From a bacterium (GTDB lineage: Bacteria; JAAXHH01): a stretch of 64,000 bases of DNA. The first letter of the stretch is position 1, and every line of letters begins with the position of its first letter. The position numbers were made by a program, and so were the translations under genes. Of the stretch, positions 1-64,000 are shown piece after piece. Where the stretch lies: contig OZ252103.1 of NCBI GenBank assembly GCA_965248395.1, forward strand, positions 1,486,155 to 1,550,154. Direction: 5' to 3'. The notes beneath the pieces are model-generated. The model was not told the origin of the DNA, searched no databases, and saw only the letters and a program-made list of their open reading frames with translations.

Positions 1-387
1 TTCCACCATGGCGCTGTTTACACTGGGGTCGATTGCGAAAAGCTCCATGTCCGGAAAGACGCTGCCCGGGCCGAAGCACAGGTTGAGGCGGCCGTGGGAA
101 AGGTGGTCCAGGAAGGCCAGGCGCGTGGCCACGTGGGCCGGGTGATGGTAGGGCAGGCACGTGGGCGCCGTACCCAGCCGGATCGTGCCGGTCATGGCCA
201 GGGCCTTGCCGATGAAGGCCTCGGGCAGGGCGATGTTCTCCCACTGGTGGGTGTGATGTTCGCCGATCCAGAATTCGGAAAACCCCATCTCCTCCGCCAG
301 CACCACCAGTTCCAGGTCCTCGTCATAGCACTGGGCCGGCGGTTTTGCAGGATCGTGGAATGGCATGATGAACATACCGTGTTTCAT
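1..387 (-). CDS. LLM-class (luciferase-like) flavin-dependent oxidoreductase, 5' part only (runs off window edge)
   Basis: Reverse-strand ATG at 385-387. My own translation reads MKHGMFIMPFHDPAKPPAQCYDEDLELVVLAEEMGFSEFWIGEHH...CLPYHHPAHVATRLAFLDHLSHGRLNLCFGPG. It matches most positions of the N-terminus of the adjacent 416..1498 ORF. It is absent from the ORF track because no stop lies in the window. Confidence 0.8.
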   Translation of the reverse strand, partial: MKHGMFIMPFHDPAKPPAQCYDEDLELVVLAEEMGFSEFWIGEHHTHQWENIALPEAFIGKALAMTGTIRLGTAPTCLPYHHPAHVATRLAFLDHLSHGRLNLCFGPGSVFPDMELFAIDPSVNSAMVE

Positions 388-415
388 TTACGATGCTCCG
401 TATAGGCCGCTACGC

Positions 416-1498
416 TTATCCCAGCGACTTGTTGAGCGCCGGCATGACCTCTTTGGCAAAAAGTTCGAGGCAATTGATCCAAGCCTCTTTGTCGTCCCAG
501 TCGTGGGCGGTCATGATGAGCGTGCCGAACTCTCCCGTCTCCTCCATCATGCGGAGCAGCTGCCGTACGCATTCATCAGGGTCGCCGGCAATGACCTGCT
601 CGTCCATCATGTAGTCCACGTTGATCTCGGAATTCGGCATATCGAGGTCCCGTTTCCAGAGTACCCTTCCGGGTCCGAGATCGGACATTCTCATGATATA
701 GTCGAGACACTTGCCCAGCGACAGGTTCCGGGCCTTGTCCCGGGCCTCCGCCGTCGTGTCCGCTACGAAGATATTGCGGGAAATCTTCCATTTCCGCCGG
801 TCCGGCTCCACGCCCTGGGACCGGGCGCCGCCGGCGTAGGTTTCCCAGTGGTTAAGCAGGACGTTGCCCGCGACCATGTGATGGCTGAAGGGAAAGTAGC
901 CTTTCTGCCCCGCGATCCGCGTACCCGCCGAATCCCGCATGATCACCGGGACGGAAAGCGGAGGATGGGGTTTCTGCAGCGGTTTCAGGTACACGCCGAT
1001 CCCCATATCTTCCCGCACCTCCCGGCTCACGTGCAATTGCCAGAACCGGCCGTTCATTTCGTAGGGCGGATCGGTGGTCCAGAGGGTCATGATCATCTGA
1101 ATGGCTTCACCCACCATGGCACCGGAATCCTGGGGCAGGATGCCGTACATCTCCATGTCGGACGGAATGGCGCCCGGTCCGAAGCAGATGTTCAGGCGGC
1201 CGTGGGACAGGTGGTCGAGGAAGGCCAGGCGTCCGGCCACGTGGGCGGGGTGATGGTAAGGCAGGCACACGGGCGCCGCCCCCAGCCGCATGCGGTCGGT
1301 CATGCCCAGGGCCTTGCCGATGAAGATCTCGGGCATGACGATGTTCTCGTAGCTCGAGGAGTGGTGTTCGCCCACCCAGAATTCGCTGAACCCGAGTTCC
1401 TCCGAACGCACCAGCAGTTCCATGTCTTCGTCGTAGCACTGTCCCGGCGGTTTGGCCGGATCGTGCACGGGCATCAGGAACATGCCATATTCGATCAT
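416..1498 (-). CDS. LLM-class flavin-dependent oxidoreductase (luciferase-like monooxygenase)
   Basis: 360-aa ORF with the typical LLM N-terminus (FGxFxxP.., EELGFSEFWVGEHH, LPYHHPAHVAGRLAFLDHLSHGRLNICFGPG). Tandem paralog of 1..387. Confidence 0.85.
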   Translation of the reverse strand: MIEYGMFLMPVHDPAKPPGQCYDEDMELLVRSEELGFSEFWVGEHHSSSYENIVMPEIFIGKALGMTDRMRLGAAPVCLPYHHPAHVAGRLAFLDHLSHGRLNICFGPGAIPSDMEMYGILPQDSGAMVGEAIQMIMTLWTTDPPYEMNGRFWQLHVSREVREDMGIGVYLKPLQKPHPPLSVPVIMRDSAGTRIAGQKGYFPFSHHMVAGNVLLNHWETYAGGARSQGVEPDRRKWKISRNIFVADTTAEARDKARNLSLGKCLDYIMRMSDLGPGRVLWKRDLDMPNSEINVDYMMDEQVIAGDPDECVRQLLRMMEETGEFGTLIMTAHDWDDKEAWINCLELFAKEVMPALNKSLG

Positions 1499-1573
1499 GT
1501 CACTCTCCTTTACAGATCGTCTTCATATCGCCATCAAATTGCTTTCCTGCCAAATCCTTTCACGCGAATCCGT

Positions 1574-2233
1574 CTACAACAATCCCTTGCGGCGCTTGGC
1601 CGCGACGACTTCCTCCGCGAATCCGGGTCCGCACGATTCTTCGAATCCGCCGCCCGGGAACCGTGTCGCCCACGCGTAGACCGTCCTGATCCTTTCGTCG
1701 TCACCCTGGAAAACGGAAGGCTCGGCGCGGGCGGCGTCCAGCTGTTCGATCACGGCGCCGGCGATCCGGTCGTACAACCGCTCCGTCCAGACGCCTGGTG
1801 TTCCTTCTGCTCTCCGGGCCTCCTGGTACCATGCCATGGCATTGAACTGTACCTTGCGGGCGCGAGGGTAGAAGGAACACATCAGGTTCCAGTCGTCGCC
1901 ATCCCTTTCCTGGTCTCCCGAGGCCCGGAAATCGGACCGGAGAAGGACGGCGGGGATGTCGAGCATTTTGGCCATCATGAACTCCACCACGGTGCCCGAG
2001 TCCAGGTCCGTCCCGTCGAAATTGAAGAGGCCCATGTCGCAGGCCATCACCTGCCTCAGGTCCTGGTTCCGGATGTCGGCCATCCGGTTCGACGACTGTT
2101 CGAGGTCCTGGGGCAGCACGCAGGCATACCGGCCGTCTGATACGCGGTCGATGGCCCCGGCCAGGAGCTCGTTTCCGGCGAGATGCTTGTGGTCGAAGAG
2201 GTCTCCTGCGAAATACACGCTGTAAGTGGTCAT
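1574..2233 (-). CDS. nucleoside 2-deoxyribosyltransferase-like protein
   Basis: N-terminal VYFAGDLF and later DSGTVVEFMMAKMLDIPAVLL match the NDT-family pattern (YxAGxxF ... D.GT..E.G.A). The ATG overlaps the upstream stop as ATGA at 2230-2233. Confidence 0.6.
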   Translation of the reverse strand: MTTYSVYFAGDLFDHKHLAGNELLAGAIDRVSDGRYACVLPQDLEQSSNRMADIRNQDLRQVMACDMGLFNFDGTDLDSGTVVEFMMAKMLDIPAVLLRSDFRASGDQERDGDDWNLMCSFYPRARKVQFNAMAWYQEARRAEGTPGVWTERLYDRIAGAVIEQLDAARAEPSVFQGDDERIRTVYAWATRFPGGGFEESCGPGFAEEVVAAKRRKGLL

Positions 2234-3108
2234 AACGCATCACGTTCCGCGCCGCGCCCGGTATGGCGCTTACCGATCTCGACAGCCTCCCTGGTCCCGC
2301 TGGCGACCATCACGCCTTCGTCGATCATGTCGGTCACGTTTTCCGGCTGGACCCCGTTCAGAAAGGCGACGCCGTGGTCCTTGCAGGCCTTCAGCACCGA
2401 GGCCCGCGCCGCCACCATCTCGGGCGGATAGGGCGGATCGTGGCCGTCCGGGTACCCGAAGGACATCCCCATGTCGCCCGGACCCCATTCGGCAAAGGCG
2501 ATGCCCGGCACCCCGAGGCTCTCGTCAACGTTCGCCAGCGCCCGCCGGTTCTCGATCTTGAGGCCGAGCATCAGTTCCCCTTCCGGGTTCAGGGGCCAGA
2601 CATCGGCTCTTTTTACGTATTCCTGTACGGGGAGTCCCCATGTGGCGGCCGCGAATCCCTGGCCCCCCGAGCCCCGCTGCCCCGTTTCGAGCCCGTTACC
2701 CACGCCCTGGGTCTGAAAGGGGAAACGGGCCGATTCCACGAAGGCCCGGACGGCGCCGGGCGTCTCCGCGTGGCACAGCACGAGCCCGTGGACACCCAGG
2801 GCCAGTAACTGCTTGACCATCCACGCGTTTGCCCGCATGACGGCCTCGCTGGTCCCGCTCGTGGGCAGCGTGACGACGACGCAGGGCGTGAGGTGTCCGG
2901 TGGGCGTGGGACCGTCAGCGACGAGGCCGTTCATGAAGGCCTTGAGACGCGACAGGTCGAAGAGGCCGTGCTCCATTTCGACGACCAGGTAGTCTTCCCA
3001 CCTCCCGGAGGCTTCTCGGCCGCTTTCGTAACTCAGTTCACCGGAACCGCCGTAATAGATCGGCTGACCTCGTTCGAGCAGCTCCACGGCTCGGTTGATC
3101 CTGGTCAT
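2230..3108 (-). CDS. HpcH/HpaI-family aldolase
   Basis: The ORF resembles 2-keto-3-deoxy-acid aldolases (LLERGQPIYG..., MLGLKIENRRALANVDE..., GPGDMGMSFG). I prefer the ATG at 3108, which is preceded by GGAGGAG plus 6 nt. The track start at 3123 is a TTG. Confidence 0.75.
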   Translation of the reverse strand: MTRINRAVELLERGQPIYYGGSGELSYESGREASGRWEDYLVVEMEHGLFDLSRLKAFMNGLVADGPTPTGHLTPCVVVTLPTSGTSEAVMRANAWMVKQLLALGVHGLVLCHAETPGAVRAFVESARFPFQTQGVGNGLETGQRGSGGQGFAAATWGLPVQEYVKRADVWPLNPEGELMLGLKIENRRALANVDESLGVPGIAFAEWGPGDMGMSFGYPDGHDPPYPPEMVAARASVLKACKDHGVAFLNGVQPENVTDMIDEGVMVASGTREAVEIGKRHTGRGAERDAL

Positions 3109-3184
3109 TTCAATCTCCTCCAAAACAGGCTGGCCCCATCAGGCGCGAGGACGAGCCGCTTCGATATAAAACATGTAGGGCGTG

Positions 3185-4198
3185 TCACGGACGTTCGAAA
3201 GGCAGCCGTTCCTCCAGGCCCATATCTTCGGCGAGACCGGCGAGGTTATCCGCCGCCATACGCGTGAGCGGTACGCCTTCGCGGCGAGAATCTATCTCGC
3301 ATTCGTATTCCATTTCACCCGGGACCAGGGTGCGGTCCACCCCGGGCGCCGTGGGCGCTTCCCGCATGCGGCGGATGAGTTCGTCGATGCGTTCGTAGTA
3401 GCTGTCCAGCGGCATCATGGCGCCTACGTCGATGGCCATGAAACTGTGTCCTTCATCGCACCCGTCGTCCGAGACCTTCGCCCAGGAAAGGATGTCCGTG
3501 GTGAAGGCCGCGCCGGCGAGCACCCCGGCCAGGGATTCCACCAGCAGGGCCAGGCCGTAGCCCTTGTGGTTGCCGAAAGGCGTCAGTGCGCCGGTGACGG
3601 TGAACACGGCCGGGTCCGTCGTAGGCAGGCCATCCTTGTCGGTGAGCCAACCCTCGGGCAGGGGAGTCCCCCGGTCACGGTACGAGGCCACCTTGCCCCC
3701 CGCCACGGTGCTCATGGCGAAGTCCAGGACGATCGGCGGCTGGGAACGCGCAGGCACGGCGTAGGAAAGCGGATTATTGCCGATGGCCGCGCCACGGCCC
3801 CCGGGGATGTTCATGACCACGTCGGTATTGCTCATGGCAATCCCGATCATGGTCCGGTCCAGGGCCATCAGCGTATAGGCCGACGCGGCGCCGAAGTGGG
3901 TGCTCCGGCGTACCGTGGCCATGCCGATCCCGCACTTCGCAGCCTTGTCGATCGCCACCGACATGCCGTAGTGAGAAGCCACCATGCCCACGGCCCGGCG
4001 GGCATCGATCCGCGCCCAGGCCGGACCCTGGTCCGTGATCTCGGGCGCCGCGCCCACGTCGATGCCGCCATCCCGCATCAACTGCACGTAACGCCTCAGG
4101 GCGACCGTGCCATGAGTGTAGATACCCCGCATGTCGGTGCGGATCAACACGTCCGCCGTCAGCATCGCGTCGCGGGCCGACAGTCCCACCGCGGTCAT
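3185..4198 (-). CDS. Ldh_2-family oxidoreductase (malate/L-lactate/sulfolactate dehydrogenase type 2)
   Basis: Motifs DMRGIYTHG, RRSTHFGAASAY, NPLSYAVPA and FGNHKGYGLALLVESLAG. The reading frame stays open and homologous-looking upstream of the ATG (see finding). Confidence 0.8.
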   Translation of the reverse strand: MTAVGLSARDAMLTADVLIRTDMRGIYTHGTVALRRYVQLMRDGGIDVGAAPEITDQGPAWARIDARRAVGMVASHYGMSVAIDKAAKCGIGMATVRRSTHFGAASAYTLMALDRTMIGIAMSNTDVVMNIPGGRGAAIGNNPLSYAVPARSQPPIVLDFAMSTVAGGKVASYRDRGTPLPEGWLTDKDGLPTTDPAVFTVTGALTPFGNHKGYGLALLVESLAGVLAGAAFTTDILSWAKVSDDGCDEGHSFMAIDVGAMMPLDSYYERIDELIRRMREAPTAPGVDRTLVPGEMEYECEIDSRREGVPLTRMAADNLAGLAEDMGLEERLPFERP

Positions 4199-4304
4199 CG
4201 CCGAAGTGCAGAAGTCAGCGAGGGGTCCGGCCGGCGTTCTGAGTACGTAGAGTTGCTCTGTCGAGTGTGCCTGGTTGGCGTCGGTGCCCAGCGCAGATGC
4301 CTTT

Positions 4305-5084
4305 CTAGCCGCCGCGAATCCCGGCGGAGACGCGGTCGAAACCGCCGATCAAATAGCTGTAGTCGCAGTCGACCTGGATCCAGTCGACGCCCCGCTTGCT
4401 CCATCGTCTGCCGAAGTCGTAGTCCGAACCCATGCCCATCCCGATGGAGAGACCCGATTCGTGTCCCACGTCGATGATGCGTTCCATGGCCGCGGCCACA
4501 TCGCCGTGGTCGAGCTGACCGAGAACGCCCATCGAACTGCTCAGGTCCACGGGGCCGATGACCAGGCTGTCCAGCCCGGGTATCGCCGCTATGGCTTCCA
4601 GTTCCCGGTAGGCCTCCACGTGCTCGATCTGGACCGAGACGAACAGGTCACGGTTCATGTCTTCCACGAATGCGTCGAAATCCGAAAACGCCCGACCGTA
4701 GTTCGACGGGCGATGGGGACCGAAGCCCCGGTCCCCCATGGGCGGATAACGGCAGGCGTCGACCACGCGCCGCACCTCGGCGGCGGAGCGGACCTGCGGG
4801 ACGATGATCCCCGGGGCGCCCGCGTCCAGGACGGGTTTGACGTGGCCGATGGCGCTTGAAGGCACCCGGACCAGCGCGGCGGTGCCGCCCGCCCGCGCGG
4901 CCATGAGATGACCGGTGACCGACTCGAGATTCATCGCCGTGTGCTCGGTGTCGATCCAGATGAAATCCGCCGAATCGCAAAGGGCCTCGGTCACGGCCGG
5001 ATCCGTTAACGTCACGCTGGGACCCAGGCAGAGTTCACCTTCGGCGATCCGCTCCCGGAACGCCCTTATTTCTCTTGAAAACAT
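4305..5084 (-). CDS. HpcH/HpaI-family aldolase (second copy)
   Basis: Motifs DFIWIDTEHTAM, LVRVP, GIIVPQV, YPPMGDRGFG and QIEHVEA. The ATG at 5084 has a GGAG 4 nt upstream. The track start at 5096 is a GTG. Confidence 0.8.
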   Translation of the reverse strand: MFSREIRAFRERIAEGELCLGPSVTLTDPAVTEALCDSADFIWIDTEHTAMNLESVTGHLMAARAGGTAALVRVPSSAIGHVKPVLDAGAPGIIVPQVRSAAEVRRVVDACRYPPMGDRGFGPHRPSNYGRAFSDFDAFVEDMNRDLFVSVQIEHVEAYRELEAIAAIPGLDSLVIGPVDLSSSMGVLGQLDHGDVAAAMERIIDVGHESGLSIGMGMGSDYDFGRRWSKRGVDWIQVDCDYSYLIGGFDRVSAGIRGG

Positions 5085-5223
5085 GTGATGCTCCACGGGC
5101 TGGTGAATTCCATAAAAAGGTGTATTTCAATTCGAGGCTTCGCTTACATACCTTGACGGTGCCTGATCTGGGATTCCCGTCCTCATGCCTGGACGGCGTA
5201 TGATCTACGGATCTCGTTTTTCT

Positions 5224-6636
5224 CTAGACCGCGCCTTCCCGCCACGGTCCCCAGATGGCGTAGGTCAGTCCGGGGCGCTGCATGTTGACGAAAAGGGTCT
5301 CGCCGTCCGGGCTGAAGATCGCCCCGGCGAATTCACCCCGGTACGCGATGCCGGCCACGTCCCGGGCCACGTCGAATATCCTGCCGTCCTTCGTCAGGCC
5401 GCGGATATGCTGTATGCCGTCCCGGTTGTCTTCGCAGACGATCAGGCCGCCGCGGGGACTCACGCTGACGTTGTCGGGCGCGGCCATGAGCGACGGGTCC
5501 GGCGATTCGAACAGGAGCGTCAGGACGCCTTCGTCGGCGCTATCGGGCCGGTACTCCCACACCTGTCCCAGGCGTTCGTCGCCCCCGCGGGTCGCCGTGA
5601 AGAAGATGCGGCCGTTGCCGTACCAGCAGCCTTCCAGGCGGTCGAAGGCGGCGCCGCCCTTGTCCGCGCCTTCCTTGTGTACGAGGTTTCGGTCCAGGCC
5701 CGCCCCCTCGGGATCGGGATCTTCGATATCCACCCAGGTTACGGGCAGGGACGTGCCCATGGTCTGTCCCGTGCGCGTGTCGTACCCCGGCCGATCCCTG
5801 ACCGCGAGCATGCGCAGGTTTCCCCCCCGGGCGAGCTGTCCGGGATAGTCGGGAATGTACTGGTAGAATCCGCTCGGATTCTGGTCTTCGGTTTCGTACA
5901 CGATTCCGGAGGCTGGATCGACGGCCACGGCCTCGTGGACGAACCGCCCCATCCGGGTCAGGGGTTCGGCCGGCACGCTCTCCTCGGCATCGGCGGGCAC
6001 CTCGAAGCAGTATCCGTGTTCCCTGTCGTATCCGCCCAGGTACTGAAGCCAGCGCGGGCTGAAGAACCGGTCTTTGCCCATCGTGGTCTCTTCGCAGGTG
6101 ATCCAGGAGCCCCAGGGCGTGGGTCCGCCGGCGCAGTTGTGTAGCGTCCCGCCGACGCTCACGAAATCGCGGATCAGTTCGCGGGTACGGGGGTCTACGA
6201 TGAGTGTAGTCACCCCGCCGGGCGCCGTGGAATCGTAGGCCGAGGCCCGGTCTCCTATGGATTCGACCGGCTTGCCCGGGTTGATTTCATGGTTGCGGAG
6301 GAGCCGCACCATCCCGTCCGAGGGAAAGGCGGCCATGCCATCGTGGGCGGGCGGCGTGGGATGGCCGTCCGACATGATGCCGCCCTTCTTGCCGAACGCG
6401 GTATAGGCGAATCTCGGCGGCAATTCGAGCAGGGTTTCCCCTGTGTTCTGTGCGGGTACGGGCGAAAGCGGTCCGTATCCACCCTCTCCTCGGTGAGCCA
6501 GCAGATGGGCGTGGCCGTCGACCATGGCCCGTGCGCGGCGGGCGATCAAGCCTTGCAGCGCCACGGCGCCGACGGTCATGGCGCCAAAGGTTACGGCGGT
6601 ATGTCGGATGAAGGAACGGCGGCTCAGTCGGGACAC
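5224..6636 (-). CDS. PhoX-like / DUF839 secreted phosphatase with Tat signal
   Basis: Twin-arginine N-terminus SRRSFIRH..., then NCAGGPTPWGSWITCEE and the C-terminal FSPDGETLFVNMQ typical of PhoX/DUF839. GTG start preceded by AAGGAGA. Confidence 0.75.
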   Translation of the reverse strand: MSRLSRRSFIRHTAVTFGAMTVGAVALQGLIARRARAMVDGHAHLLAHRGEGGYGPLSPVPAQNTGETLLELPPRFAYTAFGKKGGIMSDGHPTPPAHDGMAAFPSDGMVRLLRNHEINPGKPVESIGDRASAYDSTAPGGVTTLIVDPRTRELIRDFVSVGGTLHNCAGGPTPWGSWITCEETTMGKDRFFSPRWLQYLGGYDREHGYCFEVPADAEESVPAEPLTRMGRFVHEAVAVDPASGIVYETEDQNPSGFYQYIPDYPGQLARGGNLRMLAVRDRPGYDTRTGQTMGTSLPVTWVDIEDPDPEGAGLDRNLVHKEGADKGGAAFDRLEGCWYGNGRIFFTATRGGDERLGQVWEYRPDSADEGVLTLLFESPDPSLMAAPDNVSVSPRGGLIVCEDNRDGIQHIRGLTKDGRIFDVARDVAGIAYRGEFAGAIFSPDGETLFVNMQRPGLTYAIWGPWREGAV

Positions 6637-6776
6637 GTTTACGGATCTCCTTTGCCAGTGAACATGCGACGGTAACGAAGCGTAAACCGTTCGGAATCAC
6701 AATGCTGATAGAAAATCCAATGTACTTCGGCCGGGATCGAAAATCAAGGCGCGTATACCGTGTATTTCAACGTATT

Positions 6777-7643
6777 TCAGCCGAATTTGATGAAGACAAG
6801 GCCGGCAACGATCATCAGTACGGATCCTACTTTCAGCGGGGTGATACGCTCCTTCAGAAAGACGAATCCCAGCACGGCGCCGAGGACCACGGCGAACTCC
6901 CGCAGCGCGACGATGTAGCCTACCTGGCCCTGGGTCATGGCATACAGGATCATCAGGTACGCGGCGGTGGATCCGACGCCGATCAGCGCCACGGGACGCC
7001 AGGTCTCCGCCAGCTTGCGCCACAGGCGTCCACGGTCGCGGACGGCGACGACCGGCGTGGCAAACACGGCGCTCAGCAGGAACATGCCGAAGATGTACAC
7101 GACGGGATGGACGATGCTTACGCCCACTTTGTCCACGAGAGAGTAACTCACGATCGTAGCGCCCACCCCCAGGGCAGATACGAATCCGCGTCTAGCGCCC
7201 TTCGCGTTCCGAAGGACCGAAGCGCCCATGGAAAGAATGCCCACGCAGATCAGGCCGATGCCCGCAACGCCGACCGTCGTCAGCGATTCCCCGAGCAGCA
7301 GCCAACCCAGGAAGCCCGTGAGGCCGATGCCCGAACCGCGGGCAATGGGGTAGACCAGGGATATCTCACCGGTTTCGTAGGCCCTGCCCAGCAACAGGAA
7401 ATAAAAGGTATGGATGATCCCCGTGGTCAGGATGTAGAACCAGCCGGTCTCCAGCATGGCCAGGAATCCCGGAATGCCCTGTGCGGCGCCCACGGCTGCC
7501 ACGAAAGGCAGAAGCACGAGGCAACTGATCCAGAGGGACCACCAGAACACGGTGAGATTCCCGGCGTTGCGACGGGCTACGAAGTTCCAGGAGGCATGGA
7601 GGACGGCGGAGAGCAGGACGAAGACAAAGAGTTCAGTGGACAT
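6777..7643 (-). CDS. EamA/DMT-family transporter
   Basis: 288 aa with about 10 hydrophobic helices in a duplicated EamA-like layout (WNFVARR..., PIARGSGIGLT...). Confidence 0.8.
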   Translation of the reverse strand: MSTELFVFVLLSAVLHASWNFVARRNAGNLTVFWWSLWISCLVLLPFVAAVGAAQGIPGFLAMLETGWFYILTTGIIHTFYFLLLGRAYETGEISLVYPIARGSGIGLTGFLGWLLLGESLTTVGVAGIGLICVGILSMGASVLRNAKGARRGFVSALGVGATIVSYSLVDKVGVSIVHPVVYIFGMFLLSAVFATPVVAVRDRGRLWRKLAETWRPVALIGVGSTAAYLMILYAMTQGQVGYIVALREFAVVLGAVLGFVFLKERITPLKVGSVLMIVAGLVFIKFG

Positions 7644-7886
7644 GGAAGGGTTCGTCGGTGAGGATCGGTCTCGAAGCCTCCGCGGTTTCGCGCCGAGGGT
7701 GAAACCCTAAGGTGAAACCAGAAATCCACCTGTCAACGGTTTTATGGCACCTTGACATGCTTGCGAGGCACGGGTACCTTTTTTGATCCGAGCAAGGTCG
7801 AGTCTTTAATATCCTTTGAGCAATTGTCAATAGCCTGGTGTACAGCTCGGACCCTCATCTATGTCGACTGCCGAAGGGAATCCCCA

Positions 7887-8921
7887 ATGCCCCTGAGATT
7901 CGCGTACCTGGGTCTGTGGCACAGCCACAGCGTGATGCATATCCGCGACGCCGCGAGCCGCTCCGAAGAGTTCCAGCTCGTGGGCGTCTATGAGCCGGAC
8001 CCCGCGATCCGGGAAGCGAAACTTGGCGAATGGGCGGGCGATCTCCCTGACATGCGCGTTTTCGATTCCATCGAGGAAGCGCTGGACAGCGATGCCGAAG
8101 CGATCATCTGCGAGGGACGCGTATCGGAGAACCTCGATTACGCGGAGCGGGCCCTGGAGGCGGACAAGCACGTGCTGCTCGAGAAGCCGGCGGGGGTGGA
8201 CATGGCCCAACTCGAGCGGCTGCATGACACGGCTCGGCGCAAGGGGCTCCATCTCCAGATGGCGTACATGTGGCGCTACAACCCGGCCATCGCTGAAATG
8301 ATCCGGTTGCGCAGGGCCGGCGCGCTGGGTGATCCCTTCTATTTCCGGGGTCACATCCCGAAACCCATGTCGTACCACGCCCGGCTTGTGGAGGAACTCG
8401 ACTGGTACAAGGGCTCCCTCTATTTCGAAATGGCCGGTCACCTGGTGGATGTCATGGTCACGCTCATGGGCAAGCCGCGGCACGTGAATTCGACACTTGC
8501 CCAATTCCACGGCGATCGGAAACACGTGGACAACGCAGTAGTCGTCCACGTATTCGACGACGACGGCCTGGGCGTAATCGACACCGCGACCATGCACGTC
8601 GAAAGCGGGCTGACCCGGCGCATCGAGCTGTACGGTACCGGGGGGACGGCCATCCACACTCCGATCGGATCGAACAGTCTGACGCTGTCCCTGGAGGAAC
8701 CCTTCGCGGACTATGCCGCGGGATGGCAGGAGTTGACCGTTGACACGCTTCCGGGACCTCCCTCGTTGTTGACCGAACTGGCGGCCTGTATATCCGGCGC
8801 AAAGGAACCGGACTATACCCTGGAACACGATCTGGCGGTGCATCGCACCCTCTTCGCGGGGTGTGGTATCACCGACGGTTCGGCGATGACGGACGCGCCA
8901 CACTCGGCAAAAAGCAGTTGA
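7887..8921 (+). CDS. Gfo/Idh/MocA-family oxidoreductase
   Basis: N-terminal Rossmann region (RFAYLGLWHSH...VGVYEPD) and the EKP motif (VLLEKPAG). The ATG at 7887 is preceded by GAAGGGAA. The track ORF start at 7752 is upstream in low-coding-looking sequence. Confidence 0.8.
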   Translation: MPLRFAYLGLWHSHSVMHIRDAASRSEEFQLVGVYEPDPAIREAKLGEWAGDLPDMRVFDSIEEALDSDAEAIICEGRVSENLDYAERALEADKHVLLEKPAGVDMAQLERLHDTARRKGLHLQMAYMWRYNPAIAEMIRLRRAGALGDPFYFRGHIPKPMSYHARLVEELDWYKGSLYFEMAGHLVDVMVTLMGKPRHVNSTLAQFHGDRKHVDNAVVVHVFDDDGLGVIDTATMHVESGLTRRIELYGTGGTAIHTPIGSNSLTLSLEEPFADYAAGWQELTVDTLPGPPSLLTELAACISGAKEPDYTLEHDLAVHRTLFAGCGITDGSAMTDAPHSAKSS

Positions 8922-8959
8922 CAAGCAGCGCTTGATTTGTATATTTATCAGTTAGACGA

Positions 8960-9033
<74 letters not shown>

Positions 9034-9045
9034 CTTTGATCGATC

Positions 9046-9080
9046 AGGGGCGGTTCTCGGACCGCCTCTGATTCTGTTTA
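9046..9080 (+). terminator. Rho-independent terminator after tRNA-fMet
   Basis: 9-bp stem AGGGGCGGT / ACCGCCTCT (9046-9054 / 9061-9069) with a 6-nt loop, followed by the T-rich GATTCTGTTT. Confidence 0.6.
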
Positions 9081-9146
9081 TACCCTCCCTTCGTACGAAT
9101 TTTAGTAAATACGAATCGTATTAGTACTAAACTAAAGGATCGGCCG

Positions 9147-10820
9147 ATGCCTGAAATGACCGGTTACCGGTATATCGCGGAAATGCTGCACGGCTACGGG
9201 GTAAAAGCCGTTTTCCATGTTCCCTACGTCCTGGACGGCGCCCTCGTTTTGATGGAGAAACTGGGTATCCGTCGTGTCCGGTGCCATTCCGAAAAGGCCG
9301 CGGCGTACATGGCGGACGCCTATGCGCGGGTCTCCCGCGGTCCCGGTATCGCCATGGCGCAGTCCGTGGGCGCGGCCAATCTCGCAGCCGGGCTGCAGGA
9401 CGCCTGGCTCGCGGGTTCGCCGGTCATCGCCTTCACGGGGCGCTGGATGCCCCATTACCTCTACCAACAGGCCTACCAGGAGATCGATCACCGTCCACTC
9501 TACGAACCGGTCACGAAGTTCAATGCCTACGTCGATGATGTGGAACAATTGCCGTTCATGCTGCGTCAGGCTTTTCGCGAGGCCACCTCGGGCGCGCCGC
9601 GACCTGTTCACCTGGACTTCCTGGGACTTGCCGGCGATCTCGCGGCGGCATCGAAACTGGAGGCCGAGGTGACCGTCGAGTCGTCCTTCCGGCGGTATCC
9701 AGCCTTCCGTCCTGAGCCGGAAACCGGCCGCGTAACGGAGGCAGCGCGGCGCATTGCACGGGCAGAACGGCCGGTCCTGGTAGCCGGAGGCGGGGTTTTG
9801 GCATCGGGCGCGCAGGCCGAGGTGGTCCATCTGGCGGAGAAGCTTTCGGTCCCGGTGGCGACCTCTCTCAACGCCAAGGGAACGATCCCCGAGAACCACC
9901 CTCTTTCGGCAGGCGTGGTGGGCACCTATTCCCGCAAATGCGCCAACGAGATCGTAGCCGAGGCGGATCTCGTGGTATTCTTGGGCAGCCACACCGGCGG
10001 CCAGGTCACCCATTTCTGGCAGATCCCCCGGCCGGGAACGCCAACCATACAGATCGACGTGGACCCTTCCCAGATCGGCCGGAATTACCCTGCCGAAGTC
10101 GCCATCCTGGGCGACGCGAAGGTAACTTTGGAGCGCCTCATCGAGGCCGTGGAGCCTGTGCCTGAGAGACCGGTATGGACGGCGAGGGTACGGGAGTTGG
10201 TCGAAGGCTGGCGGGCCGAATTCGACGGGCTGCTCCAGTCCGGCGCAGTGCCGATCCGCCCCGAGCGCCTGTGCCGCGAAATCACCGATTTTCTCCCTTC
10301 AGACGCCATCCTCGTCTCGGACACGGGCCACGCCGGCATATGGACGGGCACCATGATCGAAATCACTGAGCCCGGTCAGACTTATCTCAGGTGTGCCGGT
10401 TCGCTGGGCTGGGCCTTCCCCGCGGCCATGGGCGCGAAGTGCGCAGCGCCCGACAGACCCGTCATCTGTTTTACGGGTGACGGCGGATTCTGGTACCATC
10501 TCGGGGAACTGGAGACGGCGGCCCGGTTCGGTATCAACACCGTGACGGTGATCAACAACAACCGTTCTTTCAACCAGTGCCGGGACGGGTATGAAGGGGC
10601 TCACGGCGGGCGGGACCAGGGGTCGGACGACCTCTGGGTATTCGAGGACGTAAACTTCGCCGAGGTCGCGAAGTCCATGGGCTGCATGGGGATACGCGTG
10701 GAGGATCCGACGGAAATTCGGCCCGCGCTGGAACGGGCTGTTATGGCGGAAGGGCCCGTCGTGGTCGACGTGGCCAGCGACATCGACGCCATGGCGCCGA
10801 CGGCCTATGTGCCGGAATGA
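9147..10820 (+). CDS. thiamine-diphosphate-dependent enzyme (acetolactate synthase large-subunit-like)
   Basis: 557 aa. N-terminal TPP_N-like region, plus the ThDP-binding motif GDGGFWYHLGELETAARFGINTVTVINNN (GDG...NN). AAGGA RBS. Confidence 0.85.
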   Translation: MPEMTGYRYIAEMLHGYGVKAVFHVPYVLDGALVLMEKLGIRRVRCHSEKAAAYMADAYARVSRGPGIAMAQSVGAANLAAGLQDAWLAGSPVIAFTGRWMPHYLYQQAYQEIDHRPLYEPVTKFNAYVDDVEQLPFMLRQAFREATSGAPRPVHLDFLGLAGDLAAASKLEAEVTVESSFRRYPAFRPEPETGRVTEAARRIARAERPVLVAGGGVLASGAQAEVVHLAEKLSVPVATSLNAKGTIPENHPLSAGVVGTYSRKCANEIVAEADLVVFLGSHTGGQVTHFWQIPRPGTPTIQIDVDPSQIGRNYPAEVAILGDAKVTLERLIEAVEPVPERPVWTARVRELVEGWRAEFDGLLQSGAVPIRPERLCREITDFLPSDAILVSDTGHAGIWTGTMIEITEPGQTYLRCAGSLGWAFPAAMGAKCAAPDRPVICFTGDGGFWYHLGELETAARFGINTVTVINNNRSFNQCRDGYEGAHGGRDQGSDDLWVFEDVNFAEVAKSMGCMGIRVEDPTEIRPALERAVMAEGPVVVDVASDIDAMAPTAYVPE

Positions 10821-11206
10821 AGGTGGGCGATTGCCTTTGCTAAACTATGGTCAATCCTTACCAGTCGTAAATTCGTTTTGGCCTCTTGTCTTGTGTTTTC
10901 GTTTTCGATTTTGACAACCGTGCGGATATGGTGTACCTTTGGGAGTGGTTTCTGTTCGAAAAATGGTTAGTACATTCAGATGAGACATGCGTAGTTTCGC
11001 TCAGACTATCCAATCAAATCTATTGTTGAATCGAGATACCTGGCATCGCTCGAATATCAAACGACGCCGAGATACTGGAAGGGAAGCGGTTTAACACGCC
11101 GGGTGTTGTAGGAAGACGGAAGACGGACGAAAAAACCGCGATTCGTTTTCAATATCCCGTAAGCCAATACCTGGTTATTCCGCAATTCGAAGACAGGAGG
11201 TCCACT

Positions 11207-12076
11207 ATGCGCTGTCTGGTATTCGCCCTTGCCATGATCTTTGCCGGATGCTCGACGCATAACCAGCTCGGGCGAGGTGACTCGCGCGGTTCAAGTGCTC
11301 TGCCTGGGCCGGAAACGACGGTGATATGGCTTGACAACCTGGGAGGGTTTCCATCTGTCGGGTACTTCGACGTGCAGACCATCTTCAACGAAACAGACCT
11401 GGGGCACGGCTCTTATGTCCGCATCGCCGCGTTGCAGGTCACTGGGACGTCGCAGAAGGCCCTCCTCGGAGTGTTGCGGTTGAGAGCATCGCAGATGGGG
11501 GCGAACAGGTTGCTCATCGTCAAAGCGGAGGCAAAGAAAGAGGAAGTCTATCTGTATTCCGGACTTGAGAACGTGGCCCGGTTTTTCTCCGGTGAGAAAA
11601 CGGACGCGGATCGGAGAGACGAAGCATACACGCTCAGGATCGACGCGATCGCAATTAGACTAACGGATGATCGGTCAACCGTGTATCGACCCCGTCTAAG
11701 GGATGATCGGTCAACCGTGTATCGACCCCGTCTAAGGGATAATCGGTCAACCGTGTATCGACCCCGTCTAAGGGATAATTGGTCAACCGTGTATCGACCC
11801 CGTCGACCGGATCATCGGCCAACCCTGAAGCCACCCCGTAGACGGGATGATCGGCCAACCGTTAGGCCACCGCCTCCAAAGGATGATCGACCAACCGTTA
11901 GGCCACCGCCTCCAAAGGATGATCAGCCAACCGTTAGGCCACCGCCTCCAAAGGATGATCGGCCAACCGAGAAGCCATCCCGTCCAAAGGATGATCCGTC
12001 AACCGTGAAGCCACCCCCTACAGAGGATGATCGGTCAACCCTGAAGCGACCCCGTCTTAAGACCCATCGACCTTGA
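11207..12076 (+). CDS. lipoprotein with C-terminal Pro/Arg-rich 12-aa tandem repeats
   Basis: AGGAGG RBS. Signal peptide with lipobox (ALAMIFAGC). The C-terminal 132 aa are 11 tandem 12-residue repeats. Confidence 0.7.
   Translation: MRCLVFALAMIFAGCSTHNQLGRGDSRGSSALPGPETTVIWLDNLGGFPSVGYFDVQTIFNETDLGHGSYVRIAALQVTGTSQKALLGVLRLRASQMGANRLLIVKAEAKKEEVYLYSGLENVARFFSGEKTDADRRDEAYTLRIDAIAIRLTDDRSTVYRPRLRDDRSTVYRPRLRDNRSTVYRPRLRDNWSTVYRPRRPDHRPTLKPPRRRDDRPTVRPPPPKDDRPTVRPPPPKDDQPTVRPPPPKDDRPTEKPSRPKDDPSTVKPPPTEDDRSTLKRPRLKTHRP
11666..12061 (+). repeat. 11 x 36-bp in-frame tandem repeat
   Basis: Units encode DDRSTVYRPRLR (x2), DNRSTVYRPRLR, DNWSTVYRPRRP, DHRPTLKPPRRR, DDRPTVRPPPPK (x2), DDQPTVRPPPPK, DDRPTEKPSRPK, DDPSTVKPPPTE and DDRSTLKRPRLK. 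The first copies are nearly identical at DNA level. Confidence 0.9.
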
Positions 12077-12162
12077 AGCGATCCCGTCGACCGAATCATC
12101 TGCAGTAATCAAGGATGAAGTTCTGAATGTAGGTTTGCCGACTTGAAAACCAACGGAGACGT

Positions 12163-13014
12163 TCAAGGTAAGAACCTGGCACTTTCGGCGTCAGGCAGTA
12201 TCCCGCCCTCGTCCCTGGGCAGGACCGAAAGGGGCAACGCGATGGAGGAACCCGCGTCGACCGGGAGCGTGACCCCCGTGATCCAGCGGGACTCCTCGCT
12301 GGCCAGGAAGACGGCCGCGTGGGCCACGTCCCAGGCCGTGCCTTCGGTGCCCAGCGGCGTGGAGTGTCGCCTGAGTTCCCGGTGGGCGTCGGTGAGACCG
12401 GCAGTGAAGGACGCGTGCAGGTGTCCCGGCGCGATGCAATTCACACGAATCCCGTCTCTACCGTGCTGTACCGCCATGTTGATGGTCAGGGCGATGACAC
12501 CGCCCTTGGAAGTTTCGTAGGCGACATTGTAGGACCACCCGCTACGGAAACCGTCGATGGACGCCACGTTGATGATGGAGCCGCCCCCGGTCTCCATCAT
12601 CGCCGGTATGGCATACCGGCTCGCGAGCATCATGGCCTTGATGTTTACTTCCATGATCTCGTCCCAGTGCTCCTCGCGCACGTCCACCACCGTGCCGGGA
12701 TAGCTGAGACCCACGTTGTTGAAGAGGATGTGAATCCCGCCGTACCGGTTTACCGCGGACTCGGTCATGGCCCGGCAGTCCGCCGACCGGGTCACGTCCC
12801 CGGGGAAGACCGACGCCGTACCCCCTTCCTCCTCGATGTCGGCCAGCGTCTTGTTGGCGTTCTCCTCGCTCCGATCCACCAGCAACACCTTCGCGCCTTC
12901 CCGGGCGAGGAGCACGGCGGTCGCCTGTCCCGTACCCGCCACTTCGCTCTGCGTACCCGCGCCGGTCACGATGGCCACCTTGCCGTCCAGCCGGGGCTTG
13001 CTGGAAGTCATCAT
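12163..13014 (-). CDS. SDR-family oxidoreductase
   Basis: Motifs VTGAG..., NNVG and YETSK (YxxxK). I prefer the ATG at 13014, preceded by GAGGAG. This avoids overlap with the upstream SDR stop at 13028. Confidence 0.85.
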   Translation of the reverse strand: MMTSSKPRLDGKVAIVTGAGTQSEVAGTGQATAVLLAREGAKVLLVDRSEENANKTLADIEEEGGTASVFPGDVTRSADCRAMTESAVNRYGGIHILFNNVGLSYPGTVVDVREEHWDEIMEVNIKAMMLASRYAIPAMMETGGGSIINVASIDGFRSGWSYNVAYETSKGGVIALTINMAVQHGRDGIRVNCIAPGHLHASFTAGLTDAHRELRRHSTPLGTEGTAWDVAHAAVFLASEESRWITGVTLPVDAGSSIALPLSVLPRDEGGILPDAESARFLP

Positions 13015-13027
13015 AGCTCCTCGTCCA

Positions 13028-13879
13028 TTAGAAGATCTCGGCGCCACCCGCGACCACCAGGTCCACGGCCGTCAGGTAATCCGATTCCGAAGAGGCCAGA
13101 AACGCGACCGTCTGGGCCACGTCATCGCCCCGTGCCACCCTGCCAAGGGGCGAGGCTTCGATCTTGTCACGAATGAACTGCTCGTGGGCTTCGCTGTCCT
13201 TCCAGGATTTCCCGAGGATGGTCCCGGACGACACGGCCTCGGCGATGTATCCTACCCGTTCCGTATCGACGGCAGTGGGCGACACGGAGTTCACGTTGAT
13301 TCCGTGGGGGCCGAGTTCCTGCGCCAGGGCCTGGGTGAACCGGATGATGGCAGCCTTTGAAGCGCAATATGCGGAGAACCTGGGCCGGCCGATCTTGCCC
13401 GACGTGGATGCGATGCTGATGATCTTGCCGCCCTTACCCCGCTCGATCATGTGGCGCGCCACGGCCCGGCACATGAGGAACACGCCCCGGGCGTTGACGC
13501 TCATCTCCTTGTCCCAGGCTTCCTCCTCCATGTCGACGACGAGGACCCGGTCCTTGCCGGGCAGGGAACCCGCGGCATTCACCAGGATGTCGACGTGCCC
13601 GAATCGGTCGATTCCCCTTCCCACGAGGTTTTCCACCTGGTCCGACTTAGAGACATCGGCCAGGATGGCCTCTGCGTTTCCACCCGCCGCCTCGATTTCG
13701 CCAACCACGGAGGGCAATCCTTCCCAGTCCGCGGAGTCGCCGGGATAGGGGTTTGCGACCAGGTCGCTGACTATTACGTCGGCGCCTTCCCGGGCGAGCC
13801 GCGTGGCCACGGCTCTTCCGATGCCCCGTTCACCCCCCGCTCCTGTCACCAGGGCAGTCTTACCGTGGAGTTTGTACAT
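13028..13879 (-). CDS. SDR-family oxidoreductase
   Basis: Motifs TGAGGERGIG, NAAG and YCASK. GAAGGAA RBS. Confidence 0.85.
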   Translation of the reverse strand: MYKLHGKTALVTGAGGERGIGRAVATRLAREGADVIVSDLVANPYPGDSADWEGLPSVVGEIEAAGGNAEAILADVSKSDQVENLVGRGIDRFGHVDILVNAAGSLPGKDRVLVVDMEEEAWDKEMSVNARGVFLMCRAVARHMIERGKGGKIISIASTSGKIGRPRFSAYCASKAAIIRFTQALAQELGPHGINVNSVSPTAVDTERVGYIAEAVSSGTILGKSWKDSEAHEQFIRDKIEASPLGRVARGDDVAQTVAFLASSESDYLTAVDLVVAGGAEIF

Positions 13880-13900
13880 CGATCGTTCCTTCTGCGCCGG

Positions 13901-14188
13901 CTAAATCGTAAACCGCATTTGCATACCCAAAGCGCGTACAATTCGAATCACAGTGGAGAACGCAGGATTGCCCTCCTCCGATAAGGCTTTGTACAGGCCT
14001 TCCCTGCTCATTCCAATTTCGCGGGCCAGCCAGCTCATGTTACCCGATCGGGCGATATCGTTTAGAGCTGCTCGAATCAGGCTTCCATCACCCGGGTCCT
14101 CTTTCGCACATGCTTCCAGGTAGAGGCGCGCGTCTTCCGGGCTATGCAGGTGCTCCGTAACGTCCCATTTAGTGAAAGACTCGCTCAT
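13901..14188 (-). CDS. higA: HigA-type addiction-module antidote protein (HTH)
   Basis: The sequence ...IRAALNDIARSGNMSWLAREIGMSREGLYKALSEEGNPAFSTVIRIVRALG is typical of antidotes paired with RelE/HigB-like killers. The ATG at 14188 overlaps the toxin stop as ATGA. Confidence 0.8.
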   Translation of the reverse strand: MSESFTKWDVTEHLHSPEDARLYLEACAKEDPGDGSLIRAALNDIARSGNMSWLAREIGMSREGLYKALSEEGNPAFSTVIRIVRALGMQMRFTI

Positions 14189-14481
14189 GTCAGACTCCAT
14201 TCCTCCGCCAGCCTACCAGCGCGTTCAATGTCTCGCCTTTGGCTGTTATTGCTGCCCCCGCAAAGCAAAACAAGTATTAAACCCTCGCGAAGGACATAAA
14301 CTCGGTAACCGGGTCCGTGGTGTACGCGTATCTCGAACAGCCCGCGTCCCAGCGGTCTTATATCCCCGATATTGCCTAAGGATATTCTACGCAACCGCGC
14401 GTTGATACTTGCAACCGCGCTTCGATCAGGCAGGCTGCGTATCCACCGCTTGAACGTAGCACTTTCAATTACTTCAATCAT
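14185..14481 (-). CDS. higB: RelE/ParE-superfamily (HigB-like) toxin
   Basis: Sequence MIEVIESATFKRWIRSL.D..A.A.I..RL.R...GN.GD..P.G.G..E.R...GPGYRVY matches the addiction-module killer pattern. The toxin is encoded upstream of the antitoxin, as in higBA. The track start at 14514 is a TTG inside a TTGACA box. Confidence 0.8.
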   Translation of the reverse strand: MIEVIESATFKRWIRSLPDRSAVASINARLRRISLGNIGDIRPLGRGLFEIRVHHGPGYRVYVLREGLILVLLCGGSNNSQRRDIERAGRLAEEWSLT

Positions 14482-14485
14482 GCGT

Positions 14486-14533
14486 AAATGTAAACTGTAG
14501 TTCACATATGTCAACCGGAATTCCGATTGTCAA
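14486..14533 (-). promoter_or_regulatory. putative higBA promoter/operator
   Basis: Minus strand reads TTGACA(14533-14528)-atCGGAATTCCGg-TTGACA(14514-14509)-N16-TACATT(14492-14487)-tacgc-ATG(14481). A perfect 10-bp palindrome CGGAATTCCG lies at 14516-14525. No SD is present, so the geometry implies a leaderless or near-leaderless mRNA. Confidence 0.4.
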
Positions 14534-14625
14534 AGTGAGGTCATAACTGAAAGACAGCTGCCTTTCAGCAGAATTACATTTACGGAATTAGTGTGATTTC
14601 GCAGTCCGTTCTTGCCCTTTTAAAC

Positions 14626-15513
14626 CTATTCGCCCTCTCTCCGGGGCCGCACCACGGTTTCGCCGTCGTCCTCCACGAGGTGGTGGTGATAGATGTAGGG
14701 CGGTTCCAGCACGGCCCGCTGCGCCTCGGTCAGTTCCGAGACCCAATCGGGCAGGGTGGCTTCGTAGATCCCACCGGCGTAGTGGAGATACTTGGGCGTG
14801 TACCGGTAGAGGGCAATCCTCCGCTCATTCTTTCCGTGCCAGGGCAGGGTGCCGTGGGCGGTGGCCTCGTTGAAGATCACCAGGTCGCCCGCCTTCTGAG
14901 AGATGTGATGGACCAGGTCCTGGTTGGCCTCCCAGGTCAGGATATCCTCCGGGCATTCGAAGTTGGCCTTGTGGCTGCCCGGGATGACGCACAGTCCCCC
15001 CGCGCCGGGGTCCACGTCCGCCAGGGCGTACTGGCAAACGATCAGGCCGGAACGCATCCGCCCGTTGTGATAGTGGTAGTAACGCGACCCGTTGAAAGTT
15101 ACGTTGCCGGATCCGTGAAGCTTGAGTCCCTCGCAGCCCTCCGTCGCAATCAGCACGTCTACGCCGTGGTCGAGTTTCCAGCCTCGGCCGAAGAGGGTGT
15201 TGAGATAGGGTATGATCCTGGGATGGGCCAGGAGATCGCGGAAGGGCCGGCACCACGGCTGCGGCCAGGTAAGCATGTCCGCGTAGTGCCGAAAGGGGGC
15301 GAATCGGCCTTCGAAGGGCCTGCCCCGCCAGTCTCCGCTGAGGGCGTTGGGGCCGTCGTATGACCCCAGGCGGTCGGGATTGGCGTCGAGGGCCTCGTTC
15401 AGCGACCGTACTTCCTCCTCGGTCAGAATGCCACGGATGACGAGAAAACCCTGGAGATCGTACAGGTACTGCTCCTCGTCGCTCATGGTCGAAAAGATCG
15501 ACGCATCGGCCAC
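14626..15513 (-). CDS. PhyH-family (phytanoyl-CoA dioxygenase-like) Fe(II)/2OG oxygenase, atypical
   Basis: PhyH-like core (LIVCQYALADVDPGAGGLCVIPGSH ... FNEATAHGTLPW). The GTG at 15513 follows AAGGAGA plus 5 nt. An alternative ATG lies at 15486. No HxD/E motif is present (see finding). Confidence 0.7.
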   Translation of the reverse strand: MADASIFSTMSDEEQYLYDLQGFLVIRGILTEEEVRSLNEALDANPDRLGSYDGPNALSGDWRGRPFEGRFAPFRHYADMLTWPQPWCRPFRDLLAHPRIIPYLNTLFGRGWKLDHGVDVLIATEGCEGLKLHGSGNVTFNGSRYYHYHNGRMRSGLIVCQYALADVDPGAGGLCVIPGSHKANFECPEDILTWEANQDLVHHISQKAGDLVIFNEATAHGTLPWHGKNERRIALYRYTPKYLHYAGGIYEATLPDWVSELTEAQRAVLEPPYIYHHHLVEDDGETVVRPRREGE

Positions 15514-15747
15514 GGAGATCTCCTTCCCGGTGGTTGTTTTTTTGTTCGTAAAGTGGGTGTATATGCACCACAAGATAGCCTTCCAGGTTCCCCGCGCAAC
15601 GATAAAAACGACCGCCCGAGACCCCTCCGGCAGACACCACAAAATGCCTTGACAGGTATGTTAGTCCCGGTTAACGTCTCGTTGTCCGTTTCCTTGAACG
15701 GGCATAGAATTGTTCCCTTAAAATCAACGCAATACAATCGGGATGCC

Positions 15748-16710
15748 GTGTCCGAAGAAGCCGAAGTACCCGAGCAGATCGAAGCGCAACATCTTGTCCG
15801 TCCGACCGTTCCCGAACTGGATGAAATCCTCGGCGTTCCTTTTAACGTGCTGGACGACGGGTTCATCCGTGTCGTGGACTACATGGGCAGCGATCATTCC
15901 ATCGTGCAGGCCGCCCGTGTTTCCTACGGGGCCGGAACCCGGCAGGTCCACCAGGACCGGGGACTGATCCGCTATCTCATGCGGCATCAGCACACCACCC
16001 CTTTCGAGATGTGCGACATCAAGTTCCATCTCCGGGTGCCCATGGACTGCTGGCGGCAGTGGATCCGTCACCGGACGGCCTCGGTCAACGAGTACAGCAC
16101 CCGGTATTCGCTGGCGATCGACGCGGCGCAGTCCACCTCGCCCGATGCGTGGCGGCTGCAGGCACAGGGCAATCGCCAGGGCAGTAGCGGCTTCGTCGAC
16201 GAAGAACAGGGCGCGCGTTTCACCGCGAGGGAGCGGGAACTCCAGGAGGACGCCCGGACCCGCTACGAAGAACGTATAGAAGCCGGCATCGCCCGGGAAC
16301 AGGCCCGCAAGGACCTGCCGCTGTCCACGTACACCGAAGCTTACTGGAAGGTGAATCTCCTGAACCTGCTTCGGTTTCTGCTCCTTCGCATGGACGATCA
16401 CGCCCAGTGGGAGATCCGGCAGTACGCCCAGGTGATCGGAAACCGCATCGTCTCCGCCTGGTGTCCCGTCGTGTGGCAGGCCTTTCTCGATTACAGCGTC
16501 AATGCCATGCAGTTGACCCACCTGGACTGGGAAATCATCCGGGCGATCCAGGGAGGAGACAGCCAGAAGGTAACGGACCTGGCGGTGAAATACCGTTTCA
16601 TTTCAAAGGCCGGTAACCTTCGCCGCAGCAGGGAGCGGGATGAACTCGAAGCCAAGTTGCAGAAACTGAACATCCCTATCCCCTGGCGATCCGGCGACGG
16701 TACCGGCTAG
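15748..16710 (+). CDS. thyX: FAD-dependent thymidylate synthase ThyX
   Basis: Contains the ThyX signature RHRTASVNEYSTRYS. The start is uncertain. The GTG at 15748 lies just downstream of promoter-like TTGAAC(15694)-N19-TAAAAT(15719). The in-frame ATG at 15658 overlaps a TTGACA box. Confidence 0.85.
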   Translation: MSEEAEVPEQIEAQHLVRPTVPELDEILGVPFNVLDDGFIRVVDYMGSDHSIVQAARVSYGAGTRQVHQDRGLIRYLMRHQHTTPFEMCDIKFHLRVPMDCWRQWIRHRTASVNEYSTRYSLAIDAAQSTSPDAWRLQAQGNRQGSSGFVDEEQGARFTARERELQEDARTRYEERIEAGIAREQARKDLPLSTYTEAYWKVNLLNLLRFLLLRMDDHAQWEIRQYAQVIGNRIVSAWCPVVWQAFLDYSVNAMQLTHLDWEIIRAIQGGDSQKVTDLAVKYRFISKAGNLRRSRERDELEAKLQKLNIPIPWRSGDGTG

Positions 16711-16805
16711 GCCGTCCAGGTCGTCCAGGCCGTCTAGCGCCTCCGGGGTGCGCGGCGGTACGGTCCTCGTCCAGCGGCCGGATACAACCCGATTTGCGGT
16801 AACCG

Positions 16806-17765
16806 ATGACCCGAGGCAGACCGGAGCCCGTCTCCCGCAGGTACGACGTGACAGACGCCCGCGACCGGCTTCGGATCCGCGAGGCGCTGGAGCAACTCGG
16901 CCCGTCGGAGCGCACAACCGAAGCCTGGTGCGACTGGGTGTTCGTTTTCGAGGATGAAGGGGAGCGGCTGGTCCTGAAGCAGTACCAGAAAGGGACGTTG
17001 ATGATACAGGGCAGGGCGGAACACTTGCTCCAGGTGATCCTCCACGTCCTTTCACCCTTTCTGGATGATTCCGCGGAAGCTACCAGGGACGGTACAGGCG
17101 GCGCGAAGACCCGGAACCTGTCCCTGCCCCACATCGGAACGGACGAGTCCGGCAAAGGCGACTATTTCGGTCCGCTGGTGGTCGGCGGCGTCGTGGTCGA
17201 GACCGGGTCCTGGGAAAAACTCTCTGGTCTTGGCATCAGGGATTCCAAGAAACTGGGCGACGCGCGCTGCCGCAAACTGGCATCCGAGATCCGCCAGGTG
17301 TGTGTCGAGCGTTACTACGAAGTAATCATTCCGCCGGAGCGGTACAACACGCTGTACGAGGAATTCAGGCGGGAAGGCAGGAATCTCAACCACCTCCTGG
17401 CCTGGGCCCACGCCCGCGCCATCGAGAGTCTGCTGGATCGTGCTCCCTGTCCACTGGCCGTGGCGGACCAGTTCGGAAACGAGTACTACATTCGATCGCG
17501 CCTCATGAACAAGGGCAGGGGAATCGAGCTGATACAGGAACACAAGGGAGAGCGGTACCTGGCCGTAGCCGCTGCGTCCGTGCTCGCGCGGGACCGTTTC
17601 CTGGAATACATGGACAGGTTGTCCGCCGAGGCCGGCCTGACGCTGCCCAGGGGCGCTGGCGCGCCGGTAGTCGAAGCCGCCCGGAAATACGTGGAACGCC
17701 ACGGGGCGGACCGGCTGGCAGCCGTGGCCAAGTTGCATCACAAAACCACGGCCCGGGTTGTGTAA
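16806..17765 (+). CDS. rnhC: ribonuclease HIII
   Basis: N-terminal TBP-like domain (LVLKQYQKGTLMIQG) and catalytic GTDESGKGDYFGPLVVGG, plus DSKKL. Confidence 0.85.
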   Translation: MTRGRPEPVSRRYDVTDARDRLRIREALEQLGPSERTTEAWCDWVFVFEDEGERLVLKQYQKGTLMIQGRAEHLLQVILHVLSPFLDDSAEATRDGTGGAKTRNLSLPHIGTDESGKGDYFGPLVVGGVVVETGSWEKLSGLGIRDSKKLGDARCRKLASEIRQVCVERYYEVIIPPERYNTLYEEFRREGRNLNHLLAWAHARAIESLLDRAPCPLAVADQFGNEYYIRSRLMNKGRGIELIQEHKGERYLAVAAASVLARDRFLEYMDRLSAEAGLTLPRGAGAPVVEAARKYVERHGADRLAAVAKLHHKTTARVV

Positions 17766-17835
17766 ACGGGTCAAAATTCGTACATATAATAGCAGGTGGA
17801 TTAGCCCAACGTCCTACCAGGGGAGTTCGGCCTGA

Positions 17836-19335
17836 ATGCGACAGACGACGCTCTACGCCCATACAAGGTTTCAAATCGCGCCCGTCGACCCGAGAATTTT
17901 CGGAGGATTCCTGGAACACATCGGCAGGGCCGTCTACGAGGGCGTGTACGAACCGGACAGCTCCCACGCTGACGAGGACGGACTCCGGAAGGACGTGCTG
18001 AAGGCGCTGGAACGACAATCCATGACCGTCATGAGGTATCCCGGCGGAAACTTCGCGTCCGGCTACCACTGGATGGACGGCGTGGGCCCGCATAAACTGC
18101 GGCCCACCGTCCGTGAACTCGCCTGGCAGAGCGTCGAGCCGAACGCTTTCGGTACCGACGAATTCATTCGTCTATGCCGCAAAATGAACTGGCAGCCCAT
18201 GCTCACGGTCAACCTCGGAACGGGTTCGCCCGAGGAAGCCAGGAACTGGGTCGAGTACTGCAACTGTCCTTCAGGCACGAGTTACGCCGATATTCGGGTG
18301 GGCAACGGGGCGGATATGCCCTATGACGTCGGCCTGTGGTGCCTGGGCAACGAAATGGACGGCCACTGGCAGCTTGGCCACGTACCGGCGGACCATTACG
18401 CGATACGAGCCCAGCAGGCCGCGAAAATGATGAAGGACGTCGATCGCAGGATCGAACTGGTCGCCTGCGGTTCCTGCTCCGTGGACATGTTCGACACCTA
18501 CATGGAATGGGACCGACAGGTCCTCGACTACCTGGGCGATTACGCCGACTACATCAGCCTGCACCGGTACGTGGGCAACCCGCGGGACGATACACCGGAC
18601 TACCTGGCGGTCACGAACTCCATCGATCGGCAGATCGAGGAGATGGACGCGGTATGCCGGTTCATCCAGGCCAGGCGAAGAAGCCCCAAACGCACGTACC
18701 TGTGTTTCGACGAATGGAACGTCTGGTACAAGAACCACGAAACGGACGGCGAGGGCAAATTCGCGCCGCACCTGGTGGAAGAGGTCTACAATCTCGAAGA
18801 CGCCCTCGTCGTCGCCGGGTTCCTGAACAGTTTCGTACGCCACGCCGATTCGGTCCGGATCGCGAACATCGCCCAGATCGTCAACGTCATCGCCCCGCTC
18901 CTCACCAGGGGCGACGATCTGCTCGTACAGTCCATATTCCACCCCTTCACGATGTACGCGCAGCGCCGCGAAGGCACGGCGCTCCGCATCTGCGTGGATG
19001 GCGCGAGCTACAAAAGCGAGAGCTACGGACGGGCGAACTACATCGACGCCGCCATGATACAGGACGACTTTAAACTGCACGTATTCGTCACGAACCGCAG
19101 CGCGAACACCGCCGCGCCCCTGCGCATCATACTCGAAGACCGGCCGATCGAGTCCCTGGCCAGCGCCGAGATCCTCACCGGGGGCGAAGATCCAAAGGCC
19201 GCTAACACGTTCGAGCAGCCCGACCTGGTCGACAAGAGGCCCTACGACCAGATCAAGGTCGCAGGAGGCAGGGTACAGTGCTTCCTGCCCCCGCTCGCCT
19301 TCGCGGCGATGACCTTCGAACTCGAGAAATGGTAG
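17836..19335 (+). CDS. abfA: GH51 alpha-L-arabinofuranosidase
   Basis: Motifs IFGGFLEHIGRAVYEG, RYPGGNFASGYHWMDGVGP, WCLGNEMDGHWQLGH and FDEWNVWY match the GH51 catalytic core. Confidence 0.85.
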   Translation: MRQTTLYAHTRFQIAPVDPRIFGGFLEHIGRAVYEGVYEPDSSHADEDGLRKDVLKALERQSMTVMRYPGGNFASGYHWMDGVGPHKLRPTVRELAWQSVEPNAFGTDEFIRLCRKMNWQPMLTVNLGTGSPEEARNWVEYCNCPSGTSYADIRVGNGADMPYDVGLWCLGNEMDGHWQLGHVPADHYAIRAQQAAKMMKDVDRRIELVACGSCSVDMFDTYMEWDRQVLDYLGDYADYISLHRYVGNPRDDTPDYLAVTNSIDRQIEEMDAVCRFIQARRRSPKRTYLCFDEWNVWYKNHETDGEGKFAPHLVEEVYNLEDALVVAGFLNSFVRHADSVRIANIAQIVNVIAPLLTRGDDLLVQSIFHPFTMYAQRREGTALRICVDGASYKSESYGRANYIDAAMIQDDFKLHVFVTNRSANTAAPLRIILEDRPIESLASAEILTGGEDPKAANTFEQPDLVDKRPYDQIKVAGGRVQCFLPPLAFAAMTFELEKW

Positions 19336-19409
19336 GCCGCGGCGAAGCGTGTCGTGGCCCTTTTGCGCCGCGTCCGGACTGACAGGCGCAACTACGTCCC
19401 ATCCTTCCC

Positions 19410-20753
19410 ATGCCAAAATTTTCAGCATCCAAAAAACTGTCCCGCCGGAACATCCTGAAAATCGGCGGCGGCGCCCTGCTCGGTGCGGCCGTACTCGGTT
19501 GCGGTAATCGCGACGATCGGAAGCCACTGCGATTCATGACGGCCCTGACCCGGGAGAAGCACCGTTCCCTGGAACCGCTGATCGCCGAGTTTTCCGAGAT
19601 CCATCCCGGCATCCGCATCGAACACGTCAAGGTGCCCTGGGACCAGGCCCACTCGAAGTATATCACCTCCATGCTGGGGGGCGATCCCCCCGACGTCATG
19701 TCGATTTCCAGTTGGTGGATGGCCGAGTTCCGCGCCATGGGCGCCCTCGAGGACCTGAGGCCCTGGGCCAGCGACTGGCCCCATCTCCAGGGCTACACGG
19801 AAAACGTGCGGCGCTTCACCCGGTCGACGATGGCGTTCGACGGCGACCAGGTCTTCGGCCTGCCCGCGGAAGTGGCCGTCCGATCCATGTTCTACAGACG
19901 TGAATGGCTCGATGAACACGGACTGGCGCCCGCCGAAACGCGCGAGGAGTGGCGCGCGCTGCTCGAGAAGATCACGGACCCGGGCCGGCAGCGTTACGGA
20001 TATGCCTTCCGGGGAGCCCGGGGCGGTTTCTACAGCTGGTGGGCCATCGCCCAGGAATACGCCGGGTCCAACGCCTGGTTCGACCAGGATCAACGGTGTA
20101 TCATCAACGGTCCGGACCACGTGGCGGGGTTGTCGTACTGGAACGACCTGTACCAGGACGGTCTCGTGCCGCCCGATTCGCTGAACTGGGGGTTCAACGA
20201 GCTGGTGCAGGGATTCTGGTCGGATCTCTGCGGGACGATGGAGCAGGACCCGGAGGTGGTCCGCACCTGCCTGGAGCACGGGTTGAACGAGGATACCCTC
20301 GCCATCACCATCATGCCCGCGGGACCGAAGGCCCGCGTGGCCCTGGCCGACGGCGGATACATGTCCATGTCTTCGGGATCCCGCCACAAGGACGAAGCCT
20401 GGACGTTTCTGAGCTGGTTGATGGCGCCCGAACAGCGGTTTCGGTACTGCAAGGACGTCAACATGATCCCGCCCTTCGCGGACGCCATGAATGACCCCGC
20501 CTTCGGGCAGGGACTCTACCGTTCTTTCATGGAAATGGTCACCGACCCTTCCATACTCCAGAACTGGTATCCCAACTACCTGCCGGAAATGGGCGAGTTT
20601 CTCGAGGTGCGTGTTACCGAGGAGCACCAGAAAATGCTGCTGAAGAGACAGTCGCCGCAGGAGACGCTTGACCGCCTGGCCGATTTCATGACGCGGGCGC
20701 AGAAGAAGTACGTGGACCGGCACGGTCCGGACACGCCGCGGCCGCCGGCGTAG
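19410..20753 (+). CDS. ABC transporter sugar-binding lipoprotein (family 1 SBP)
   Basis: Signal SRRNILKIGGGALLGAAVLGCG (Tat-like plus lipobox) and an SBP_bac_1-like body. Paralog of the next gene. Confidence 0.85.
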   Translation: MPKFSASKKLSRRNILKIGGGALLGAAVLGCGNRDDRKPLRFMTALTREKHRSLEPLIAEFSEIHPGIRIEHVKVPWDQAHSKYITSMLGGDPPDVMSISSWWMAEFRAMGALEDLRPWASDWPHLQGYTENVRRFTRSTMAFDGDQVFGLPAEVAVRSMFYRREWLDEHGLAPAETREEWRALLEKITDPGRQRYGYAFRGARGGFYSWWAIAQEYAGSNAWFDQDQRCIINGPDHVAGLSYWNDLYQDGLVPPDSLNWGFNELVQGFWSDLCGTMEQDPEVVRTCLEHGLNEDTLAITIMPAGPKARVALADGGYMSMSSGSRHKDEAWTFLSWLMAPEQRFRYCKDVNMIPPFADAMNDPAFGQGLYRSFMEMVTDPSILQNWYPNYLPEMGEFLEVRVTEEHQKMLLKRQSPQETLDRLADFMTRAQKKYVDRHGPDTPRPPA

Positions 20754-20811
20754 TGTTACAGGTCAGCAAAACAGGTCAGCTGCCTCAGGTCAGCGAAAAA
20801 GGTTCGACACG

Positions 20812-22161
20812 ATGCGTCATATCGCGAAATCCGAATACCTTACCCGCCGCGATGTGTTGCGGCTCGGCGGCACGTCCCTTGCGGGCGCGGCCGTGCTCGG
20901 ATGCGGGGGCGGGGATGACCGCCGGACCGTCACGCTCTTCAGCCCGATGGGCGAGGTGAAGAACCGCGCTCTTGCCGATCAGATCGACCGCTTCATGGCC
21001 CTGCGGGACGATATCCGCGTGGAACTGATTCCCGTTCCGTGGGACCAGGGCCACGCCAAGCTGCTGACCATGATCGCCGGCGGCAATCCGCCCGACCTGA
21101 TCACGGCGACCGGCCAGTGGATGGCCGAATTCCGGGCAATGGGCGCCATTGAGGACCTGACGTCCTGGTACCGGTCGTGGCCCCATCGCGACGCTTTTAC
21201 GAGGACGTGCCTGCTCCGGTGCGAGAGCAGCACGGCCATAGAGAACGGCCGGGTCTATGGACTGCCGCTGGAACTGACTACGCGGGTCATGTTCTACCGC
21301 AAACGATGGCTGGATGAACACGGACTGGAACCCGCCGCGACACGGGCCGACTGGCGCGCGTTGCTGGAACGGTTCACCGACCGGGGCAGGAACCGGTACG
21401 GATACGCCCTGCGCGGCGCCAGGGGCGGTTTCTGGACGTGGTGGCCCATGCTGGAGGAGTTCTCCGGCACGAACGAATGGTTCGACGGGGACAACAACTG
21501 CATGATCAACAGCCCGGATCACGTGGAAGGGCTGGCCTATTGGAACGACATATACCGGGACGGCCTGGCGCCGGCGGACTCGGTGAACTGGGGATACAAC
21601 GAACTGGTGCAGGGTTTCTGGTCCGGTATCTGCGGGTGCATTGAACAGGACCCCGAAGTGGTGCGCACCTGCCTCGAACATGGCATGGACGAATCGACCC
21701 TGGCCACGGCCGTCATGCCCGCCGGTCCCCGCGCCCACGTGGCTTCCAACGACATCTGGATCCTTTCCATCTCGGCCGGCGCCCGGAACCCGGACGGGGC
21801 CCTGGCTTTTTACGAGTGGATGATGTCGCCGGAACAGCTCATCGCCTACAGCAAGGATGCGAGCGTGCTGCCGACGGTGAAGCAGGGCATGGACGACCCC
21901 TATTTCGGCCAGGGATTTCTCAGGCCGTTCATGGACATGGCCACCGACGAGAAACTCCTGCAGAACTGGTACCCGAGCTACCTGCCGGAAATGGGCGAGT
22001 TCATCGAGGTGCTGGTCACCGAAGAACAGCAGAAGGTGCTCCTCGGCAGGCAATCGCCGCGGGAAATGCTCGACCGGCTGGCCGTTTTCCTGGACCGGGC
22101 CCAGAAGCGTTACGTGGACCGCCACGGTCCCGACACGCCCCGGCCGCCGGGAACCACGTAA
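20812..22161 (+). CDS. ABC transporter sugar-binding lipoprotein (paralog)
   Basis: TRRDVLRLGGTSLAGAAVLGCG signal. Collinear similarity to 19410..20753 along the whole length. Confidence 0.85.
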   Translation: MRHIAKSEYLTRRDVLRLGGTSLAGAAVLGCGGGDDRRTVTLFSPMGEVKNRALADQIDRFMALRDDIRVELIPVPWDQGHAKLLTMIAGGNPPDLITATGQWMAEFRAMGAIEDLTSWYRSWPHRDAFTRTCLLRCESSTAIENGRVYGLPLELTTRVMFYRKRWLDEHGLEPAATRADWRALLERFTDRGRNRYGYALRGARGGFWTWWPMLEEFSGTNEWFDGDNNCMINSPDHVEGLAYWNDIYRDGLAPADSVNWGYNELVQGFWSGICGCIEQDPEVVRTCLEHGMDESTLATAVMPAGPRAHVASNDIWILSISAGARNPDGALAFYEWMMSPEQLIAYSKDASVLPTVKQGMDDPYFGQGFLRPFMDMATDEKLLQNWYPSYLPEMGEFIEVLVTEEQQKVLLGRQSPREMLDRLAVFLDRAQKRYVDRHGPDTPRPPGTT

Positions 22162-22172
22162 TCCATCACGCC

Positions 22173-23054
22173 ATGAAAAAAGCCGAACCCTACCTGCTCC
22201 TGATGCCCGCCTACCTGCTCATCGGGGGATTCATGTTCTACCCCATGGCCACGGTATTCCTGCTTTCGCTGCGGGAATACCAGCTCATGGATCCGCTCAA
22301 CACCCCCTTCGTCGGGTTGAAGCAATACGGCATCATGTTGGGGGACGAGTACTTCTGGCGGAGTCTCCGGCATTCGATGGTCTGGGTGGTCGTGTCGCTT
22401 TTCTTCCAGTTCCTGTTCGGATTCTGCCTGGCGCTGCTGCTCAACAGCACGCGGTTCAGGGGCAAGGGGATTTTCCAGGCCATTGTTTTCGCGCCGTGGG
22501 CGGTATCGGGCTTCCTGATCGCCATCATATGGGCATGGCTGCTCAACGGTGAATTCGGACTGGTCAACGACCTGCTCATCCGGTTCGGGTTGCTGGACCA
22601 GAAGGTCGGGTTCCTGTCGCGCGGGGAAACGGCCCTCCTCTCCTGCGTGCTGGCCAATATCTGGTTCGGCGTCACCTTTTTCGCCGTCATGCTCTTCGCC
22701 GCGCTGCAGGCCATCCCGCCGAACCTGTACGAAGCGGCCGACATGGACGGCGCCACGGCCTGGCAGTCCTTCTGGCGCGTCACGGCGCCCATGGTAAAAC
22801 CGGCCATCGTCATCACCATTCTCCTCCGAGCGATCTGGATATTCAACTGGGCGGACCTGATCTGGGTTATGACCGGGGGCGGTCCGGCCGGGACGTCCCG
22901 CACGCTGGCCCTCTACGTTTTCCAGAAGGCCTTCCTGGGGCTGGACTTCGGATATTCAGCGGCCCTGGGGGTGGCGCTGACGGCGGTTTCCCTGATCTTC
23001 ACCGCCATTTTCCTTCGCGCTACGAGGTTTTACGGCGACCAGGCCGCGATATGA
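22173..23054 (+). CDS. carbohydrate ABC transporter permease (MalF/UgpA-like)
   Basis: Begins MKKAEPYLLLMPAYLLIGGFMFYP. EAA-loop region AADMDGATAWQSFWRVTAP. The track ORF (21816) extends upstream into the SBP gene; I prefer the ATG at 22173. Confidence 0.85.
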   Translation: MKKAEPYLLLMPAYLLIGGFMFYPMATVFLLSLREYQLMDPLNTPFVGLKQYGIMLGDEYFWRSLRHSMVWVVVSLFFQFLFGFCLALLLNSTRFRGKGIFQAIVFAPWAVSGFLIAIIWAWLLNGEFGLVNDLLIRFGLLDQKVGFLSRGETALLSCVLANIWFGVTFFAVMLFAALQAIPPNLYEAADMDGATAWQSFWRVTAPMVKPAIVITILLRAIWIFNWADLIWVMTGGGPAGTSRTLALYVFQKAFLGLDFGYSAALGVALTAVSLIFTAIFLRATRFYGDQAAI

Positions 23055-23064
23055 GGAAGGGTAG

Positions 23065-23898
23065 ATGATCAGACCGGGACCATGGTATCGCCTGCTTCAA
23101 GCCGCCGGACTGAGCGCGTTTTTTCTTTTCGCGGTATTCCCCGTGTACTGGATGGTGGTCACGTCCCTGACGCCCGAAAAGGACCTCTTCGTCTGGCCCC
23201 TGCGGTATTTCCCGGCGGCGCCCACGCTGGAACACTACGCCGCGGCCTTTCTGCGCACCGACATCCCCCGGTTCTTTACCAACAGCCTCATGGTCGCCAG
23301 CCTGGCCTCCGCCTGCACGCTGACCGTGTCCGTCCTGGGAGGCTACGCCCTCGCGCGCTACCGGTTCCGGGGACGCCAGGTCACGCTGCTGTTGTTCCTG
23401 GCGACCCAGATGATGCCGGTGGTGGTGCTCATCGTCCCCCTCTTCATCATTTTCAGGATGCTCGGCCTGCTGAACACGCTCTACAGCCTGATGATCGTGT
23501 ATACCGTGCTGAACATCCCTTTCTGCACGCTCATGATGCAGGGATTCTTCGCTGGCGTCCCTTCGGAACTGGAGGAAGCCGCGATGGTGGACGGATGCAA
23601 CCGGATGGGGGCGATCCTGCGCGTGGCCGTGCCGCTGACCCGTCCCGGCCTGATCGCGACCTTCCTCTTCGCCTTCATCGGCGCGTGGAACGAACTGCTT
23701 TTCGCGGTGATGTTCCTGAACTCGGAGTCCACCTTCACCCTGCCCGTCGGCCTGTACAACTTCATCAGCAAGTACGACATCCACTGGGGTCGCATGATGG
23801 CCGGCGCAACCCTGGCCCTGCTTCCGGCCCTGGCCGTGTTCGCCTTCGTTCAGCGTTACATGGTGCGTGGACTGGCATTGGGCGCCGTTAAAGGCTAA
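23065..23898 (+). CDS. carbohydrate ABC transporter permease (MalG/UgpE-like)
   Basis: FPVYWMVVTSL... and EAA loop EEAAMVDGCNRMGAILRVAVP. Confidence 0.85.
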   Translation: MIRPGPWYRLLQAAGLSAFFLFAVFPVYWMVVTSLTPEKDLFVWPLRYFPAAPTLEHYAAAFLRTDIPRFFTNSLMVASLASACTLTVSVLGGYALARYRFRGRQVTLLLFLATQMMPVVVLIVPLFIIFRMLGLLNTLYSLMIVYTVLNIPFCTLMMQGFFAGVPSELEEAAMVDGCNRMGAILRVAVPLTRPGLIATFLFAFIGAWNELLFAVMFLNSESTFTLPVGLYNFISKYDIHWGRMMAGATLALLPALAVFAFVQRYMVRGLALGAVKG

Positions 23899-23941
23899 GG
23901 CAGGAAGACGGGCTGTCGGGGTACTTCGAGGTATTGCGCGA

Positions 23942-24742
23942 TCAGGGCAGGAGGAGCGGTCGGACCCAGACGAGGTAAACCTGGTCGCCGGACCGGATCG
24001 CCTGGTGTTCGGACAGCAGCAGGTAGGCTTCACGGGCGGATGGTCCGGAAAGCGTCCGGTATCCACGGGGGCGTTTCCCCTTCACCTCCGCCAGGTCTAT
24101 CGAATCAATCGGCCATTCCACGGCCTTGTCGGACTGGTCCGCCATGTACCGGGGAAGCTTCTGCACGGCGATCTCGACGCGGTCAGGGACGAATGGCGCG
24201 ACGTCGGGATGGGTAAACTCGACCAGGAAGTTGTTGAACTTGTAAAAGGCGTTCCAGGCCGGCGCGATGAGACTGTTGTCGGAACGGGCTTTGAGCATCC
24301 CGGTCGAGTAGGTATGCAGGCTCGCCGGGGTGTGCAGCCCGATCCATATGGTCACCTTGTTATTGTTTTCCCGATAGGGTTCTTCTATACTCCTGGCGTA
24401 GGGCAGTTCGTTCTCGAGCCATTCGTTCGTAAGACTCGACAGCCCGAAGCTGCTCTGCATGGTCAGATACAGCTTGATCCGGTCCTCGCCGCTCAGCTGG
24501 ACCTGCCGGTAGCCCTTTTTGAAATCGTCATCCCGGAACACGACAAGTCCTTCTTCGTAGATCACGATCTGCGGCGTTCGGGAAAGAAACACCTCGTGGA
24601 CGGTGGTCGATGCCCGGACCAGTTTGCGCCAGATGGCCGGGTTGTTCTCGGCCCCGTGGACCGCGGCGGGCGGACAGAAGCCCGCCAGTATGATCAGTAC
24701 CAGGAAGGTGAAGTTCCTGAGGGCGTCGTGGCTTCTTTTCAT
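23942..24742 (-). CDS. hypothetical secreted protein
   Basis: N-terminal signal peptide (FTFLVLIILAGFCPPAAVHGA). No recognisable motif. Coding-like composition. Confidence 0.5.
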   Translation of the reverse strand: MKRSHDALRNFTFLVLIILAGFCPPAAVHGAENNPAIWRKLVRASTTVHEVFLSRTPQIVIYEEGLVVFRDDDFKKGYRQVQLSGEDRIKLYLTMQSSFGLSSLTNEWLENELPYARSIEEPYRENNNKVTIWIGLHTPASLHTYSTGMLKARSDNSLIAPAWNAFYKFNNFLVEFTHPDVAPFVPDRVEIAVQKLPRYMADQSDKAVEWPIDSIDLAEVKGKRPRGYRTLSGPSAREAYLLLSEHQAIRSGDQVYLVWVRPLLLP

Positions 24743-24943
24743 TTTGCTGTTATCACTTTTCGATATGTATGCGATGCAACCGTTGTAACCGATCCATGAA
24801 CGAGGGAAAGCGGAGTTTTCACAAGCAGCGCAAGTGGCGATGTCCCGCCTGTGGACGCGTTCGGTTTCAGCCGAACAGGCCCAGGCACCGGTACGCGAAA
24901 CGCCGCCGCGGGGTTTGAATGGCGGAATGGCCGCCCGGGCGGG

Positions 24944-25855
24944 TCACCCGCCCAATCGCTTCGCGTAGTCCTCGTAGATCGACCGGTGCGCGGGATCCAT
25001 TTCCATGAGTATGTCGTAGACTTCCGTGGATGATTCCGTACTGAAGACGTCCGACAGTTGCAGGTAGTGGGCGTTCAGGAAATCCTGAAGACGCTCGTCC
25101 CGCGGATTCTTTTCGTACTGTTCGGCCATGATGTCCACGGCCTGGCGGCAGAGCGCCATGGACTCGACCAGCTTGTTTTCCCGTTGTGCCGCCAATCCCC
25201 GGTAATACCGGTTCCTGATCAGGCGGTGGGGTTTGTAATCTTCGGCCAGAATGCCGTCGATCAGGTCCAGCCGCTCGTCCCACCCCCGCTGAAACTCCCG
25301 GCTGAACCGGCCGTCCAGGGCGATGGCATTGGCGCGCTGGAAGTGTCTGTCTCCGCCGAATTCGGTGTACTTGTCCAGCTCGTGCCCGATCATGATATGG
25401 ACGTAGTAATCGATCAGCCAGGTCAGCGCGTGAAACTGCTGATCGTCGTGCTGGAGCAAATCCTCCCGCTCGTATTCGAATAACCACCAACGGTCCAGGT
25501 ACTTCAGGTCGGTACCGCTGTAGACGGTCAGGCGCGAGCCGTACTGGGTCTTGACCGCGCTGCCCAGGAAGGCCAGAATCGCTTCGATTCCCACGTGTAC
25601 CGGTTCGGACAGATCTTCCTGCAACCAGTCCCATTCCTCAATGTAATCGGTGAGCACGAAGTCGAAGTCGGCCATCCGCTCTCGGTGCAGGATGGGCAGC
25701 GCTTCCAGGTGAACCATGATTTCGGCTTTCACCTGCTGCCCGGAGGCGTCCAGCGCGGAAAACATCAGGAGGCAGAGAGAAAGCACGCCTGCCGACTTCC
25801 ACGTGGCTTTCCGCGTTGTCCCGCAATGATACGGATCCATCACACCTACTCCCAT
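24944..25855 (-). CDS. DUF4835-like protein
   Basis: Signal-like N-terminus. The central region LIDYYVHIMIGHELDKYTEFGGDRHFQRANAIA...GWDERLDLIDGILAEDYKPHRLIRNRYYRGL resembles, from memory, the DUF4835 family common in Bacteroidota-related phyla. Confidence 0.5.
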   Translation of the reverse strand: MGVGVMDPYHCGTTRKATWKSAGVLSLCLLMFSALDASGQQVKAEIMVHLEALPILHRERMADFDFVLTDYIEEWDWLQEDLSEPVHVGIEAILAFLGSAVKTQYGSRLTVYSGTDLKYLDRWWLFEYEREDLLQHDDQQFHALTWLIDYYVHIMIGHELDKYTEFGGDRHFQRANAIALDGRFSREFQRGWDERLDLIDGILAEDYKPHRLIRNRYYRGLAAQRENKLVESMALCRQAVDIMAEQYEKNPRDERLQDFLNAHYLQLSDVFSTESSTEVYDILMEMDPAHRSIYEDYAKRLGG

Positions 25856-26068
25856 GGGACCGGGTCCCTTCCGTCCGGGTCGTCTTCCGTCGGGAAACTA
25901 ATCGCGGGAGCGCGGGATGTCAAGCCCATCCGGCGCGGCCGGAACCACTGGGATCCCGTCGGTGCGAGCCTTGACACCCGCCTCGCCTGGCTGTATTTTC
26001 CCCGTCCATAGTGTTTGACGGCACGATTGAGAAACCCGGAGTGCGTGCGGTGAGCCGATTTCCGCACG

Positions 26069-27799
26069 GTGGACCGGTACATGTTCGCGCAATCTATCGC
26101 GCAGACCCTCGCCCGCGAACGCGGGACCCTATACAAGAAGACCGGCGGGAAGGCCGTCCGGATCGCCCTGGTGTATCCGAATACCTACTACCTGGGCATG
26201 TCCAACCTGGGGTTTCAGACCATCTACCGGCATCTGAACGAACGGGACGACGTCGTTTGCGAACGGGCTTTTCTCCCGGATCCTTCCGACTTGGAAGACC
26301 TGGCCAGGTCCCGCCAGCCCCTGGTCACCCTGGAATCCGGCAGACCCCTCAACAAGTGCGACATCGTGGCCTTTTCCATTTCCTTCGAGAACGACTACCC
26401 GAACCTGGTCCGCATCCTGGAGCTCTCCCGCATACCCGTTTTCGCGGAAGACCGGACGCACTTCGACCCGATCGTACTGATCGGAGGCGCGATCACCTAT
26501 ATCAACCCGGAGCCGCTGGCGGATTTTGCCGACGTGATGGTCATCGGAGACGGTGAAGAGGCCGCCTATGCGTATCTCGACTGCTACATCGAGGACCAGG
26601 GGCTGGAACGGGAGCGGCATCTTGCCCGGACCATGGCGCTGCAAGGTATGTACGTGCCGTCCCTGCAGTCGACTTCCACCGGGGATCGCGGCCCGCCCGA
26701 TCAGATCTCCAAGCAGCAGGTGACTTCCTTCGAGGACTACCCCGCCCATTCCGCCGTGCTGACCCCCGACACGGAATTCGGTGACATGCTGCTGATCGAG
26801 ATCTCCCGCGGGTGTCCCAGACGGTGCCGATTCTGCGCCGTGAGCTACGTTTATCCCAAGTTCCGCGCCCTCAAGCCCGGTACCATACTCGACGTGATCC
26901 GGACGAAGGAAGAATTCCTGGCGCGCGAGGGCAAGGAGGGACTGAAGGCGGTCGGACTGGTGAGTTCGGCCATGTGCGACTATCCCTACCTGGACGAACT
27001 CTGCGCGGGCCTCGAAGAAACAGGGCTTCGCGTGGGGGTTTCGTCGGTACGGGTCGACCTGATCCCGGACAGCCTGCTGCGCCTGATGCTGAAGACGGGA
27101 CTGCGCACCATGACGATCGCGCCGGAGGCCGGATCGGAGCGGCTTCGCAAGGCGATCAACAAGCCGATTTCCTCTGATGAGATCCTGACCGGCGCCCGAA
27201 GGATACTCGAGAAGGGCATCAAGCATCTCAAGGTATACTACATGGTCGGGCTGCCGACGGAAACCGACGCGGATATAGAGGAACTGATCGAGATGACGCG
27301 CCACCTGGCCCAACTGCAGCGGGAGTGCGGGGAGCCGGGCGGCCGGTTGAGATTGAGCATAAACCCCTTCGTGCCGAAGGCGCTGACCCCCTTTCAGTGG
27401 AGTCCCATGGCGTCTCCGCGTGAGGTCAAGCGCAAGCTGAACCGGATCAAGAAGGTCCTGCGCGGCACCCCCGGGGTCGACGTCAAGCACGAAAGCCTGA
27501 AGTCGGCGTACTTCGAGGGCATACTCTCCCGGGGCGGCAGGGAGCTGAGCGCCTTTCTGATGGAAACCGTCCGGCAGGACGGCGACTGGAAACGCGCCGC
27601 GGCGGAAACGGGAATGGATACCTCGCTTTATCTCGGGGACATGGCGGACCGGCAGTCGCTGCCCTGGGATTTCATATCCAACGAAAAGGAACACCATCGG
27701 CTCCAGTGGGAGTACCGGAAGAGTCACAATCTGCCCTATCGAGAACGACAGGACGCGTCCTGTGAAAACCGCGTGGAAGCATTGAAATCCGCGGTCTGA
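26069..27799 (+). CDS. radical SAM protein with N-terminal B12-binding-like domain
   Basis: CxxxCxxC cluster motif EISRGCPRRCRFCAVSY. N-terminal VRIALVYPNTYYLGMSNLGFQ is typical of the uncharacterised rSAM family. GTG start at 26069 (alternative ATG at 26081). Confidence 0.8.
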   Translation: MDRYMFAQSIAQTLARERGTLYKKTGGKAVRIALVYPNTYYLGMSNLGFQTIYRHLNERDDVVCERAFLPDPSDLEDLARSRQPLVTLESGRPLNKCDIVAFSISFENDYPNLVRILELSRIPVFAEDRTHFDPIVLIGGAITYINPEPLADFADVMVIGDGEEAAYAYLDCYIEDQGLERERHLARTMALQGMYVPSLQSTSTGDRGPPDQISKQQVTSFEDYPAHSAVLTPDTEFGDMLLIEISRGCPRRCRFCAVSYVYPKFRALKPGTILDVIRTKEEFLAREGKEGLKAVGLVSSAMCDYPYLDELCAGLEETGLRVGVSSVRVDLIPDSLLRLMLKTGLRTMTIAPEAGSERLRKAINKPISSDEILTGARRILEKGIKHLKVYYMVGLPTETDADIEELIEMTRHLAQLQRECGEPGGRLRLSINPFVPKALTPFQWSPMASPREVKRKLNRIKKVLRGTPGVDVKHESLKSAYFEGILSRGGRELSAFLMETVRQDGDWKRAAAETGMDTSLYLGDMADRQSLPWDFISNEKEHHRLQWEYRKSHNLPYRERQDASCENRVEALKSAV

Positions 27800-27858
27800 G
27801 TCCGGGCGCCGAGGCTGGAACCATTCCACCCAATTCCCAGAGCCAGTGGAGGAAGAAG

Positions 27859-28476
27859 ATGCGGAAAACAGGTCTCCTAACGGCCGTTTTTGCCCTTGTG
27901 TTTTTCGCCGCGTCCTGCGGCGAGACTAACGAACAACCCAAAAACAGTGGAGAACCCGAAAACATGATGATCATCGAAACCAACCTGGGTACCATTACCT
28001 GCGAACTGTTTCCGGACAAGGCGCCCATGACCGTGGACGTCATCTCCGGACTGGCCGATGGCTCGCGGGAATGGACCCACCCGGAAACCGGTCAGACCAT
28101 GACCGCCACGCCCTACTATGACGGCGTGGTATTTCACCGGGTTATTCCCAATTTCATGATACAGACCGGCGATCCGACCGCGTCCGGACGCGGCGGACCG
28201 GGATTCCAGTTCGACGATGAATTCCACGAAGAGCTACTATTCGACCAGCCCGGCAGGCTGGCCATGGCGAACAGCGGCCCCAATACCAACGGCGGACAGA
28301 TATTCATCACGGTGGCGCCCACGCCCCACCTGAACCATATGCATACCATCTTCGGGCAGGTCGTGGAGGGACAGGACGTGGCCGACGCCATATCCGAGGT
28401 TCCCGCGGTGCAGGCCAGACCGAATGAAGAGGTCAGCATCACCCGGGTGACCGTGGTCAGAAGGGAGGTCGAGTAA
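27859..28476 (+). CDS. cyclophilin-type peptidyl-prolyl isomerase, lipoprotein
   Basis: GGAGGA RBS and lipobox FFAASC. Motifs FHRVIPNFMIQTGDP, GGPGFQFDDEF, LAMANSGPNTNGGQIFIT. Confidence 0.9.
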   Translation: MRKTGLLTAVFALVFFAASCGETNEQPKNSGEPENMMIIETNLGTITCELFPDKAPMTVDVISGLADGSREWTHPETGQTMTATPYYDGVVFHRVIPNFMIQTGDPTASGRGGPGFQFDDEFHEELLFDQPGRLAMANSGPNTNGGQIFITVAPTPHLNHMHTIFGQVVEGQDVADAISEVPAVQARPNEEVSITRVTVVRREVE

Positions 28477-28477
28477 A

Positions 28478-29140
28478 TTGATCGAGTTGATTCGCAATAC
28501 CGGTATGGCCGTCATGGTGGCGGTCCTTGTAGCCGGATCGGCGTTCGTCGCCGCGCATCCGGCCGTCCGATCGACCGAAGACACCCAGTCGGAGTCCGGC
28601 GAGCCCGCCGCCCAGTCGCTGGGTCCGGGCACGTACGCCGTGCTCAAGACCAACATGGGCGTCATCATCTGCAAGCTCTTCGACAACCTGACGCCCGCCA
28701 CCGTCGACAATTTCATTGGACTCGCGGAAGGCACGAAGACATTCAAGGATCCCGTTACCGGGCAGGAGACCAGGCGCCCTTACTACGACGGGACCACGTT
28801 TCACCGGGTCATTCCGAATTTCATGATCCAGGGGGGCGACCCGACGGGAACGGGCCGCGGGGAACCCGGTTACAACATCAGGGGCGAAATAAGGGGCTCG
28901 CTGAAATTCGACCGGCCGGGACGGCTGGCCATGGCCAACTCGGGGTCTCCGGATACCGGGGGCAGCCAGTTCTTCATTACCCATGGCCCGAAATCCTACC
29001 TGGACGGGGGATACACCATCTTCGGCCAGGTCATGAAGGGACAGGAAGTCGTGAACGCCATCGGCCGGGTGCAGACACGAAACGACAAGCCGATCTTCGA
29101 TATCGTTCTTGAAAAGCTGACCATCGAACGGGTGAAGTGA
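28478..29140 (+). CDS. cyclophilin-type peptidyl-prolyl isomerase (second copy, secreted)
   Basis: Motifs FHRVIPNFMIQGGDP and LAMANSGSPDTGGSQFFIT. TTG start at 28478 (alternative ATG at 28505). Confidence 0.85.
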   Translation: MIELIRNTGMAVMVAVLVAGSAFVAAHPAVRSTEDTQSESGEPAAQSLGPGTYAVLKTNMGVIICKLFDNLTPATVDNFIGLAEGTKTFKDPVTGQETRRPYYDGTTFHRVIPNFMIQGGDPTGTGRGEPGYNIRGEIRGSLKFDRPGRLAMANSGSPDTGGSQFFITHGPKSYLDGGYTIFGQVMKGQEVVNAIGRVQTRNDKPIFDIVLEKLTIERVK

Positions 29141-29182
29141 TTCCGCAAGCCCCTGGGAGAAAATCGGCTACGTGGTCAGTCG

Positions 29183-30436
29183 TTAGCGTCCCAGCGCATT
29201 ATGTTGTCCGCCAAGCGGAATGCGGCGGGCGAAGTAATACCAGGCGCAGACGATCAGAATGCCTGCGGCACCGGCCAAAAAAGCTACCAGGCGCGGCGCC
29301 ATGGCGTCCAGCAGCAGGCCCGTCCCCAGGGCCGAAAGGGAGAAGGCCAGGGTAAACAGGCCATTGTCCGCGGCAAACACCCGGCCGCGGTAGCCTTCGT
29401 CCACCACGAGCTGAAGCCCGAGAGAAGAATAGACCCACATCACCATGCTGCCCGCGGCGGCCAGGATGATGCTTGCCGCGGCCAGCCAGATGGACGGGGC
29501 CTGGGAAAAAATGATGAAGCAGGCGCCGTAGCTGACCAACCCGATCAGGATGCCCCTCCTCAACTGACCCAGGCGAATAGTGCTGAACAGCTTGATGAAC
29601 ACGGCGCCCAGGAGTGTCCCCAGGCCTCTTGCCGTGTACAGGATGGCGATACCCGTGTCGCCCGCGCGGTAAACCTGTCCGCCGAATACGGCGTAAAGCA
29701 GCACGGCGCCGCCACCGGCGAGTCCCCAGGTCGCCTTGCCCGGCAGATAGACCCGCGTGGCCCGGTCGCGCCCTATGTACTTCAGTCCCTCGATAAAGTC
29801 CGACAGGAACCGGACCGGCTGTCCCGCGCCCGCCGCGGCGGGGATGGCGATCCGGGACACGAACAGCGCGGCGACCACGAAACTGAGCGCGTTCAACTGG
29901 AACGCGGCGGACCTTCCCAGGTAGTCCGCGACCAGTCCGCCCAGGGCGGATCCGACCGTGAGCATGGCAGCCCAGGTCGTGCTGGTCAGCGCGTTGGCCG
30001 CGAGCAACGACTTTCCCTGGGCGATGCTCGGAAGCGTGGCCGTGCGCGTGACGTCGAAGAAGGGACCCAGCCCGGAAAGAATCGCCATGAAGAGATAGAG
30101 CATCCAGACTTCGTCCGCGGTGTCTACCAGGAGGAAGCCGAGGGCCGCGCCCGCCCGCAGGATATCGGTGACGATCATCACCCGCTTGCGGTTGTAACGT
30201 TCGGCGACGACGCCGGCCAGCGGGGCCGTCAGGAAGGGAGGCAGCATCTGGCAAAGGGTGACGATGCTGAGGGCGAGCCCGGATCCCGTGAGGGCCAGGG
30301 TAAGGCCCAGTACCGCGATCGTGCTGAACCAGTCACCCGCGTTGGAGACCACCTGGGACAGCCAAAGGATCCTAAAGGTCCGGTTTTCCCTGAGCAGCCG
30401 GGTGTACGAGAGGGCTGATCCGGTGCTTTTCGTCAC
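29183..30436 (-). CDS. MFS transporter
   Basis: 417 aa with about 12 TM segments. N-terminal FRILWLSQVVSNAGDWF is typical of EntS-like/MFS_3 exporters. GTG start. Confidence 0.85.
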   Translation of the reverse strand: MTKSTGSALSYTRLLRENRTFRILWLSQVVSNAGDWFSTIAVLGLTLALTGSGLALSIVTLCQMLPPFLTAPLAGVVAERYNRKRVMIVTDILRAGAALGFLLVDTADEVWMLYLFMAILSGLGPFFDVTRTATLPSIAQGKSLLAANALTSTTWAAMLTVGSALGGLVADYLGRSAAFQLNALSFVVAALFVSRIAIPAAAGAGQPVRFLSDFIEGLKYIGRDRATRVYLPGKATWGLAGGGAVLLYAVFGGQVYRAGDTGIAILYTARGLGTLLGAVFIKLFSTIRLGQLRRGILIGLVSYGACFIIFSQAPSIWLAAASIILAAAGSMVMWVYSSLGLQLVVDEGYRGRVFAADNGLFTLAFSLSALGTGLLLDAMAPRLVAFLAGAAGILIVCAWYYFARRIPLGGQHNALGR

Positions 30437-30502
30437 GTGGTCACACCTGGGGCTGAAGGGAAGCGGAACCGTTTACGGTCTTTTAATTTTGGGGTGGGCT
30501 GG

Positions 30503-30570
30503 ACGGATGTCAAGGAGGATGGATGTCAAGGAGGACGGATGTCAAGGAGGACGGATGTCAAGGAGGACGG
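30503..30570. repeat. 4.25 x 16-bp perfect/near-perfect direct repeat
   Basis: A(C/T)GGATGTCAAGGAGG at 30503, 30519, 30535 and 30551, plus a partial ACGG. Located in the divergent intergenic region between the MFS gene and a small ORF. Confidence 0.9.
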
Positions 30571-30643
30571 CAGGCGCGGACAACCGGATCGTCCCAGGAT
30601 TCACACAACGGCGGAAAGTAGCGCTGCGCTTCCGTCCACGCAC

Positions 30644-30672
30644 TTGACAAGGACAGTCGGCGCGGTTAACCT
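30644..30672 (+). promoter_or_regulatory. putative sigma70-type promoter
   Basis: TTGACA(30644-30649)-N17-TAACCT(30667-30672), upstream of the small ORF at 30728. Confidence 0.3.
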
Positions 30673-30727
30673 CTGTTTATATAGGTCTCGCCGACTATGC
30701 GGATGAAATCGTTACAGGAGACACGGC

Positions 30728-31006
30728 ATGAGCAAGCTGAAGTCGATCATGCACAACCGGACACACGGTCACCTGGGGGAACAGCGGCGCAGTTGCTCCG
30801 ACTGCGTCCACGTCATGCCCGCCATGAGGGGAGACGAAGTGACCTGTGAGATATACACCTTCAAGTACGAAGCCTACAAGGTCCCGAAGCGAAGCGCCCT
30901 TTCGCCCGCCTTTGCCAACGACTGCGGATTCTACCAGGCCATGACCCCGGTGCAGAAGGCGGAATCGGAGCGGAAGTTCAGAGAATTCTTCAAGCGGCTC
31001 GAGTAA
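30728..31006 (+). CDS. small Cys-containing hypothetical protein (92 aa)
   Basis: AGGAGA RBS 6 nt upstream of the ATG. Four Cys (CSDC ... C ... C) suggest a possible zinc ribbon. No family recognised. Confidence 0.45.
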   Translation: MSKLKSIMHNRTHGHLGEQRRSCSDCVHVMPAMRGDEVTCEIYTFKYEAYKVPKRSALSPAFANDCGFYQAMTPVQKAESERKFREFFKRLE

Positions 31007-31035
31007 ATCGGGGATCGTGCGGACCGTATGCGCTG

Positions 31036-32286
31036 CTATTCGTTCATGGACTTGAGGAAATCCAGGTTCGACTTGGTCCGTGACAGGCGTTCGGTCATCA
31101 GTTCCATGGCTTCGACCGGTCCGAGGCCGTCCAGGAATTTCCGCAGGATCTTCACCTTGCCCAGGATATCCGGTTCCAGCAGCAGTTCCGCCTTTCGGGT
31201 GGAGGACGCGCTCAGGTCGATCGCCGGGAATATCCACCGGTTCGCCAGCTTTCGGCTGAGTTCCAGTTCCATATTGCCCGTACCCTTGAATTCCTCGAAG
31301 ATGCCTTCGTCCATGCGGCTGCCCGTCTCGATCAGCGCCGTGGCCACGATCGTCAGGCTCCCGCCTTCCTCGATGTTGCGCGCCGCACCGAAAAAGCGCC
31401 TGGGTTTCTGAAGCGCGTTGGCGTCGATACCGCCGGACAGGATTTTACCACTGTGGGGTGTCACCGCGTTGTGGGCCCGCGCCAGGCGGGTGATGCTGTC
31501 GAGGAGGATGACGACGTCCTTGCCGTGTTCCACCAGCCGCTTGGCCTTTTCAAGGACCATGTCCGAGACTGCCACGTGTCGTTCCGGCGGTTCGTCGAAG
31601 GTCGAACTGATCACTTCACCCTTTACCGACCGTTCCATGTCGGTCACCTCTTCCGGCCGTTCATCGATGAGCAGGACCATGAGCACCACCTCGGGGTGAT
31701 TGTCCGTGATGGCGTTGGCGATCTCCTGCAGCAGCATGGTCTTGCCGGCCTTCGGCGGCGAGACGATCAACCCGCGCTGGCCCTTCCCTATGGGAGTCAG
31801 CAGGTCCATGACCCGCGTCGGCAGTTTCTCTTTCAGATACTCGAGCTGGAACCTCTCCAGCGGGTAAATCGGCGTCAGGTTGTCGAAGAGGGTCCGTTCC
31901 TTGGACACCTCCGGATTATCGAAATTGACCGTATCCACCCTCAGCAGCGCGAAGAAGCGTTCCCCGTCCTTGGGAGGCCGGATCTGTCCTGAAATGGTGT
32001 CCCCGGTTCTCAGGTCGAAGCGCTTCACCTGCGACGGCGCTACGTAGATGTCGTCGGGGCCGTGAAGGTAGCTGTAGTCGGGCGACCGGAGAAAACCGCA
32101 GCGGTTGTCCGGCAGCACTTCGAGGACGCCCTCTCCGAAGATGACGCCTTCTTTCTCCGTCTGCGCCTGGAGAATGCTGAAGATCAGTTCCTGTTTCCGC
32201 AGCCCCGTGAAGCTCTGCAGATCGAGCTCCTGGGCTATGGAGTACAGGTCGGGCAGGGTCTTGGTCTTTAGTTCTAGGATGTGCAT
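31036..32286 (-). CDS. rho: transcription termination factor Rho
   Basis: Full-length match to the Rho pattern: N-terminal [13 protein letters not shown]..., RNA-binding [15 protein letters not shown], Walker [18 protein letters not shown], and the C-terminal [22 protein letters not shown]. Confidence 0.95.
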
Positions 32287-32668
32287 GCTTCCTTCCCTAT
32301 TGAAAGGTATGATCGACTCCCCTGGACCGGTGGTTGACGGCGCCTATTCCCGGTTTGGTTCGAAGGGGGTGTGAATTTCGTTAGACAGGTATGTGAGCAT
32401 TGTGAGAGACGGGAACGATGGAATACAGAAGAAGCGTTCCCGGCGAAGTAAGCCGGCCCGTGCCGTGTCCTGAGGCGCGCTGAAGTGCTGACACTGGTTA
32501 AGCAGTCAGGATCTCGGGCAAACTATCTTACCTTGATGAAGGAATCCCGACGCATGGGGCACGGGACAACATGGTTTTTTTTGAGCTTGGAAGATTCGGC
32601 TTTCCAATGAGGAATCAATCAGGGGAGTTTGCAAGGAATACGGGCCGTCGCATCTAACGCCCAAGTAT

Positions 32669-32696
32669 AATATACGGTCTTAATCCACCGTGTCAA
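32669..32696 (-). promoter_or_regulatory. near-consensus sigma70-type promoter for rho
   Basis: Minus strand reads TTGACA(32696-32691)-N16-TATATT(32674-32669). This would give a ~375-nt leader before the rho ATG at 32286. Confidence 0.5.
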
Positions 32697-32811
32697 GGCC
32701 CGATTTACTTTTTTTAAGGGCATGCACCCCAATGCGTAGGGTTTGCGCGCTCAGGGCGCGTTCCTCGAATACCGGTTCGGCAGGCCGGAAACAGTCCGCG
32801 ATTGCGTCGAT

Positions 32812-34098
32812 TTACTGGTTCATCTTGGGATCGAGGGCGTCGCGCAGGCCGTCGCCCATCAGCTGGAATCCGAGCATGGTGAGCGCAATCATGATGGCGG
32901 GAAAAGTCGCCAGGTGCCAGTACGACCGGATGTAGTTGGCGTTCTCCCCGACCATCTGCCCCCAGCTCGGTGTCGGCGGACTGATGCCGATGCCGATGAA
33001 GCTCAGTCCGGCCTCGGCGAAGATGGCGGAAGGAATACCCAGGGCAAGGGCGACGATCAGCGGGGTCAGGCTGTTCGGCAGGATGTGGGTGACGACGATA
33101 CGGAAGTGACTGCCTCCCATCGCCTTGGCCGCCCGGACGAATTCCTTTTCCTTTAATGACAGGATCTGCCCCCGGAGGAGCCGGCAGACCCCGACCCAGC
33201 CGGTCACGCCTATGGCCACGAAAATGTTGAACAGTCCGGCCCCCAGCCACGACATGATCAGGATGATGAAGAGCAGGCCCGGAAAGGCCGACATGATGTC
33301 GACCCCCCGCATGATGACGCTGTCCACGCGGCCCCCCGCGTACCCGGCCAGGGAGCCCAGGGGGACGCCGATGGCGAAGATGATGGCCTGCACGAGGACC
33401 CCCACCGTCATGGAAATCTCGGCGCCGTAGATGACCCGGCTGAAGAGGTCGCGACCCAGGCCGTCCGTGCCGAAGGGATACTGCCAGGACGGTTCCTGCC
33501 AGGCGACCTGGAAGTTCTGCTTGGTATAGTGCAGAGGCGCGATCCAGGGCGCCAGCAGCGCCGTGTTGCTCAGCAGCAGGACCAGGAAGAGCCCCACCAG
33601 GGAAAGCTTGTTGCGGGAAAACCGCCGGGTGGCGTCCGCCCAGAGGCCGCTGTCGTGTTTCTTGAAATAGCGGTAGGCCCTCGGCCAGAGCAGCGTAAAC
33701 TCCGTGGCCAGCGTGACGCGGAAGATCAGTCCCGCCCACGTGAAGAAGGGCTCGAGGCCTACCCAGCTCATGGATTCCGACAGGCTTTCGGGGATGTCTT
33801 CCGTTCCGTAGGGATACAGATCCATCCATGGACCGAGCAGCCACCACGCCGCCAGCACAGCGCCGGCGCCCACGGCGGCGAAGAGGGGTTTTTGCTGTAC
33901 CGCCCTGCGGCAGAAGGACGCCCATCTGCCCGTTTCGTTCTTGCATCCCAGTCGATACATCCGGGGCAGGGAGAGCAGCAGCTGAATCGCCAGCGCGATC
34001 CGCCCCGCCTCGAGGATCATGGTGTCCCAGCTCCACCCCAGGACCGCCCACAGGACCCAGACGAGGTCTGCTTCGCCGGATGTGCCGATCGGTTCCAT
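32812..34098 (-). CDS. peptide/nickel-type ABC permease (OppC/DppC-like) with long N-terminal extension
   Basis: C-terminal ~230 aa is canonical (FGTDGLGRDLFSRVIYG..., EFVRAAKAMGGSHFRIVVTHILPN, SWGQMV). It is preceded by ~190 aa with extra hydrophobic segments. Confidence 0.85.
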   Translation of the reverse strand: MEPIGTSGEADLVWVLWAVLGWSWDTMILEAGRIALAIQLLLSLPRMYRLGCKNETGRWASFCRRAVQQKPLFAAVGAGAVLAAWWLLGPWMDLYPYGTEDIPESLSESMSWVGLEPFFTWAGLIFRVTLATEFTLLWPRAYRYFKKHDSGLWADATRRFSRNKLSLVGLFLVLLLSNTALLAPWIAPLHYTKQNFQVAWQEPSWQYPFGTDGLGRDLFSRVIYGAEISMTVGVLVQAIIFAIGVPLGSLAGYAGGRVDSVIMRGVDIMSAFPGLLFIILIMSWLGAGLFNIFVAIGVTGWVGVCRLLRGQILSLKEKEFVRAAKAMGGSHFRIVVTHILPNSLTPLIVALALGIPSAIFAEAGLSFIGIGISPPTPSWGQMVGENANYIRSYWHLATFPAIMIALTMLGFQLMGDGLRDALDPKMNQ

Positions 34099-34099
34099 G

Positions 34100-35410
34100 C
34101 TAGTCCTTCCGATATCGTATGCGGGGGTCGACCAGGGCGTACATGAGATCCGTGATCACGTAGATCACCACGATGAGCGACGACCAGAGCAGCGCCGTGG
34201 ACATGATCATGGGGTAATCCCGGGCGAATACGCTCGTGGTAAAGTATCGCCCCAGGCCGGGTATCCGGAAGATCGTCTCGATGAAGAAGGAGCCGGTGAT
34301 CAGGTTGGCCATCATCGGTCCCGCTATGGTCAGCAGGGGGATCAGGGCGTTCTTGAAAACGTGCACCACGACGACCGATAACTCGGACAGTCCCTTGGCC
34401 CGGGCGGTGCGCACGTAGTCGGCCCGGATGGCCTCGATCATGTTCGAACGGGTGTATCTCGCCACGACGGCCATATCGCCGAGAGACAAGGCGATTACCG
34501 GCATGACCCAGTCCTTGGGCGAATTCCATCCCCCCGTTTCGAACAGGTGCAGCCACAGGGAAAACACGACAGTCAGTCCCACGGCTACGACGAAACTGGG
34601 CGTTACGATGCTGAATACCGCCGTGAGCGAGGCGAGATAGTCTATCCACGTATTCTGGTAAACCGCCGAGAGAATACCCAGCAGCAGTCCCCCCGAGAGG
34701 GCCACGACCAGGGCCATGCTGCCGAGGTGGACGGATACCGGCCAGGCCTGGGCGATGAGTTCCTGGCAGGTCTTGCTCTGGTGCTGGAAGGAGTATCCGA
34801 AGTCGCCCCGCACGACGTTGCTGACCCAGGAGAAGTACTGTACGTACAGCGGCTGGTCGAGATTGTACTTCCGCATCAGGTTGGCCCGCACTTCGGGAGT
34901 CAGCGGTATGCCGCCGGTTTCGCCGCCCGCGTCGAAGGGGCCGCCGGGTACGGCGTGCATGATGGAAAAGGTGATGACCGAGACGGCGAAGAGTACGGGA
35001 AAGATCCAGAGTATGCGGCGGACCAGGTACCGGAAGCCCAGGTTCAGTCCGAGGAGGAAAATGCTGGTGACCGCAAGCATGATCAGCGTGCGGATCAGCA
35101 TGACGTTCAGGGAGTCGGTTCCCCAGAGCGCCAGGCCCACGGCCGCCAGGGCAATGGCTCGCGCGGCCAGGTTCGGCACGCGGAAACGGCGCATCAGGAT
35201 GGAAGCGGCGAGAAACAGGATGAGCCACAGCACCGCGAGCGCGGTCTTGAAAACCCCGAGTTGCGGCGCCGCAACGGCTAGGGCGACGAGGGTGATCAGC
35301 GCCTGGACGCCCTTGACAAACGTCGCGTCAAGCTTGCGCCGGCTACCCCAGTAACCGGTAGCCAGGACGAGCAGCAGCCACAGGACGCCAATGATCCCTA
35401 TTGAGGGCAT
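34100..35410 (-). CDS. peptide/nickel-type ABC permease (OppB/DppB-like) with N-terminal extension
   Basis: Canonical body starts at RRILWIFPVLFAVSVITFSIMHAVPGGP... with EAA loop YVRTARAKGLSE. It is preceded by ~125 aa containing about 4 extra TM helices. The stop lies 1 nt from the next start. Confidence 0.85.
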   Translation of the reverse strand: MPSIGIIGVLWLLLVLATGYWGSRRKLDATFVKGVQALITLVALAVAAPQLGVFKTALAVLWLILFLAASILMRRFRVPNLAARAIALAAVGLALWGTDSLNVMLIRTLIMLAVTSIFLLGLNLGFRYLVRRILWIFPVLFAVSVITFSIMHAVPGGPFDAGGETGGIPLTPEVRANLMRKYNLDQPLYVQYFSWVSNVVRGDFGYSFQHQSKTCQELIAQAWPVSVHLGSMALVVALSGGLLLGILSAVYQNTWIDYLASLTAVFSIVTPSFVVAVGLTVVFSLWLHLFETGGWNSPKDWVMPVIALSLGDMAVVARYTRSNMIEAIRADYVRTARAKGLSELSVVVVHVFKNALIPLLTIAGPMMANLITGSFFIETIFRIPGLGRYFTTSVFARDYPMIMSTALLWSSLIVVIYVITDLMYALVDPRIRYRKD

Positions 35411-35647
35411 CCGATCGTCGAATCCTTTGTTGGAATTTGATGATTACATGCGAAACCGCGGTCCGAAGGATGAGGAAACTGACTGAAGGGTCGAGCCCGT
35501 CCGCAAATCGCGGCGCCAACGGAGCGCGGCCCCGTTGACCGCCAGACAACCTATGGCCCCTCATTGTTTCTGTCAACGTCTTTCGGCGCGTCCACCGGGG
35601 CAAAAACCTGTTGATTCAGAGGGCGGTTTTGTTGTTTCATAGGGAAT

Positions 35648-36340
35648 ATGGACTACCTGCTCAGTGGATTTCAGGAAGCGGTCCGTTTGCTGGTGACGGG
35701 CGAATCCGGTGTGTACACCATCGTCGGCGTTTCCGTATTCGTCGCGCTGACCGCGACCGTGCTGGCTTCTCTCATGGGTTTGCCCGCGGGCTACTTGCTC
35801 GCGACCCACCGGTTTCCGGGACAGCGGCTGGTTACGACGGTGCTCAACACCTTGCTGGCCATGCCGACCGTGGTGATCGGTCTTTTCGTATATGCCCAGG
35901 TATCCCGGCGCGGTCCCCTGGGTTTTCTCGAACTGCTGTACACACCGAAGGCGATGATCATCGGCGAGACCATCCTCGCGTTGCCCATCGTGGCCGCCTT
36001 CACCCTTTCGGCATTCCGCGCCGTGGATTCACGGATCACGGAGACCGCCCTTACACTGGGCGCCACGAGGATCCAGACGGCCCGCACACTCATATCGGAA
36101 GCCCGCTTCGGGATCATGGCCGCGGTGGTCGCCGCCTTCGGCCGGGTGATCGCGGAGGTGGGCGCGGCCATGATGCTGGGCGGCAACATCAAGGGCAGCA
36201 CGCGGACCATGACGACGGCGATCGCCCTGGAAAGCAGCAAGGGAGAGTTCGGTCTGGCCATCGCCCTCGGCATGATCCTTCTGCTCACGGCCTTTGGAGC
36301 GAACATCCTTTTTCACTGGCTGCAGGGGTTCGACGACTGA
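35648..36340 (+). CDS. ABC transporter permease, tungstate (TupB)-like
   Basis: 230 aa. LGATRIQTARTLISEARFG and GGNIKGSTRTMTTAIALE..KGEF resemble TupB-type permeases (from memory). Confidence 0.7.
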   Translation: MDYLLSGFQEAVRLLVTGESGVYTIVGVSVFVALTATVLASLMGLPAGYLLATHRFPGQRLVTTVLNTLLAMPTVVIGLFVYAQVSRRGPLGFLELLYTPKAMIIGETILALPIVAAFTLSAFRAVDSRITETALTLGATRIQTARTLISEARFGIMAAVVAAFGRVIAEVGAAMMLGGNIKGSTRTMTTAIALESSKGEFGLAIALGMILLLTAFGANILFHWLQGFDD

Positions 36341-37374
36341 TGGCCGATCCGATCATCGTGGGCGAGCGCCTTTCGTACCGTTACGGCTCCGGGTTTCATT
36401 TGCAGGTCGATCACCTTGCCCTGTCCTCCGGAAGGATCTATGCCGTTTACGGCGCCAACGGATCGGGCAAGACAACGCTCCTGAACATCCTCGCCCTGCT
36501 GACCATGCCGCAGGAAGGACGGATCCTGCTCGAAGGGCGGCCCGTGAACGGGGCGGATCCCGCCCGTTGTCGGCGATACCGCCGCCGTGTCACGCTGCTC
36601 ATGCAGCAAGTCTACCTGTTCCGCTCCACCGTATTCGAAAACGTGGCCGCCGGCCTGCGGTTCCGCGGAGTGGCGAAGCAGGCCATCGAAGAGCGCGTGA
36701 CGCACATGTTGAAAAAGGTGGGTCTGGAGGAGTTCGCCCACCGGCCCGCCCACAGCCTTTCGGGCGGCGAAGCCCAGCGCGCCGGCCTGGCCCGGGCCCT
36801 GGTCACGGAACCCGAGGTGCTGCTCCTCGACGAGCCCACGGCAAGCGTGGACGCGGTGCACGGCAGGCAGATCGAGGTGATCCTCAGGGAGACGTGCAAG
36901 CTACGGCGCATGACCGTGGTGCTCTCGACGCACCAGTACGACCAGGCCCATCGCATCGCCGACGAAGTGCTGATCATGCGTGACGGGTGCATGCTCACGG
37001 CCGGCCCGGAAAACGTTTTCAGCGGCCGTATAGAGGATTCCGCACACGGTCCGGTCGTCACGCTGGACGGCGGCGTGACGTTGCACACGGATACGACCGT
37101 GCGAGGACAGGCACAGATCGCCATATCGCCGTACGAAATACAGTTGACCCGGTCGCCCCGGTCACCCCGGTCGCCCCGGTCGCCGGGCGCCGCGAACACG
37201 CTTGAAGGCGTCGTGTCGGCAGCGGCAGTGGACGGAGACCACATTCGCCTGGACGTGGACGCCGGGCTTCGGCTGACCGTCCACGTCGCGCGGGAGTCCT
37301 TCGCCGGGATGGACCTGACCGTCGGCGACAGGGTTCACGCCGCCATCGAGCCTTCGGCCGTTCGGGTGCCGTAA
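36340..37374 (+). CDS. ABC transporter ATP-binding protein with C-terminal TOBE-like domain
   Basis: The ATG overlaps the upstream TGA (TGATG). Walker A GANGSGKTT, signature LSGGEAQR, Walker B LLLLDEPT. The C-terminal beta-rich ~100 aa contains an SPRSPRSPRSP insert. Confidence 0.85.
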   Translation: MADPIIVGERLSYRYGSGFHLQVDHLALSSGRIYAVYGANGSGKTTLLNILALLTMPQEGRILLEGRPVNGADPARCRRYRRRVTLLMQQVYLFRSTVFENVAAGLRFRGVAKQAIEERVTHMLKKVGLEEFAHRPAHSLSGGEAQRAGLARALVTEPEVLLLDEPTASVDAVHGRQIEVILRETCKLRRMTVVLSTHQYDQAHRIADEVLIMRDGCMLTAGPENVFSGRIEDSAHGPVVTLDGGVTLHTDTTVRGQAQIAISPYEIQLTRSPRSPRSPRSPGAANTLEGVVSAAAVDGDHIRLDVDAGLRLTVHVARESFAGMDLTVGDRVHAAIEPSAVRVP

Positions 37375-37416
37375 GGCGCGCGGCACGGAAATCAAATAAA
37401 GCAGCAGGAGGAATCC

Positions 37417-38322
37417 ATGGCCACGCAGGCATCGAAAACCCTGATCATGGGCAAGGACGAAATGGAATTGGACGGCAGGTACCTGTCCACGCTCCGGGAA
37501 GCCAACGGACTGCTGGACGATACCGATGCGCTGAGGGCGCGCATGGCGGAAGACGGCTACCTGTTCATCCGCGGACTGCAGGACCGGGACCGGGTCGGGG
37601 AAGCCCGCAGGGTCGTGCTGGAGAATCTCGAGGCCAACAGCCAGATCGATCCGGACTATCCGCTGGACCTGGGCGTCGCGGCCGCCGGAAAGCGGGGTAG
37701 TTTCTTCGGCGGCGCCAAGCAGGTTACCCATACCCCGGAATTCCTCTCGGTGGTCAATTCGCCGGAAATCATGGTATTCTTCGAACGGTTCCTGGGCGGC
37801 CCCGTGCTCACTTTCGACTACAAGTGGCTGCGGGCCGTGGGCCCGGGTGACAACACGGGCGCCCACTACGACGTGGTCTACATGGGCCGTGGCACCACGA
37901 ACCTGTACACGGTATGGACGCCCCTGGACGATGTCACCTACGACATGGGTCCCCTCGTCATCCTGGCCGGTTCCCACCAGTTCGACGCGGTGAAGGAGAC
38001 CTACGGCAAGATGGACGTGGACCGCGATCACGTGACGGGCCACTTCACCAACGAACCCATCGAAATGGTCGATCAATACGGGGGCCAGTGGCAGACGAGC
38101 GAGTTCTCCATGGGCGACGTGATCATCCTCGGCATGTACACCATGCACGGATCCATAAACAACACGTCGAACCAGTTCCGCATCAGTACCGACACGCGCT
38201 ACCAGCTGGCCACCGATCCCGTCGACCACCGGTGGGTCGGCGAGAATCCCGTCGCCCACTACGCGTGGACCGAGGGGAAGACCATTTCCATGGATGAGAT
38301 GCGGCGCAAATGGAAGGTCTAG
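37417..38322 (+). CDS. PhyH-family Fe(II)/2OG dioxygenase
   Basis: DGYLFIRG, HxD as AHYD, PLVILAGSH and distal MHGS. Confidence 0.8.
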   Translation: MATQASKTLIMGKDEMELDGRYLSTLREANGLLDDTDALRARMAEDGYLFIRGLQDRDRVGEARRVVLENLEANSQIDPDYPLDLGVAAAGKRGSFFGGAKQVTHTPEFLSVVNSPEIMVFFERFLGGPVLTFDYKWLRAVGPGDNTGAHYDVVYMGRGTTNLYTVWTPLDDVTYDMGPLVILAGSHQFDAVKETYGKMDVDRDHVTGHFTNEPIEMVDQYGGQWQTSEFSMGDVIILGMYTMHGSINNTSNQFRISTDTRYQLATDPVDHRWVGENPVAHYAWTEGKTISMDEMRRKWKV

Positions 38323-38430
38323 CCTAGGTTGCGTGTATTGCCTGGATCATCGCCGCAGCGATACCGGCTGGATACGGGGTCCGATCAATCGTCCGGCCGG
38401 GTCATTCCTTCGATACCTCATGGATACAAC

Positions 38431-41400
38431 GTGATCGCTAAACGGTTTTTCCCCAGCCTCCTGGCGGGCCTGGCGCTGCTCTTCGGAGTGTCCGCCTGCC
38501 AGACTACGGGGGTCAGAGAGCGTGTTGAAGTCCTCGCCGAGCCGATCGGCGATGGACAGGTGGCCGCCGTGGTCGACTCCACACGGATCAGGAAGACCAT
38601 CACGGACCTCGTGTCCTTCGGTTCGCGCGTGGCAGGCTACCCGGGCGCAACCGAAGCGGCGTTCTACCTGGCCGACCGCATGCGGGACATCGGTCTGGAG
38701 GACGTGGAGATGGAGGAATTCGTCTCTTCCGTTCCCCTGGACGAGGGCGGCGAACTGGTTATCCTCGACCCCACGACCCTGGAATCCCGGTCGATCCCCC
38801 TCTACGCCGTGTGGCCCAACCTGGTCCGTACTTCCACGACGCCGCCGGGCGGCATCACGGGGAAGCTCCACTACGTCGGCAACGGCGAATGGGTGGACTT
38901 CAACGACATCGATCCGACCGGCGCCGTCTTCATGATGGATTTCAATTCCGGCGTCAACTGGCAACGGGCCGCCCTGCTCGGCGCCCATGCCGTGATCTTC
39001 GCCGAACCCGACCAAACCACGCGGATCGACGGCGAGGAGAAGCACCTCCAGGTCCCCCTCGACTTCCCCCGGTTCTGGATGGAAAAGGAGCAGGCCCGAC
39101 CCCTGGTCGAATATCTTAACATCAACGGCCCCATAAATATACGAGCGAGGGGCCGCATGACGTGGAAGCGCCTTCCGGCCTACAACATCTTCGGAAAGAT
39201 CACGGGAACGCACCCAATACTGAAGGAAGAGGTCATCGTCCTGGAATCCTACTACGATTCCATGTCGCCCGTACCGGCCGTGTCCCCCGGGGCGAACCAG
39301 GCGGCGGGCACGGCCGCGCTCCTCGAGATAGCCCGTTACTTCGTTGCCCACCCCCCTGCGCGCACGGTGTTGATCCTGACGACATCGGGGCATTTCCTGT
39401 CGCTCAGCGGCGTGAACGACTTCATGTACCGCCATGCGCGCAAGAGCAGATATTTCGCGCAGCAGATCAGCGAACCGGTCAACATCAAGCTCTTCGCCGG
39501 CATCGACCTTTCCAGCGCCCGGGACCAGGTCGGGGTCATCTACTCCGGCGTCCTGTTCGCGGGCGACACCTTCGAAAAACAGCGGTTCTTTACCCCCTTC
39601 GGGCGCACCTTCATGGGCTATGCGCAGGAGGTGATCCAGCGGGGCGCCTTCCAGCCCGGCGCGCTGGTGAACGTGATATCTCCGTCCCAGGGCCACCGGA
39701 CCGCGGGATTCTTTCCCGCCGGCAACATCGCCCTGGACGCCGAACTCGCCTTCTGGACAGGATTCCCGGCCCTGTCTTTCGCCACGGTGTTCGACATCCG
39801 TGAATTCGTGGACACCCCTATAGACGACATCGACCGGGTCAACTTCCGCAACGTGTACACGCAGACCGTCCTGTTGACAGAGCTCTTCGGCCGCGGCGTC
39901 AACGATCCCCAGCTGTTCCCGGACTTCAAGATGCAGCTGGAAGACCGCTTCGTGAAGGGTCGGATCCGGGTGGTGGAATTCGATCCGCGCGAGGATTATA
40001 TCCCGAGCAAGCCCAGGCCGGGCGCCGTCGTCCGGTTCCGCCGCTACAACAAGACCATCAGCGGGGTGAAGAACGAGATCTTCGTGGTGGCCGACAGCGC
40101 CGGCGTGGCCGAAAGCACCGCATTGGAGGCGGGCCGCACCTATCCGGCCGAGGGCTACGTGATGGATCCCGACACGGGAGACATCATCTACGCGCCGGAC
40201 CGGGGACCCTACGGGGAAGGCGCCTATCCCCTCGAGATCACGATGGACTGGGTGGACAAGGAAAAGCCCACGGTGGTCTTCCGGTCCGAGGCGACAAACA
40301 TCTACGACCTGGTGGACCCGCGGTTCCTGACCCGGCTCAACGAGGCCGTGGTGCTGGACGAATCCGGCAACCCACCCCTGGAATGGGGCATGACCTTCCA
40401 GGAACGGGGGTGGACGACGGGCACGACCTACGAAGAGGACACGGCCGTCCTCTTCATGCCGCCGGAAAGCCGGTTCAAGGTCACCATGTCTACCGGTCTG
40501 TTCGGCCGCCGCCTGATCCTGACCAACGCGGATGAAAGCAATCCAGAGGGCGTCGGGTTCGATTCGGGGATCGGCGCCATTCCACTGACTTCCTACCAGG
40601 TGGCGCGGGACATGTGGCACCTGGACGAGGCGCGGATCGGCGCGCTCAGGTCCGTCGGCGTCAGCAATACCCGGCTGGATGACTTCCACCAGGAGGCGGG
40701 ACGCCTGCTGGACCGGGCCGAAGCGGCACGGCAGGCGCTGCAGTGGGACCGCTTCATCAAGCACGCCCGGGCCGCGTGGGGATATGAATCCAGGGCCTAT
40801 CCCGACGCGACGGGAACGGCCAACGACGTCGTGAAAGGGGTACTGTTCTACATGGTGCTGGTGATACCCTACGCCTACGCACTGGAGCGGCTGCTTTTCG
40901 GATTCGCCAACGTCTACAAGCGCATCAGCGCCACCTTCGGCATCTTCCTGGCCGCCTACGGGGTGCTGCGGTTTACCCATCCTGCCTTCCAGATCACCAC
41001 GGCGCCCGATATCGTGCTTCTCGCCTTCACGACCTTCGTCCTGGCCGCCGTGGTCATCTGGCTCATTACGGGACGATTCAGCCAGACCATGCGCGAGGTC
41101 CGGCAGAACACCCGCACCGTGCAGGCCACCGACGTGCGGCGCTCGAGCGCCCTGGCCACGGCCTTCGCACTCGGTATAGGAAACATGCGCAAACGCAAGG
41201 CCCGGACGCTATTGACGTGCACCACCCTCGTACTCCTCGTGTTTACCGTGCTGTCCTTCACGTCCGTACAGACCTTCCTCCGGTTGCAGAAGTTGAGCCA
41301 GGACACGGTAGCCGAATACACGGGGTTTCTCGTCCGTAACCCCAACTGGGCGCCGTTGCAGAAGCAGACGCACGAGTACGTACTCTCCGAGTTTGGATCG

Positions 41401-43035
41401 TCGGAGTCCGAAGACCGGGACATCACCATCGTTCCGAGGTCGTGGTACTCCGAAGCCGGGATCGGCGCCAAGACCTACGTGAAGGTCGATCACACGAGCA
41501 TGGACGCACCGACCAGGACCACCTTCGCATCGGCCATCCTGGGTGTGCTGCCGGAGGAACGGGAGGTCAGCCATCTCGACCGCGCGCTGACGACGGGGCG
41601 GTGGTTCGCCGGGGACGAAAAGGACGTATGCATCATCCCGTTGGAAATGGCGGAACTCCTGGGCTTGACGGAAGCCGACGTCGGGCGGTCGGAGGTCCTG
41701 ATTTTCGGTAAGCCCTTCAAGGTCATCGGCATGTTCGACGCGGCGGTCCTGGAAGGGATCACCGATCTCGACGGCGAGCCGCTGACACCCGTCGATTACA
41801 CGGCGACGGGTCACGATCTGCTCGCCGAACTCCTCCTCATGGACTACGAAGAGGAACCGGTCGAAATGGCCCGGTTCGAACATATTTCGGCCGCGAATCT
41901 CATCCTGGCGCCGCAGGCCTACGTGAACGACCTTGGCGGAACCCTCCGGTCCGTCGCCGTCCGGTTCCCCACGGACGAGTCCGCCCGGAACCGCATCGAA
42001 CGCTTCATGCAGCGGCTGGGGATTCCCGTGGTGGCTTCCGTCGACGGCGAGGTCGCCGTGTACAGCGCCATGTCCCTGAGTTCGCTGTCGGGACTGGGCA
42101 ACCTGTTCATTCCCATGGTCGTCGCCGCCCTCATCATCCTGAACACCATGATGAACGCCGTCTACGAACGCTTCAGCGAAATCGGGGTTTACAGCGCCGT
42201 GGGACTGGCGCCGGCCCACATCGGCGCCCTCTTCATGGCGGAGGCGGCCATGTACGCCGTCATCGGCGGAATGTCCGGATACCTGATCGGCCAGACCGTG
42301 GCGCGGGGCATTACCGAATACCAGTTGCTGGCGGGACTCACGCTGAACTATTCCTCCCTATCCGCCGTGGCCTCCACGGCCATGGTCATGGCGGTGGTCA
42401 TGCTTTCGACGATCTACCCGGCCCGCAAGGCTTCCCAGATGGCCGTGCCGGATGTCAACAGGCAGTGGTCCTTTCCCGAACCCGACGGCGATGACTGGAG
42501 TTTCGAGTTTCCCTTCACCATCAGCCGCACGGAAACGCTGGGCCTCTGTGCCTACCTGACGCGGTTTTTCGAATCCCACGGCGAAAGCACCCTCGGAAGT
42601 TTCATGACGGACGAGGTGGCCTTGACCGGAGTAAATGGTGAGGGTTCACGCAGCGGCAACGATCCGGTGGATGGTGGTGACGCGGGCGACGGCGGTGACC
42701 TGGTAGTCAACGGCGGCGTGTCCGCGTACGAAATCAGCATGAAGACCTGGCTGGCGCCGTACGACACGGGCGTCAGCCAGCGGGTCACCATGCACGCGTC
42801 GCCCGCGGAGGAGGAACATGGTCTGTACGCGGTGTGGGTGCATATCTACCGCCTGAGCGGCGACGTGGACTCATGGCAGCGCCTGAACCGGCGGTTTTTA
42901 AACGTACTGCGCAAGCAGTTCCTGGTCTGGCGAACCGTGGACCTGGAGGTCAAGAAAGTCTATGCCGACGATGGCCGTGAAATGATCGGTATAGTCACCG
43001 GCGAAACGATAGCACAGGATACAACGGAAGCTTGA
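38431..43035 (+). CDS. giant lipoprotein: PA/M28-like ectodomain (metal ligands apparently substituted) fused to MacB/FtsX-type permease plus unknown C-terminal domain
   Basis: The GTG at 38431 gives (M)IAKRFFPSLLAGLALLFGVSAC, a lipoprotein signal with lipobox VSAC. The track start, TTG at 38329, is less convincing. M28/PA-like region at ~aa 80-520. FtsX module: RKRKARTLLTCTTLVLLVF..., NAVYERFSEIGVYSAVGLAPAHIGALFMAEA, IYPARKASQM. Confidence 0.75.
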   Translation: MIAKRFFPSLLAGLALLFGVSACQTTGVRERVEVLAEPIGDGQVAAVVDSTRIRKTITDLVSFGSRVAGYPGATEAAFYLADRMRDIGLEDVEMEEFVSSVPLDEGGELVILDPTTLESRSIPLYAVWPNLVRTSTTPPGGITGKLHYVGNGEWVDFNDIDPTGAVFMMDFNSGVNWQRAALLGAHAVIFAEPDQTTRIDGEEKHLQVPLDFPRFWMEKEQARPLVEYLNINGPINIRARGRMTWKRLPAYNIFGKITGTHPILKEEVIVLESYYDSMSPVPAVSPGANQAAGTAALLEIARYFVAHPPARTVLILTTSGHFLSLSGVNDFMYRHARKSRYFAQQISEPVNIKLFAGIDLSSARDQVGVIYSGVLFAGDTFEKQRFFTPFGRTFMGYAQEVIQRGAFQPGALVNVISPSQGHRTAGFFPAGNIALDAELAFWTGFPALSFATVFDIREFVDTPIDDIDRVNFRNVYTQTVLLTELFGRGVNDPQLFPDFKMQLEDRFVKGRIRVVEFDPREDYIPSKPRPGAVVRFRRYNKTISGVKNEIFVVADSAGVAESTALEAGRTYPAEGYVMDPDTGDIIYAPDRGPYGEGAYPLEITMDWVDKEKPTVVFRSEATNIYDLVDPRFLTRLNEAVVLDESGNPPLEWGMTFQERGWTTGTTYEEDTAVLFMPPESRFKVTMSTGLFGRRLILTNADESNPEGVGFDSGIGAIPLTSYQVARDMWHLDEARIGALRSVGVSNTRLDDFHQEAGRLLDRAEAARQALQWDRFIKHARAAWGYESRAYPDATGTANDVVKGVLFYMVLVIPYAYALERLLFGFANVYKRISATFGIFLAAYGVLRFTHPAFQITTAPDIVLLAFTTFVLAAVVIWLITGRFSQTMREVRQNTRTVQATDVRRSSALATAFALGIGNMRKRKARTLLTCTTLVLLVFTVLSFTSVQTFLRLQKLSQDTVAEYTGFLVRNPNWAPLQKQTHEYVLSEFGSSESEDRDITIVPRSWYSEAGIGAKTYVKVDHTSMDAPTRTTFASAILGVLPEEREVSHLDRALTTGRWFAGDEKDVCIIPLEMAELLGLTEADVGRSEVLIFGKPFKVIGMFDAAVLEGITDLDGEPLTPVDYTATGHDLLAELLLMDYEEEPVEMARFEHISAANLILAPQAYVNDLGGTLRSVAVRFPTDESARNRIERFMQRLGIPVVASVDGEVAVYSAMSLSSLSGLGNLFIPMVVAALIILNTMMNAVYERFSEIGVYSAVGLAPAHIGALFMAEAAMYAVIGGMSGYLIGQTVARGITEYQLLAGLTLNYSSLSAVASTAMVMAVVMLSTIYPARKASQMAVPDVNRQWSFPEPDGDDWSFEFPFTISRTETLGLCAYLTRFFESHGESTLGSFMTDEVALTGVNGEGSRSGNDPVDGGDAGDGGDLVVNGGVSAYEISMKTWLAPYDTGVSQRVTMHASPAEEEHGLYAVWVHIYRLSGDVDSWQRLNRRFLNVLRKQFLVWRTVDLEVKKVYADDGREMIGIVTGETIAQDTTEA

Positions 43036-43146
43036 GCGCTCGAAATGGCCGAGCAGGACGCGACAGGGGCTCTATCGCTTGAAATGGCTGCGTTGGATGC
43101 GGTAGCGTCCTGCGCGCGGTTCGGCCTAGGTTGACGGAGAGATTCA

Positions 43147-43617
43147 ATGGAAGGCGGAGGCAATGGCGGTCCCTGGCTCAACACGCTGATGGGTCAGAAT
43201 GTGCGGGTAAATACGCCGGGGTCCGCCACGGAGGACCGCGTGACGGTCATAGAGGCCGTCGAACCACCCCACAGCCCGCCGCCCGTATTCACTCGCCACG
43301 CCTTCATCGAGATGTTCCTGGTCGTCAAGGGCGCCCTGACCTTCCAGTTCCTCCACGAAAGCGCCTTTGTGCTCGATTCCGGCCAGATGGTGACGGTACC
43401 GAGTTACAAGCCTCATTCCTTCTGGAACGACGGGGACGATCCTGCGCTGATCATGCTGATCTGCACGCCCGCGGGACTGGACCGGTTCTTCGAAGCCTCC
43501 GACCGGCTGCTGAGACGCATGCCGCCGGACACCGCCGACCCCGAGGTTCTGAAGGAGAAGATGGACCGTCTGCGGGCTGAATTCGGCCTGGAACACGTGG
43601 CGCCGCCGCCGTGGTGA
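43147..43617 (+). CDS. cupin-domain protein
   Basis: 156 aa with a single cupin-like core (EMFLVVKGALTF...GQMVTVPSYKPHSFWN). GGAGAG RBS. Confidence 0.6.
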   Translation: MEGGGNGGPWLNTLMGQNVRVNTPGSATEDRVTVIEAVEPPHSPPPVFTRHAFIEMFLVVKGALTFQFLHESAFVLDSGQMVTVPSYKPHSFWNDGDDPALIMLICTPAGLDRFFEASDRLLRRMPPDTADPEVLKEKMDRLRAEFGLEHVAPPPW

Positions 43618-43619
43618 TC

Positions 43620-44000
43620 CTACCAGATCGCCCGCGAATAGAATTCGAGGATGGTGGCGTCCGATGTCACGAGCGGGCAGTTGTGCAACTTGGCCGTGGC
43701 AACGATCGTACAGTCGGCGGGATCCCTGTGATTCCAGTCCAGTTCGAGATTCCCGATCCAGGTCCGCACGTCGACGGGAAGCACTTCCACACGATCAATA
43801 CGTTCCAGGTTTTCGGCGAAGTCCCGAATGGACAAAGGCAGCACGAGCTTGTCTTTTCTAACCTTGATGCCTATCTCCCAGATCGAGATCGAACTGAGGC
43901 AGACGCGGTCGGCATTCGTGATCGCCTGCTCTGCGGTTTGCGTCAGACGTTCAGGATCCAGCGTCCAGAAAACCAGAGTCGACGTATCCAGTAAGACCAT
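43620..44000 (-). CDS. vapC: PIN-domain toxin VapC
   Basis: MVLLDTSTLVF (D5), SISIWEIGIK and DPADCTIVATAKLHNCPLVTSDATI are classic PIN acidic positions. The ATG shares 1 nt with the antitoxin stop (TGATG). Confidence 0.85.
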   Translation of the reverse strand: MVLLDTSTLVFWTLDPERLTQTAEQAITNADRVCLSSISIWEIGIKVRKDKLVLPLSIRDFAENLERIDRVEVLPVDVRTWIGNLELDWNHRDPADCTIVATAKLHNCPLVTSDATILEFYSRAIW

Positions 44001-44230
44001 CAGACTTCATCCCATTCTTCGCCGGTCGGCGTGTTGATGTCCTCAAGGTAGACGACCTTCCCCTGCACGCCTTCAAAAATCTCGTTTACCGTTTTCCTGG
44101 GCTTGATGGACTGCACGCGGAGCACGGGACGCCTGTTGTGCGTGACGATCAATTCCTCGCCCGTTTCCTCGATTTCTCGAAATACCCGAAGCATGTTGGC
44201 TTTCAGCTTGCTCTTCGATATGACCGGCAT
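44000..44230 (-). CDS. Phd/YefM-family antitoxin
   Basis: 76 aa. SKLKANMLRVFREIEETGEELIVTHNRRPVLRV matches the Phd/YefM N-terminal pattern. Confidence 0.8.
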   Translation of the reverse strand: MPVISKSKLKANMLRVFREIEETGEELIVTHNRRPVLRVQSIKPRKTVNEIFEGVQGKVVYLEDINTPTGEEWDEV

Positions 44231-44253
44231 GTGGACTCCAGTCTGTTTAGTAA

Positions 44254-44267
44254 ATGACTATAGTCAT
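44254..44267. promoter_or_regulatory. putative antitoxin operator (perfect 14-bp palindrome)
   Basis: ATGACTATAGTCAT is self-complementary and lies 24-37 nt upstream of the antitoxin ATG (44230). Confidence 0.4.
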
Positions 44268-44407
44268 GACCATGGTTATATTTCGCAGGATATCCTATGA
44301 GCAGTCAAGCGATTTTACTCATACTCGTCAACATAGAAGTCGAATTCCGTCCGATTATCCCGACGATAAGTATAGATACGATGTTCGGATTCGATGTGAA
44401 ATATGGG

Positions 44408-44436
44408 TTGACAATCGACGTCCCGACGTCTAATAT
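44408..44436 (+). promoter_or_regulatory. putative promoter of the methyltransferase gene (leaderless geometry)
   Basis: TTGACA(44408-44413)-N17-TAATAT(44431-44436)-aaaact-ATG(44443). No SD is present. The spacer holds CGACGTC twice. Confidence 0.45.
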
Positions 44437-44442
44437 AAAACT

Positions 44443-45588
44443 ATGGCTACTAACACCGAAAGATATGCTCCCGGTCGAGTACGAGATGCGATAATTCGGG
44501 TGATGAAACTAACGACAGAAGGTTTGTCTGCCAAACAGATCGCAGCGAGAGTAGCAAAGATAGAGGGCCACATGCCTGAGTCCTCGATCAGGTCATATCT
44601 TCGTCTGAACACTCCGGAGACATTTGTGCGTGAAAGGAGAGGGGTATACCGCCTTAAGGTAGATCATGACAGCAGTCTGCAACGAACGATGTTCAGGAGT
44701 CCAACTTGGCAGAAACCCTTCAAGTTTGGATCGGCCACATTGTTTCACAGTGAATGTTTGGATTGGCTGGATGCAAGGGATGACCAATCAATCCACGCCG
44801 TAGTTACCGATCCGCCTTACGGTCTGCAGGAATACACACCGAAAGAGCAGACGAAACTCCGTAACCGGAAGGGGGGGGTCTGGAGGATTCCTCCTGCATT
44901 CGATGGCCACGTTCGTTCGCCGTTACCAAGATTCACTACTTTAACCGATGAACAAAAACTTTATCTTCGGGAGTTTTTCTACATCTGGTCTCGTCTCCTG
45001 ATCCCTAAGTTGGTTCCGGGCGCCAACGTGGTCGTTGCCTCCAATCCATTACTCTCCCACATTGTCGCCGGCGCTATTGCGGATGCGGGGCTTGAAAGGC
45101 GCGGCGACATCGTCAGGCTTGTTATGACCATGCGGGGCGGTGATCGGCCAAAAGCGGCACATGATGAATTCGAGGACGTCAGTGTGCTCCCCAGATCGAT
45201 GTGGGAGCCATGGCTGCTATTCCGAAGGCCTGTGGAGGGAAGAGTACAGGACAACCTCAGAAAATGGAAAACGGGAGGGTTTCGACGGCCGACTGGACTC
45301 AAGCCATTCGGAGATGTTATTCAATCTTCCCCGACAAGGAAGAATGAGAAGGCGATAGCACCACATCCCAGCCTTAAGCCACAATCCTTCTTACGGCGCC
45401 TCGTGAGGGGCGTTCTTCCACTTGGCGAGGGTATAGTCGTCGATCCCTTTGCCGGCGCTGGCTCTACGCTCGCGGCCGCTGAAGCAGTTGGGTACGAGTC
45501 AATCGGAATAGAAAAGGATTCTCTGTACTTCAACATGGCCAAGGAAGCACTGCAGCCACTAGCCGAGCTTGTGATTCAGCAGCCATAG
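44443..45588 (+). CDS. site-specific DNA methyltransferase (beta-class N6A/N4C) with N-terminal winged-helix domain
   Basis: Motif IV VVTDPPYGLQEY precedes motif I VVDPFAGAGSTLAAAEAVGYESIGIEKD, which is the beta permutation. The N-terminal ~75 aa (VRDAIIRVMK...GLSAKQIAARV...SSIRSYL...RGVYRL) looks like a HARE-HTH/wHTH. Confidence 0.85.
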   Translation: MATNTERYAPGRVRDAIIRVMKLTTEGLSAKQIAARVAKIEGHMPESSIRSYLRLNTPETFVRERRGVYRLKVDHDSSLQRTMFRSPTWQKPFKFGSATLFHSECLDWLDARDDQSIHAVVTDPPYGLQEYTPKEQTKLRNRKGGVWRIPPAFDGHVRSPLPRFTTLTDEQKLYLREFFYIWSRLLIPKLVPGANVVVASNPLLSHIVAGAIADAGLERRGDIVRLVMTMRGGDRPKAAHDEFEDVSVLPRSMWEPWLLFRRPVEGRVQDNLRKWKTGGFRRPTGLKPFGDVIQSSPTRKNEKAIAPHPSLKPQSFLRRLVRGVLPLGEGIVVDPFAGAGSTLAAAEAVGYESIGIEKDSLYFNMAKEALQPLAELVIQQP

Positions 45589-45593
45589 ATACC

Positions 45594-46748
45594 CTACACG
45601 TCCACGGGCATTAGATCCAGGGCGAGGTCGCGGAATCCCTTCACCCGGTGGAGGGTGACCAGGTTGGTGTCGTGCTGGTTCTTGCCGCCGCGGGCGGTCC
45701 GGGCAACGACAAGAAGATCGTCCCCGGAGACCACCTGCGAGGCGTAGCTGAAGGATTCCATCATGCTTTTGCTCATGGCCACGCAGCCGGCCTGGAACCA
45801 GTTCAGGGCGTCCACGCTGTACATGAGCATCAGGATGCGCCGCTCGTTGCCCGGAGGTCCGCTGTAGCCGATGCTCCGAAGGGGATCACGATCCTGCCAC
45901 GGGTTCGTGGACAGGGTTACGGTGGTCCAGTACAGGCCGCCCACCTCGTCGTGGACGATCTGGAACTTGCACTGGGCGCCGGGCATGGGGTGGTACTGGA
46001 GGAACCGGTAGTCCAGGTTCCAGCCATCATCCTCGACCCGTCCGATGGAGGCCAGGCTAGACGTCGAGTGACCGTCGACGATCGTGCGCATGATCATCCT
46101 GATTTCGCCGTCCACCAACACGATATTGCCTTCCAGGAAGCTGTCGGCGGGCACTTTGTCTTCCAGGCTTTCCGGGTACATCCGTTGCGAAAGCACGTCG
46201 GGAATGCCCGGGAACCGGACGTGATTCGACATACGCCAGGCCGCCGGGTCCAGCAGGTCCCGCGACAGATCGCCGGCCACCACCAGCGAATTCCAATCGC
46301 TTCGGCTGGGCGCATCGCAGGTTTCGAAGGCGCGGTAGGCGTAGCCGTTGTGGATCAGCACCGGCGTAGGCGCGCAGTGGTGCTTGCCTTCGAAAAGCGT
46401 GACAGGTCCTTCCCAGGTGCAGCCGCCGTCCCGGGACCGGCCGATGATGATATCCCGGCTCTTCCTCCTGTTGCCGATGAGATAGGCGTCGTCCTCGTGG
46501 GTCCAGATGGTCGCCCAGATGAAGTCCTGGCAGGACGCCATGGTCCAGGAGGCTCCGTCGTCGTCGCTGATCAGCACCTCGGTAGCATTCGGCACCGCTT
46601 CCTTGTACGGCTTGGGACGAAACCACTCGTAACTTGCCAGTAGACGTCCCGAGCGCATCCGTGCGATCGACGGTGAGCCCGCATACACGTTTTCCGGATC
46701 GGGCGATGACGCCAGAACGAAATAATCCTCGGATAGCATTAGGTTCAT
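45594..46748 (-). CDS. BNR/Asp-box (sialidase-superfamily) beta-propeller protein
   Basis: Two Asp-boxes, SDDDGASW and SRDGGCTW. No signal peptide is evident. Confidence 0.6.
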   Translation of the reverse strand: MNLMLSEDYFVLASSPDPENVYAGSPSIARMRSGRLLASYEWFRPKPYKEAVPNATEVLISDDDGASWTMASCQDFIWATIWTHEDDAYLIGNRRKSRDIIIGRSRDGGCTWEGPVTLFEGKHHCAPTPVLIHNGYAYRAFETCDAPSRSDWNSLVVAGDLSRDLLDPAAWRMSNHVRFPGIPDVLSQRMYPESLEDKVPADSFLEGNIVLVDGEIRMIMRTIVDGHSTSSLASIGRVEDDGWNLDYRFLQYHPMPGAQCKFQIVHDEVGGLYWTTVTLSTNPWQDRDPLRSIGYSGPPGNERRILMLMYSVDALNWFQAGCVAMSKSMMESFSYASQVVSGDDLLVVARTARGGKNQHDTNLVTLHRVKGFRDLALDLMPVDV

Positions 46749-46974
46749 GAATCCAAACCTCCGGTAATTGGGATGAACAATCGATTCTACCCGGAGGGAA
46801 TGTGATTGTCAACTGGAAGGTTCGGCGTTCCGGACCCCTGGAAACTCCTGCCGATTCTTTCCCCAAATCACCATATAGCACTTGATCTGAATCGCTCCCT
46901 CCCTGTATCATAGCACTGATCACCTCAAAACCGAACTGAACGAATTGAACCGGGTCTGCCAGGAGGTTACAAAT

Positions 46975-48156
46975 ATGGCTGGGAAACCAAACCTGTCCCG
47001 TCGGGACGTACTGATAAGGGGCGGGATCGCGGCGGCCGGCATGACGCTGCTGCCTTCTCACGTACTGGCCCAGTTGACCCAATTGGCAAGGGACGAGACG
47101 CCCGTAGACTGGATCGATACATTCGGGCCTCCTCAAAGTCCCGATTTCGTCCTTCTGGACTGGAACGGGCTCGAGTCGTGGATAACGCCCGTGGACCAGT
47201 TCTTTTCGGCGAGACACTATCTCGAACCGACCGTAGACGCGGCGAACTACAGCCTCGAGGTCACGGGCGCCGTGAAGCAGAAGCTTTCCCTCAGCCTGGA
47301 TGAAATCAAGTCGATGCCGGGCAAGGACGTTGACTTTACCCTGGAATGTTCGGGCAACCGGGGCTTCCCCGTATTCCGGGGCGGCGTGTACAATGCCCGG
47401 TGGACCGGCACGCCGCTGGCGCCGATCCTCGAACGGGCGGGCGTATGGGACAACGGCATCGAGGTGGTTTTCTTCGGGCACGACGAGGGAGAAGAAAACA
47501 TCACGCCGACCCGCGCCGAACCGGTGACGATGAAGCAGAACTTCGCCCGGTCGCTGACGATGGCACAGGCCATGGATCCGGACATACTGCTGTGCTACGA
47601 AGTGAACGGCCAAACGCTGCCGCCGAAGCATGGATTCCCCCTGCGCCTCATCGTCCCCGGCTGGTACGGCATCAGCCAGGTGAAATGGCTGAAACGCATC
47701 GAAGTGCGCACGACCCGGTACATGGGCAGGTTCATTTCGCGGGACTACGTCACGATCCGCGAAGAGACCTACAACGGGGAAACCGTCTGGCGGCAGGAGT
47801 CCGTTGGCCGGGGCCGTATCAACTCCGTCACCGCCCGGGTCACCCGGGTCGGCCCCCTGCACCGGATTTACGGTGCGGCCTGGGGTGAACCGCTCAGGGA
47901 AGTCCAGGTGCGTATCGACGACGGTCCCTGGCAGACGGCCGAGATGATCGAGGGGCAGGACGCCGAGTACGCCTGGAAGTTCTGGCGGCTGGACTGGGAC
48001 AGGCCCTCCGCCGGCGAGCATACGATCACGTCGCGGGGTGTAACGACTGCCGGCACGGTACAGCCGACGCCGGACGATCCCTACCTGGCGGGTAAGCGTA
48101 CCTACTGGGAAAGCAACGGACAGGTGACCCGGACCGTGCGGACATTTGAAAGCTAG
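46975..48156 (+). CDS. sulfite-oxidase-family molybdopterin oxidoreductase, Tat-exported
   Basis: AGGAGG RBS. Tat signal SRRDVLIRGGIAAAG. Moco-binding Cys motif TLECSGNRG. GFPLRLIVPGWYG and a C-terminal dimerisation-like domain. Confidence 0.8.
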   Translation: MAGKPNLSRRDVLIRGGIAAAGMTLLPSHVLAQLTQLARDETPVDWIDTFGPPQSPDFVLLDWNGLESWITPVDQFFSARHYLEPTVDAANYSLEVTGAVKQKLSLSLDEIKSMPGKDVDFTLECSGNRGFPVFRGGVYNARWTGTPLAPILERAGVWDNGIEVVFFGHDEGEENITPTRAEPVTMKQNFARSLTMAQAMDPDILLCYEVNGQTLPPKHGFPLRLIVPGWYGISQVKWLKRIEVRTTRYMGRFISRDYVTIREETYNGETVWRQESVGRGRINSVTARVTRVGPLHRIYGAAWGEPLREVQVRIDDGPWQTAEMIEGQDAEYAWKFWRLDWDRPSAGEHTITSRGVTTAGTVQPTPDDPYLAGKRTYWESNGQVTRTVRTFES

Positions 48157-48174
48157 GGACATTTTTCTCGATCC

Positions 48175-49287
48175 ATGATCATCGACGCCCACGCGTACTG
48201 TTTCCCGCCGGGAGGCGCGAAAGCCGGGTACGGAGAAGCCCGTGAACACCTGCGGTGGATGCAGGCGGAACACGCGGCCCATCACCAGCCAGCATGGCGC
48301 GTGCGGGACCGTGCCCCCGCCTCTTCGAAGGAGATCGGTCCGAAGGCTCCGGGCGACTGGTCCACGTTGCCCGACGTGGATTTCCGGGTCGACCGTTCGC
48401 TCGGACGGGTGGTGTGGACGATCGATGGCGAAGACTACACCAAGCAGTTCTACCCGCCCCACCTGCATAACCTGGAATACACGCCAGACAGCCTGATCGC
48501 CGAGATGGACTACGCCGGCGTGGACGTCGCGCTGTTGCATACCAATCCCATGCTGGGCCGCGACAGCGCATTCCAGGCCGACTGTGTCGCCGCCTATCCC
48601 GACCGGCTGTTCTCCATGGCGCCCGTCGACGAGTGGCGTATCGCCGGAGAAACGGACGGGGCGATCGGAGCACTCGACCGGGCCGTGCACACCCACGGGT
48701 TGCACGCCGTCAAATTCAACGCCACGCTGGCCTATCGCAGCAGCGGTGAACGATGGAGCGGCGGTACCTATCGCCCGTTCTGGGAAGCCGTGGAAACCAT
48801 GAAGGTCCCGGTTTTCTTCACGTTAGGCGCCGGGCCGGTACTCGGCTACCATGCCGATCTCGCGCGGGGTTACCTGGACGAGTTGCGGGTGCTCATGGAA
48901 TGGATGGACAGGCACCCCGATACAATCTGCAGCATCACCCACGGTTTCCCCTGGCGCATGTTTATCGACGGCGACCGCCTGGTGCTGCCGGATGACCTGT
49001 GGCGGCCCTTCGAGAACCCCAACCTCAGCCTGGAAGTATGCTTTCCCGTGCGTATCGGCGACCTGTACGACTATCCCTACCGCGAGGTCTGGCCGGCGCT
49101 GGAAGAGATGGTGGATCGGATCGACGCCGACCGGCTGCTCTGGGGTACGGATATGCCCTTTCAAAACCGGTTCTGCACCTACCGGCAGTCCCGAGACTGG
49201 ATCGAGAAGTACGCCGGCTTTCTCGACGAAGCGGCCCTGGCCGCGATCATGGGCGGCACCGCCCGTCGAATACTGGGTATAGATTGA
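48175..49287 (+). CDS. amidohydrolase-2-family (metal-dependent hydrolase/decarboxylase-like) protein
   Basis: N-terminal IIDAHAY, plus HGFPW and LLWGTDMPF. Confidence 0.65.
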   Translation: MIIDAHAYCFPPGGAKAGYGEAREHLRWMQAEHAAHHQPAWRVRDRAPASSKEIGPKAPGDWSTLPDVDFRVDRSLGRVVWTIDGEDYTKQFYPPHLHNLEYTPDSLIAEMDYAGVDVALLHTNPMLGRDSAFQADCVAAYPDRLFSMAPVDEWRIAGETDGAIGALDRAVHTHGLHAVKFNATLAYRSSGERWSGGTYRPFWEAVETMKVPVFFTLGAGPVLGYHADLARGYLDELRVLMEWMDRHPDTICSITHGFPWRMFIDGDRLVLPDDLWRPFENPNLSLEVCFPVRIGDLYDYPYREVWPALEEMVDRIDADRLLWGTDMPFQNRFCTYRQSRDWIEKYAGFLDEAALAAIMGGTARRILGID

Positions 49288-49395
49288 CGGGATGGTCCGC
49301 CGTACGGCGGAATCCGGCGTCCGGGGCCCCAGTTAACATCTAACAATATTCGAGCAGTACCTTGAACCGCAGGTTTACATAAACCGGAGGATTCC

Positions 49396-50382
49396 ATGCA
49401 CGTCGGTACCCAGCAGTTCAGCACGGCTGACGAAGACCTGGAGTATCTCGCCCGTCACGGTGTTTTCAACAAGAACGAGAACAACATCACCTTTCACCGG
49501 GAATACGGGTGGGACGTGGAGGAACTGGCGCAGAAGAAGGAGAAGTGCGCGGGTTTCGGGATCGACATGGAGATGGTCGCCCTACCCGTGGCGCAGCTTA
49601 ACGTGAACGGCGGCCAGGTGCCCAACTACATGCTGGGCAACTACGAAGAAGGCGACAAGGAAATCGATCTCGTTTGCAACATGATCCGCCAGGCTTCGGA
49701 AGCCGGCATTCCCGCGGTGAAGTACTTCCTGTGCGAGATGGAGAACCAGCGGACCGAGAGCGTTCCCCCCGGCCGCGGCAGTTCGATCTACAGCACCTGG
49801 GACCTGGAAAAGGCGAAGGACATGCCGCCGAGGTACGACGAGCCCGTGACCGCCGAAACGAACTGGGCCCGGATCACCTACTACCTGGAGCGGGTGGCGC
49901 CCGTGGCGACCGAGTGCAAGGTCCGCATGGCCTGCCATCCCTGCGACCCGTGGCTGCCGCCCGGCTTTCGCTGCGTGGACCGCGTGCTCGGCGGCTTCGA
50001 TGGATTCAAACGCTTCATCGAAATCTGCCCCAGTCCCTACCACGGCGTCAACCTGTGCCTCGGCTGCATGGCGGAGAGTTCCCTGGATCCCCGCAACGAC
50101 GTGCCGGAGATCATCCGCTATTTAGGCTCGCGCAACAAGATCTTCCTCTGTCATTTCCGCAACATCGTGGGCGGGCGCAACAAGTTCCAGGAGGTCTGGC
50201 CCGATGAAGGCGTGATGAACATGCACCGCAACATGCAGGCGCTCAAAGAGGTCGGCTATGACCACATGTGCGTGCCGGACCACGCGCCGGGACACAGGGA
50301 CCCGGACAGTTCCCGGCAGGCTTTCGCTTACGAGTTCGGGTATATCCAGGCGATGGTCCAGGCGGTGATGGACGAGGGGTAG
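49396..50382 (+). CDS. mannonate dehydratase (UxuA)-like / xylose-isomerase-like TIM-barrel protein
   Basis: GGAGGA RBS. FLCHFRNIVGGRNKFQEVWPDEG...VGYDHMCVPDHAP resembles the UxuA C-terminal pattern. Confidence 0.6.
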   Translation: MHVGTQQFSTADEDLEYLARHGVFNKNENNITFHREYGWDVEELAQKKEKCAGFGIDMEMVALPVAQLNVNGGQVPNYMLGNYEEGDKEIDLVCNMIRQASEAGIPAVKYFLCEMENQRTESVPPGRGSSIYSTWDLEKAKDMPPRYDEPVTAETNWARITYYLERVAPVATECKVRMACHPCDPWLPPGFRCVDRVLGGFDGFKRFIEICPSPYHGVNLCLGCMAESSLDPRNDVPEIIRYLGSRNKIFLCHFRNIVGGRNKFQEVWPDEGVMNMHRNMQALKEVGYDHMCVPDHAPGHRDPDSSRQAFAYEFGYIQAMVQAVMDEG

Positions 50383-50461
50383 GATGCTGTTTGGCCTGGC
50401 TCGGGCAATCGACAGGAGGTGAGCCAAAAAGCATGGCGGTCCTGTCTTCGCCATGCCACGG

Positions 50462-52219
50462 TCAAATCTGCCACTCGATCAGTTGCTGGTCCTGTTTCAG
50501 GCGCGCGCGCTGGTGCTGGGCGGCAATGAAGATGTCTTCCAACCTGGGCGTGTCGACTTCGAGCCCCGGCAGGGAGTACAGCGCTTCCATGAAAAACCGG
50601 TCCTCCTGCGGCGATTGGACCCATGCATGCCGCCACCATTCCAGCATGCGGTCTCGAGCGTCGGCCATGGCGCTGGAGGAGGGCAGTCGGTCGCTCTTGC
50701 TGAGGTTGATGTTGTCGCGGGCGGGCAGCAGGTTCCAGAGATCGTTGTTACGCCAGCGCGCCCACGGAAAACAGTGGTCGATGTGCGGAGCGGTTCGAAT
50801 ACGCGCTGCGGACCAGACGCAGGTGAGCGCGAATCCGTCATCGCGCAACTGCTTCGCCCGTTCGAGGGCATTGCTGGTGTCGTAGCGGCTTTCGGTCCAT
50901 TCGAACGGGTCGTTTGTTGCCGTTTCGGTCCCGCATTCCCGGACCAGGGCGGCAGATTGGTCGGTGTTGGTTGTCCACCGCGTAGCGCTGCGCAGGTTTG
51001 CCAAGCCATCCCAATTCGAAGTCAGTTGCCGCCATTCCCGTATGATGACCGGATCCAGCCAGCAGGCGAACTGACCGAGCGCCTGCCATAGCAATGCGGG
51101 AATCCTGAAGCGGCCGAACTGCGTCAGGTATTCGCGCGACAGAACGATGGGCCGGGCGGTCGTCCGCGCCCTGGAATACCCGGATTCGAACAACTGTCGG
51201 TTGCCGGAAGCTGGATATGTGATGTAGCGTACCGGCATCCGCTCGATATTCTCGCAGGCGTCGTTTATGGCGCGGGTAAGGATGACGGCCCGGTCCGAAT
51301 CAAACCTGGCGCCTAGCCGAAGGTCGAAAGGCGAGACGTCCCCAAGACGGTAGAACGCGTCCTTTGCCCAGCCATATCCGCCCGGTCCCGAAGGGCGTTG
51401 CGGCAGTCGATGATGCAGGACCAGGGGCAGGTATTGCTTCAGCCAGTACAGACCGACGGCACCGAAGGGGATTTCCACGTAGTCGTCCGTGCGATTGATG
51501 ACCAGCCCCGGCGCCGTTTCAGCGAGTCGCACCAGGGTCCGAAGCAGCCCCAGCTTGTAGGTCGAAGACTTGTTGTCGTTCACGATCACGTGGCGCAGCA
51601 GCGGCAGGCTGCCGGTGCCATCGTCCGGAATGGCGAAGACCAGCGATTCCCAATGTATGCCGGGGCGCGTCAGGTCCGGCTGCGTCGAGTGGCTGCGCAG
51701 CGCGATGGCTCGGCGGTTGGCAAAACCGATTAGTTCCTCTGCCGAAGTGTCATGAAATCCCCGGGTGGCATTTTCCGCAGCGTCTCCGCCGCGTCGCAGC
51801 GTGAACACCAGCAGTCCGGATGGACTGAGCAGCTCGGAAAGGATGCGGAACGCCCGTTCACGGACCTTCGGCGCCACGTGCATCCACACGGCGCTCAGCA
51901 GAATCAGGTCGAACCGCCGACCGAGCGCGCGCAGAACCCGCAGATCCGGCAGCGCATCGTTCATCCAGACCACGCGTGGATGGGAGCGTTCCGCAGCGAG
52001 GTTCCGCAACGCGCTCGGTTCCACCGCCACGACTTCCCATCCCCTGGCCGCAAGCCAGTTGGCATCGCGTCCCGAACCGGCGCCGATGTCGCAGGCGAAT
52101 CCAGGTTCTTCACGCAGGTGCGCCGGCGCCCAGTCTGCGTGGACGTCGGCAGGGTCGACTCCGTCATACTGGGCGAGGAGGGCATCGGGGTTGAGGTCGT
52201 AGTAGCTGGTGCTGCTCAT
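50462..52219 (-). CDS. fusion protein: class-I SAM-dependent methyltransferase + unknown central domain + HNH nuclease
   Basis: I prefer the ATG at 52219 (MSSTSYYDL...). SAM motif I is FACDIGAGSGRDANWLAARGWEVVAVEPS. The C-terminal HNH motif is APHIDHCFPWARWRNNDLWNLLPARDNINLSKSDR. The ~300-aa middle region is unassigned. Confidence 0.7.
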   Translation of the reverse strand: MSSTSYYDLNPDALLAQYDGVDPADVHADWAPAHLREEPGFACDIGAGSGRDANWLAARGWEVVAVEPSALRNLAAERSHPRVVWMNDALPDLRVLRALGRRFDLILLSAVWMHVAPKVRERAFRILSELLSPSGLLVFTLRRGGDAAENATRGFHDTSAEELIGFANRRAIALRSHSTQPDLTRPGIHWESLVFAIPDDGTGSLPLLRHVIVNDNKSSTYKLGLLRTLVRLAETAPGLVINRTDDYVEIPFGAVGLYWLKQYLPLVLHHRLPQRPSGPGGYGWAKDAFYRLGDVSPFDLRLGARFDSDRAVILTRAINDACENIERMPVRYITYPASGNRQLFESGYSRARTTARPIVLSREYLTQFGRFRIPALLWQALGQFACWLDPVIIREWRQLTSNWDGLANLRSATRWTTNTDQSAALVRECGTETATNDPFEWTESRYDTSNALERAKQLRDDGFALTCVWSAARIRTAPHIDHCFPWARWRNNDLWNLLPARDNINLSKSDRLPSSSAMADARDRMLEWWRHAWVQSPQEDRFFMEALYSLPGLEVDTPRLEDIFIAAQHQRARLKQDQQLIEWQI

Positions 52220-52521
52220 ACGGATAGGCAAGACTGTCGCGTGTAGCCAGGATAGGCCTGGTTGGACTGATTGGCGTTTTCCCGCTTCATGCGGGCGTGC
52301 ATTCATTCTTGCCGGGAATCCTGCGCACGCGCGCACGGTACAGTCGGGAAAACGGTTGAATATCCCATGTCGAAGCCATAATCTATGATCATGCCATTAT
52401 AGTCGGAAGGCGCGAGATGTCAAGCAATCCAATGCGCCTGCCAACCGCGACTGCCGCTAGTGTTTGCCGGCAGCGTTTGCCTGACGTGTCCTGTGTACGC
52501 GCCAGCTGACAGGAGATAACC

Positions 52522-53319
52522 GTGATTTCAAAGCGCATACAACCGGGAGAACGCCTCAACGACGAGCAAATGAAAGAAACGCTCGGCAAGTTCTACCGGG
52601 ACGGGTTCGCCCTGGTGCCCGGGGTGTTGACCGGGGATGAAGTCGGGGCACTTCGCGAGGTCACGGACCGGTGTTTCAACGACCCCGTGCTGGTCGGCAC
52701 CGATTACACGAGCGGGCGGGGGGACGGTTTCGTACTGCGCAACACGCTGGAACTGAACCCGGTGTTCGTGGACATGCTGATCCGGGAACCCATACTGAGT
52801 CTGGCGGAGGCGATCGTGGGGACGGACTGCAAGTTCTGTGGCCAGAACGTGATCCGCAACGCGCCGGGCCAGGCCATATCGCGGTGGCACGTGGACGACC
52901 GGGTGGAGTTCCCGCTGCCGGACGACGTGCCCCGTCACGATCCCCGCGTCCGCATGCCGGTGCAGTGGTTCACCATCCAGATGGCCCTGACCGATATCGA
53001 CACGGAAGAGGACGGACCGACGCAGTTTGTCCCGGGCAGCCACTACTCGGGGCGGGAACCCAATAGCCAGGAACAACCCGAATTCGAAGGCAGGGGACCG
53101 GTTTCAGCCCTTTGCAAAGCGGGAGATATCTACCTGCAGAACAACCAGTGCTGGCACCGCGGGGGGCCCGTAACCTCGAACCGGACGCGTTACGTGTTTC
53201 AATCCCAGTACGCCGCCCTCTGGGCCTACAGGCGGTTCTCGGAGTATAACCAAGTGCCCGTGCCGCCCACGGTGCTCAGTCGGGCCTCCGACAGGTTGCG
53301 CGGGGTGCTGGGCGTGTGA
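52522..53319 (+). CDS. PhyH-family Fe(II)/2OG dioxygenase
   Basis: FYRDGFALVPG, WHVDD (HxD), FVPGSH, CWHRGG. GTG start after AGGAGA. Confidence 0.8.
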   Translation: MISKRIQPGERLNDEQMKETLGKFYRDGFALVPGVLTGDEVGALREVTDRCFNDPVLVGTDYTSGRGDGFVLRNTLELNPVFVDMLIREPILSLAEAIVGTDCKFCGQNVIRNAPGQAISRWHVDDRVEFPLPDDVPRHDPRVRMPVQWFTIQMALTDIDTEEDGPTQFVPGSHYSGREPNSQEQPEFEGRGPVSALCKAGDIYLQNNQCWHRGGPVTSNRTRYVFQSQYAALWAYRRFSEYNQVPVPPTVLSRASDRLRGVLGV

Positions 53320-53370
53320 CCAACCGTGTTTCCGCCCGACCCCTGCAAGTCCCAGGCGTACCGTAGTGTC

Positions 53371-54495
53371 TCAATGCACGAGGGTCTTGAACCGTGCGGG
53401 CAGCGCTACTTCAAGGAGTTCGAGGTCGTCGGAACGGTTGGTGAGGGAGGTTTTTGTGTTCGGCGGAATGACGTAGGCGTCTCCCGCCTCCAGCCGGTGC
53501 GCGCCCTGGTTATCCGCGTTCAGCGTCACCTCTCCTTCCATGACGAAGGTGAAGAGGATGTCACCCGTGTGGCTCGTGACCTGCTCGGACCCGCCGCCGT
53601 TCGCACGGGCGACCTGCACCGAGGCCACGCCGCCCGTCGCCTCGCCGATGCCCGTTTCCCGGGCCTCGAATCCCGCCATTCTCCAGGGTTCCCAGACCGC
53701 GTCCTTCACCTCGTGGCGGCAGAATCTCTGTCCGCCGAAGATGCGGTCGGGGTTCAACACGGGTGTGGGCAGTTCTACCTCGTGGTCGATGGTGGTCACG
53801 TGGTCTGCCGGCACGCCAATCTCGATCACCTGCAGGTTTTCGGATGATTCGAGTACCCGGTGCCGGATTTCCGGAGGTTGGATCACGCAGTCCCCCGCCT
53901 TCAACAGGAAGGGCGGCCCCTGGTCCTCGTAGACCAGCTTGACCCAGCCCCGGTAGGCGAAGATCAACTGAAATCCCACGGTATGGTAGTGAACCACGTC
54001 CGGTACTGGACCGGCATCGGGGATCCGGATGTGGGAGGCGATGATGCTCCCGCCAAGGCGTCCGGGCACCAGGTCGCGGTAGTGCATGCCGGCGCGGCCG
54101 ATCACCCAGGGCGTATTGTCCTTGAGGCGCCGGACGAGGAAGGCATGCTCCGTCGGGGGTATTTCGAGTGGCGGATCGGCCTGCGCGATCTCGACGCGGA
54201 CGCCGTTGGGCGCGGTGAGTTCGGTCTGCCCGCCGGCCAGGGCCGCGGCATCGCGGCAGAGAATCAGAAGCGTGCCGGGTGGTTCGGACGCTCCTTGCTC
54301 CAGGCGAATGGTGAGACCGTGGCCGGAGAGCACGGAAACCGTCGGATAGTCGGCGGGATAAATCTTGTCCATGCGGAACCCCAGGGTCTTCATAAAGAAG
54401 GCCAGGTCCGCGTTAAGGTCCGAGGTGGGCAGCCGGATTTCGGCGCCCTGGATGTTGTCCTCTCGATTAGTCTGTTTGTCGTCATGCAATTGCAT
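53371..54495 (-). CDS. VOC(glyoxalase)-like N-terminal domain + double cupin protein
   Basis: N-terminal LNADLAFFMKTLGFRMDKIYPAD...GHGLTIRLEQ, then two cupin-like cores (HYHTVGFQLIFAYRGW...; HTGDILFTFVMEGEV...). Confidence 0.6.
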   Translation of the reverse strand: MQLHDDKQTNREDNIQGAEIRLPTSDLNADLAFFMKTLGFRMDKIYPADYPTVSVLSGHGLTIRLEQGASEPPGTLLILCRDAAALAGGQTELTAPNGVRVEIAQADPPLEIPPTEHAFLVRRLKDNTPWVIGRAGMHYRDLVPGRLGGSIIASHIRIPDAGPVPDVVHYHTVGFQLIFAYRGWVKLVYEDQGPPFLLKAGDCVIQPPEIRHRVLESSENLQVIEIGVPADHVTTIDHEVELPTPVLNPDRIFGGQRFCRHEVKDAVWEPWRMAGFEARETGIGEATGGVASVQVARANGGGSEQVTSHTGDILFTFVMEGEVTLNADNQGAHRLEAGDAYVIPPNTKTSLTNRSDDLELLEVALPARFKTLVH

Positions 54496-54511
54496 ATTGA
54501 CCTCTGCCCCC

Positions 54512-55633
54512 TTAACCGGTGAATCGGTATTTCTCTACGACATCCATATTCAGCTCCGTCCCCAGTCCCGGTTTCTCGGGGAGTCGGAAATAGCCGCTTT
54601 CCACGACCGGCGGATCGGTAAGCAGGTCGTTGCGCCAGGGCGCGTCCTGTTCGTCGTCCACGTATTCCAGTACCAGGGCGTTAGGGATGTTGGCCATGAC
54701 GTGAAGGCTCGCCGTCGTCGACAGTGCGCTGTTCGGATTATGGGGCGAGACCTGCATGTAGTAGCTTTCCGCCATGGCGGCGATCTTCTTGGTCTCCAGG
54801 ATGCCGCCCGTTCGCACCACGTCGGGCATGATCATGTCCACCGCCTGGGCGGCGATGAGGTCCCTGAAGCCGAAGCGCGTGTACCGCCGCTCTCCGACGC
54901 ATACGGGCACGTTGACGGACGCGGTCACCCGGGCCAGTGCGTCGATGTTCTCCGGGTGGACCGGCTCCTCGTAGAACAGCAGGCCGATCTCCTCCAGCCG
55001 ATTGCCGATGCGGATCGCGGCGCTGGTGGTGTACCGGCATCCCACGTCGGTGCAGATGTCCACTTCGTCGCCCACGGCCTCGCGGCACCGGCGCATGTGT
55101 TCGAGAGCTATCTTTTCTTCCCGCAGCGTAACGGACCTGGGTGAGTCGATGCGTTCACCCCGGACCATCGGATCGGCGGGGAAGTACGCCTTGATGGCGG
55201 TGACGCCCTTTTCGGCCAGCCGCGCGCATTCCTCCGGCTCGGACGCATGGCTGTAGAACCGAATGCGGTCGCGGCACGGTCCGCCGATGAGGTTGTAGAT
55301 GGGTTGCCCGGTGACCTTGCCCACGATGTCCCACAGGGCGATCTCAATTCCGCTGACGGCCGCGATGACCGCGCCGGTCTGGCCGATCTGCTCCAGGGCG
55401 TAGTACATGCGATGGTACAGGTACTCTATGTGGAAGGGATCCTCTCCGATGACGAGCTTGCCCAGTTCCTCCACCGCCTGGCCGATGATCGTACCACCCG
55501 GCCAGTTGGTTGCGTCTCCCAGGCCCACGACACCCTCGTCGGTATAGACCTGCACGAAGATCCACGGCGATCCGATGTCCGTCGATTTGCGCCAGGACTC
55601 CACCAGGTGCACTTTCACGTCGGTGATTTTCAC
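54512..55633 (-). CDS. enolase-superfamily enzyme (mandelate racemase/muconate-lactonizing; acid-sugar dehydratase-like)
   Basis: MKITDVKVHL..., GLGDAT, AVSGIEIALWDIVGK, metal-ligand region DVGCRY...EEP...GE. GGAGGA RBS plus GTG. Confidence 0.85.
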   Translation of the reverse strand: MKITDVKVHLVESWRKSTDIGSPWIFVQVYTDEGVVGLGDATNWPGGTIIGQAVEELGKLVIGEDPFHIEYLYHRMYYALEQIGQTGAVIAAVSGIEIALWDIVGKVTGQPIYNLIGGPCRDRIRFYSHASEPEECARLAEKGVTAIKAYFPADPMVRGERIDSPRSVTLREEKIALEHMRRCREAVGDEVDICTDVGCRYTTSAAIRIGNRLEEIGLLFYEEPVHPENIDALARVTASVNVPVCVGERRYTRFGFRDLIAAQAVDMIMPDVVRTGGILETKKIAAMAESYYMQVSPHNPNSALSTTASLHVMANIPNALVLEYVDDEQDAPWRNDLLTDPPVVESGYFRLPEKPGLGTELNMDVVEKYRFTG

Positions 55634-55742
55634 GGATTCCTCCGGGTTATTCGCGGTGCTGCCTCATTCCCCATCGGTTGCGTACTTGACTCCTAAGCGG
55701 CCGGCTACCCCCGGGTCCGTTCTTCGCCCGCCCAACCGGACG

Positions 55743-56546
55743 TCACTCCCGCTGCAGGTGTTTGAACTCCGGTTTCGGACCGCCTTTATCCCGGTCCCAC
55801 TGCCACAGTTCCGTGTACGGCGATTGGGCCTGGAAACCGAAAATGACCGGCCCGTCTTCGCCCGCCCGCTCGAGCACATCGGGACGGACCACGCGGGCCA
55901 TTTCGTATTCGCATTTCGTCCAGCGTCGGCGCCAGGGGCTCAACACCGCATAGCGCGGCTGGACGGTCTGGTTCTTCGTCGTGCCGTGCCAGGTGTTGAC
56001 GTCGAAGAGCACCAGCGATCCTTCCGACGCAACGGCGGTCCGGGCGTTGTTGTAGGCCGAATCGGGCACGTCCAGGTAGTCGTACCGGTGGCTTCCCGGC
56101 ACGAACTCGGTCGCGCCGTTGGTCTCGGTAAAGGGACTCAGGCAGAAGATCACATTGAAGGCGATGGGATGGCTCGTGATCCGCCGTCCTTCGTCGGCTT
56201 CCGCCATAGAAGCCTCGCGGTTGTGCCCGGTGATCCCGCTGTCGGAATGGAGGCCGCGGCCGCCCTCGCCCGGCATCACCACCGAACCGTACACGGCGCT
56301 CAGCAGCGCGTCGGGGCCGAGAAAGTGGCGGACCAGGCGCAACAGGTCGGGAAGCTGGTAAAACCGCTCGAAAACCCGCGCCTTGTTAAACAGCCACTCG
56401 AAACTGCCCCGCTCGCGGTCGGGGTAGCGTACCTCCAGTTCCTTCCGCGCTTCGGCACATTCCTCCGCCGTCAACTGGTCCGTCAGGATGGTGTATCCTT
56501 CGACCTTCAGGTCCAGCAAGTGGGCTTGAAAGGATTTCTCTGTCAT
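55743..56546 (-). CDS. PhyH-family Fe(II)/2OG dioxygenase
   Basis: GYTILTD, LHSDSG (HxD), FVPGSH, TWHGTT. Confidence 0.8.
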   Translation of the reverse strand: MTEKSFQAHLLDLKVEGYTILTDQLTAEECAEARKELEVRYPDRERGSFEWLFNKARVFERFYQLPDLLRLVRHFLGPDALLSAVYGSVVMPGEGGRGLHSDSGITGHNREASMAEADEGRRITSHPIAFNVIFCLSPFTETNGATEFVPGSHRYDYLDVPDSAYNNARTAVASEGSLVLFDVNTWHGTTKNQTVQPRYAVLSPWRRRWTKCEYEMARVVRPDVLERAGEDGPVIFGFQAQSPYTELWQWDRDKGGPKPEFKHLQRE

Positions 56547-56637
56547 TTACGAATCCGGTTTCCATGGGAGGCCCGGTGGATTAGCGCCAGGTCAGCCGAT
56601 ATGCTCTGGGCTCGGCGGATCAGCGACACGTCACGGC

Positions 56638-57453
56638 CTATCGCCCGGCCAGATCGTCGCCCAGGTCTGCAGCGTCCACTTTACCCTTTTCCAGGCTCAC
56701 GCCCACGACAAAAAGCTCCAGGTCCTCGTCCATGTGGTTGAAGATCCCGTGGGCGCTCCCGATTAGGTTGGGAACGGCGTCCCCGCGCACCACTTCCTCG
56801 GTCTCGTCGTTCACCGTCATCCGGCCCCGGCCGTTCATGATCATGTAGGCTTCCTCCACGAGATCGTGCCGATGATAGCCCACGGAAGTGCCGGACGGCA
56901 GCAGGATGTGGCAAAGGTATTCGAAATTGGTCTGGAAATCCCGACTTCCCCACACCTCCCGGAACAGTACCTCGCCCCGGCCCTCATGGTGCCGGATCGG
57001 TCTGAGCAGGGAGCGGTCGAACCGGCCCACGGGCAGGCGGTCGGTGGACTCCAGGACGACGTCTCTGCGCGGGTCGTCGAAATCCTCGTGCTTCGGTTCG
57101 CGGACCGTATCTACGCAGTGAAAATTGAAGAACCAGGTGTCCTGGTCCGTGTGGTTGTAAATGCCGTGGGACTCTCCAGATCTCAGGGGTACCGCTGCGC
57201 CGCCTACGACTTCGGCCGTGCGGCCGTTGTGGGTGAACTGCATGGCGTTGTCGATACTGACGAAGATCTCTTCCGCGTAGGTGTGGCTGTGTTCGCCGAT
57301 GCCGCTGCCGGGCGGGAAGATCACGGAATGGATGAACCCCCAGGGCGACTGGAACGCGCGACTGTCGAATCCGGGATTGAAATGGCTTGCCGCGGCGCCG
57401 CCATGGCTCACGCCCAATCTCATTTCCTCGCGCCTGGTGTGGGAAATCAACAT
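56638..57453 (-). CDS. bicupin protein
   Basis: Two cupin cores (GIGEHSHTYAEEIFVS...GESHGIYN; SVGYHRHDLVEEAYMIMNG...GSAHGIFN). Confidence 0.65.
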   Translation of the reverse strand: MLISHTRREEMRLGVSHGGAAASHFNPGFDSRAFQSPWGFIHSVIFPPGSGIGEHSHTYAEEIFVSIDNAMQFTHNGRTAEVVGGAAVPLRSGESHGIYNHTDQDTWFFNFHCVDTVREPKHEDFDDPRRDVVLESTDRLPVGRFDRSLLRPIRHHEGRGEVLFREVWGSRDFQTNFEYLCHILLPSGTSVGYHRHDLVEEAYMIMNGRGRMTVNDETEEVVRGDAVPNLIGSAHGIFNHMDEDLELFVVGVSLEKGKVDAADLGDDLAGR

Positions 57454-57525
57454 GTGGTCCGCCTGGTTTGCTCGGCCTCCGGCACCTTGGAATTTGTATC
57501 GATCCGAGGGATAACCGGTCAGTGC

Positions 57526-58326
57526 TTAAAGGGTGACTTCCTCTACGGCCTGCGTACCAGTCTCGTAAGCGGGCCGCCACCGGTCGTGGACCATGGACTC
57601 TTCCTCGGTCAGACCGCACAGCCAGTTCCAGGTGTGGATACGGCGCCTCGTGTCCCGGTAGGATTCCACGCCGCTCGTGTAGGGAGCGGCCGGGCGATCC
57701 CGGTACCCGGGGATTGCTTCCGAATCGATCAGCCAGTCGCGGCGCGGCGGCGTATTTCGGAAGTAGGAGAATTTAACCATGCTGCGGGGTCTGTGATTGA
57801 GCTTCGGACCGGCCCTGTGCCAGATGCCGTACCGGGTAATGGCCACGGTGCCTGCCTTCACGACAAGCGAAAGCTGGCCCGTAAGATCGCCGTAGTGGGC
57901 CAAGGCGTCGCGGTTGACCGCCCGGCAGTGGGAACCGGGCAGGATCATGGTTGGGCCGTCTTCGATCCCCACGTCCTGCGGATAGTAGTAGCACTGGAGT
58001 TCGTTGATCTCGTAACCATGACCGGATATACCGTCCGAATGCCAGTCCTGTCCCGCGACCGGCTCGTTCATGAGGTGGTGATGGCCCCCCGTCGGCATCA
58101 GGAAATTGGGACCGAGCAGCGAACGTATCACGCCCGCCAACCGGGGATGGAGCAGGACTTCGCGGACGAAATCGGGAGAACCGACCAGTTCCTTCGCGGG
58201 GCCTACCTTGACGTTGCGGCACCGCGCGTTGAAATCGGGATCCACCAAGCCTTCGAGCACTGCGTATCCTTTCGCCACGAAATCCATCACGTCCTCGTCG
58301 GTCATCGTCGGTCTGATCTCCGCCAT
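57526..58326 (-). CDS. PhyH-family Fe(II)/2OG dioxygenase
   Basis: GYAVLEG, WHSDG (HxD), ILPGSH, IWHRAG. GAGGAGG RBS. Confidence 0.8.
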   Translation of the reverse strand: MAEIRPTMTDEDVMDFVAKGYAVLEGLVDPDFNARCRNVKVGPAKELVGSPDFVREVLLHPRLAGVIRSLLGPNFLMPTGGHHHLMNEPVAGQDWHSDGISGHGYEINELQCYYYPQDVGIEDGPTMILPGSHCRAVNRDALAHYGDLTGQLSLVVKAGTVAITRYGIWHRAGPKLNHRPRSMVKFSYFRNTPPRRDWLIDSEAIPGYRDRPAAPYTSGVESYRDTRRRIHTWNWLCGLTEEESMVHDRWRPAYETGTQAVEEVTL

Positions 58327-58338
58327 CGCAGCGCCTCC

Positions 58339-58701
58339 TCAGTTCCACTTCTCGAGTATGAAATCGAAACCCACGTAGTCGTTTTCAAGATCATTGTATT
58401 CGTAAAGCTTGGGGATAGGGTACTGCACCACGCGCCACCCTTCGGCAACGGCCTCCAGCACGGAGTCGTAAGGCGGCTCGTCGCCCGGCAGCCTGAGTTC
58501 TGGCCCCTCGCCTGGGACGAACACCGCCCAACCGACGATCCCGGACCGCATATTGGTCGACCGGGCAGTCAGGTACATGATCTTCGGTCGGGGCGGATTT
58601 ACCACCAGGGCCTCAAGTTTATCAAGGTCCCGCGCATCCAGTTCGCCATCTTCAAGTTTCTTACGGCTTTCGGCTATCCATTGCCTGATTTCCGATTGCA
58701 T
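58339..58701 (-). CDS. hypothetical protein (120 aa), first gene of the oxygenase operon
   Basis: Coding-like composition, 12-nt gap to the next gene, no motif recognised. Confidence 0.5.
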   Translation of the reverse strand: MQSEIRQWIAESRKKLEDGELDARDLDKLEALVVNPPRPKIMYLTARSTNMRSGIVGWAVFVPGEGPELRLPGDEPPYDSVLEAVAEGWRVVQYPIPKLYEYNDLENDYVGFDFILEKWN

Positions 58702-58782
58702 ATCACAAGCCCTTGTATATCAGCGTAGTGCCCGGTACCTACGAGTGTAAAGGGTGCGGAGGGTTCGGTGTGCCTGACCGGG

Positions 58783-58812
58783 ATTGTACAGGCGAAACGG
58801 ACACGTTGTCAA
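58783..58812 (-). promoter_or_regulatory. putative promoter of the minus-strand oxygenase operon
   Basis: Minus strand reads TTGACA(58812-58807)-N18-TACAAT(58788-58783). Confidence 0.4.
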
Positions 58813-58860
58813 GCATGATCGAAGTTTGCCCGCTACCGGAATCCGGCATCCGCGGCAGGC

Positions 58861-58889
58861 TTGACAGCAGCGCCGCGGCCCCATATGTT
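58861..58889 (+). promoter_or_regulatory. putative promoter of the divergent PhyH gene
   Basis: TTGACA(58861-58866)-N17-TATGTT(58884-58889). Confidence 0.4.
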
Positions 58890-58923
58890 CCATGGAACTG
58901 AACACGGATTCCAGGATGGCCCA

Positions 58924-59673
58924 ATGTCCGATTTGAAACCCTTGAACGCCCAGCAGATCGCACACTTCAAGCTGAACGGCTACCTGGTGCTGAAGAACGT
59001 GTTCGACGCAGAGACCATCGAGGCCTGGCGGCGGCAGATCTGGCGGAAACTGAACAGTTCCCTGGAGGAACCCGATACCTGGCCCAGGGAAACGAGCGGT
59101 CTCGACGGGTACGAATACGATCCGCCCGAATCGGCCCTTGTGCATCACCCGTGCATGATGGCGATCATCGACCAGCTCAGCGGGGGACACTTCGTAGCCG
59201 GCGATGGCATTCCGATCATTCGGTGGCCCGATCCCGGTAAATCATGGGAAGTGCCCATCACGGGGCATATCGACGCCTACGGGGGACGCTGGCTGCCCTT
59301 CATGATCGGCGCGACCACCTACCTGTACGACGTGGAGCCCGGCGGCGGCGCTCTCATCTACTGGCCGGGAAGCCACCACGCCGCCCACCGGTATTTCCTT
59401 GAGAATCCCTCCCATGTCGATGGGAGCTTCCTGCAGATCGAGGGTTTTTCCTGGGACGTATTTTGTGACAACCCGGCTACCGGCGGCCGGGAGTTTACCG
59501 CGCAGGCCGGCGACGTGGTGCTCTGGCATTCCTACCTGACCCACAACGGATCGGAGAACACCAGCACTTTGCCGCGCTTCGCCCTGTTCGCCCGCTGGAA
59601 CCACGAGAAACACCTGGAGCAGTCCTTCCGATACGAGATTCCCGAGGATCTGTGGAAGTACTGGGCGGTGTGA
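58924..59673 (+). CDS. PhyH-family Fe(II)/2OG dioxygenase
   Basis: NGYLVLKN, GHIDAYG (HxD), YWPGSH, LTHNGS. I prefer the ATG at 58924 over the track start at 58861. Confidence 0.8.
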   Translation: MSDLKPLNAQQIAHFKLNGYLVLKNVFDAETIEAWRRQIWRKLNSSLEEPDTWPRETSGLDGYEYDPPESALVHHPCMMAIIDQLSGGHFVAGDGIPIIRWPDPGKSWEVPITGHIDAYGGRWLPFMIGATTYLYDVEPGGGALIYWPGSHHAAHRYFLENPSHVDGSFLQIEGFSWDVFCDNPATGGREFTAQAGDVVLWHSYLTHNGSENTSTLPRFALFARWNHEKHLEQSFRYEIPEDLWKYWAV

Positions 59674-59771
59674 GCGGGCTAATACCGTGCATGACAAGGG
59701 AATTTCAGAATCTCAAGTTCAAGGTTGTGAACTGTTTCGAATGTTAGTGTTAAGGCGTTATAGGTGAATCC

Positions 59772-61172
59772 ATGAAAGTACGTAAGCTAATTGTCGAGGA
59801 TGTTCGGTGTTTCGCGGGCCGTCAGGAGTTTAACATCCGACCGCTGACCTTCCTGACTGGAGAGAACAGTACTGGTAAAACAACTGTCTTGGGTTCACTA
59901 CAAACGTTGCACGATTTTTTTCGAGGTGCTCCTTCCGGGCTAAACTTCAATTCCGATCCATATCAGATGGGTACTTTTACAAACATAGTTAGAAGATCGA
60001 AGCCCAGGATTCATAGGTTTAAAATCGGTTTTGAAGCGTATTTCACCGAAACAAGTAACGCAGTAGAGTATACACTTACGTTATCAGAGCGAGAAGACGG
60101 CGTTGAGCCGTGTATTGTGAAGCAGGAGGTCTTTACACCAGTTGGCGAGATAGAATTCTCTGGAATAAACAACGAAGAATTCATCAGCCAAACACGGTCG
60201 GAATGGGATTCACCTTTGACATCACGAATGAGAATCAAGGAAGGAAACTCAGAATCTGGAGAATATGACAGGTTTTACTTAAATGTGTCAGATAATTGGT
60301 TACAGTCAGCATTACTATCATTGTTAACTAGATTTAAGACTGGTGTCGATATCAACAGGATTGTATCCGAGAAAGAACCCATAGAAAGTTCTAGATTGCA
60401 AGATGAAGTAGCTTTTGGAAAATTCACAGAACAGTTTACAGATCTGGTCGGATTTGGGACGTACGAAAAACCCAAAAGAATCCGTATTGAACCTCCATGG
60501 ATTTATAGTTTTGCGCCGCTTCGGTCCAAACCACAGCGGACCTACAACCCATTGCGTGAAGACTTATTTCCGGATGGCAGTGACGTGCCAATGATTATGA
60601 TGAATTTGGCGAGAGTAAGAGAGGATATATGGGAATCACTCAGAAGTAGATTAAAGGAATTTGGGAAATCATCCGGATTGTTTACGGATGTTGATGTAAG
60701 AAAACTCGGAGCATCATCGGGTGATCCATTTCAGTTACAGGTAAAGGTAAGGGGCCCTAAGGTTAACATTATTGATGTAGGCTATGGAGTAAATCAGATA
60801 CTACCGATTCTTGTACATATCTTAACAGATCAGGACAACACGGTATTCTTGATGCAACAACCTGAAGTACACTTGCATCCTAAAGCTCAAGCTGAGTTGT
60901 CTTCATTAATCGTTAATTTAATTGAACAAAATGGGAACGAGTTTATTCTTGAAACTCACAGCGATCACATGATAAACCGTGCACGTATCGAAATTATGAA
61001 CCAAAGAATCGCAGCTGAAGATGTCGCACTTATATACTTTGAACCGGTTGGGAACACCGTGAATGTTCACAACATAGCATTTGATGATCAGGCTAATTTG
61101 CTAAATGTACCCAAAGGCTATAGGGATTTTTTCATCAATGAATCGGATAAGCTGCTCGGCTTAGCCAAGTGA
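59772..61172 (+). CDS. ABC-type AAA ATPase (AAA_15/AAA_21-like with DUF3696-like C-terminus)
   Basis: Walker A in FLTGENSTGKTT. C-terminal GYGVNQILPIL, VFLMQQPEVHLHP (Walker B/D-loop) and ILETHSDHMINR (H-loop). Markedly low GC. Confidence 0.85.
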   Translation: MKVRKLIVEDVRCFAGRQEFNIRPLTFLTGENSTGKTTVLGSLQTLHDFFRGAPSGLNFNSDPYQMGTFTNIVRRSKPRIHRFKIGFEAYFTETSNAVEYTLTLSEREDGVEPCIVKQEVFTPVGEIEFSGINNEEFISQTRSEWDSPLTSRMRIKEGNSESGEYDRFYLNVSDNWLQSALLSLLTRFKTGVDINRIVSEKEPIESSRLQDEVAFGKFTEQFTDLVGFGTYEKPKRIRIEPPWIYSFAPLRSKPQRTYNPLREDLFPDGSDVPMIMMNLARVREDIWESLRSRLKEFGKSSGLFTDVDVRKLGASSGDPFQLQVKVRGPKVNIIDVGYGVNQILPILVHILTDQDNTVFLMQQPEVHLHPKAQAELSSLIVNLIEQNGNEFILETHSDHMINRARIEIMNQRIAAEDVALIYFEPVGNTVNVHNIAFDDQANLLNVPKGYRDFFINESDKLLGLAK

Positions 61173-61182
61173 AAGTGGAGAC

Positions 61183-61584
61183 ATGTGTCTTATTTTGGAC
61201 GCCAATAAGTTTAGTGACTACGTAAATCCCGATGATTTAGATATGGAACCAGTAAGAAGGTGGATGAAAAACAGTGGCAAAATGGTTTACTCACCAACAG
61301 AGAAACTAAAGCAGGAATTAGAACGGCACGATAGGATGCGACAGCAGTTTGATCAATACCGCCAAAACGGTAGACTTAGACAAATTCCGGCGCAAGAAGT
61401 TGAAGTGGTTAAAACTAAGATACCCCGGCTGCAGTCTGACGACCCGGATATTATCGCGCTGGCCTGTGTGGCGGGAGTTAAACTGTTAGTTTCAGGTGAT
61501 ACTGACCTGCATGCGGACTTCAAATCAGTTGTTGGAGGGAGCGTGTATCAAACCAGAAACGAGTCTGTAACATGTTTTGTGTAA
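61183..61584 (+). CDS. PIN-like (DUF4411-like) small protein; native C-terminus replaced by IS insertion
   Basis: LILDANKF (D6) and SDDPDIIALACVAGVKLLVSGDTDL (D86-89, D106/D108). GGAG lies in the 10-nt gap after the ATPase stop. The last 8 codons (ESVTCFV*) lie inside the IS left inverted repeat. Confidence 0.65.
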   Translation: MCLILDANKFSDYVNPDDLDMEPVRRWMKNSGKMVYSPTEKLKQELERHDRMRQQFDQYRQNGRLRQIPAQEVEVVKTKIPRLQSDDPDIIALACVAGVKLLVSGDTDLHADFKSVVGGSVYQTRNESVTCFV

Positions 61585-62893
61585 CTGGCAATAGCCTGTA
61601 TCTTGCTCAAAAGGAGGAAGTGCTATGGCCAGAGAAAGAAAACCCCCAGGTAAGATCGACCGTCTTCTCGATGAACTTATGGAAGACGGGGTGGACGCCG
61701 AGGACCTGTTCGGCGAAGACGGCCTGCTCAAGCGCATGAAGAAGCGCATGGCCGAGCGGATCCTGGAAGCCGAGCTCACCGATCATCTCGGCTACGAGAA
61801 GCATGCCCCCGATGGCAGGAACCGCGGCAACAGTCGCAACGGCAAGACCACCAAGACGCTCAAGGACGACAAGGGCGCTCTGCCGGTAGAGATCCCCCGG
61901 GACCGCGAAGGCAGCTTCGATCCGAAGTTGATCCGCAAGTACCAGACGCGTTGGCCCGACTTCGACGACAAGATCATCTCCATGTACGCAAGGGGCATGA
62001 GCACCCGGGATATCCAGGGCCATATCGAAGACCTCTACGGGGTGTCCATCTCGCCCGAATTGGTCTCGCGGATCACCGACGCCGTGACCGACGAGGCCCT
62101 GGCCTGGCAGTCGCGGCCCCTGGATGAGATCTACCCGATCCTGTTCCTGGATGCCCTGTTCGTCAAGATACGTGATAGCGGCAGCGTACGGAACAAGGCG
62201 GTCTACCTGGCCCTGGGCGTTAACCTGCGCGGCGACAAGGAACTCCTGGGGCTCTGGATCGAGCAGAACGAAGGGGCAAAGTTCTGGCTCCACGTACTGA
62301 CCGAACTGAAGAACCGGGGCGTTGCCGATATCTTCATCGCCTGTTGCGACGGCCTCACCGGCTTCCCCCAGGCCATAGAGACGGTGTACCCCAAGGCCCA
62401 GGTGCAGCTCTGCATCGTCCACATGGTGCGTAACAGCCTGACCTACGTCTCCTGGAAGGACCGTAAGCAGGTGGCCAAGGATCTCCGGGCGATATACCAG
62501 GCCGCTACCTTGGAGCAGGCTGAGGCCGCGCTTTATCGCTTTGCCGAACACTGGGATAAGCAATATCCCACGATCAGCCGGCTATGGCGCAGACACTGGG
62601 ACCATCTGACCCCGTTCTTCGCCTTCCCACAGGAGATCAGGAAGGTCATCTACACTACGAATGCCATCGAATCCATGAACCGGGGCCTGCGCAAGATCAT
62701 CAAGACCAGAGGCGCTTTCCCCACGGACGAGGCGGCCAGGAAACTGCTCTATCTGGCCCTGCTCAATCTGTCCCGAAGGTGGACCCGGCCCCTTGTCCAC
62801 TGGACAGCCGCAATCAACCAGTTCATCATCATGTACGAAGACAGAGTGCCCATCACATGAAACTGTCAGTTACACAAAATCCGTGACAGACCC
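61561..62893 (+). mobile_element. IS256-family insertion sequence, intact (1333 bp)
   Basis: Terminal inverted repeats are GAGTCTGTAACATGTTTTGTGTAACTGGCA (61561-61590) and the reverse complement of 62864-62893, GGGTCTGTCACGGATTTTGTGTAACTGACA. They match at 24/30 positions. The 8-bp direct target duplication CCAGAAAC lies at 61553-61560 and 62894-62901. Confidence 0.9.
61625..62860 (+). CDS. IS256-family (Mutator-type) transposase
   Basis: 411 aa. ELTDHLGYEKH, NSRNGKTTKTL, SFDPKLIRKYQ, MYARGMSTRDI, LFLDALFVKIR, CCDGLTGF, CIVHMVRNS and YTTNAIES are hallmark IS256 transposase blocks. Confidence 0.95.
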   Translation: MARERKPPGKIDRLLDELMEDGVDAEDLFGEDGLLKRMKKRMAERILEAELTDHLGYEKHAPDGRNRGNSRNGKTTKTLKDDKGALPVEIPRDREGSFDPKLIRKYQTRWPDFDDKIISMYARGMSTRDIQGHIEDLYGVSISPELVSRITDAVTDEALAWQSRPLDEIYPILFLDALFVKIRDSGSVRNKAVYLALGVNLRGDKELLGLWIEQNEGAKFWLHVLTELKNRGVADIFIACCDGLTGFPQAIETVYPKAQVQLCIVHMVRNSLTYVSWKDRKQVAKDLRAIYQAATLEQAEAALYRFAEHWDKQYPTISRLWRRHWDHLTPFFAFPQEIRKVIYTTNAIESMNRGLRKIIKTRGAFPTDEAARKLLYLALLNLSRRWTRPLVHWTAAINQFIIMYEDRVPIT

Positions 62894-62985
62894 CCAGAAA
62901 CCACAGACGCCTATTAAGACCGGACACCTGCCCCTGAATCCTAAATCGAACATAATCTGAATTCCAACTGAGCTATCATTCCTTC

Positions 62986-63813
62986 ATGCATCGAACCCCC
63001 CGTTACCTCAACGAAGATCAACTGGAGCAATTCTGGTCCGACGGCTACCTGGTGCTGAAAGGCACCTTGGACGCCGCTACCGTGGAAACCGCCCGCAACG
63101 CCATTCTCGACCTGATCCCGCGCGACCTTTCCCTGCCGGACCATTATATCGCGTACTGCGGCAGGATCAAGCCCATGCACACCGACGGAAACCACAGTTT
63201 CTACAGTCCGGCGCTGCTTCCCCTGCTTCAGAACGAAGGGCTCTACCGGGCCGCGGCCGATATCCTCGAGACCGACAATATCCGGGTCGGTGACGGCTCC
63301 GTGGGGATTACCCTGCGGGATACGGGGCGCGAAGGGCGCATTCAGAACCTGCACCTGGACGCGCGGCCGGCAGGACCGGCGGATCTGAACCTTCCATTCC
63401 TTCGCCACGGGATCGGCATTGGCGGCTGTTACTACCTTTCCCCCGTCGAAGAAAACGGCGGCGGCATCCACGTGGTACCCGGCGCGCCGAACAGGGTAAG
63501 GGACATAATGCTCAACGAACCGGACGGACTGTCGCGCAACGACACCTGGACCCATATCGTCGATTTTCCGCCGTCGGTGGAGGTCAAAGGGGACGCGGGC
63601 GACTTCGTGCTCATGCACCACCTGATGCCCCACGCCGCCAGCGCCAATCACCGCAGTGTGCCCAGGGTCGCCTATTTCACCCGCCTGTATCCCCTGGCGG
63701 ACGAAGAGGCCGCGGCAGCCCCGGGACCCGACCGGTCGATGAGCTCCGAGGCACTGGCCATGCTGACGCCGCTGGGCCGCAAGTTGTTCCGTATGGATCC
63801 CTGGATCGAGTAA
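62986..63813 (+). CDS. PhyH-family Fe(II)/2OG dioxygenase
   Basis: DGYLVLKG, LHLDAR (HxD), VVPGAP, MPHAAS. Confidence 0.75.
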   Translation: MHRTPRYLNEDQLEQFWSDGYLVLKGTLDAATVETARNAILDLIPRDLSLPDHYIAYCGRIKPMHTDGNHSFYSPALLPLLQNEGLYRAAADILETDNIRVGDGSVGITLRDTGREGRIQNLHLDARPAGPADLNLPFLRHGIGIGGCYYLSPVEENGGGIHVVPGAPNRVRDIMLNEPDGLSRNDTWTHIVDFPPSVEVKGDAGDFVLMHHLMPHAASANHRSVPRVAYFTRLYPLADEEAAAAPGPDRSMSSEALAMLTPLGRKLFRMDPWIE

Positions 63814-63819
63814 CTTAAA

Positions 63820-64000
63820 GTGCCGCAACCGGAACGGAGGAATTCAATTTCCCCGGAACCACCTCGAAACCGTGGATCATCGGCCGTAACCCTGCGGGCC
63901 GGGATCATCGGTCTCGCGCTCTCCGCCGTGGTGGCCGTCTGGGGACAGTTCGCCGCCGATCACGCGGGGTACAACTACGTCACCTACGCCCACCTGCCCT
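63820..64000 (+). CDS. possible start of a membrane protein (runs off window)
   Basis: Open frame from the GTG at 63820 to the window end encodes ...AGIIGLALSAVVAVWGQFAADH..., one hydrophobic helix. The start and even the reality of the gene are uncertain. Confidence 0.3.
   Translation, partial: MPQPERRNSISPEPPRNRGSSAVTLRAGIIGLALSAVVAVWGQFAADHAGYNYVTYAHLP

What the first reader, a model, noticed from the sequence alone, without database searches (positions are those of the whole stretch)
59690..61584. Low-GC two-gene cassette: ABC-type AAA ATPase + stand-alone PIN-like protein (candidate undescribed defence/abortive-infection module)
Seen in sequence: gene 1 (59772..61172, 466 aa) has Walker A in the FLTGENSTGKTT context. 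A ~300-aa insert follows, then GYGVNQILPIL, VFLMQQPEVHLHP and ILETHSDHMINR. This is the split ABC/SMC-RecF-like ATPase layout (AAA_15/AAA_21 with a DUF3696-like end). Gene 2 starts 10 nt later with GGAG in the gap (61183..61584, 133 aa). It carries PIN-type acidic positions: LILDANKF, then SDDPDIIALACVAGVKLLVSGDTDL. G+C drops sharply here. I counted 21/60 and 17/60 in the lines starting at 60301 and 60901, versus 33/60 at 59401 and about 60% in most of the window. The cassette sits between two PhyH paralogs and abuts an IS256 element, so it looks horizontally acquired. Established knowledge: ATPases of this type are the sensor subunits of Septu (with HNH), PARIS (with TOPRIM/DUF4435) and OLD/Gabija (TOPRIM). 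Inference: the same logic applies here with a PIN effector. I do not know a named system with this pairing. Two other nuclease-bearing loci lie within 17 kb (vapC/MTase at 43.6 kb and MTase-HNH at 50.5 kb).
Basis: partly seen in the sequence, partly recalled or inferred. Interest (0 to 1): 0.85.

Follow-up and report, generated by a model that had tools for sequence, protein, structure and literature searches.

The report
ABC ATPase plus PIN nuclease pair
This is a horizontally mobile two-gene cassette, an ABC-type ATPase followed by a small PIN-fold nuclease, that belongs to a class already shown to protect bacteria from phages (HEC-03), but it is a separate, unannotated family, and the copy in this window has lost the end of its nuclease gene to an insertion sequence.

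Summary
A low-GC island (about 0.40 against 0.62) carries a 466-aa ABC ATPase (59772..61172) and, 10 nt later, a small PIN-fold protein (61183..). The PIN assignment rests on an AlphaFold model (pLDDT 95) whose best PDB matches are all PIN domains, on Pfam PIN hits for three family members, and on conserved D6/E45/D87/D106.

The pair is a real conserved module. In 79 of 79 testable loci from species-representative genomes of more than ten phyla, the ATPase lies directly upstream of the PIN gene. No third gene recurs.

The claim that the pairing is undescribed is wrong. HEC-03 (Payne et al. 2024) is an ABC ATPase plus PIN system that needs both genes for phage defence. The Menshen ATPase NsnB is the closest profile match. 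This family is nevertheless distinct: HEC-03's PIN model misses it, and Pfam DUF3696 is absent.

An IS256-family element (61561..62893, 8-bp duplication) removed the last 11 conserved PIN codons, so this copy is probably disabled. Against a near-identical relative, the ATPase C-terminal tail plus PIN were swapped as one block.

Verdict: a new variant of a known kind, of moderate interest.

The parts
59677..62985 (.). Low-GC foreign island (cassette plus the IS inserted in it) between two host PhyH genes
   Evidence: GC is 0.37-0.47 against about 0.62 in the flanks. The same island without the IS lies between the same PhyH genes in close relatives L001-L004.
59772..61172 (+). ABC-type ATPase, 466 aa (NsnB-like clade)
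   Evidence: Pfam AAA_21 7.6e-23 and AAA_15 6.1e-20. PADLOC NsnB 2.2e-47, PDC-M55A 7e-37, HEC-03 ATPase model 5.4e-26. AF2 model pTM 0.80, with best PDB matches PtuA, Rad50, SMC and GajA heads.
59859..59885 (+). Walker A, GENSTGKTT (residues 30-38)
   Evidence: G-E-N-S-x-G-K is invariant in 62 family members.
60039..60521 (+). Hypervariable insert region of the ATPase (about residues 90-250); inferred sensor surface
   Evidence: Identity is 13-40% here in pairs whose ATPase ends and PIN are 80-100% identical (WIN-L008, L054-L055, L066-L067). The AF2 model has low-confidence segments here.
60774..60788 (+). Signature-motif equivalent, D-V-G-Y-G (residues 335-339)
   Evidence: D335, G337, Y338 and G339 are invariant in 62 of 62 members and V336 is present in 59 of 62. 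It is GxG rather than SGG, as reported for NsnB.
60849..60866 (+). Non-canonical Walker B, L-M-Q-Q-P-E (residues 360-365): QQ where ABC ATPases have D-E
   Evidence: Q362 in 62 of 62 and Q363 in 60 of 62 members; E365 invariant. HEC-03 has EQ at the same place. NsnB has EN.
60951..60965 (+). H-loop, E-T-H-S-D (residues 394-398)
   Evidence: Nearly invariant.
60984..61169 (+). ATPase C-terminal tail (residues 405-466: helix, beta-hairpin, helix), co-transferred with the PIN gene; inferred PIN-docking element
   Evidence: Identity to L001 drops abruptly from about 100% to about 68% at about 60985 and stays low through the PIN gene. The tail travels with PIN in other pairs. pLDDT is 87-95 over residues 401-450, then 76 and 61 for the last two blocks. 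The equivalent NsnB C-terminus is predicted to clamp the PIN-like domain of NsnC.
61183..61560 (+). PIN-fold nuclease gene, native codons 1-126
   Evidence: AF2 pLDDT 95, with top PDB matches all PIN domains (Nmd4, VapC2, VapC15, PAE0151, VapC4; prob 0.97-0.99, TM 0.47-0.58). Family members P0097, P0082 and P0090 pass the Pfam PIN gathering score. D6, E45, D87, D106 and D112 are conserved.
61561..61584 (+). IS-encoded replacement tail of the PIN ORF (ESVTCFV, then stop)
   Evidence: The reading frame runs into the left IS end.
61561..62893 (+). IS256-family insertion sequence, 1333 bp (transposase 61625..62860)
   Evidence: Transposase_mut 1.3e-128. Terminal inverted repeats and an 8-bp duplication, CCAGAAAC, at 61553-61560 and 62894-62901.
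62902..62937 (+). Displaced native 3' end of the PIN gene (HRRLLRPDTCP, then stop)
   Evidence: It is in frame once the IS and one duplication copy are removed. It matches the conserved C-terminus H127, L130, L131, C136, P137 of the family.
58861..59673 (+). Upstream host gene, PhyH family (not part of the system)
   Evidence: Pfam PhyH 1.6e-14. GC is host-like.
62986..63813 (+). Downstream host gene, PhyH family (not part of the system)
   Evidence: Pfam PhyH 1.5e-08.

Best explanation
This is a self-contained two-gene immune or abortive-infection cassette of the 'ABC ATPase sensor plus nuclease effector' class.

Proposed mechanism (inferred, not shown here):
- The ATPase oligomerises through its ABC heads.
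- It holds the PIN nuclease inactive through its C-terminal tail.
- Its hypervariable insert (about residues 90-250) recognises a phage-derived trigger.
- Nucleotide-dependent rearrangement then frees or activates the PIN domain.
- The PIN domain cleaves RNA and stops growth of the infected cell.

Because Walker B is QQ throughout the family, the ATPase probably works as an ATP-binding switch rather than a fast hydrolase.

In this window the system is probably disabled. An IS256-family element removed the last 11 codons of the PIN gene, including invariant residues.

Shown: the fold assignments, the conserved residues, the obligate gene pairing, the compositional foreignness, the mosaic recombination and the IS disruption. 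Inferred: the defence function, RNA as the target, tail-PIN docking, the sensor role of the insert and switch-type ATP use.
For: 1. Pairing. In 79 of 80 loci from species-representative genomes of more than 10 phyla, the ATPase ends 5-25 nt upstream of the PIN gene on the same strand. The one exception is cut by a contig end. The same holds for a distant member from the exhaustive search and in L005-L007 and L089.

2. No third partner. The nearest neighbours of 78 loci are heterogeneous and mostly metabolic, with a minority of R-M or mobile genes: N6_N4_Mtase 5, ResIII 7, Methylase_S 2, TnsA 5.

3. Precedent. HEC-03 is an ABC ATPase plus PIN system with the same gene order. It reduces plaquing in E. 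coli, needs both genes, and is toxic when induced.

4. ATPase homology. hhalign gives 99.2% probability to the HEC-03 ATPase over residues 238-400. The best PADLOC hit is NsnB at 2.2e-47. The family shares the reported NsnB deviations: Walker B without DE, Q-loop replaced by R, and a GxG signature.

5. PIN is probably catalytic. D6, E45, D87 and D106 are conserved. The fold matches VapC-type PINs. Pfam PIN is passed by three members.

6. Arms-race signature. The cassette is lower in GC than its flanks in 78 of 79 loci. It shows block-wise recombination, with a variable insert and a swappable tail-plus-PIN block.

7. Tail as docking site. AlphaFold 3 models of 23 of 24 Menshen systems place the NsnB C-terminal domains around the PIN-like domain.

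8. Possible sign of a costly effector. Two independent IS256 insertions hit the last 11 PIN codons in two genomes. ATPase genes appear broken in several loci.
Against: - No experiment exists for this family. The defence role rests on analogy with a distant relative.
- The window PIN gets no hit from any Pfam, PADLOC or NCBIfam model. hhalign to the HEC-03 PIN gives only 38.6% probability over 37 columns.
- Foldseek E-values for the PIN model are weak (5e-3 at best; TM 0.47-0.58).
- Most loci are not in recognisable defence islands.
- The family was not found in phage, plasmid or viral-contig collections.
- Over all pairs, tail-PIN covariation is no stronger than body-PIN covariation (partial r 0.50 against 0.48). 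In addition, the tail is physically next to PIN, so co-transfer is partly expected from linkage alone.
- QQ in Walker B might mean the protein does not use ATP in the usual way at all.
Confidence: 0.6

Rival explanations
1. This is a toxin-antitoxin or addiction module with no dedicated immune role. The PIN protein is a VapC-like toxin. The ATPase is simply its proteinaceous antitoxin or chaperone, and the pair persists selfishly as mobile DNA.
For: The PIN fold is closest to VapC toxins. The operon is tightly coupled and occurs at many unrelated chromosomal sites with low GC. HEC-03 is toxic on induction. Repeated IS or frameshift inactivation suggests a toxic load.
Against: The upstream partner is a 466-aa ABC ATPase with an invariant Walker A and H-loop and a hypervariable insert. 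It is not a small DNA-binding antitoxin of the VapB kind. The nearest validated relative gives phage protection that needs both genes. TA behaviour and abortive-infection defence are not mutually exclusive.
Confidence: 0.2
2. This is an accessory or regulatory module of restriction-modification or Hma-type systems, not an autonomous system. The ATPase-PIN pair would work only together with a neighbouring methylase and helicase/nuclease.
For: In the Entotheonella and Binatia-type loci the pair sits between an N6_N4 methylase (plus a 136-aa protein) and a ResIII helicase. N6_N4_Mtase, ResIII and Methylase_S recur among the neighbours. HEC-03 itself was found embedded in Hma systems.
Against: Only about 10-15% of the 78 loci have such neighbours. 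In the window and its relatives the flanks are PhyH metabolic genes. HEC-03 works when cloned without its host system.
Confidence: 0.07
3. This is a decayed remnant or housekeeping RNA-processing pair of no special significance in this genome.
For: The PIN gene in the window is truncated by an IS. Several homologous loci carry broken ATPase genes.
Against: IS-free, intact copies exist in the closest relatives at the same locus. Catalytic and nucleotide-binding residues are conserved across more than 60 diverged members. The distribution is patchy and compositionally foreign, unlike housekeeping genes.
Confidence: 0.05

Closest known systems
HEC-03 (Hma-embedded candidate 03; Pseudomonas cichorii WP_025259138.1 + WP_025259137.1; Payne et al., bioRxiv 10.1101/2024.01.29.577857)
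   Same: Two-gene operon with the ABC ATPase first and a small stand-alone PIN protein second. The ATPase core is homologous (hhalign 99.2% over residues 238-400; shared DVG[FY]GV.Q.LP, QPE.HLHP and E[ST]HS motifs; Walker B lacks the canonical D-E). The C-terminal half of the PIN shows the same D..[IF][IL]A[LV]A...G.K....DTD pattern.
   Different: The ATPases share only 26% identity over 185 residues, and the N-terminal half and inserts do not align. The HEC-03 PIN model gives no hit to the window protein and reaches about 1e-3 in only 2 of 53 family members. Pfam DUF3696 is absent here in 0 of 62 members, whereas the HEC-03 ATPase is annotated as DUF3696-containing. The PIN here has an MCLILD start and an H..LL..D.CP end not seen in HEC-03. 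No experimental data exist for this family.
Menshen (NsnA-NsnB-NsnC; Millman et al. 2022; Li et al. NAR 2025, PMC12065111)
   Same: The best profile match of the ATPase is NsnB (2.2e-47, aligned to the C-terminus). The ATPase shows the same three motif deviations: Walker B without DE, an arginine in place of the Q-loop glutamine, and a GxG signature. The partner protein has a PIN-type fold. There is block-wise polymorphism of the effector side.
   Different: There is no NsnA (ParB/DUF262) gene in the window or as a recurrent neighbour. The partner is a 137-aa stand-alone PIN with D-E-D-D conserved. It is not an inactive PIN fused to a C-terminal toxin domain.
PARIS (AriA/AriB), Septu (PtuA/PtuB), Gabija (GajA/GajB)
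   Same: ABC ATPase of the AAA_15/AAA_21 type paired with, or fused to, a nuclease. Weaker PADLOC hits are AriA 1.5e-21, PtuA 1.8e-08 and GajA about 1e-09. PtuA and GajA structures are among the best fold matches. The proposed hold-and-release logic follows these systems.
   Different: Their effectors are TOPRIM/DUF4435 or HNH, not PIN. Their ATPase inserts and C-termini differ. Their Walker B motifs are canonical (own knowledge).
VapBC type II toxin-antitoxin systems
   Same: The small protein has a VapC-like PIN fold with four acidic positions.
   Different: There is no VapB-type antitoxin. The upstream gene is a 466-aa ATPase. Sequence similarity to VapC is below detection, including to the window's own VapC at 43620..44000.

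Membership tests
HEC-03 | Two-gene operon: ABC ATPase followed by a stand-alone PIN-domain protein | tested here: met
   ORFs are 10 nt apart on the same strand. ABC fold. PIN fold. Same gene order as WP_025259138.1 and WP_025259137.1.
HEC-03 | ATPase recognised by the HEC-03 ATPase profile over its length | tested here: inconclusive
   PADLOC PDLC04148 gives 5.4e-26, but only over residues 294-450, and it is outranked by NsnB and PDC-M55A. BLASTP gives 26% identity over 185 aa. hhalign gives 99.2% over 238-400 only.
HEC-03 | PIN protein recognised by the HEC-03 PIN profile | tested here: not met
   No hit for the window protein even at E<=10. Only 2 of 53 family members hit, at about 1e-3. 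hhalign gives 38.6% probability over 37 columns.
HEC-03 | Pfam DUF3696 at the ATPase C-terminus | tested here: not met
   0 of 62 family members hit DUF3696 at E<=1.
HEC-03 | Both genes required for phage defence | not testable with these tools
   This needs cloning and plaque assays.
Menshen | NsnA (ParB-DUF262 + ParBDB) gene upstream of the ATPase | tested here: not met
   The upstream gene in the window is a PhyH gene. DUF262 is not among the recurrent families in 78 upstream neighbours.
Menshen | NsnB-type ABC ATPase | tested here: met
   PADLOC NsnB 2.2e-47. The motif deviations are shared.
Menshen | NsnC: inactive PIN-like N-domain fused to a C-terminal toxin domain | tested here: not met
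   The partner is 137 aa and a single domain, with D6, E45, D87 and D106 conserved.
PIN domain superfamily | PIN fold (Rossmann-like alpha/beta/alpha) | tested here: met
   AF2 pLDDT 95. The top 19 Foldseek PDB matches are PIN domains, prob up to 0.99, TM 0.47-0.58.
PIN domain superfamily | Four conserved acidic active-site residues (D-E-D-D) | tested here: met
   D6 and E45 are at least 90% conserved, D87 is invariant and D106 is at least 90% conserved in 53 sequences. The positions match Pfam PIN alignments of members P0097 and P0082, which span residues 4-115. Catalysis itself was not tested.
PIN domain superfamily | Passes the Pfam PIN (PF01850) gathering score | tested here: inconclusive
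   The window protein gets no hit. Family members pass: P0097 at 37.5 bits, P0082 at 30.2 and P0090 at 27.0, against a cut-off of 23.6.
VapBC type II TA | Small VapB-type antitoxin gene immediately upstream of the PIN toxin | tested here: not met
   The upstream gene is a 466-aa ABC ATPase.
PARIS / Septu / Gabija | TOPRIM (DUF4435) or HNH effector | tested here: not met
   The effector is PIN-fold. There are no AriB, PtuB or GajB hits.
IS256 family | Mutator-type DDE transposase, terminal inverted repeats and an 8-9 bp target duplication | tested here: met
   Transposase_mut 1.3e-128. Inverted repeats. 8-bp CCAGAAAC duplication.

The most novel reading that the evidence does not exclude
The family may be a distinct, so far unannotated branch of ABC-ATPase/PIN immunity (about 1,700 clusters at 50% identity), concentrated in sponge symbionts and other uncultured bacteria. 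On this reading it has four features. First, the ATPase is a hydrolysis-poor, ATP-binding switch, since Walker B is invariantly QQ. Second, specificity is set by a hypervariable insert. Third, the effector unit (ATPase C-terminal tail plus PIN) is exchanged as a cassette between strains. Fourth, the PIN carries a conserved Cys/His set (C2, H110, H127, C136) that may tie its termini together, so that clipping the last 11 codons, as the IS has done twice, switches it off. It could also represent the two-gene ancestor-like state from which Menshen's NsnB-NsnC(inPIN) module derived.
Probability: 0.35. Interest if true: 0.5.

Novelty: new variant of a known kind. Interest (0 to 1): 0.35.

Why it matters
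Current detection profiles miss this family. PADLOC v2 finds only the ATPase and files it nearest to Menshen's NsnB, so these cassettes go uncounted in defence censuses of sponge symbionts and other uncultured lineages.

The family links two described systems. It has the architecture of HEC-03 and the ATPase of Menshen. It may therefore show how an active PIN effector became the inactive PIN adaptor of NsnC.

The invariant QQ Walker B gives a natural test of whether these sensor ATPases need hydrolysis or only nucleotide binding.

The clean recombination breakpoint after the H-loop defines an experimentally swappable effector unit.

None of this changes the basic picture of ABC-ATPase-nuclease immunity, so the gain is incremental.

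Tried and rejected
- Pfam, NCBIfam and PADLOC scans of the window PIN protein, even at E<=10: nothing usable.
- Profile of the PIN family against PDB sequences: no hit.
The fold assignment therefore rests on Foldseek and on Pfam hits of family members.
- Search for the PIN family in IMG/VR viral contigs, INPHARED phages and PLSDB plasmids: none found. There is therefore no evidence that phages or plasmids carry it.
- Flanking direct or inverted repeats that would mark an integrating element around the IS-free cassette: none.
- Promoter and terminator scan: no more sites than in shuffled sequence.
- Membership of Menshen: rejected (no NsnA; the partner is not an inPIN-toxin fusion).
- Membership of VapBC: rejected (no VapB).
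- A global covariation test of whether the ATPase tail tracks PIN better than the ATPase body does: not discriminating (partial r 0.50 against 0.48). Only individual recombinant pairs support the tail-plus-PIN unit.
- What PDC-M55 pairs with its ATPase could not be established. The supplement lists only family codes.
Full report
**1. Observation**

They are 10 nt apart, with GGAG before the second start. GC drops to 0.37-0.45 between 59700 and 61500, against about 0.60-0.64 on either side. The flanking genes are PhyH-family, and the next gene is a Mutator/IS256-type transposase (Transposase_mut 1.3e-128).

The IS is not merely adjacent to the cassette. It is a 1333-bp element (61561..62893) with imperfect terminal inverted repeats and an 8-bp target duplication, CCAGAAAC (61553-61560 and 62894-62901). 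It is inserted after codon 126 of the second gene. Removing it restores a 137-aa protein ending HRRLLRPDTCP, with the displaced codons at 62902..62937. Homologues of 137 aa align over 100% of that reconstruction.

**2. What the proteins are**

*Gene 1.* It matches AAA_21 (7.6e-23) and AAA_15 (6.1e-20).
- In PADLOC-DB the best hits are NsnB of Menshen (2.2e-47), PDC-M55A (7e-37), the HEC-03 ATPase model (5.4e-26, residues 294-450 only) and AriA (1.5e-21).
- An AlphaFold model (pTM 0.80) matches the ABC heads of PtuA (retron/Septu), Rad50, SMC and GajA.
- Across 62 family members, Walker A (GENSxGK[TS]) and the H-loop are invariant.
- Three motifs deviate from the norm. The Walker B acids are replaced by an invariant QQ (LxQQPE). 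An invariant arginine occupies the Q-loop position. The signature motif is DVGYG.
- Li et al. report the same three kinds of deviation for NsnB.
- Pfam DUF3696 is not detected in any of 62 members. The PADLOC NsnB profile nevertheless aligns to residue 462.

*Gene 2.* It has no hit in Pfam, NCBIfam or PADLOC, even at E<=10. The PIN assignment rests on other evidence:
- Three family members pass the Pfam PIN gathering score, the best being P0097 at 4e-09.
- An AlphaFold model built on 53 homologues has pLDDT 95.
- The top 19 PDB matches of that model are all PIN domains (Nmd4, VapC2, VapC15, PAE0151, VapC4, Utp24/Fcf1). Probabilities reach 0.99, although TM-scores are modest (0.47-0.58) and E-values weak.
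- D6, E45, D87 (invariant) and D106 are conserved at the expected PIN positions.
- So are C2, H110, D112, Y122, H127, L130, L131, C136 and P137.

The IS therefore removes five conserved residues. The copy in this window is probably inactive or deregulated (inference).

**3. Is the pair a real module?**

A scan of one genome per species found 141 relatives of the small protein, and the best 80 loci were kept.
- In 79 of the 80, the ATPase homologue lies directly upstream on the same strand, ending 5-25 nt before the PIN start. The one exception is cut by a contig end.
- The hosts include Poribacteria, Latescibacterota, Binatia, Entotheonella, Gammaproteobacteria, Bacteroidota, Bdellovibrionota, Chloroflexota, Nitrospirota, Acidobacteriota, Planctomycetota, Verrucomicrobiota and Armatimonadota. 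Many are sponge-associated MAGs.
- An exhaustive profile search found 1,677 cluster representatives at E<=1e-3 and 909 at E<=1e-10. Nearly all listed matches are stand-alone proteins of 130-150 aa.
- A distant representative that I checked also has the ATPase 14 nt upstream.
- No third gene recurs. The nearest neighbours of 78 loci are mostly metabolic. A minority are R-M or mobile genes: N6_N4_Mtase 5, ResIII 7, Methylase_S 2, DUF559 3, TnsA-like 5.
- In the Entotheonella-type locus the pair is embedded between a DNA methylase and a ResIII helicase.
- The cassette is lower in GC than its flanks in 78 of 79 loci, with a median difference of -0.09.
- The family was not found in IMG/VR, INPHARED or PLSDB.

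**4. Mosaic evolution**

Close relatives (L001-L004) carry the IS-free cassette at the same place between the same PhyH genes. Several further species (L008-L012, L018) keep at least one of the same flanks. The acquisition therefore predates these species.

Window and L001 are 99-100% identical from about 57230 to 60980. Identity then drops abruptly to 57-71% from about 60985 (ATPase codon about 405, just after the H-loop). It stays low through the PIN gene to about 63060, and then returns to 90-95%. The ATPase C-terminal tail and the PIN gene were therefore replaced as one block.

Other pairs show the converse pattern:

| Pair | ATPase body | Tail | PIN |
|---|---|---|---|
| WIN-L008 | 53% | 79% | 82% |
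| L054-L055 | 59% | 95% | 92% |
| L066-L067 | 55% | 87% | 88% |

In these pairs the divergence is concentrated in residues about 90-250. In some pairs (L012-L018, L045-L059) the break lies nearer the gene boundary.

A global partial-correlation test did not separate tail from body (0.50 against 0.48). The tail-plus-PIN unit is therefore supported by individual recombinants, not by a statistical law. Physical linkage contributes as well.

**5. Mechanism**

The best-supported model is an ABC-ATPase sensor that restrains a PIN nuclease and releases or activates it on infection. The supports are:
- HEC-03 has the same architecture and needs both genes for defence.
- AlphaFold 3 models of Menshen show two NsnB C-terminal domains clamping the PIN-like domain of NsnC in 23 of 24 systems. 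This fits the co-transfer of tail and PIN seen here.
- The variable insert is a candidate specificity determinant.
- The PIN acids are conserved.

In other ABC ATPases, replacing the Walker B glutamate with glutamine gives ATP-bound, hydrolysis-deficient heads (established knowledge). EQ-mutant SMC heads are among the structural matches. The invariant QQ therefore suggests a binding switch rather than a motor (inference).

None of these steps has been tested for this family.

**6. Comparison with known systems**

HEC-03 from Pseudomonas cichorii (WP_025259138.1 plus WP_025259137.1) is an ABC ATPase followed by a PIN protein. It is active against phages, toxic when induced, and included in PADLOC-DB.

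The window family is nevertheless a different family:
- The ATPases share 26% identity over the C-terminal core only.
- The PIN profiles barely recognise each other.
- DUF3696 is absent.

It is not Menshen either. There is no NsnA, and the partner is a stand-alone PIN with catalytic residues intact rather than an inactive-PIN-toxin fusion. It is not VapBC, because there is no VapB.

**7. Verdict**

This is a new sequence family, that is, a variant, within the known ABC-ATPase plus PIN class. Its noteworthy features are an NsnB-like degenerate ATPase, cassette-like exchange of the effector unit, and an IS-disrupted copy in this window. Interest is moderate to low (0.35).

Noticed in passing
L010:8396-9728 (MAG CBDBLQ010000002.1): A 90%-identical copy of the same 1333-bp IS256-family element is inserted independently in the 3' end of that genome's PIN gene. 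It sits after codon 132 with its own 8-bp duplication, CTGTTAAG, 18 nt from the window's site. Two separate hits within the last 11 codons suggest either a target preference or selection for clipping the PIN C-terminus.
   Followed up: partly
window 60985 and ~63060 (versus L001): There are sharp recombination breakpoints. Identity is about 100% upstream of 60985 and 57-71% from 60985 to about 63060. The diverged stretch covers the ATPase tail, the PIN gene, the intergenic region and the first ~25 codons of the downstream PhyH gene. Identity is 90-95% beyond that.
   Followed up: yes
L027, L016, L031, L051, L070, L072, L076 (ATPase region ~6600-8000): The ATPase homologue gives split or partial tblastn matches in several genomes. 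Examples are a ~2.2-kb interruption in L027 and a frame change near residue 359 in L016. This suggests frequent decay of the cassette. The inserted DNA was not examined.
   Followed up: no
L005:4314-11145 (also L006, L007, L014; Candidatus Entotheonella MAG): Here the pair is embedded in a methylase - 136-aa protein - ATPase - PIN - ResIII helicase array with DUF6602 upstream. This resembles the Hma or type III R-M embedding in which HEC-03 was discovered. The 136-aa protein has no Pfam hit.
   Followed up: partly
window 43620..44000 (-), 44443..45588 (+), 50462..52336 (-): The window also holds a canonical VapC-type PIN (Pfam 5e-20), an N6_N4 DNA methylase and a methyltransferase-HNH fusion. 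They are interspersed with metabolic genes (molybdopterin oxidoreductase, amidohydrolase, UxuA-like), so this is a loose scatter rather than a dense defence island.
   Followed up: partly
window 52522..53319, 57526..58326 (-), 58861..59673, 62986..63813: There are four PhyH-family dioxygenase paralogues within 12 kb. The syntenic relatives also carry cupin, MR_MLE, sulfatase and DUF6785 genes. This is a metabolic gene cluster of the kind seen in the related sponge-associated MAG loci.
   Followed up: no
window 58339..58701 (-): A 120-aa ORF with no Pfam hit is conserved as a called gene at the same position in L001-L004.
   Followed up: no
P0323 (327 aa, from the representative search): The ATPase N-terminus, including Walker A, is fused directly to a PIN domain. 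It looks like a deletion derivative of the two-gene cassette.
   Followed up: no
PIN family alignment A1: 7 of 53 members give weak PADLOC hits (best 1.2e-4) to PDC-M11A, a 486-position profile, over its positions ~35-126. An untested PADLOC candidate may therefore carry a related N-terminal PIN-like domain.
   Followed up: no
window 38329..43035 (+): A very long ORF (1568 aa) lies just upstream of the VapC locus. It was not analysed.
   Followed up: no
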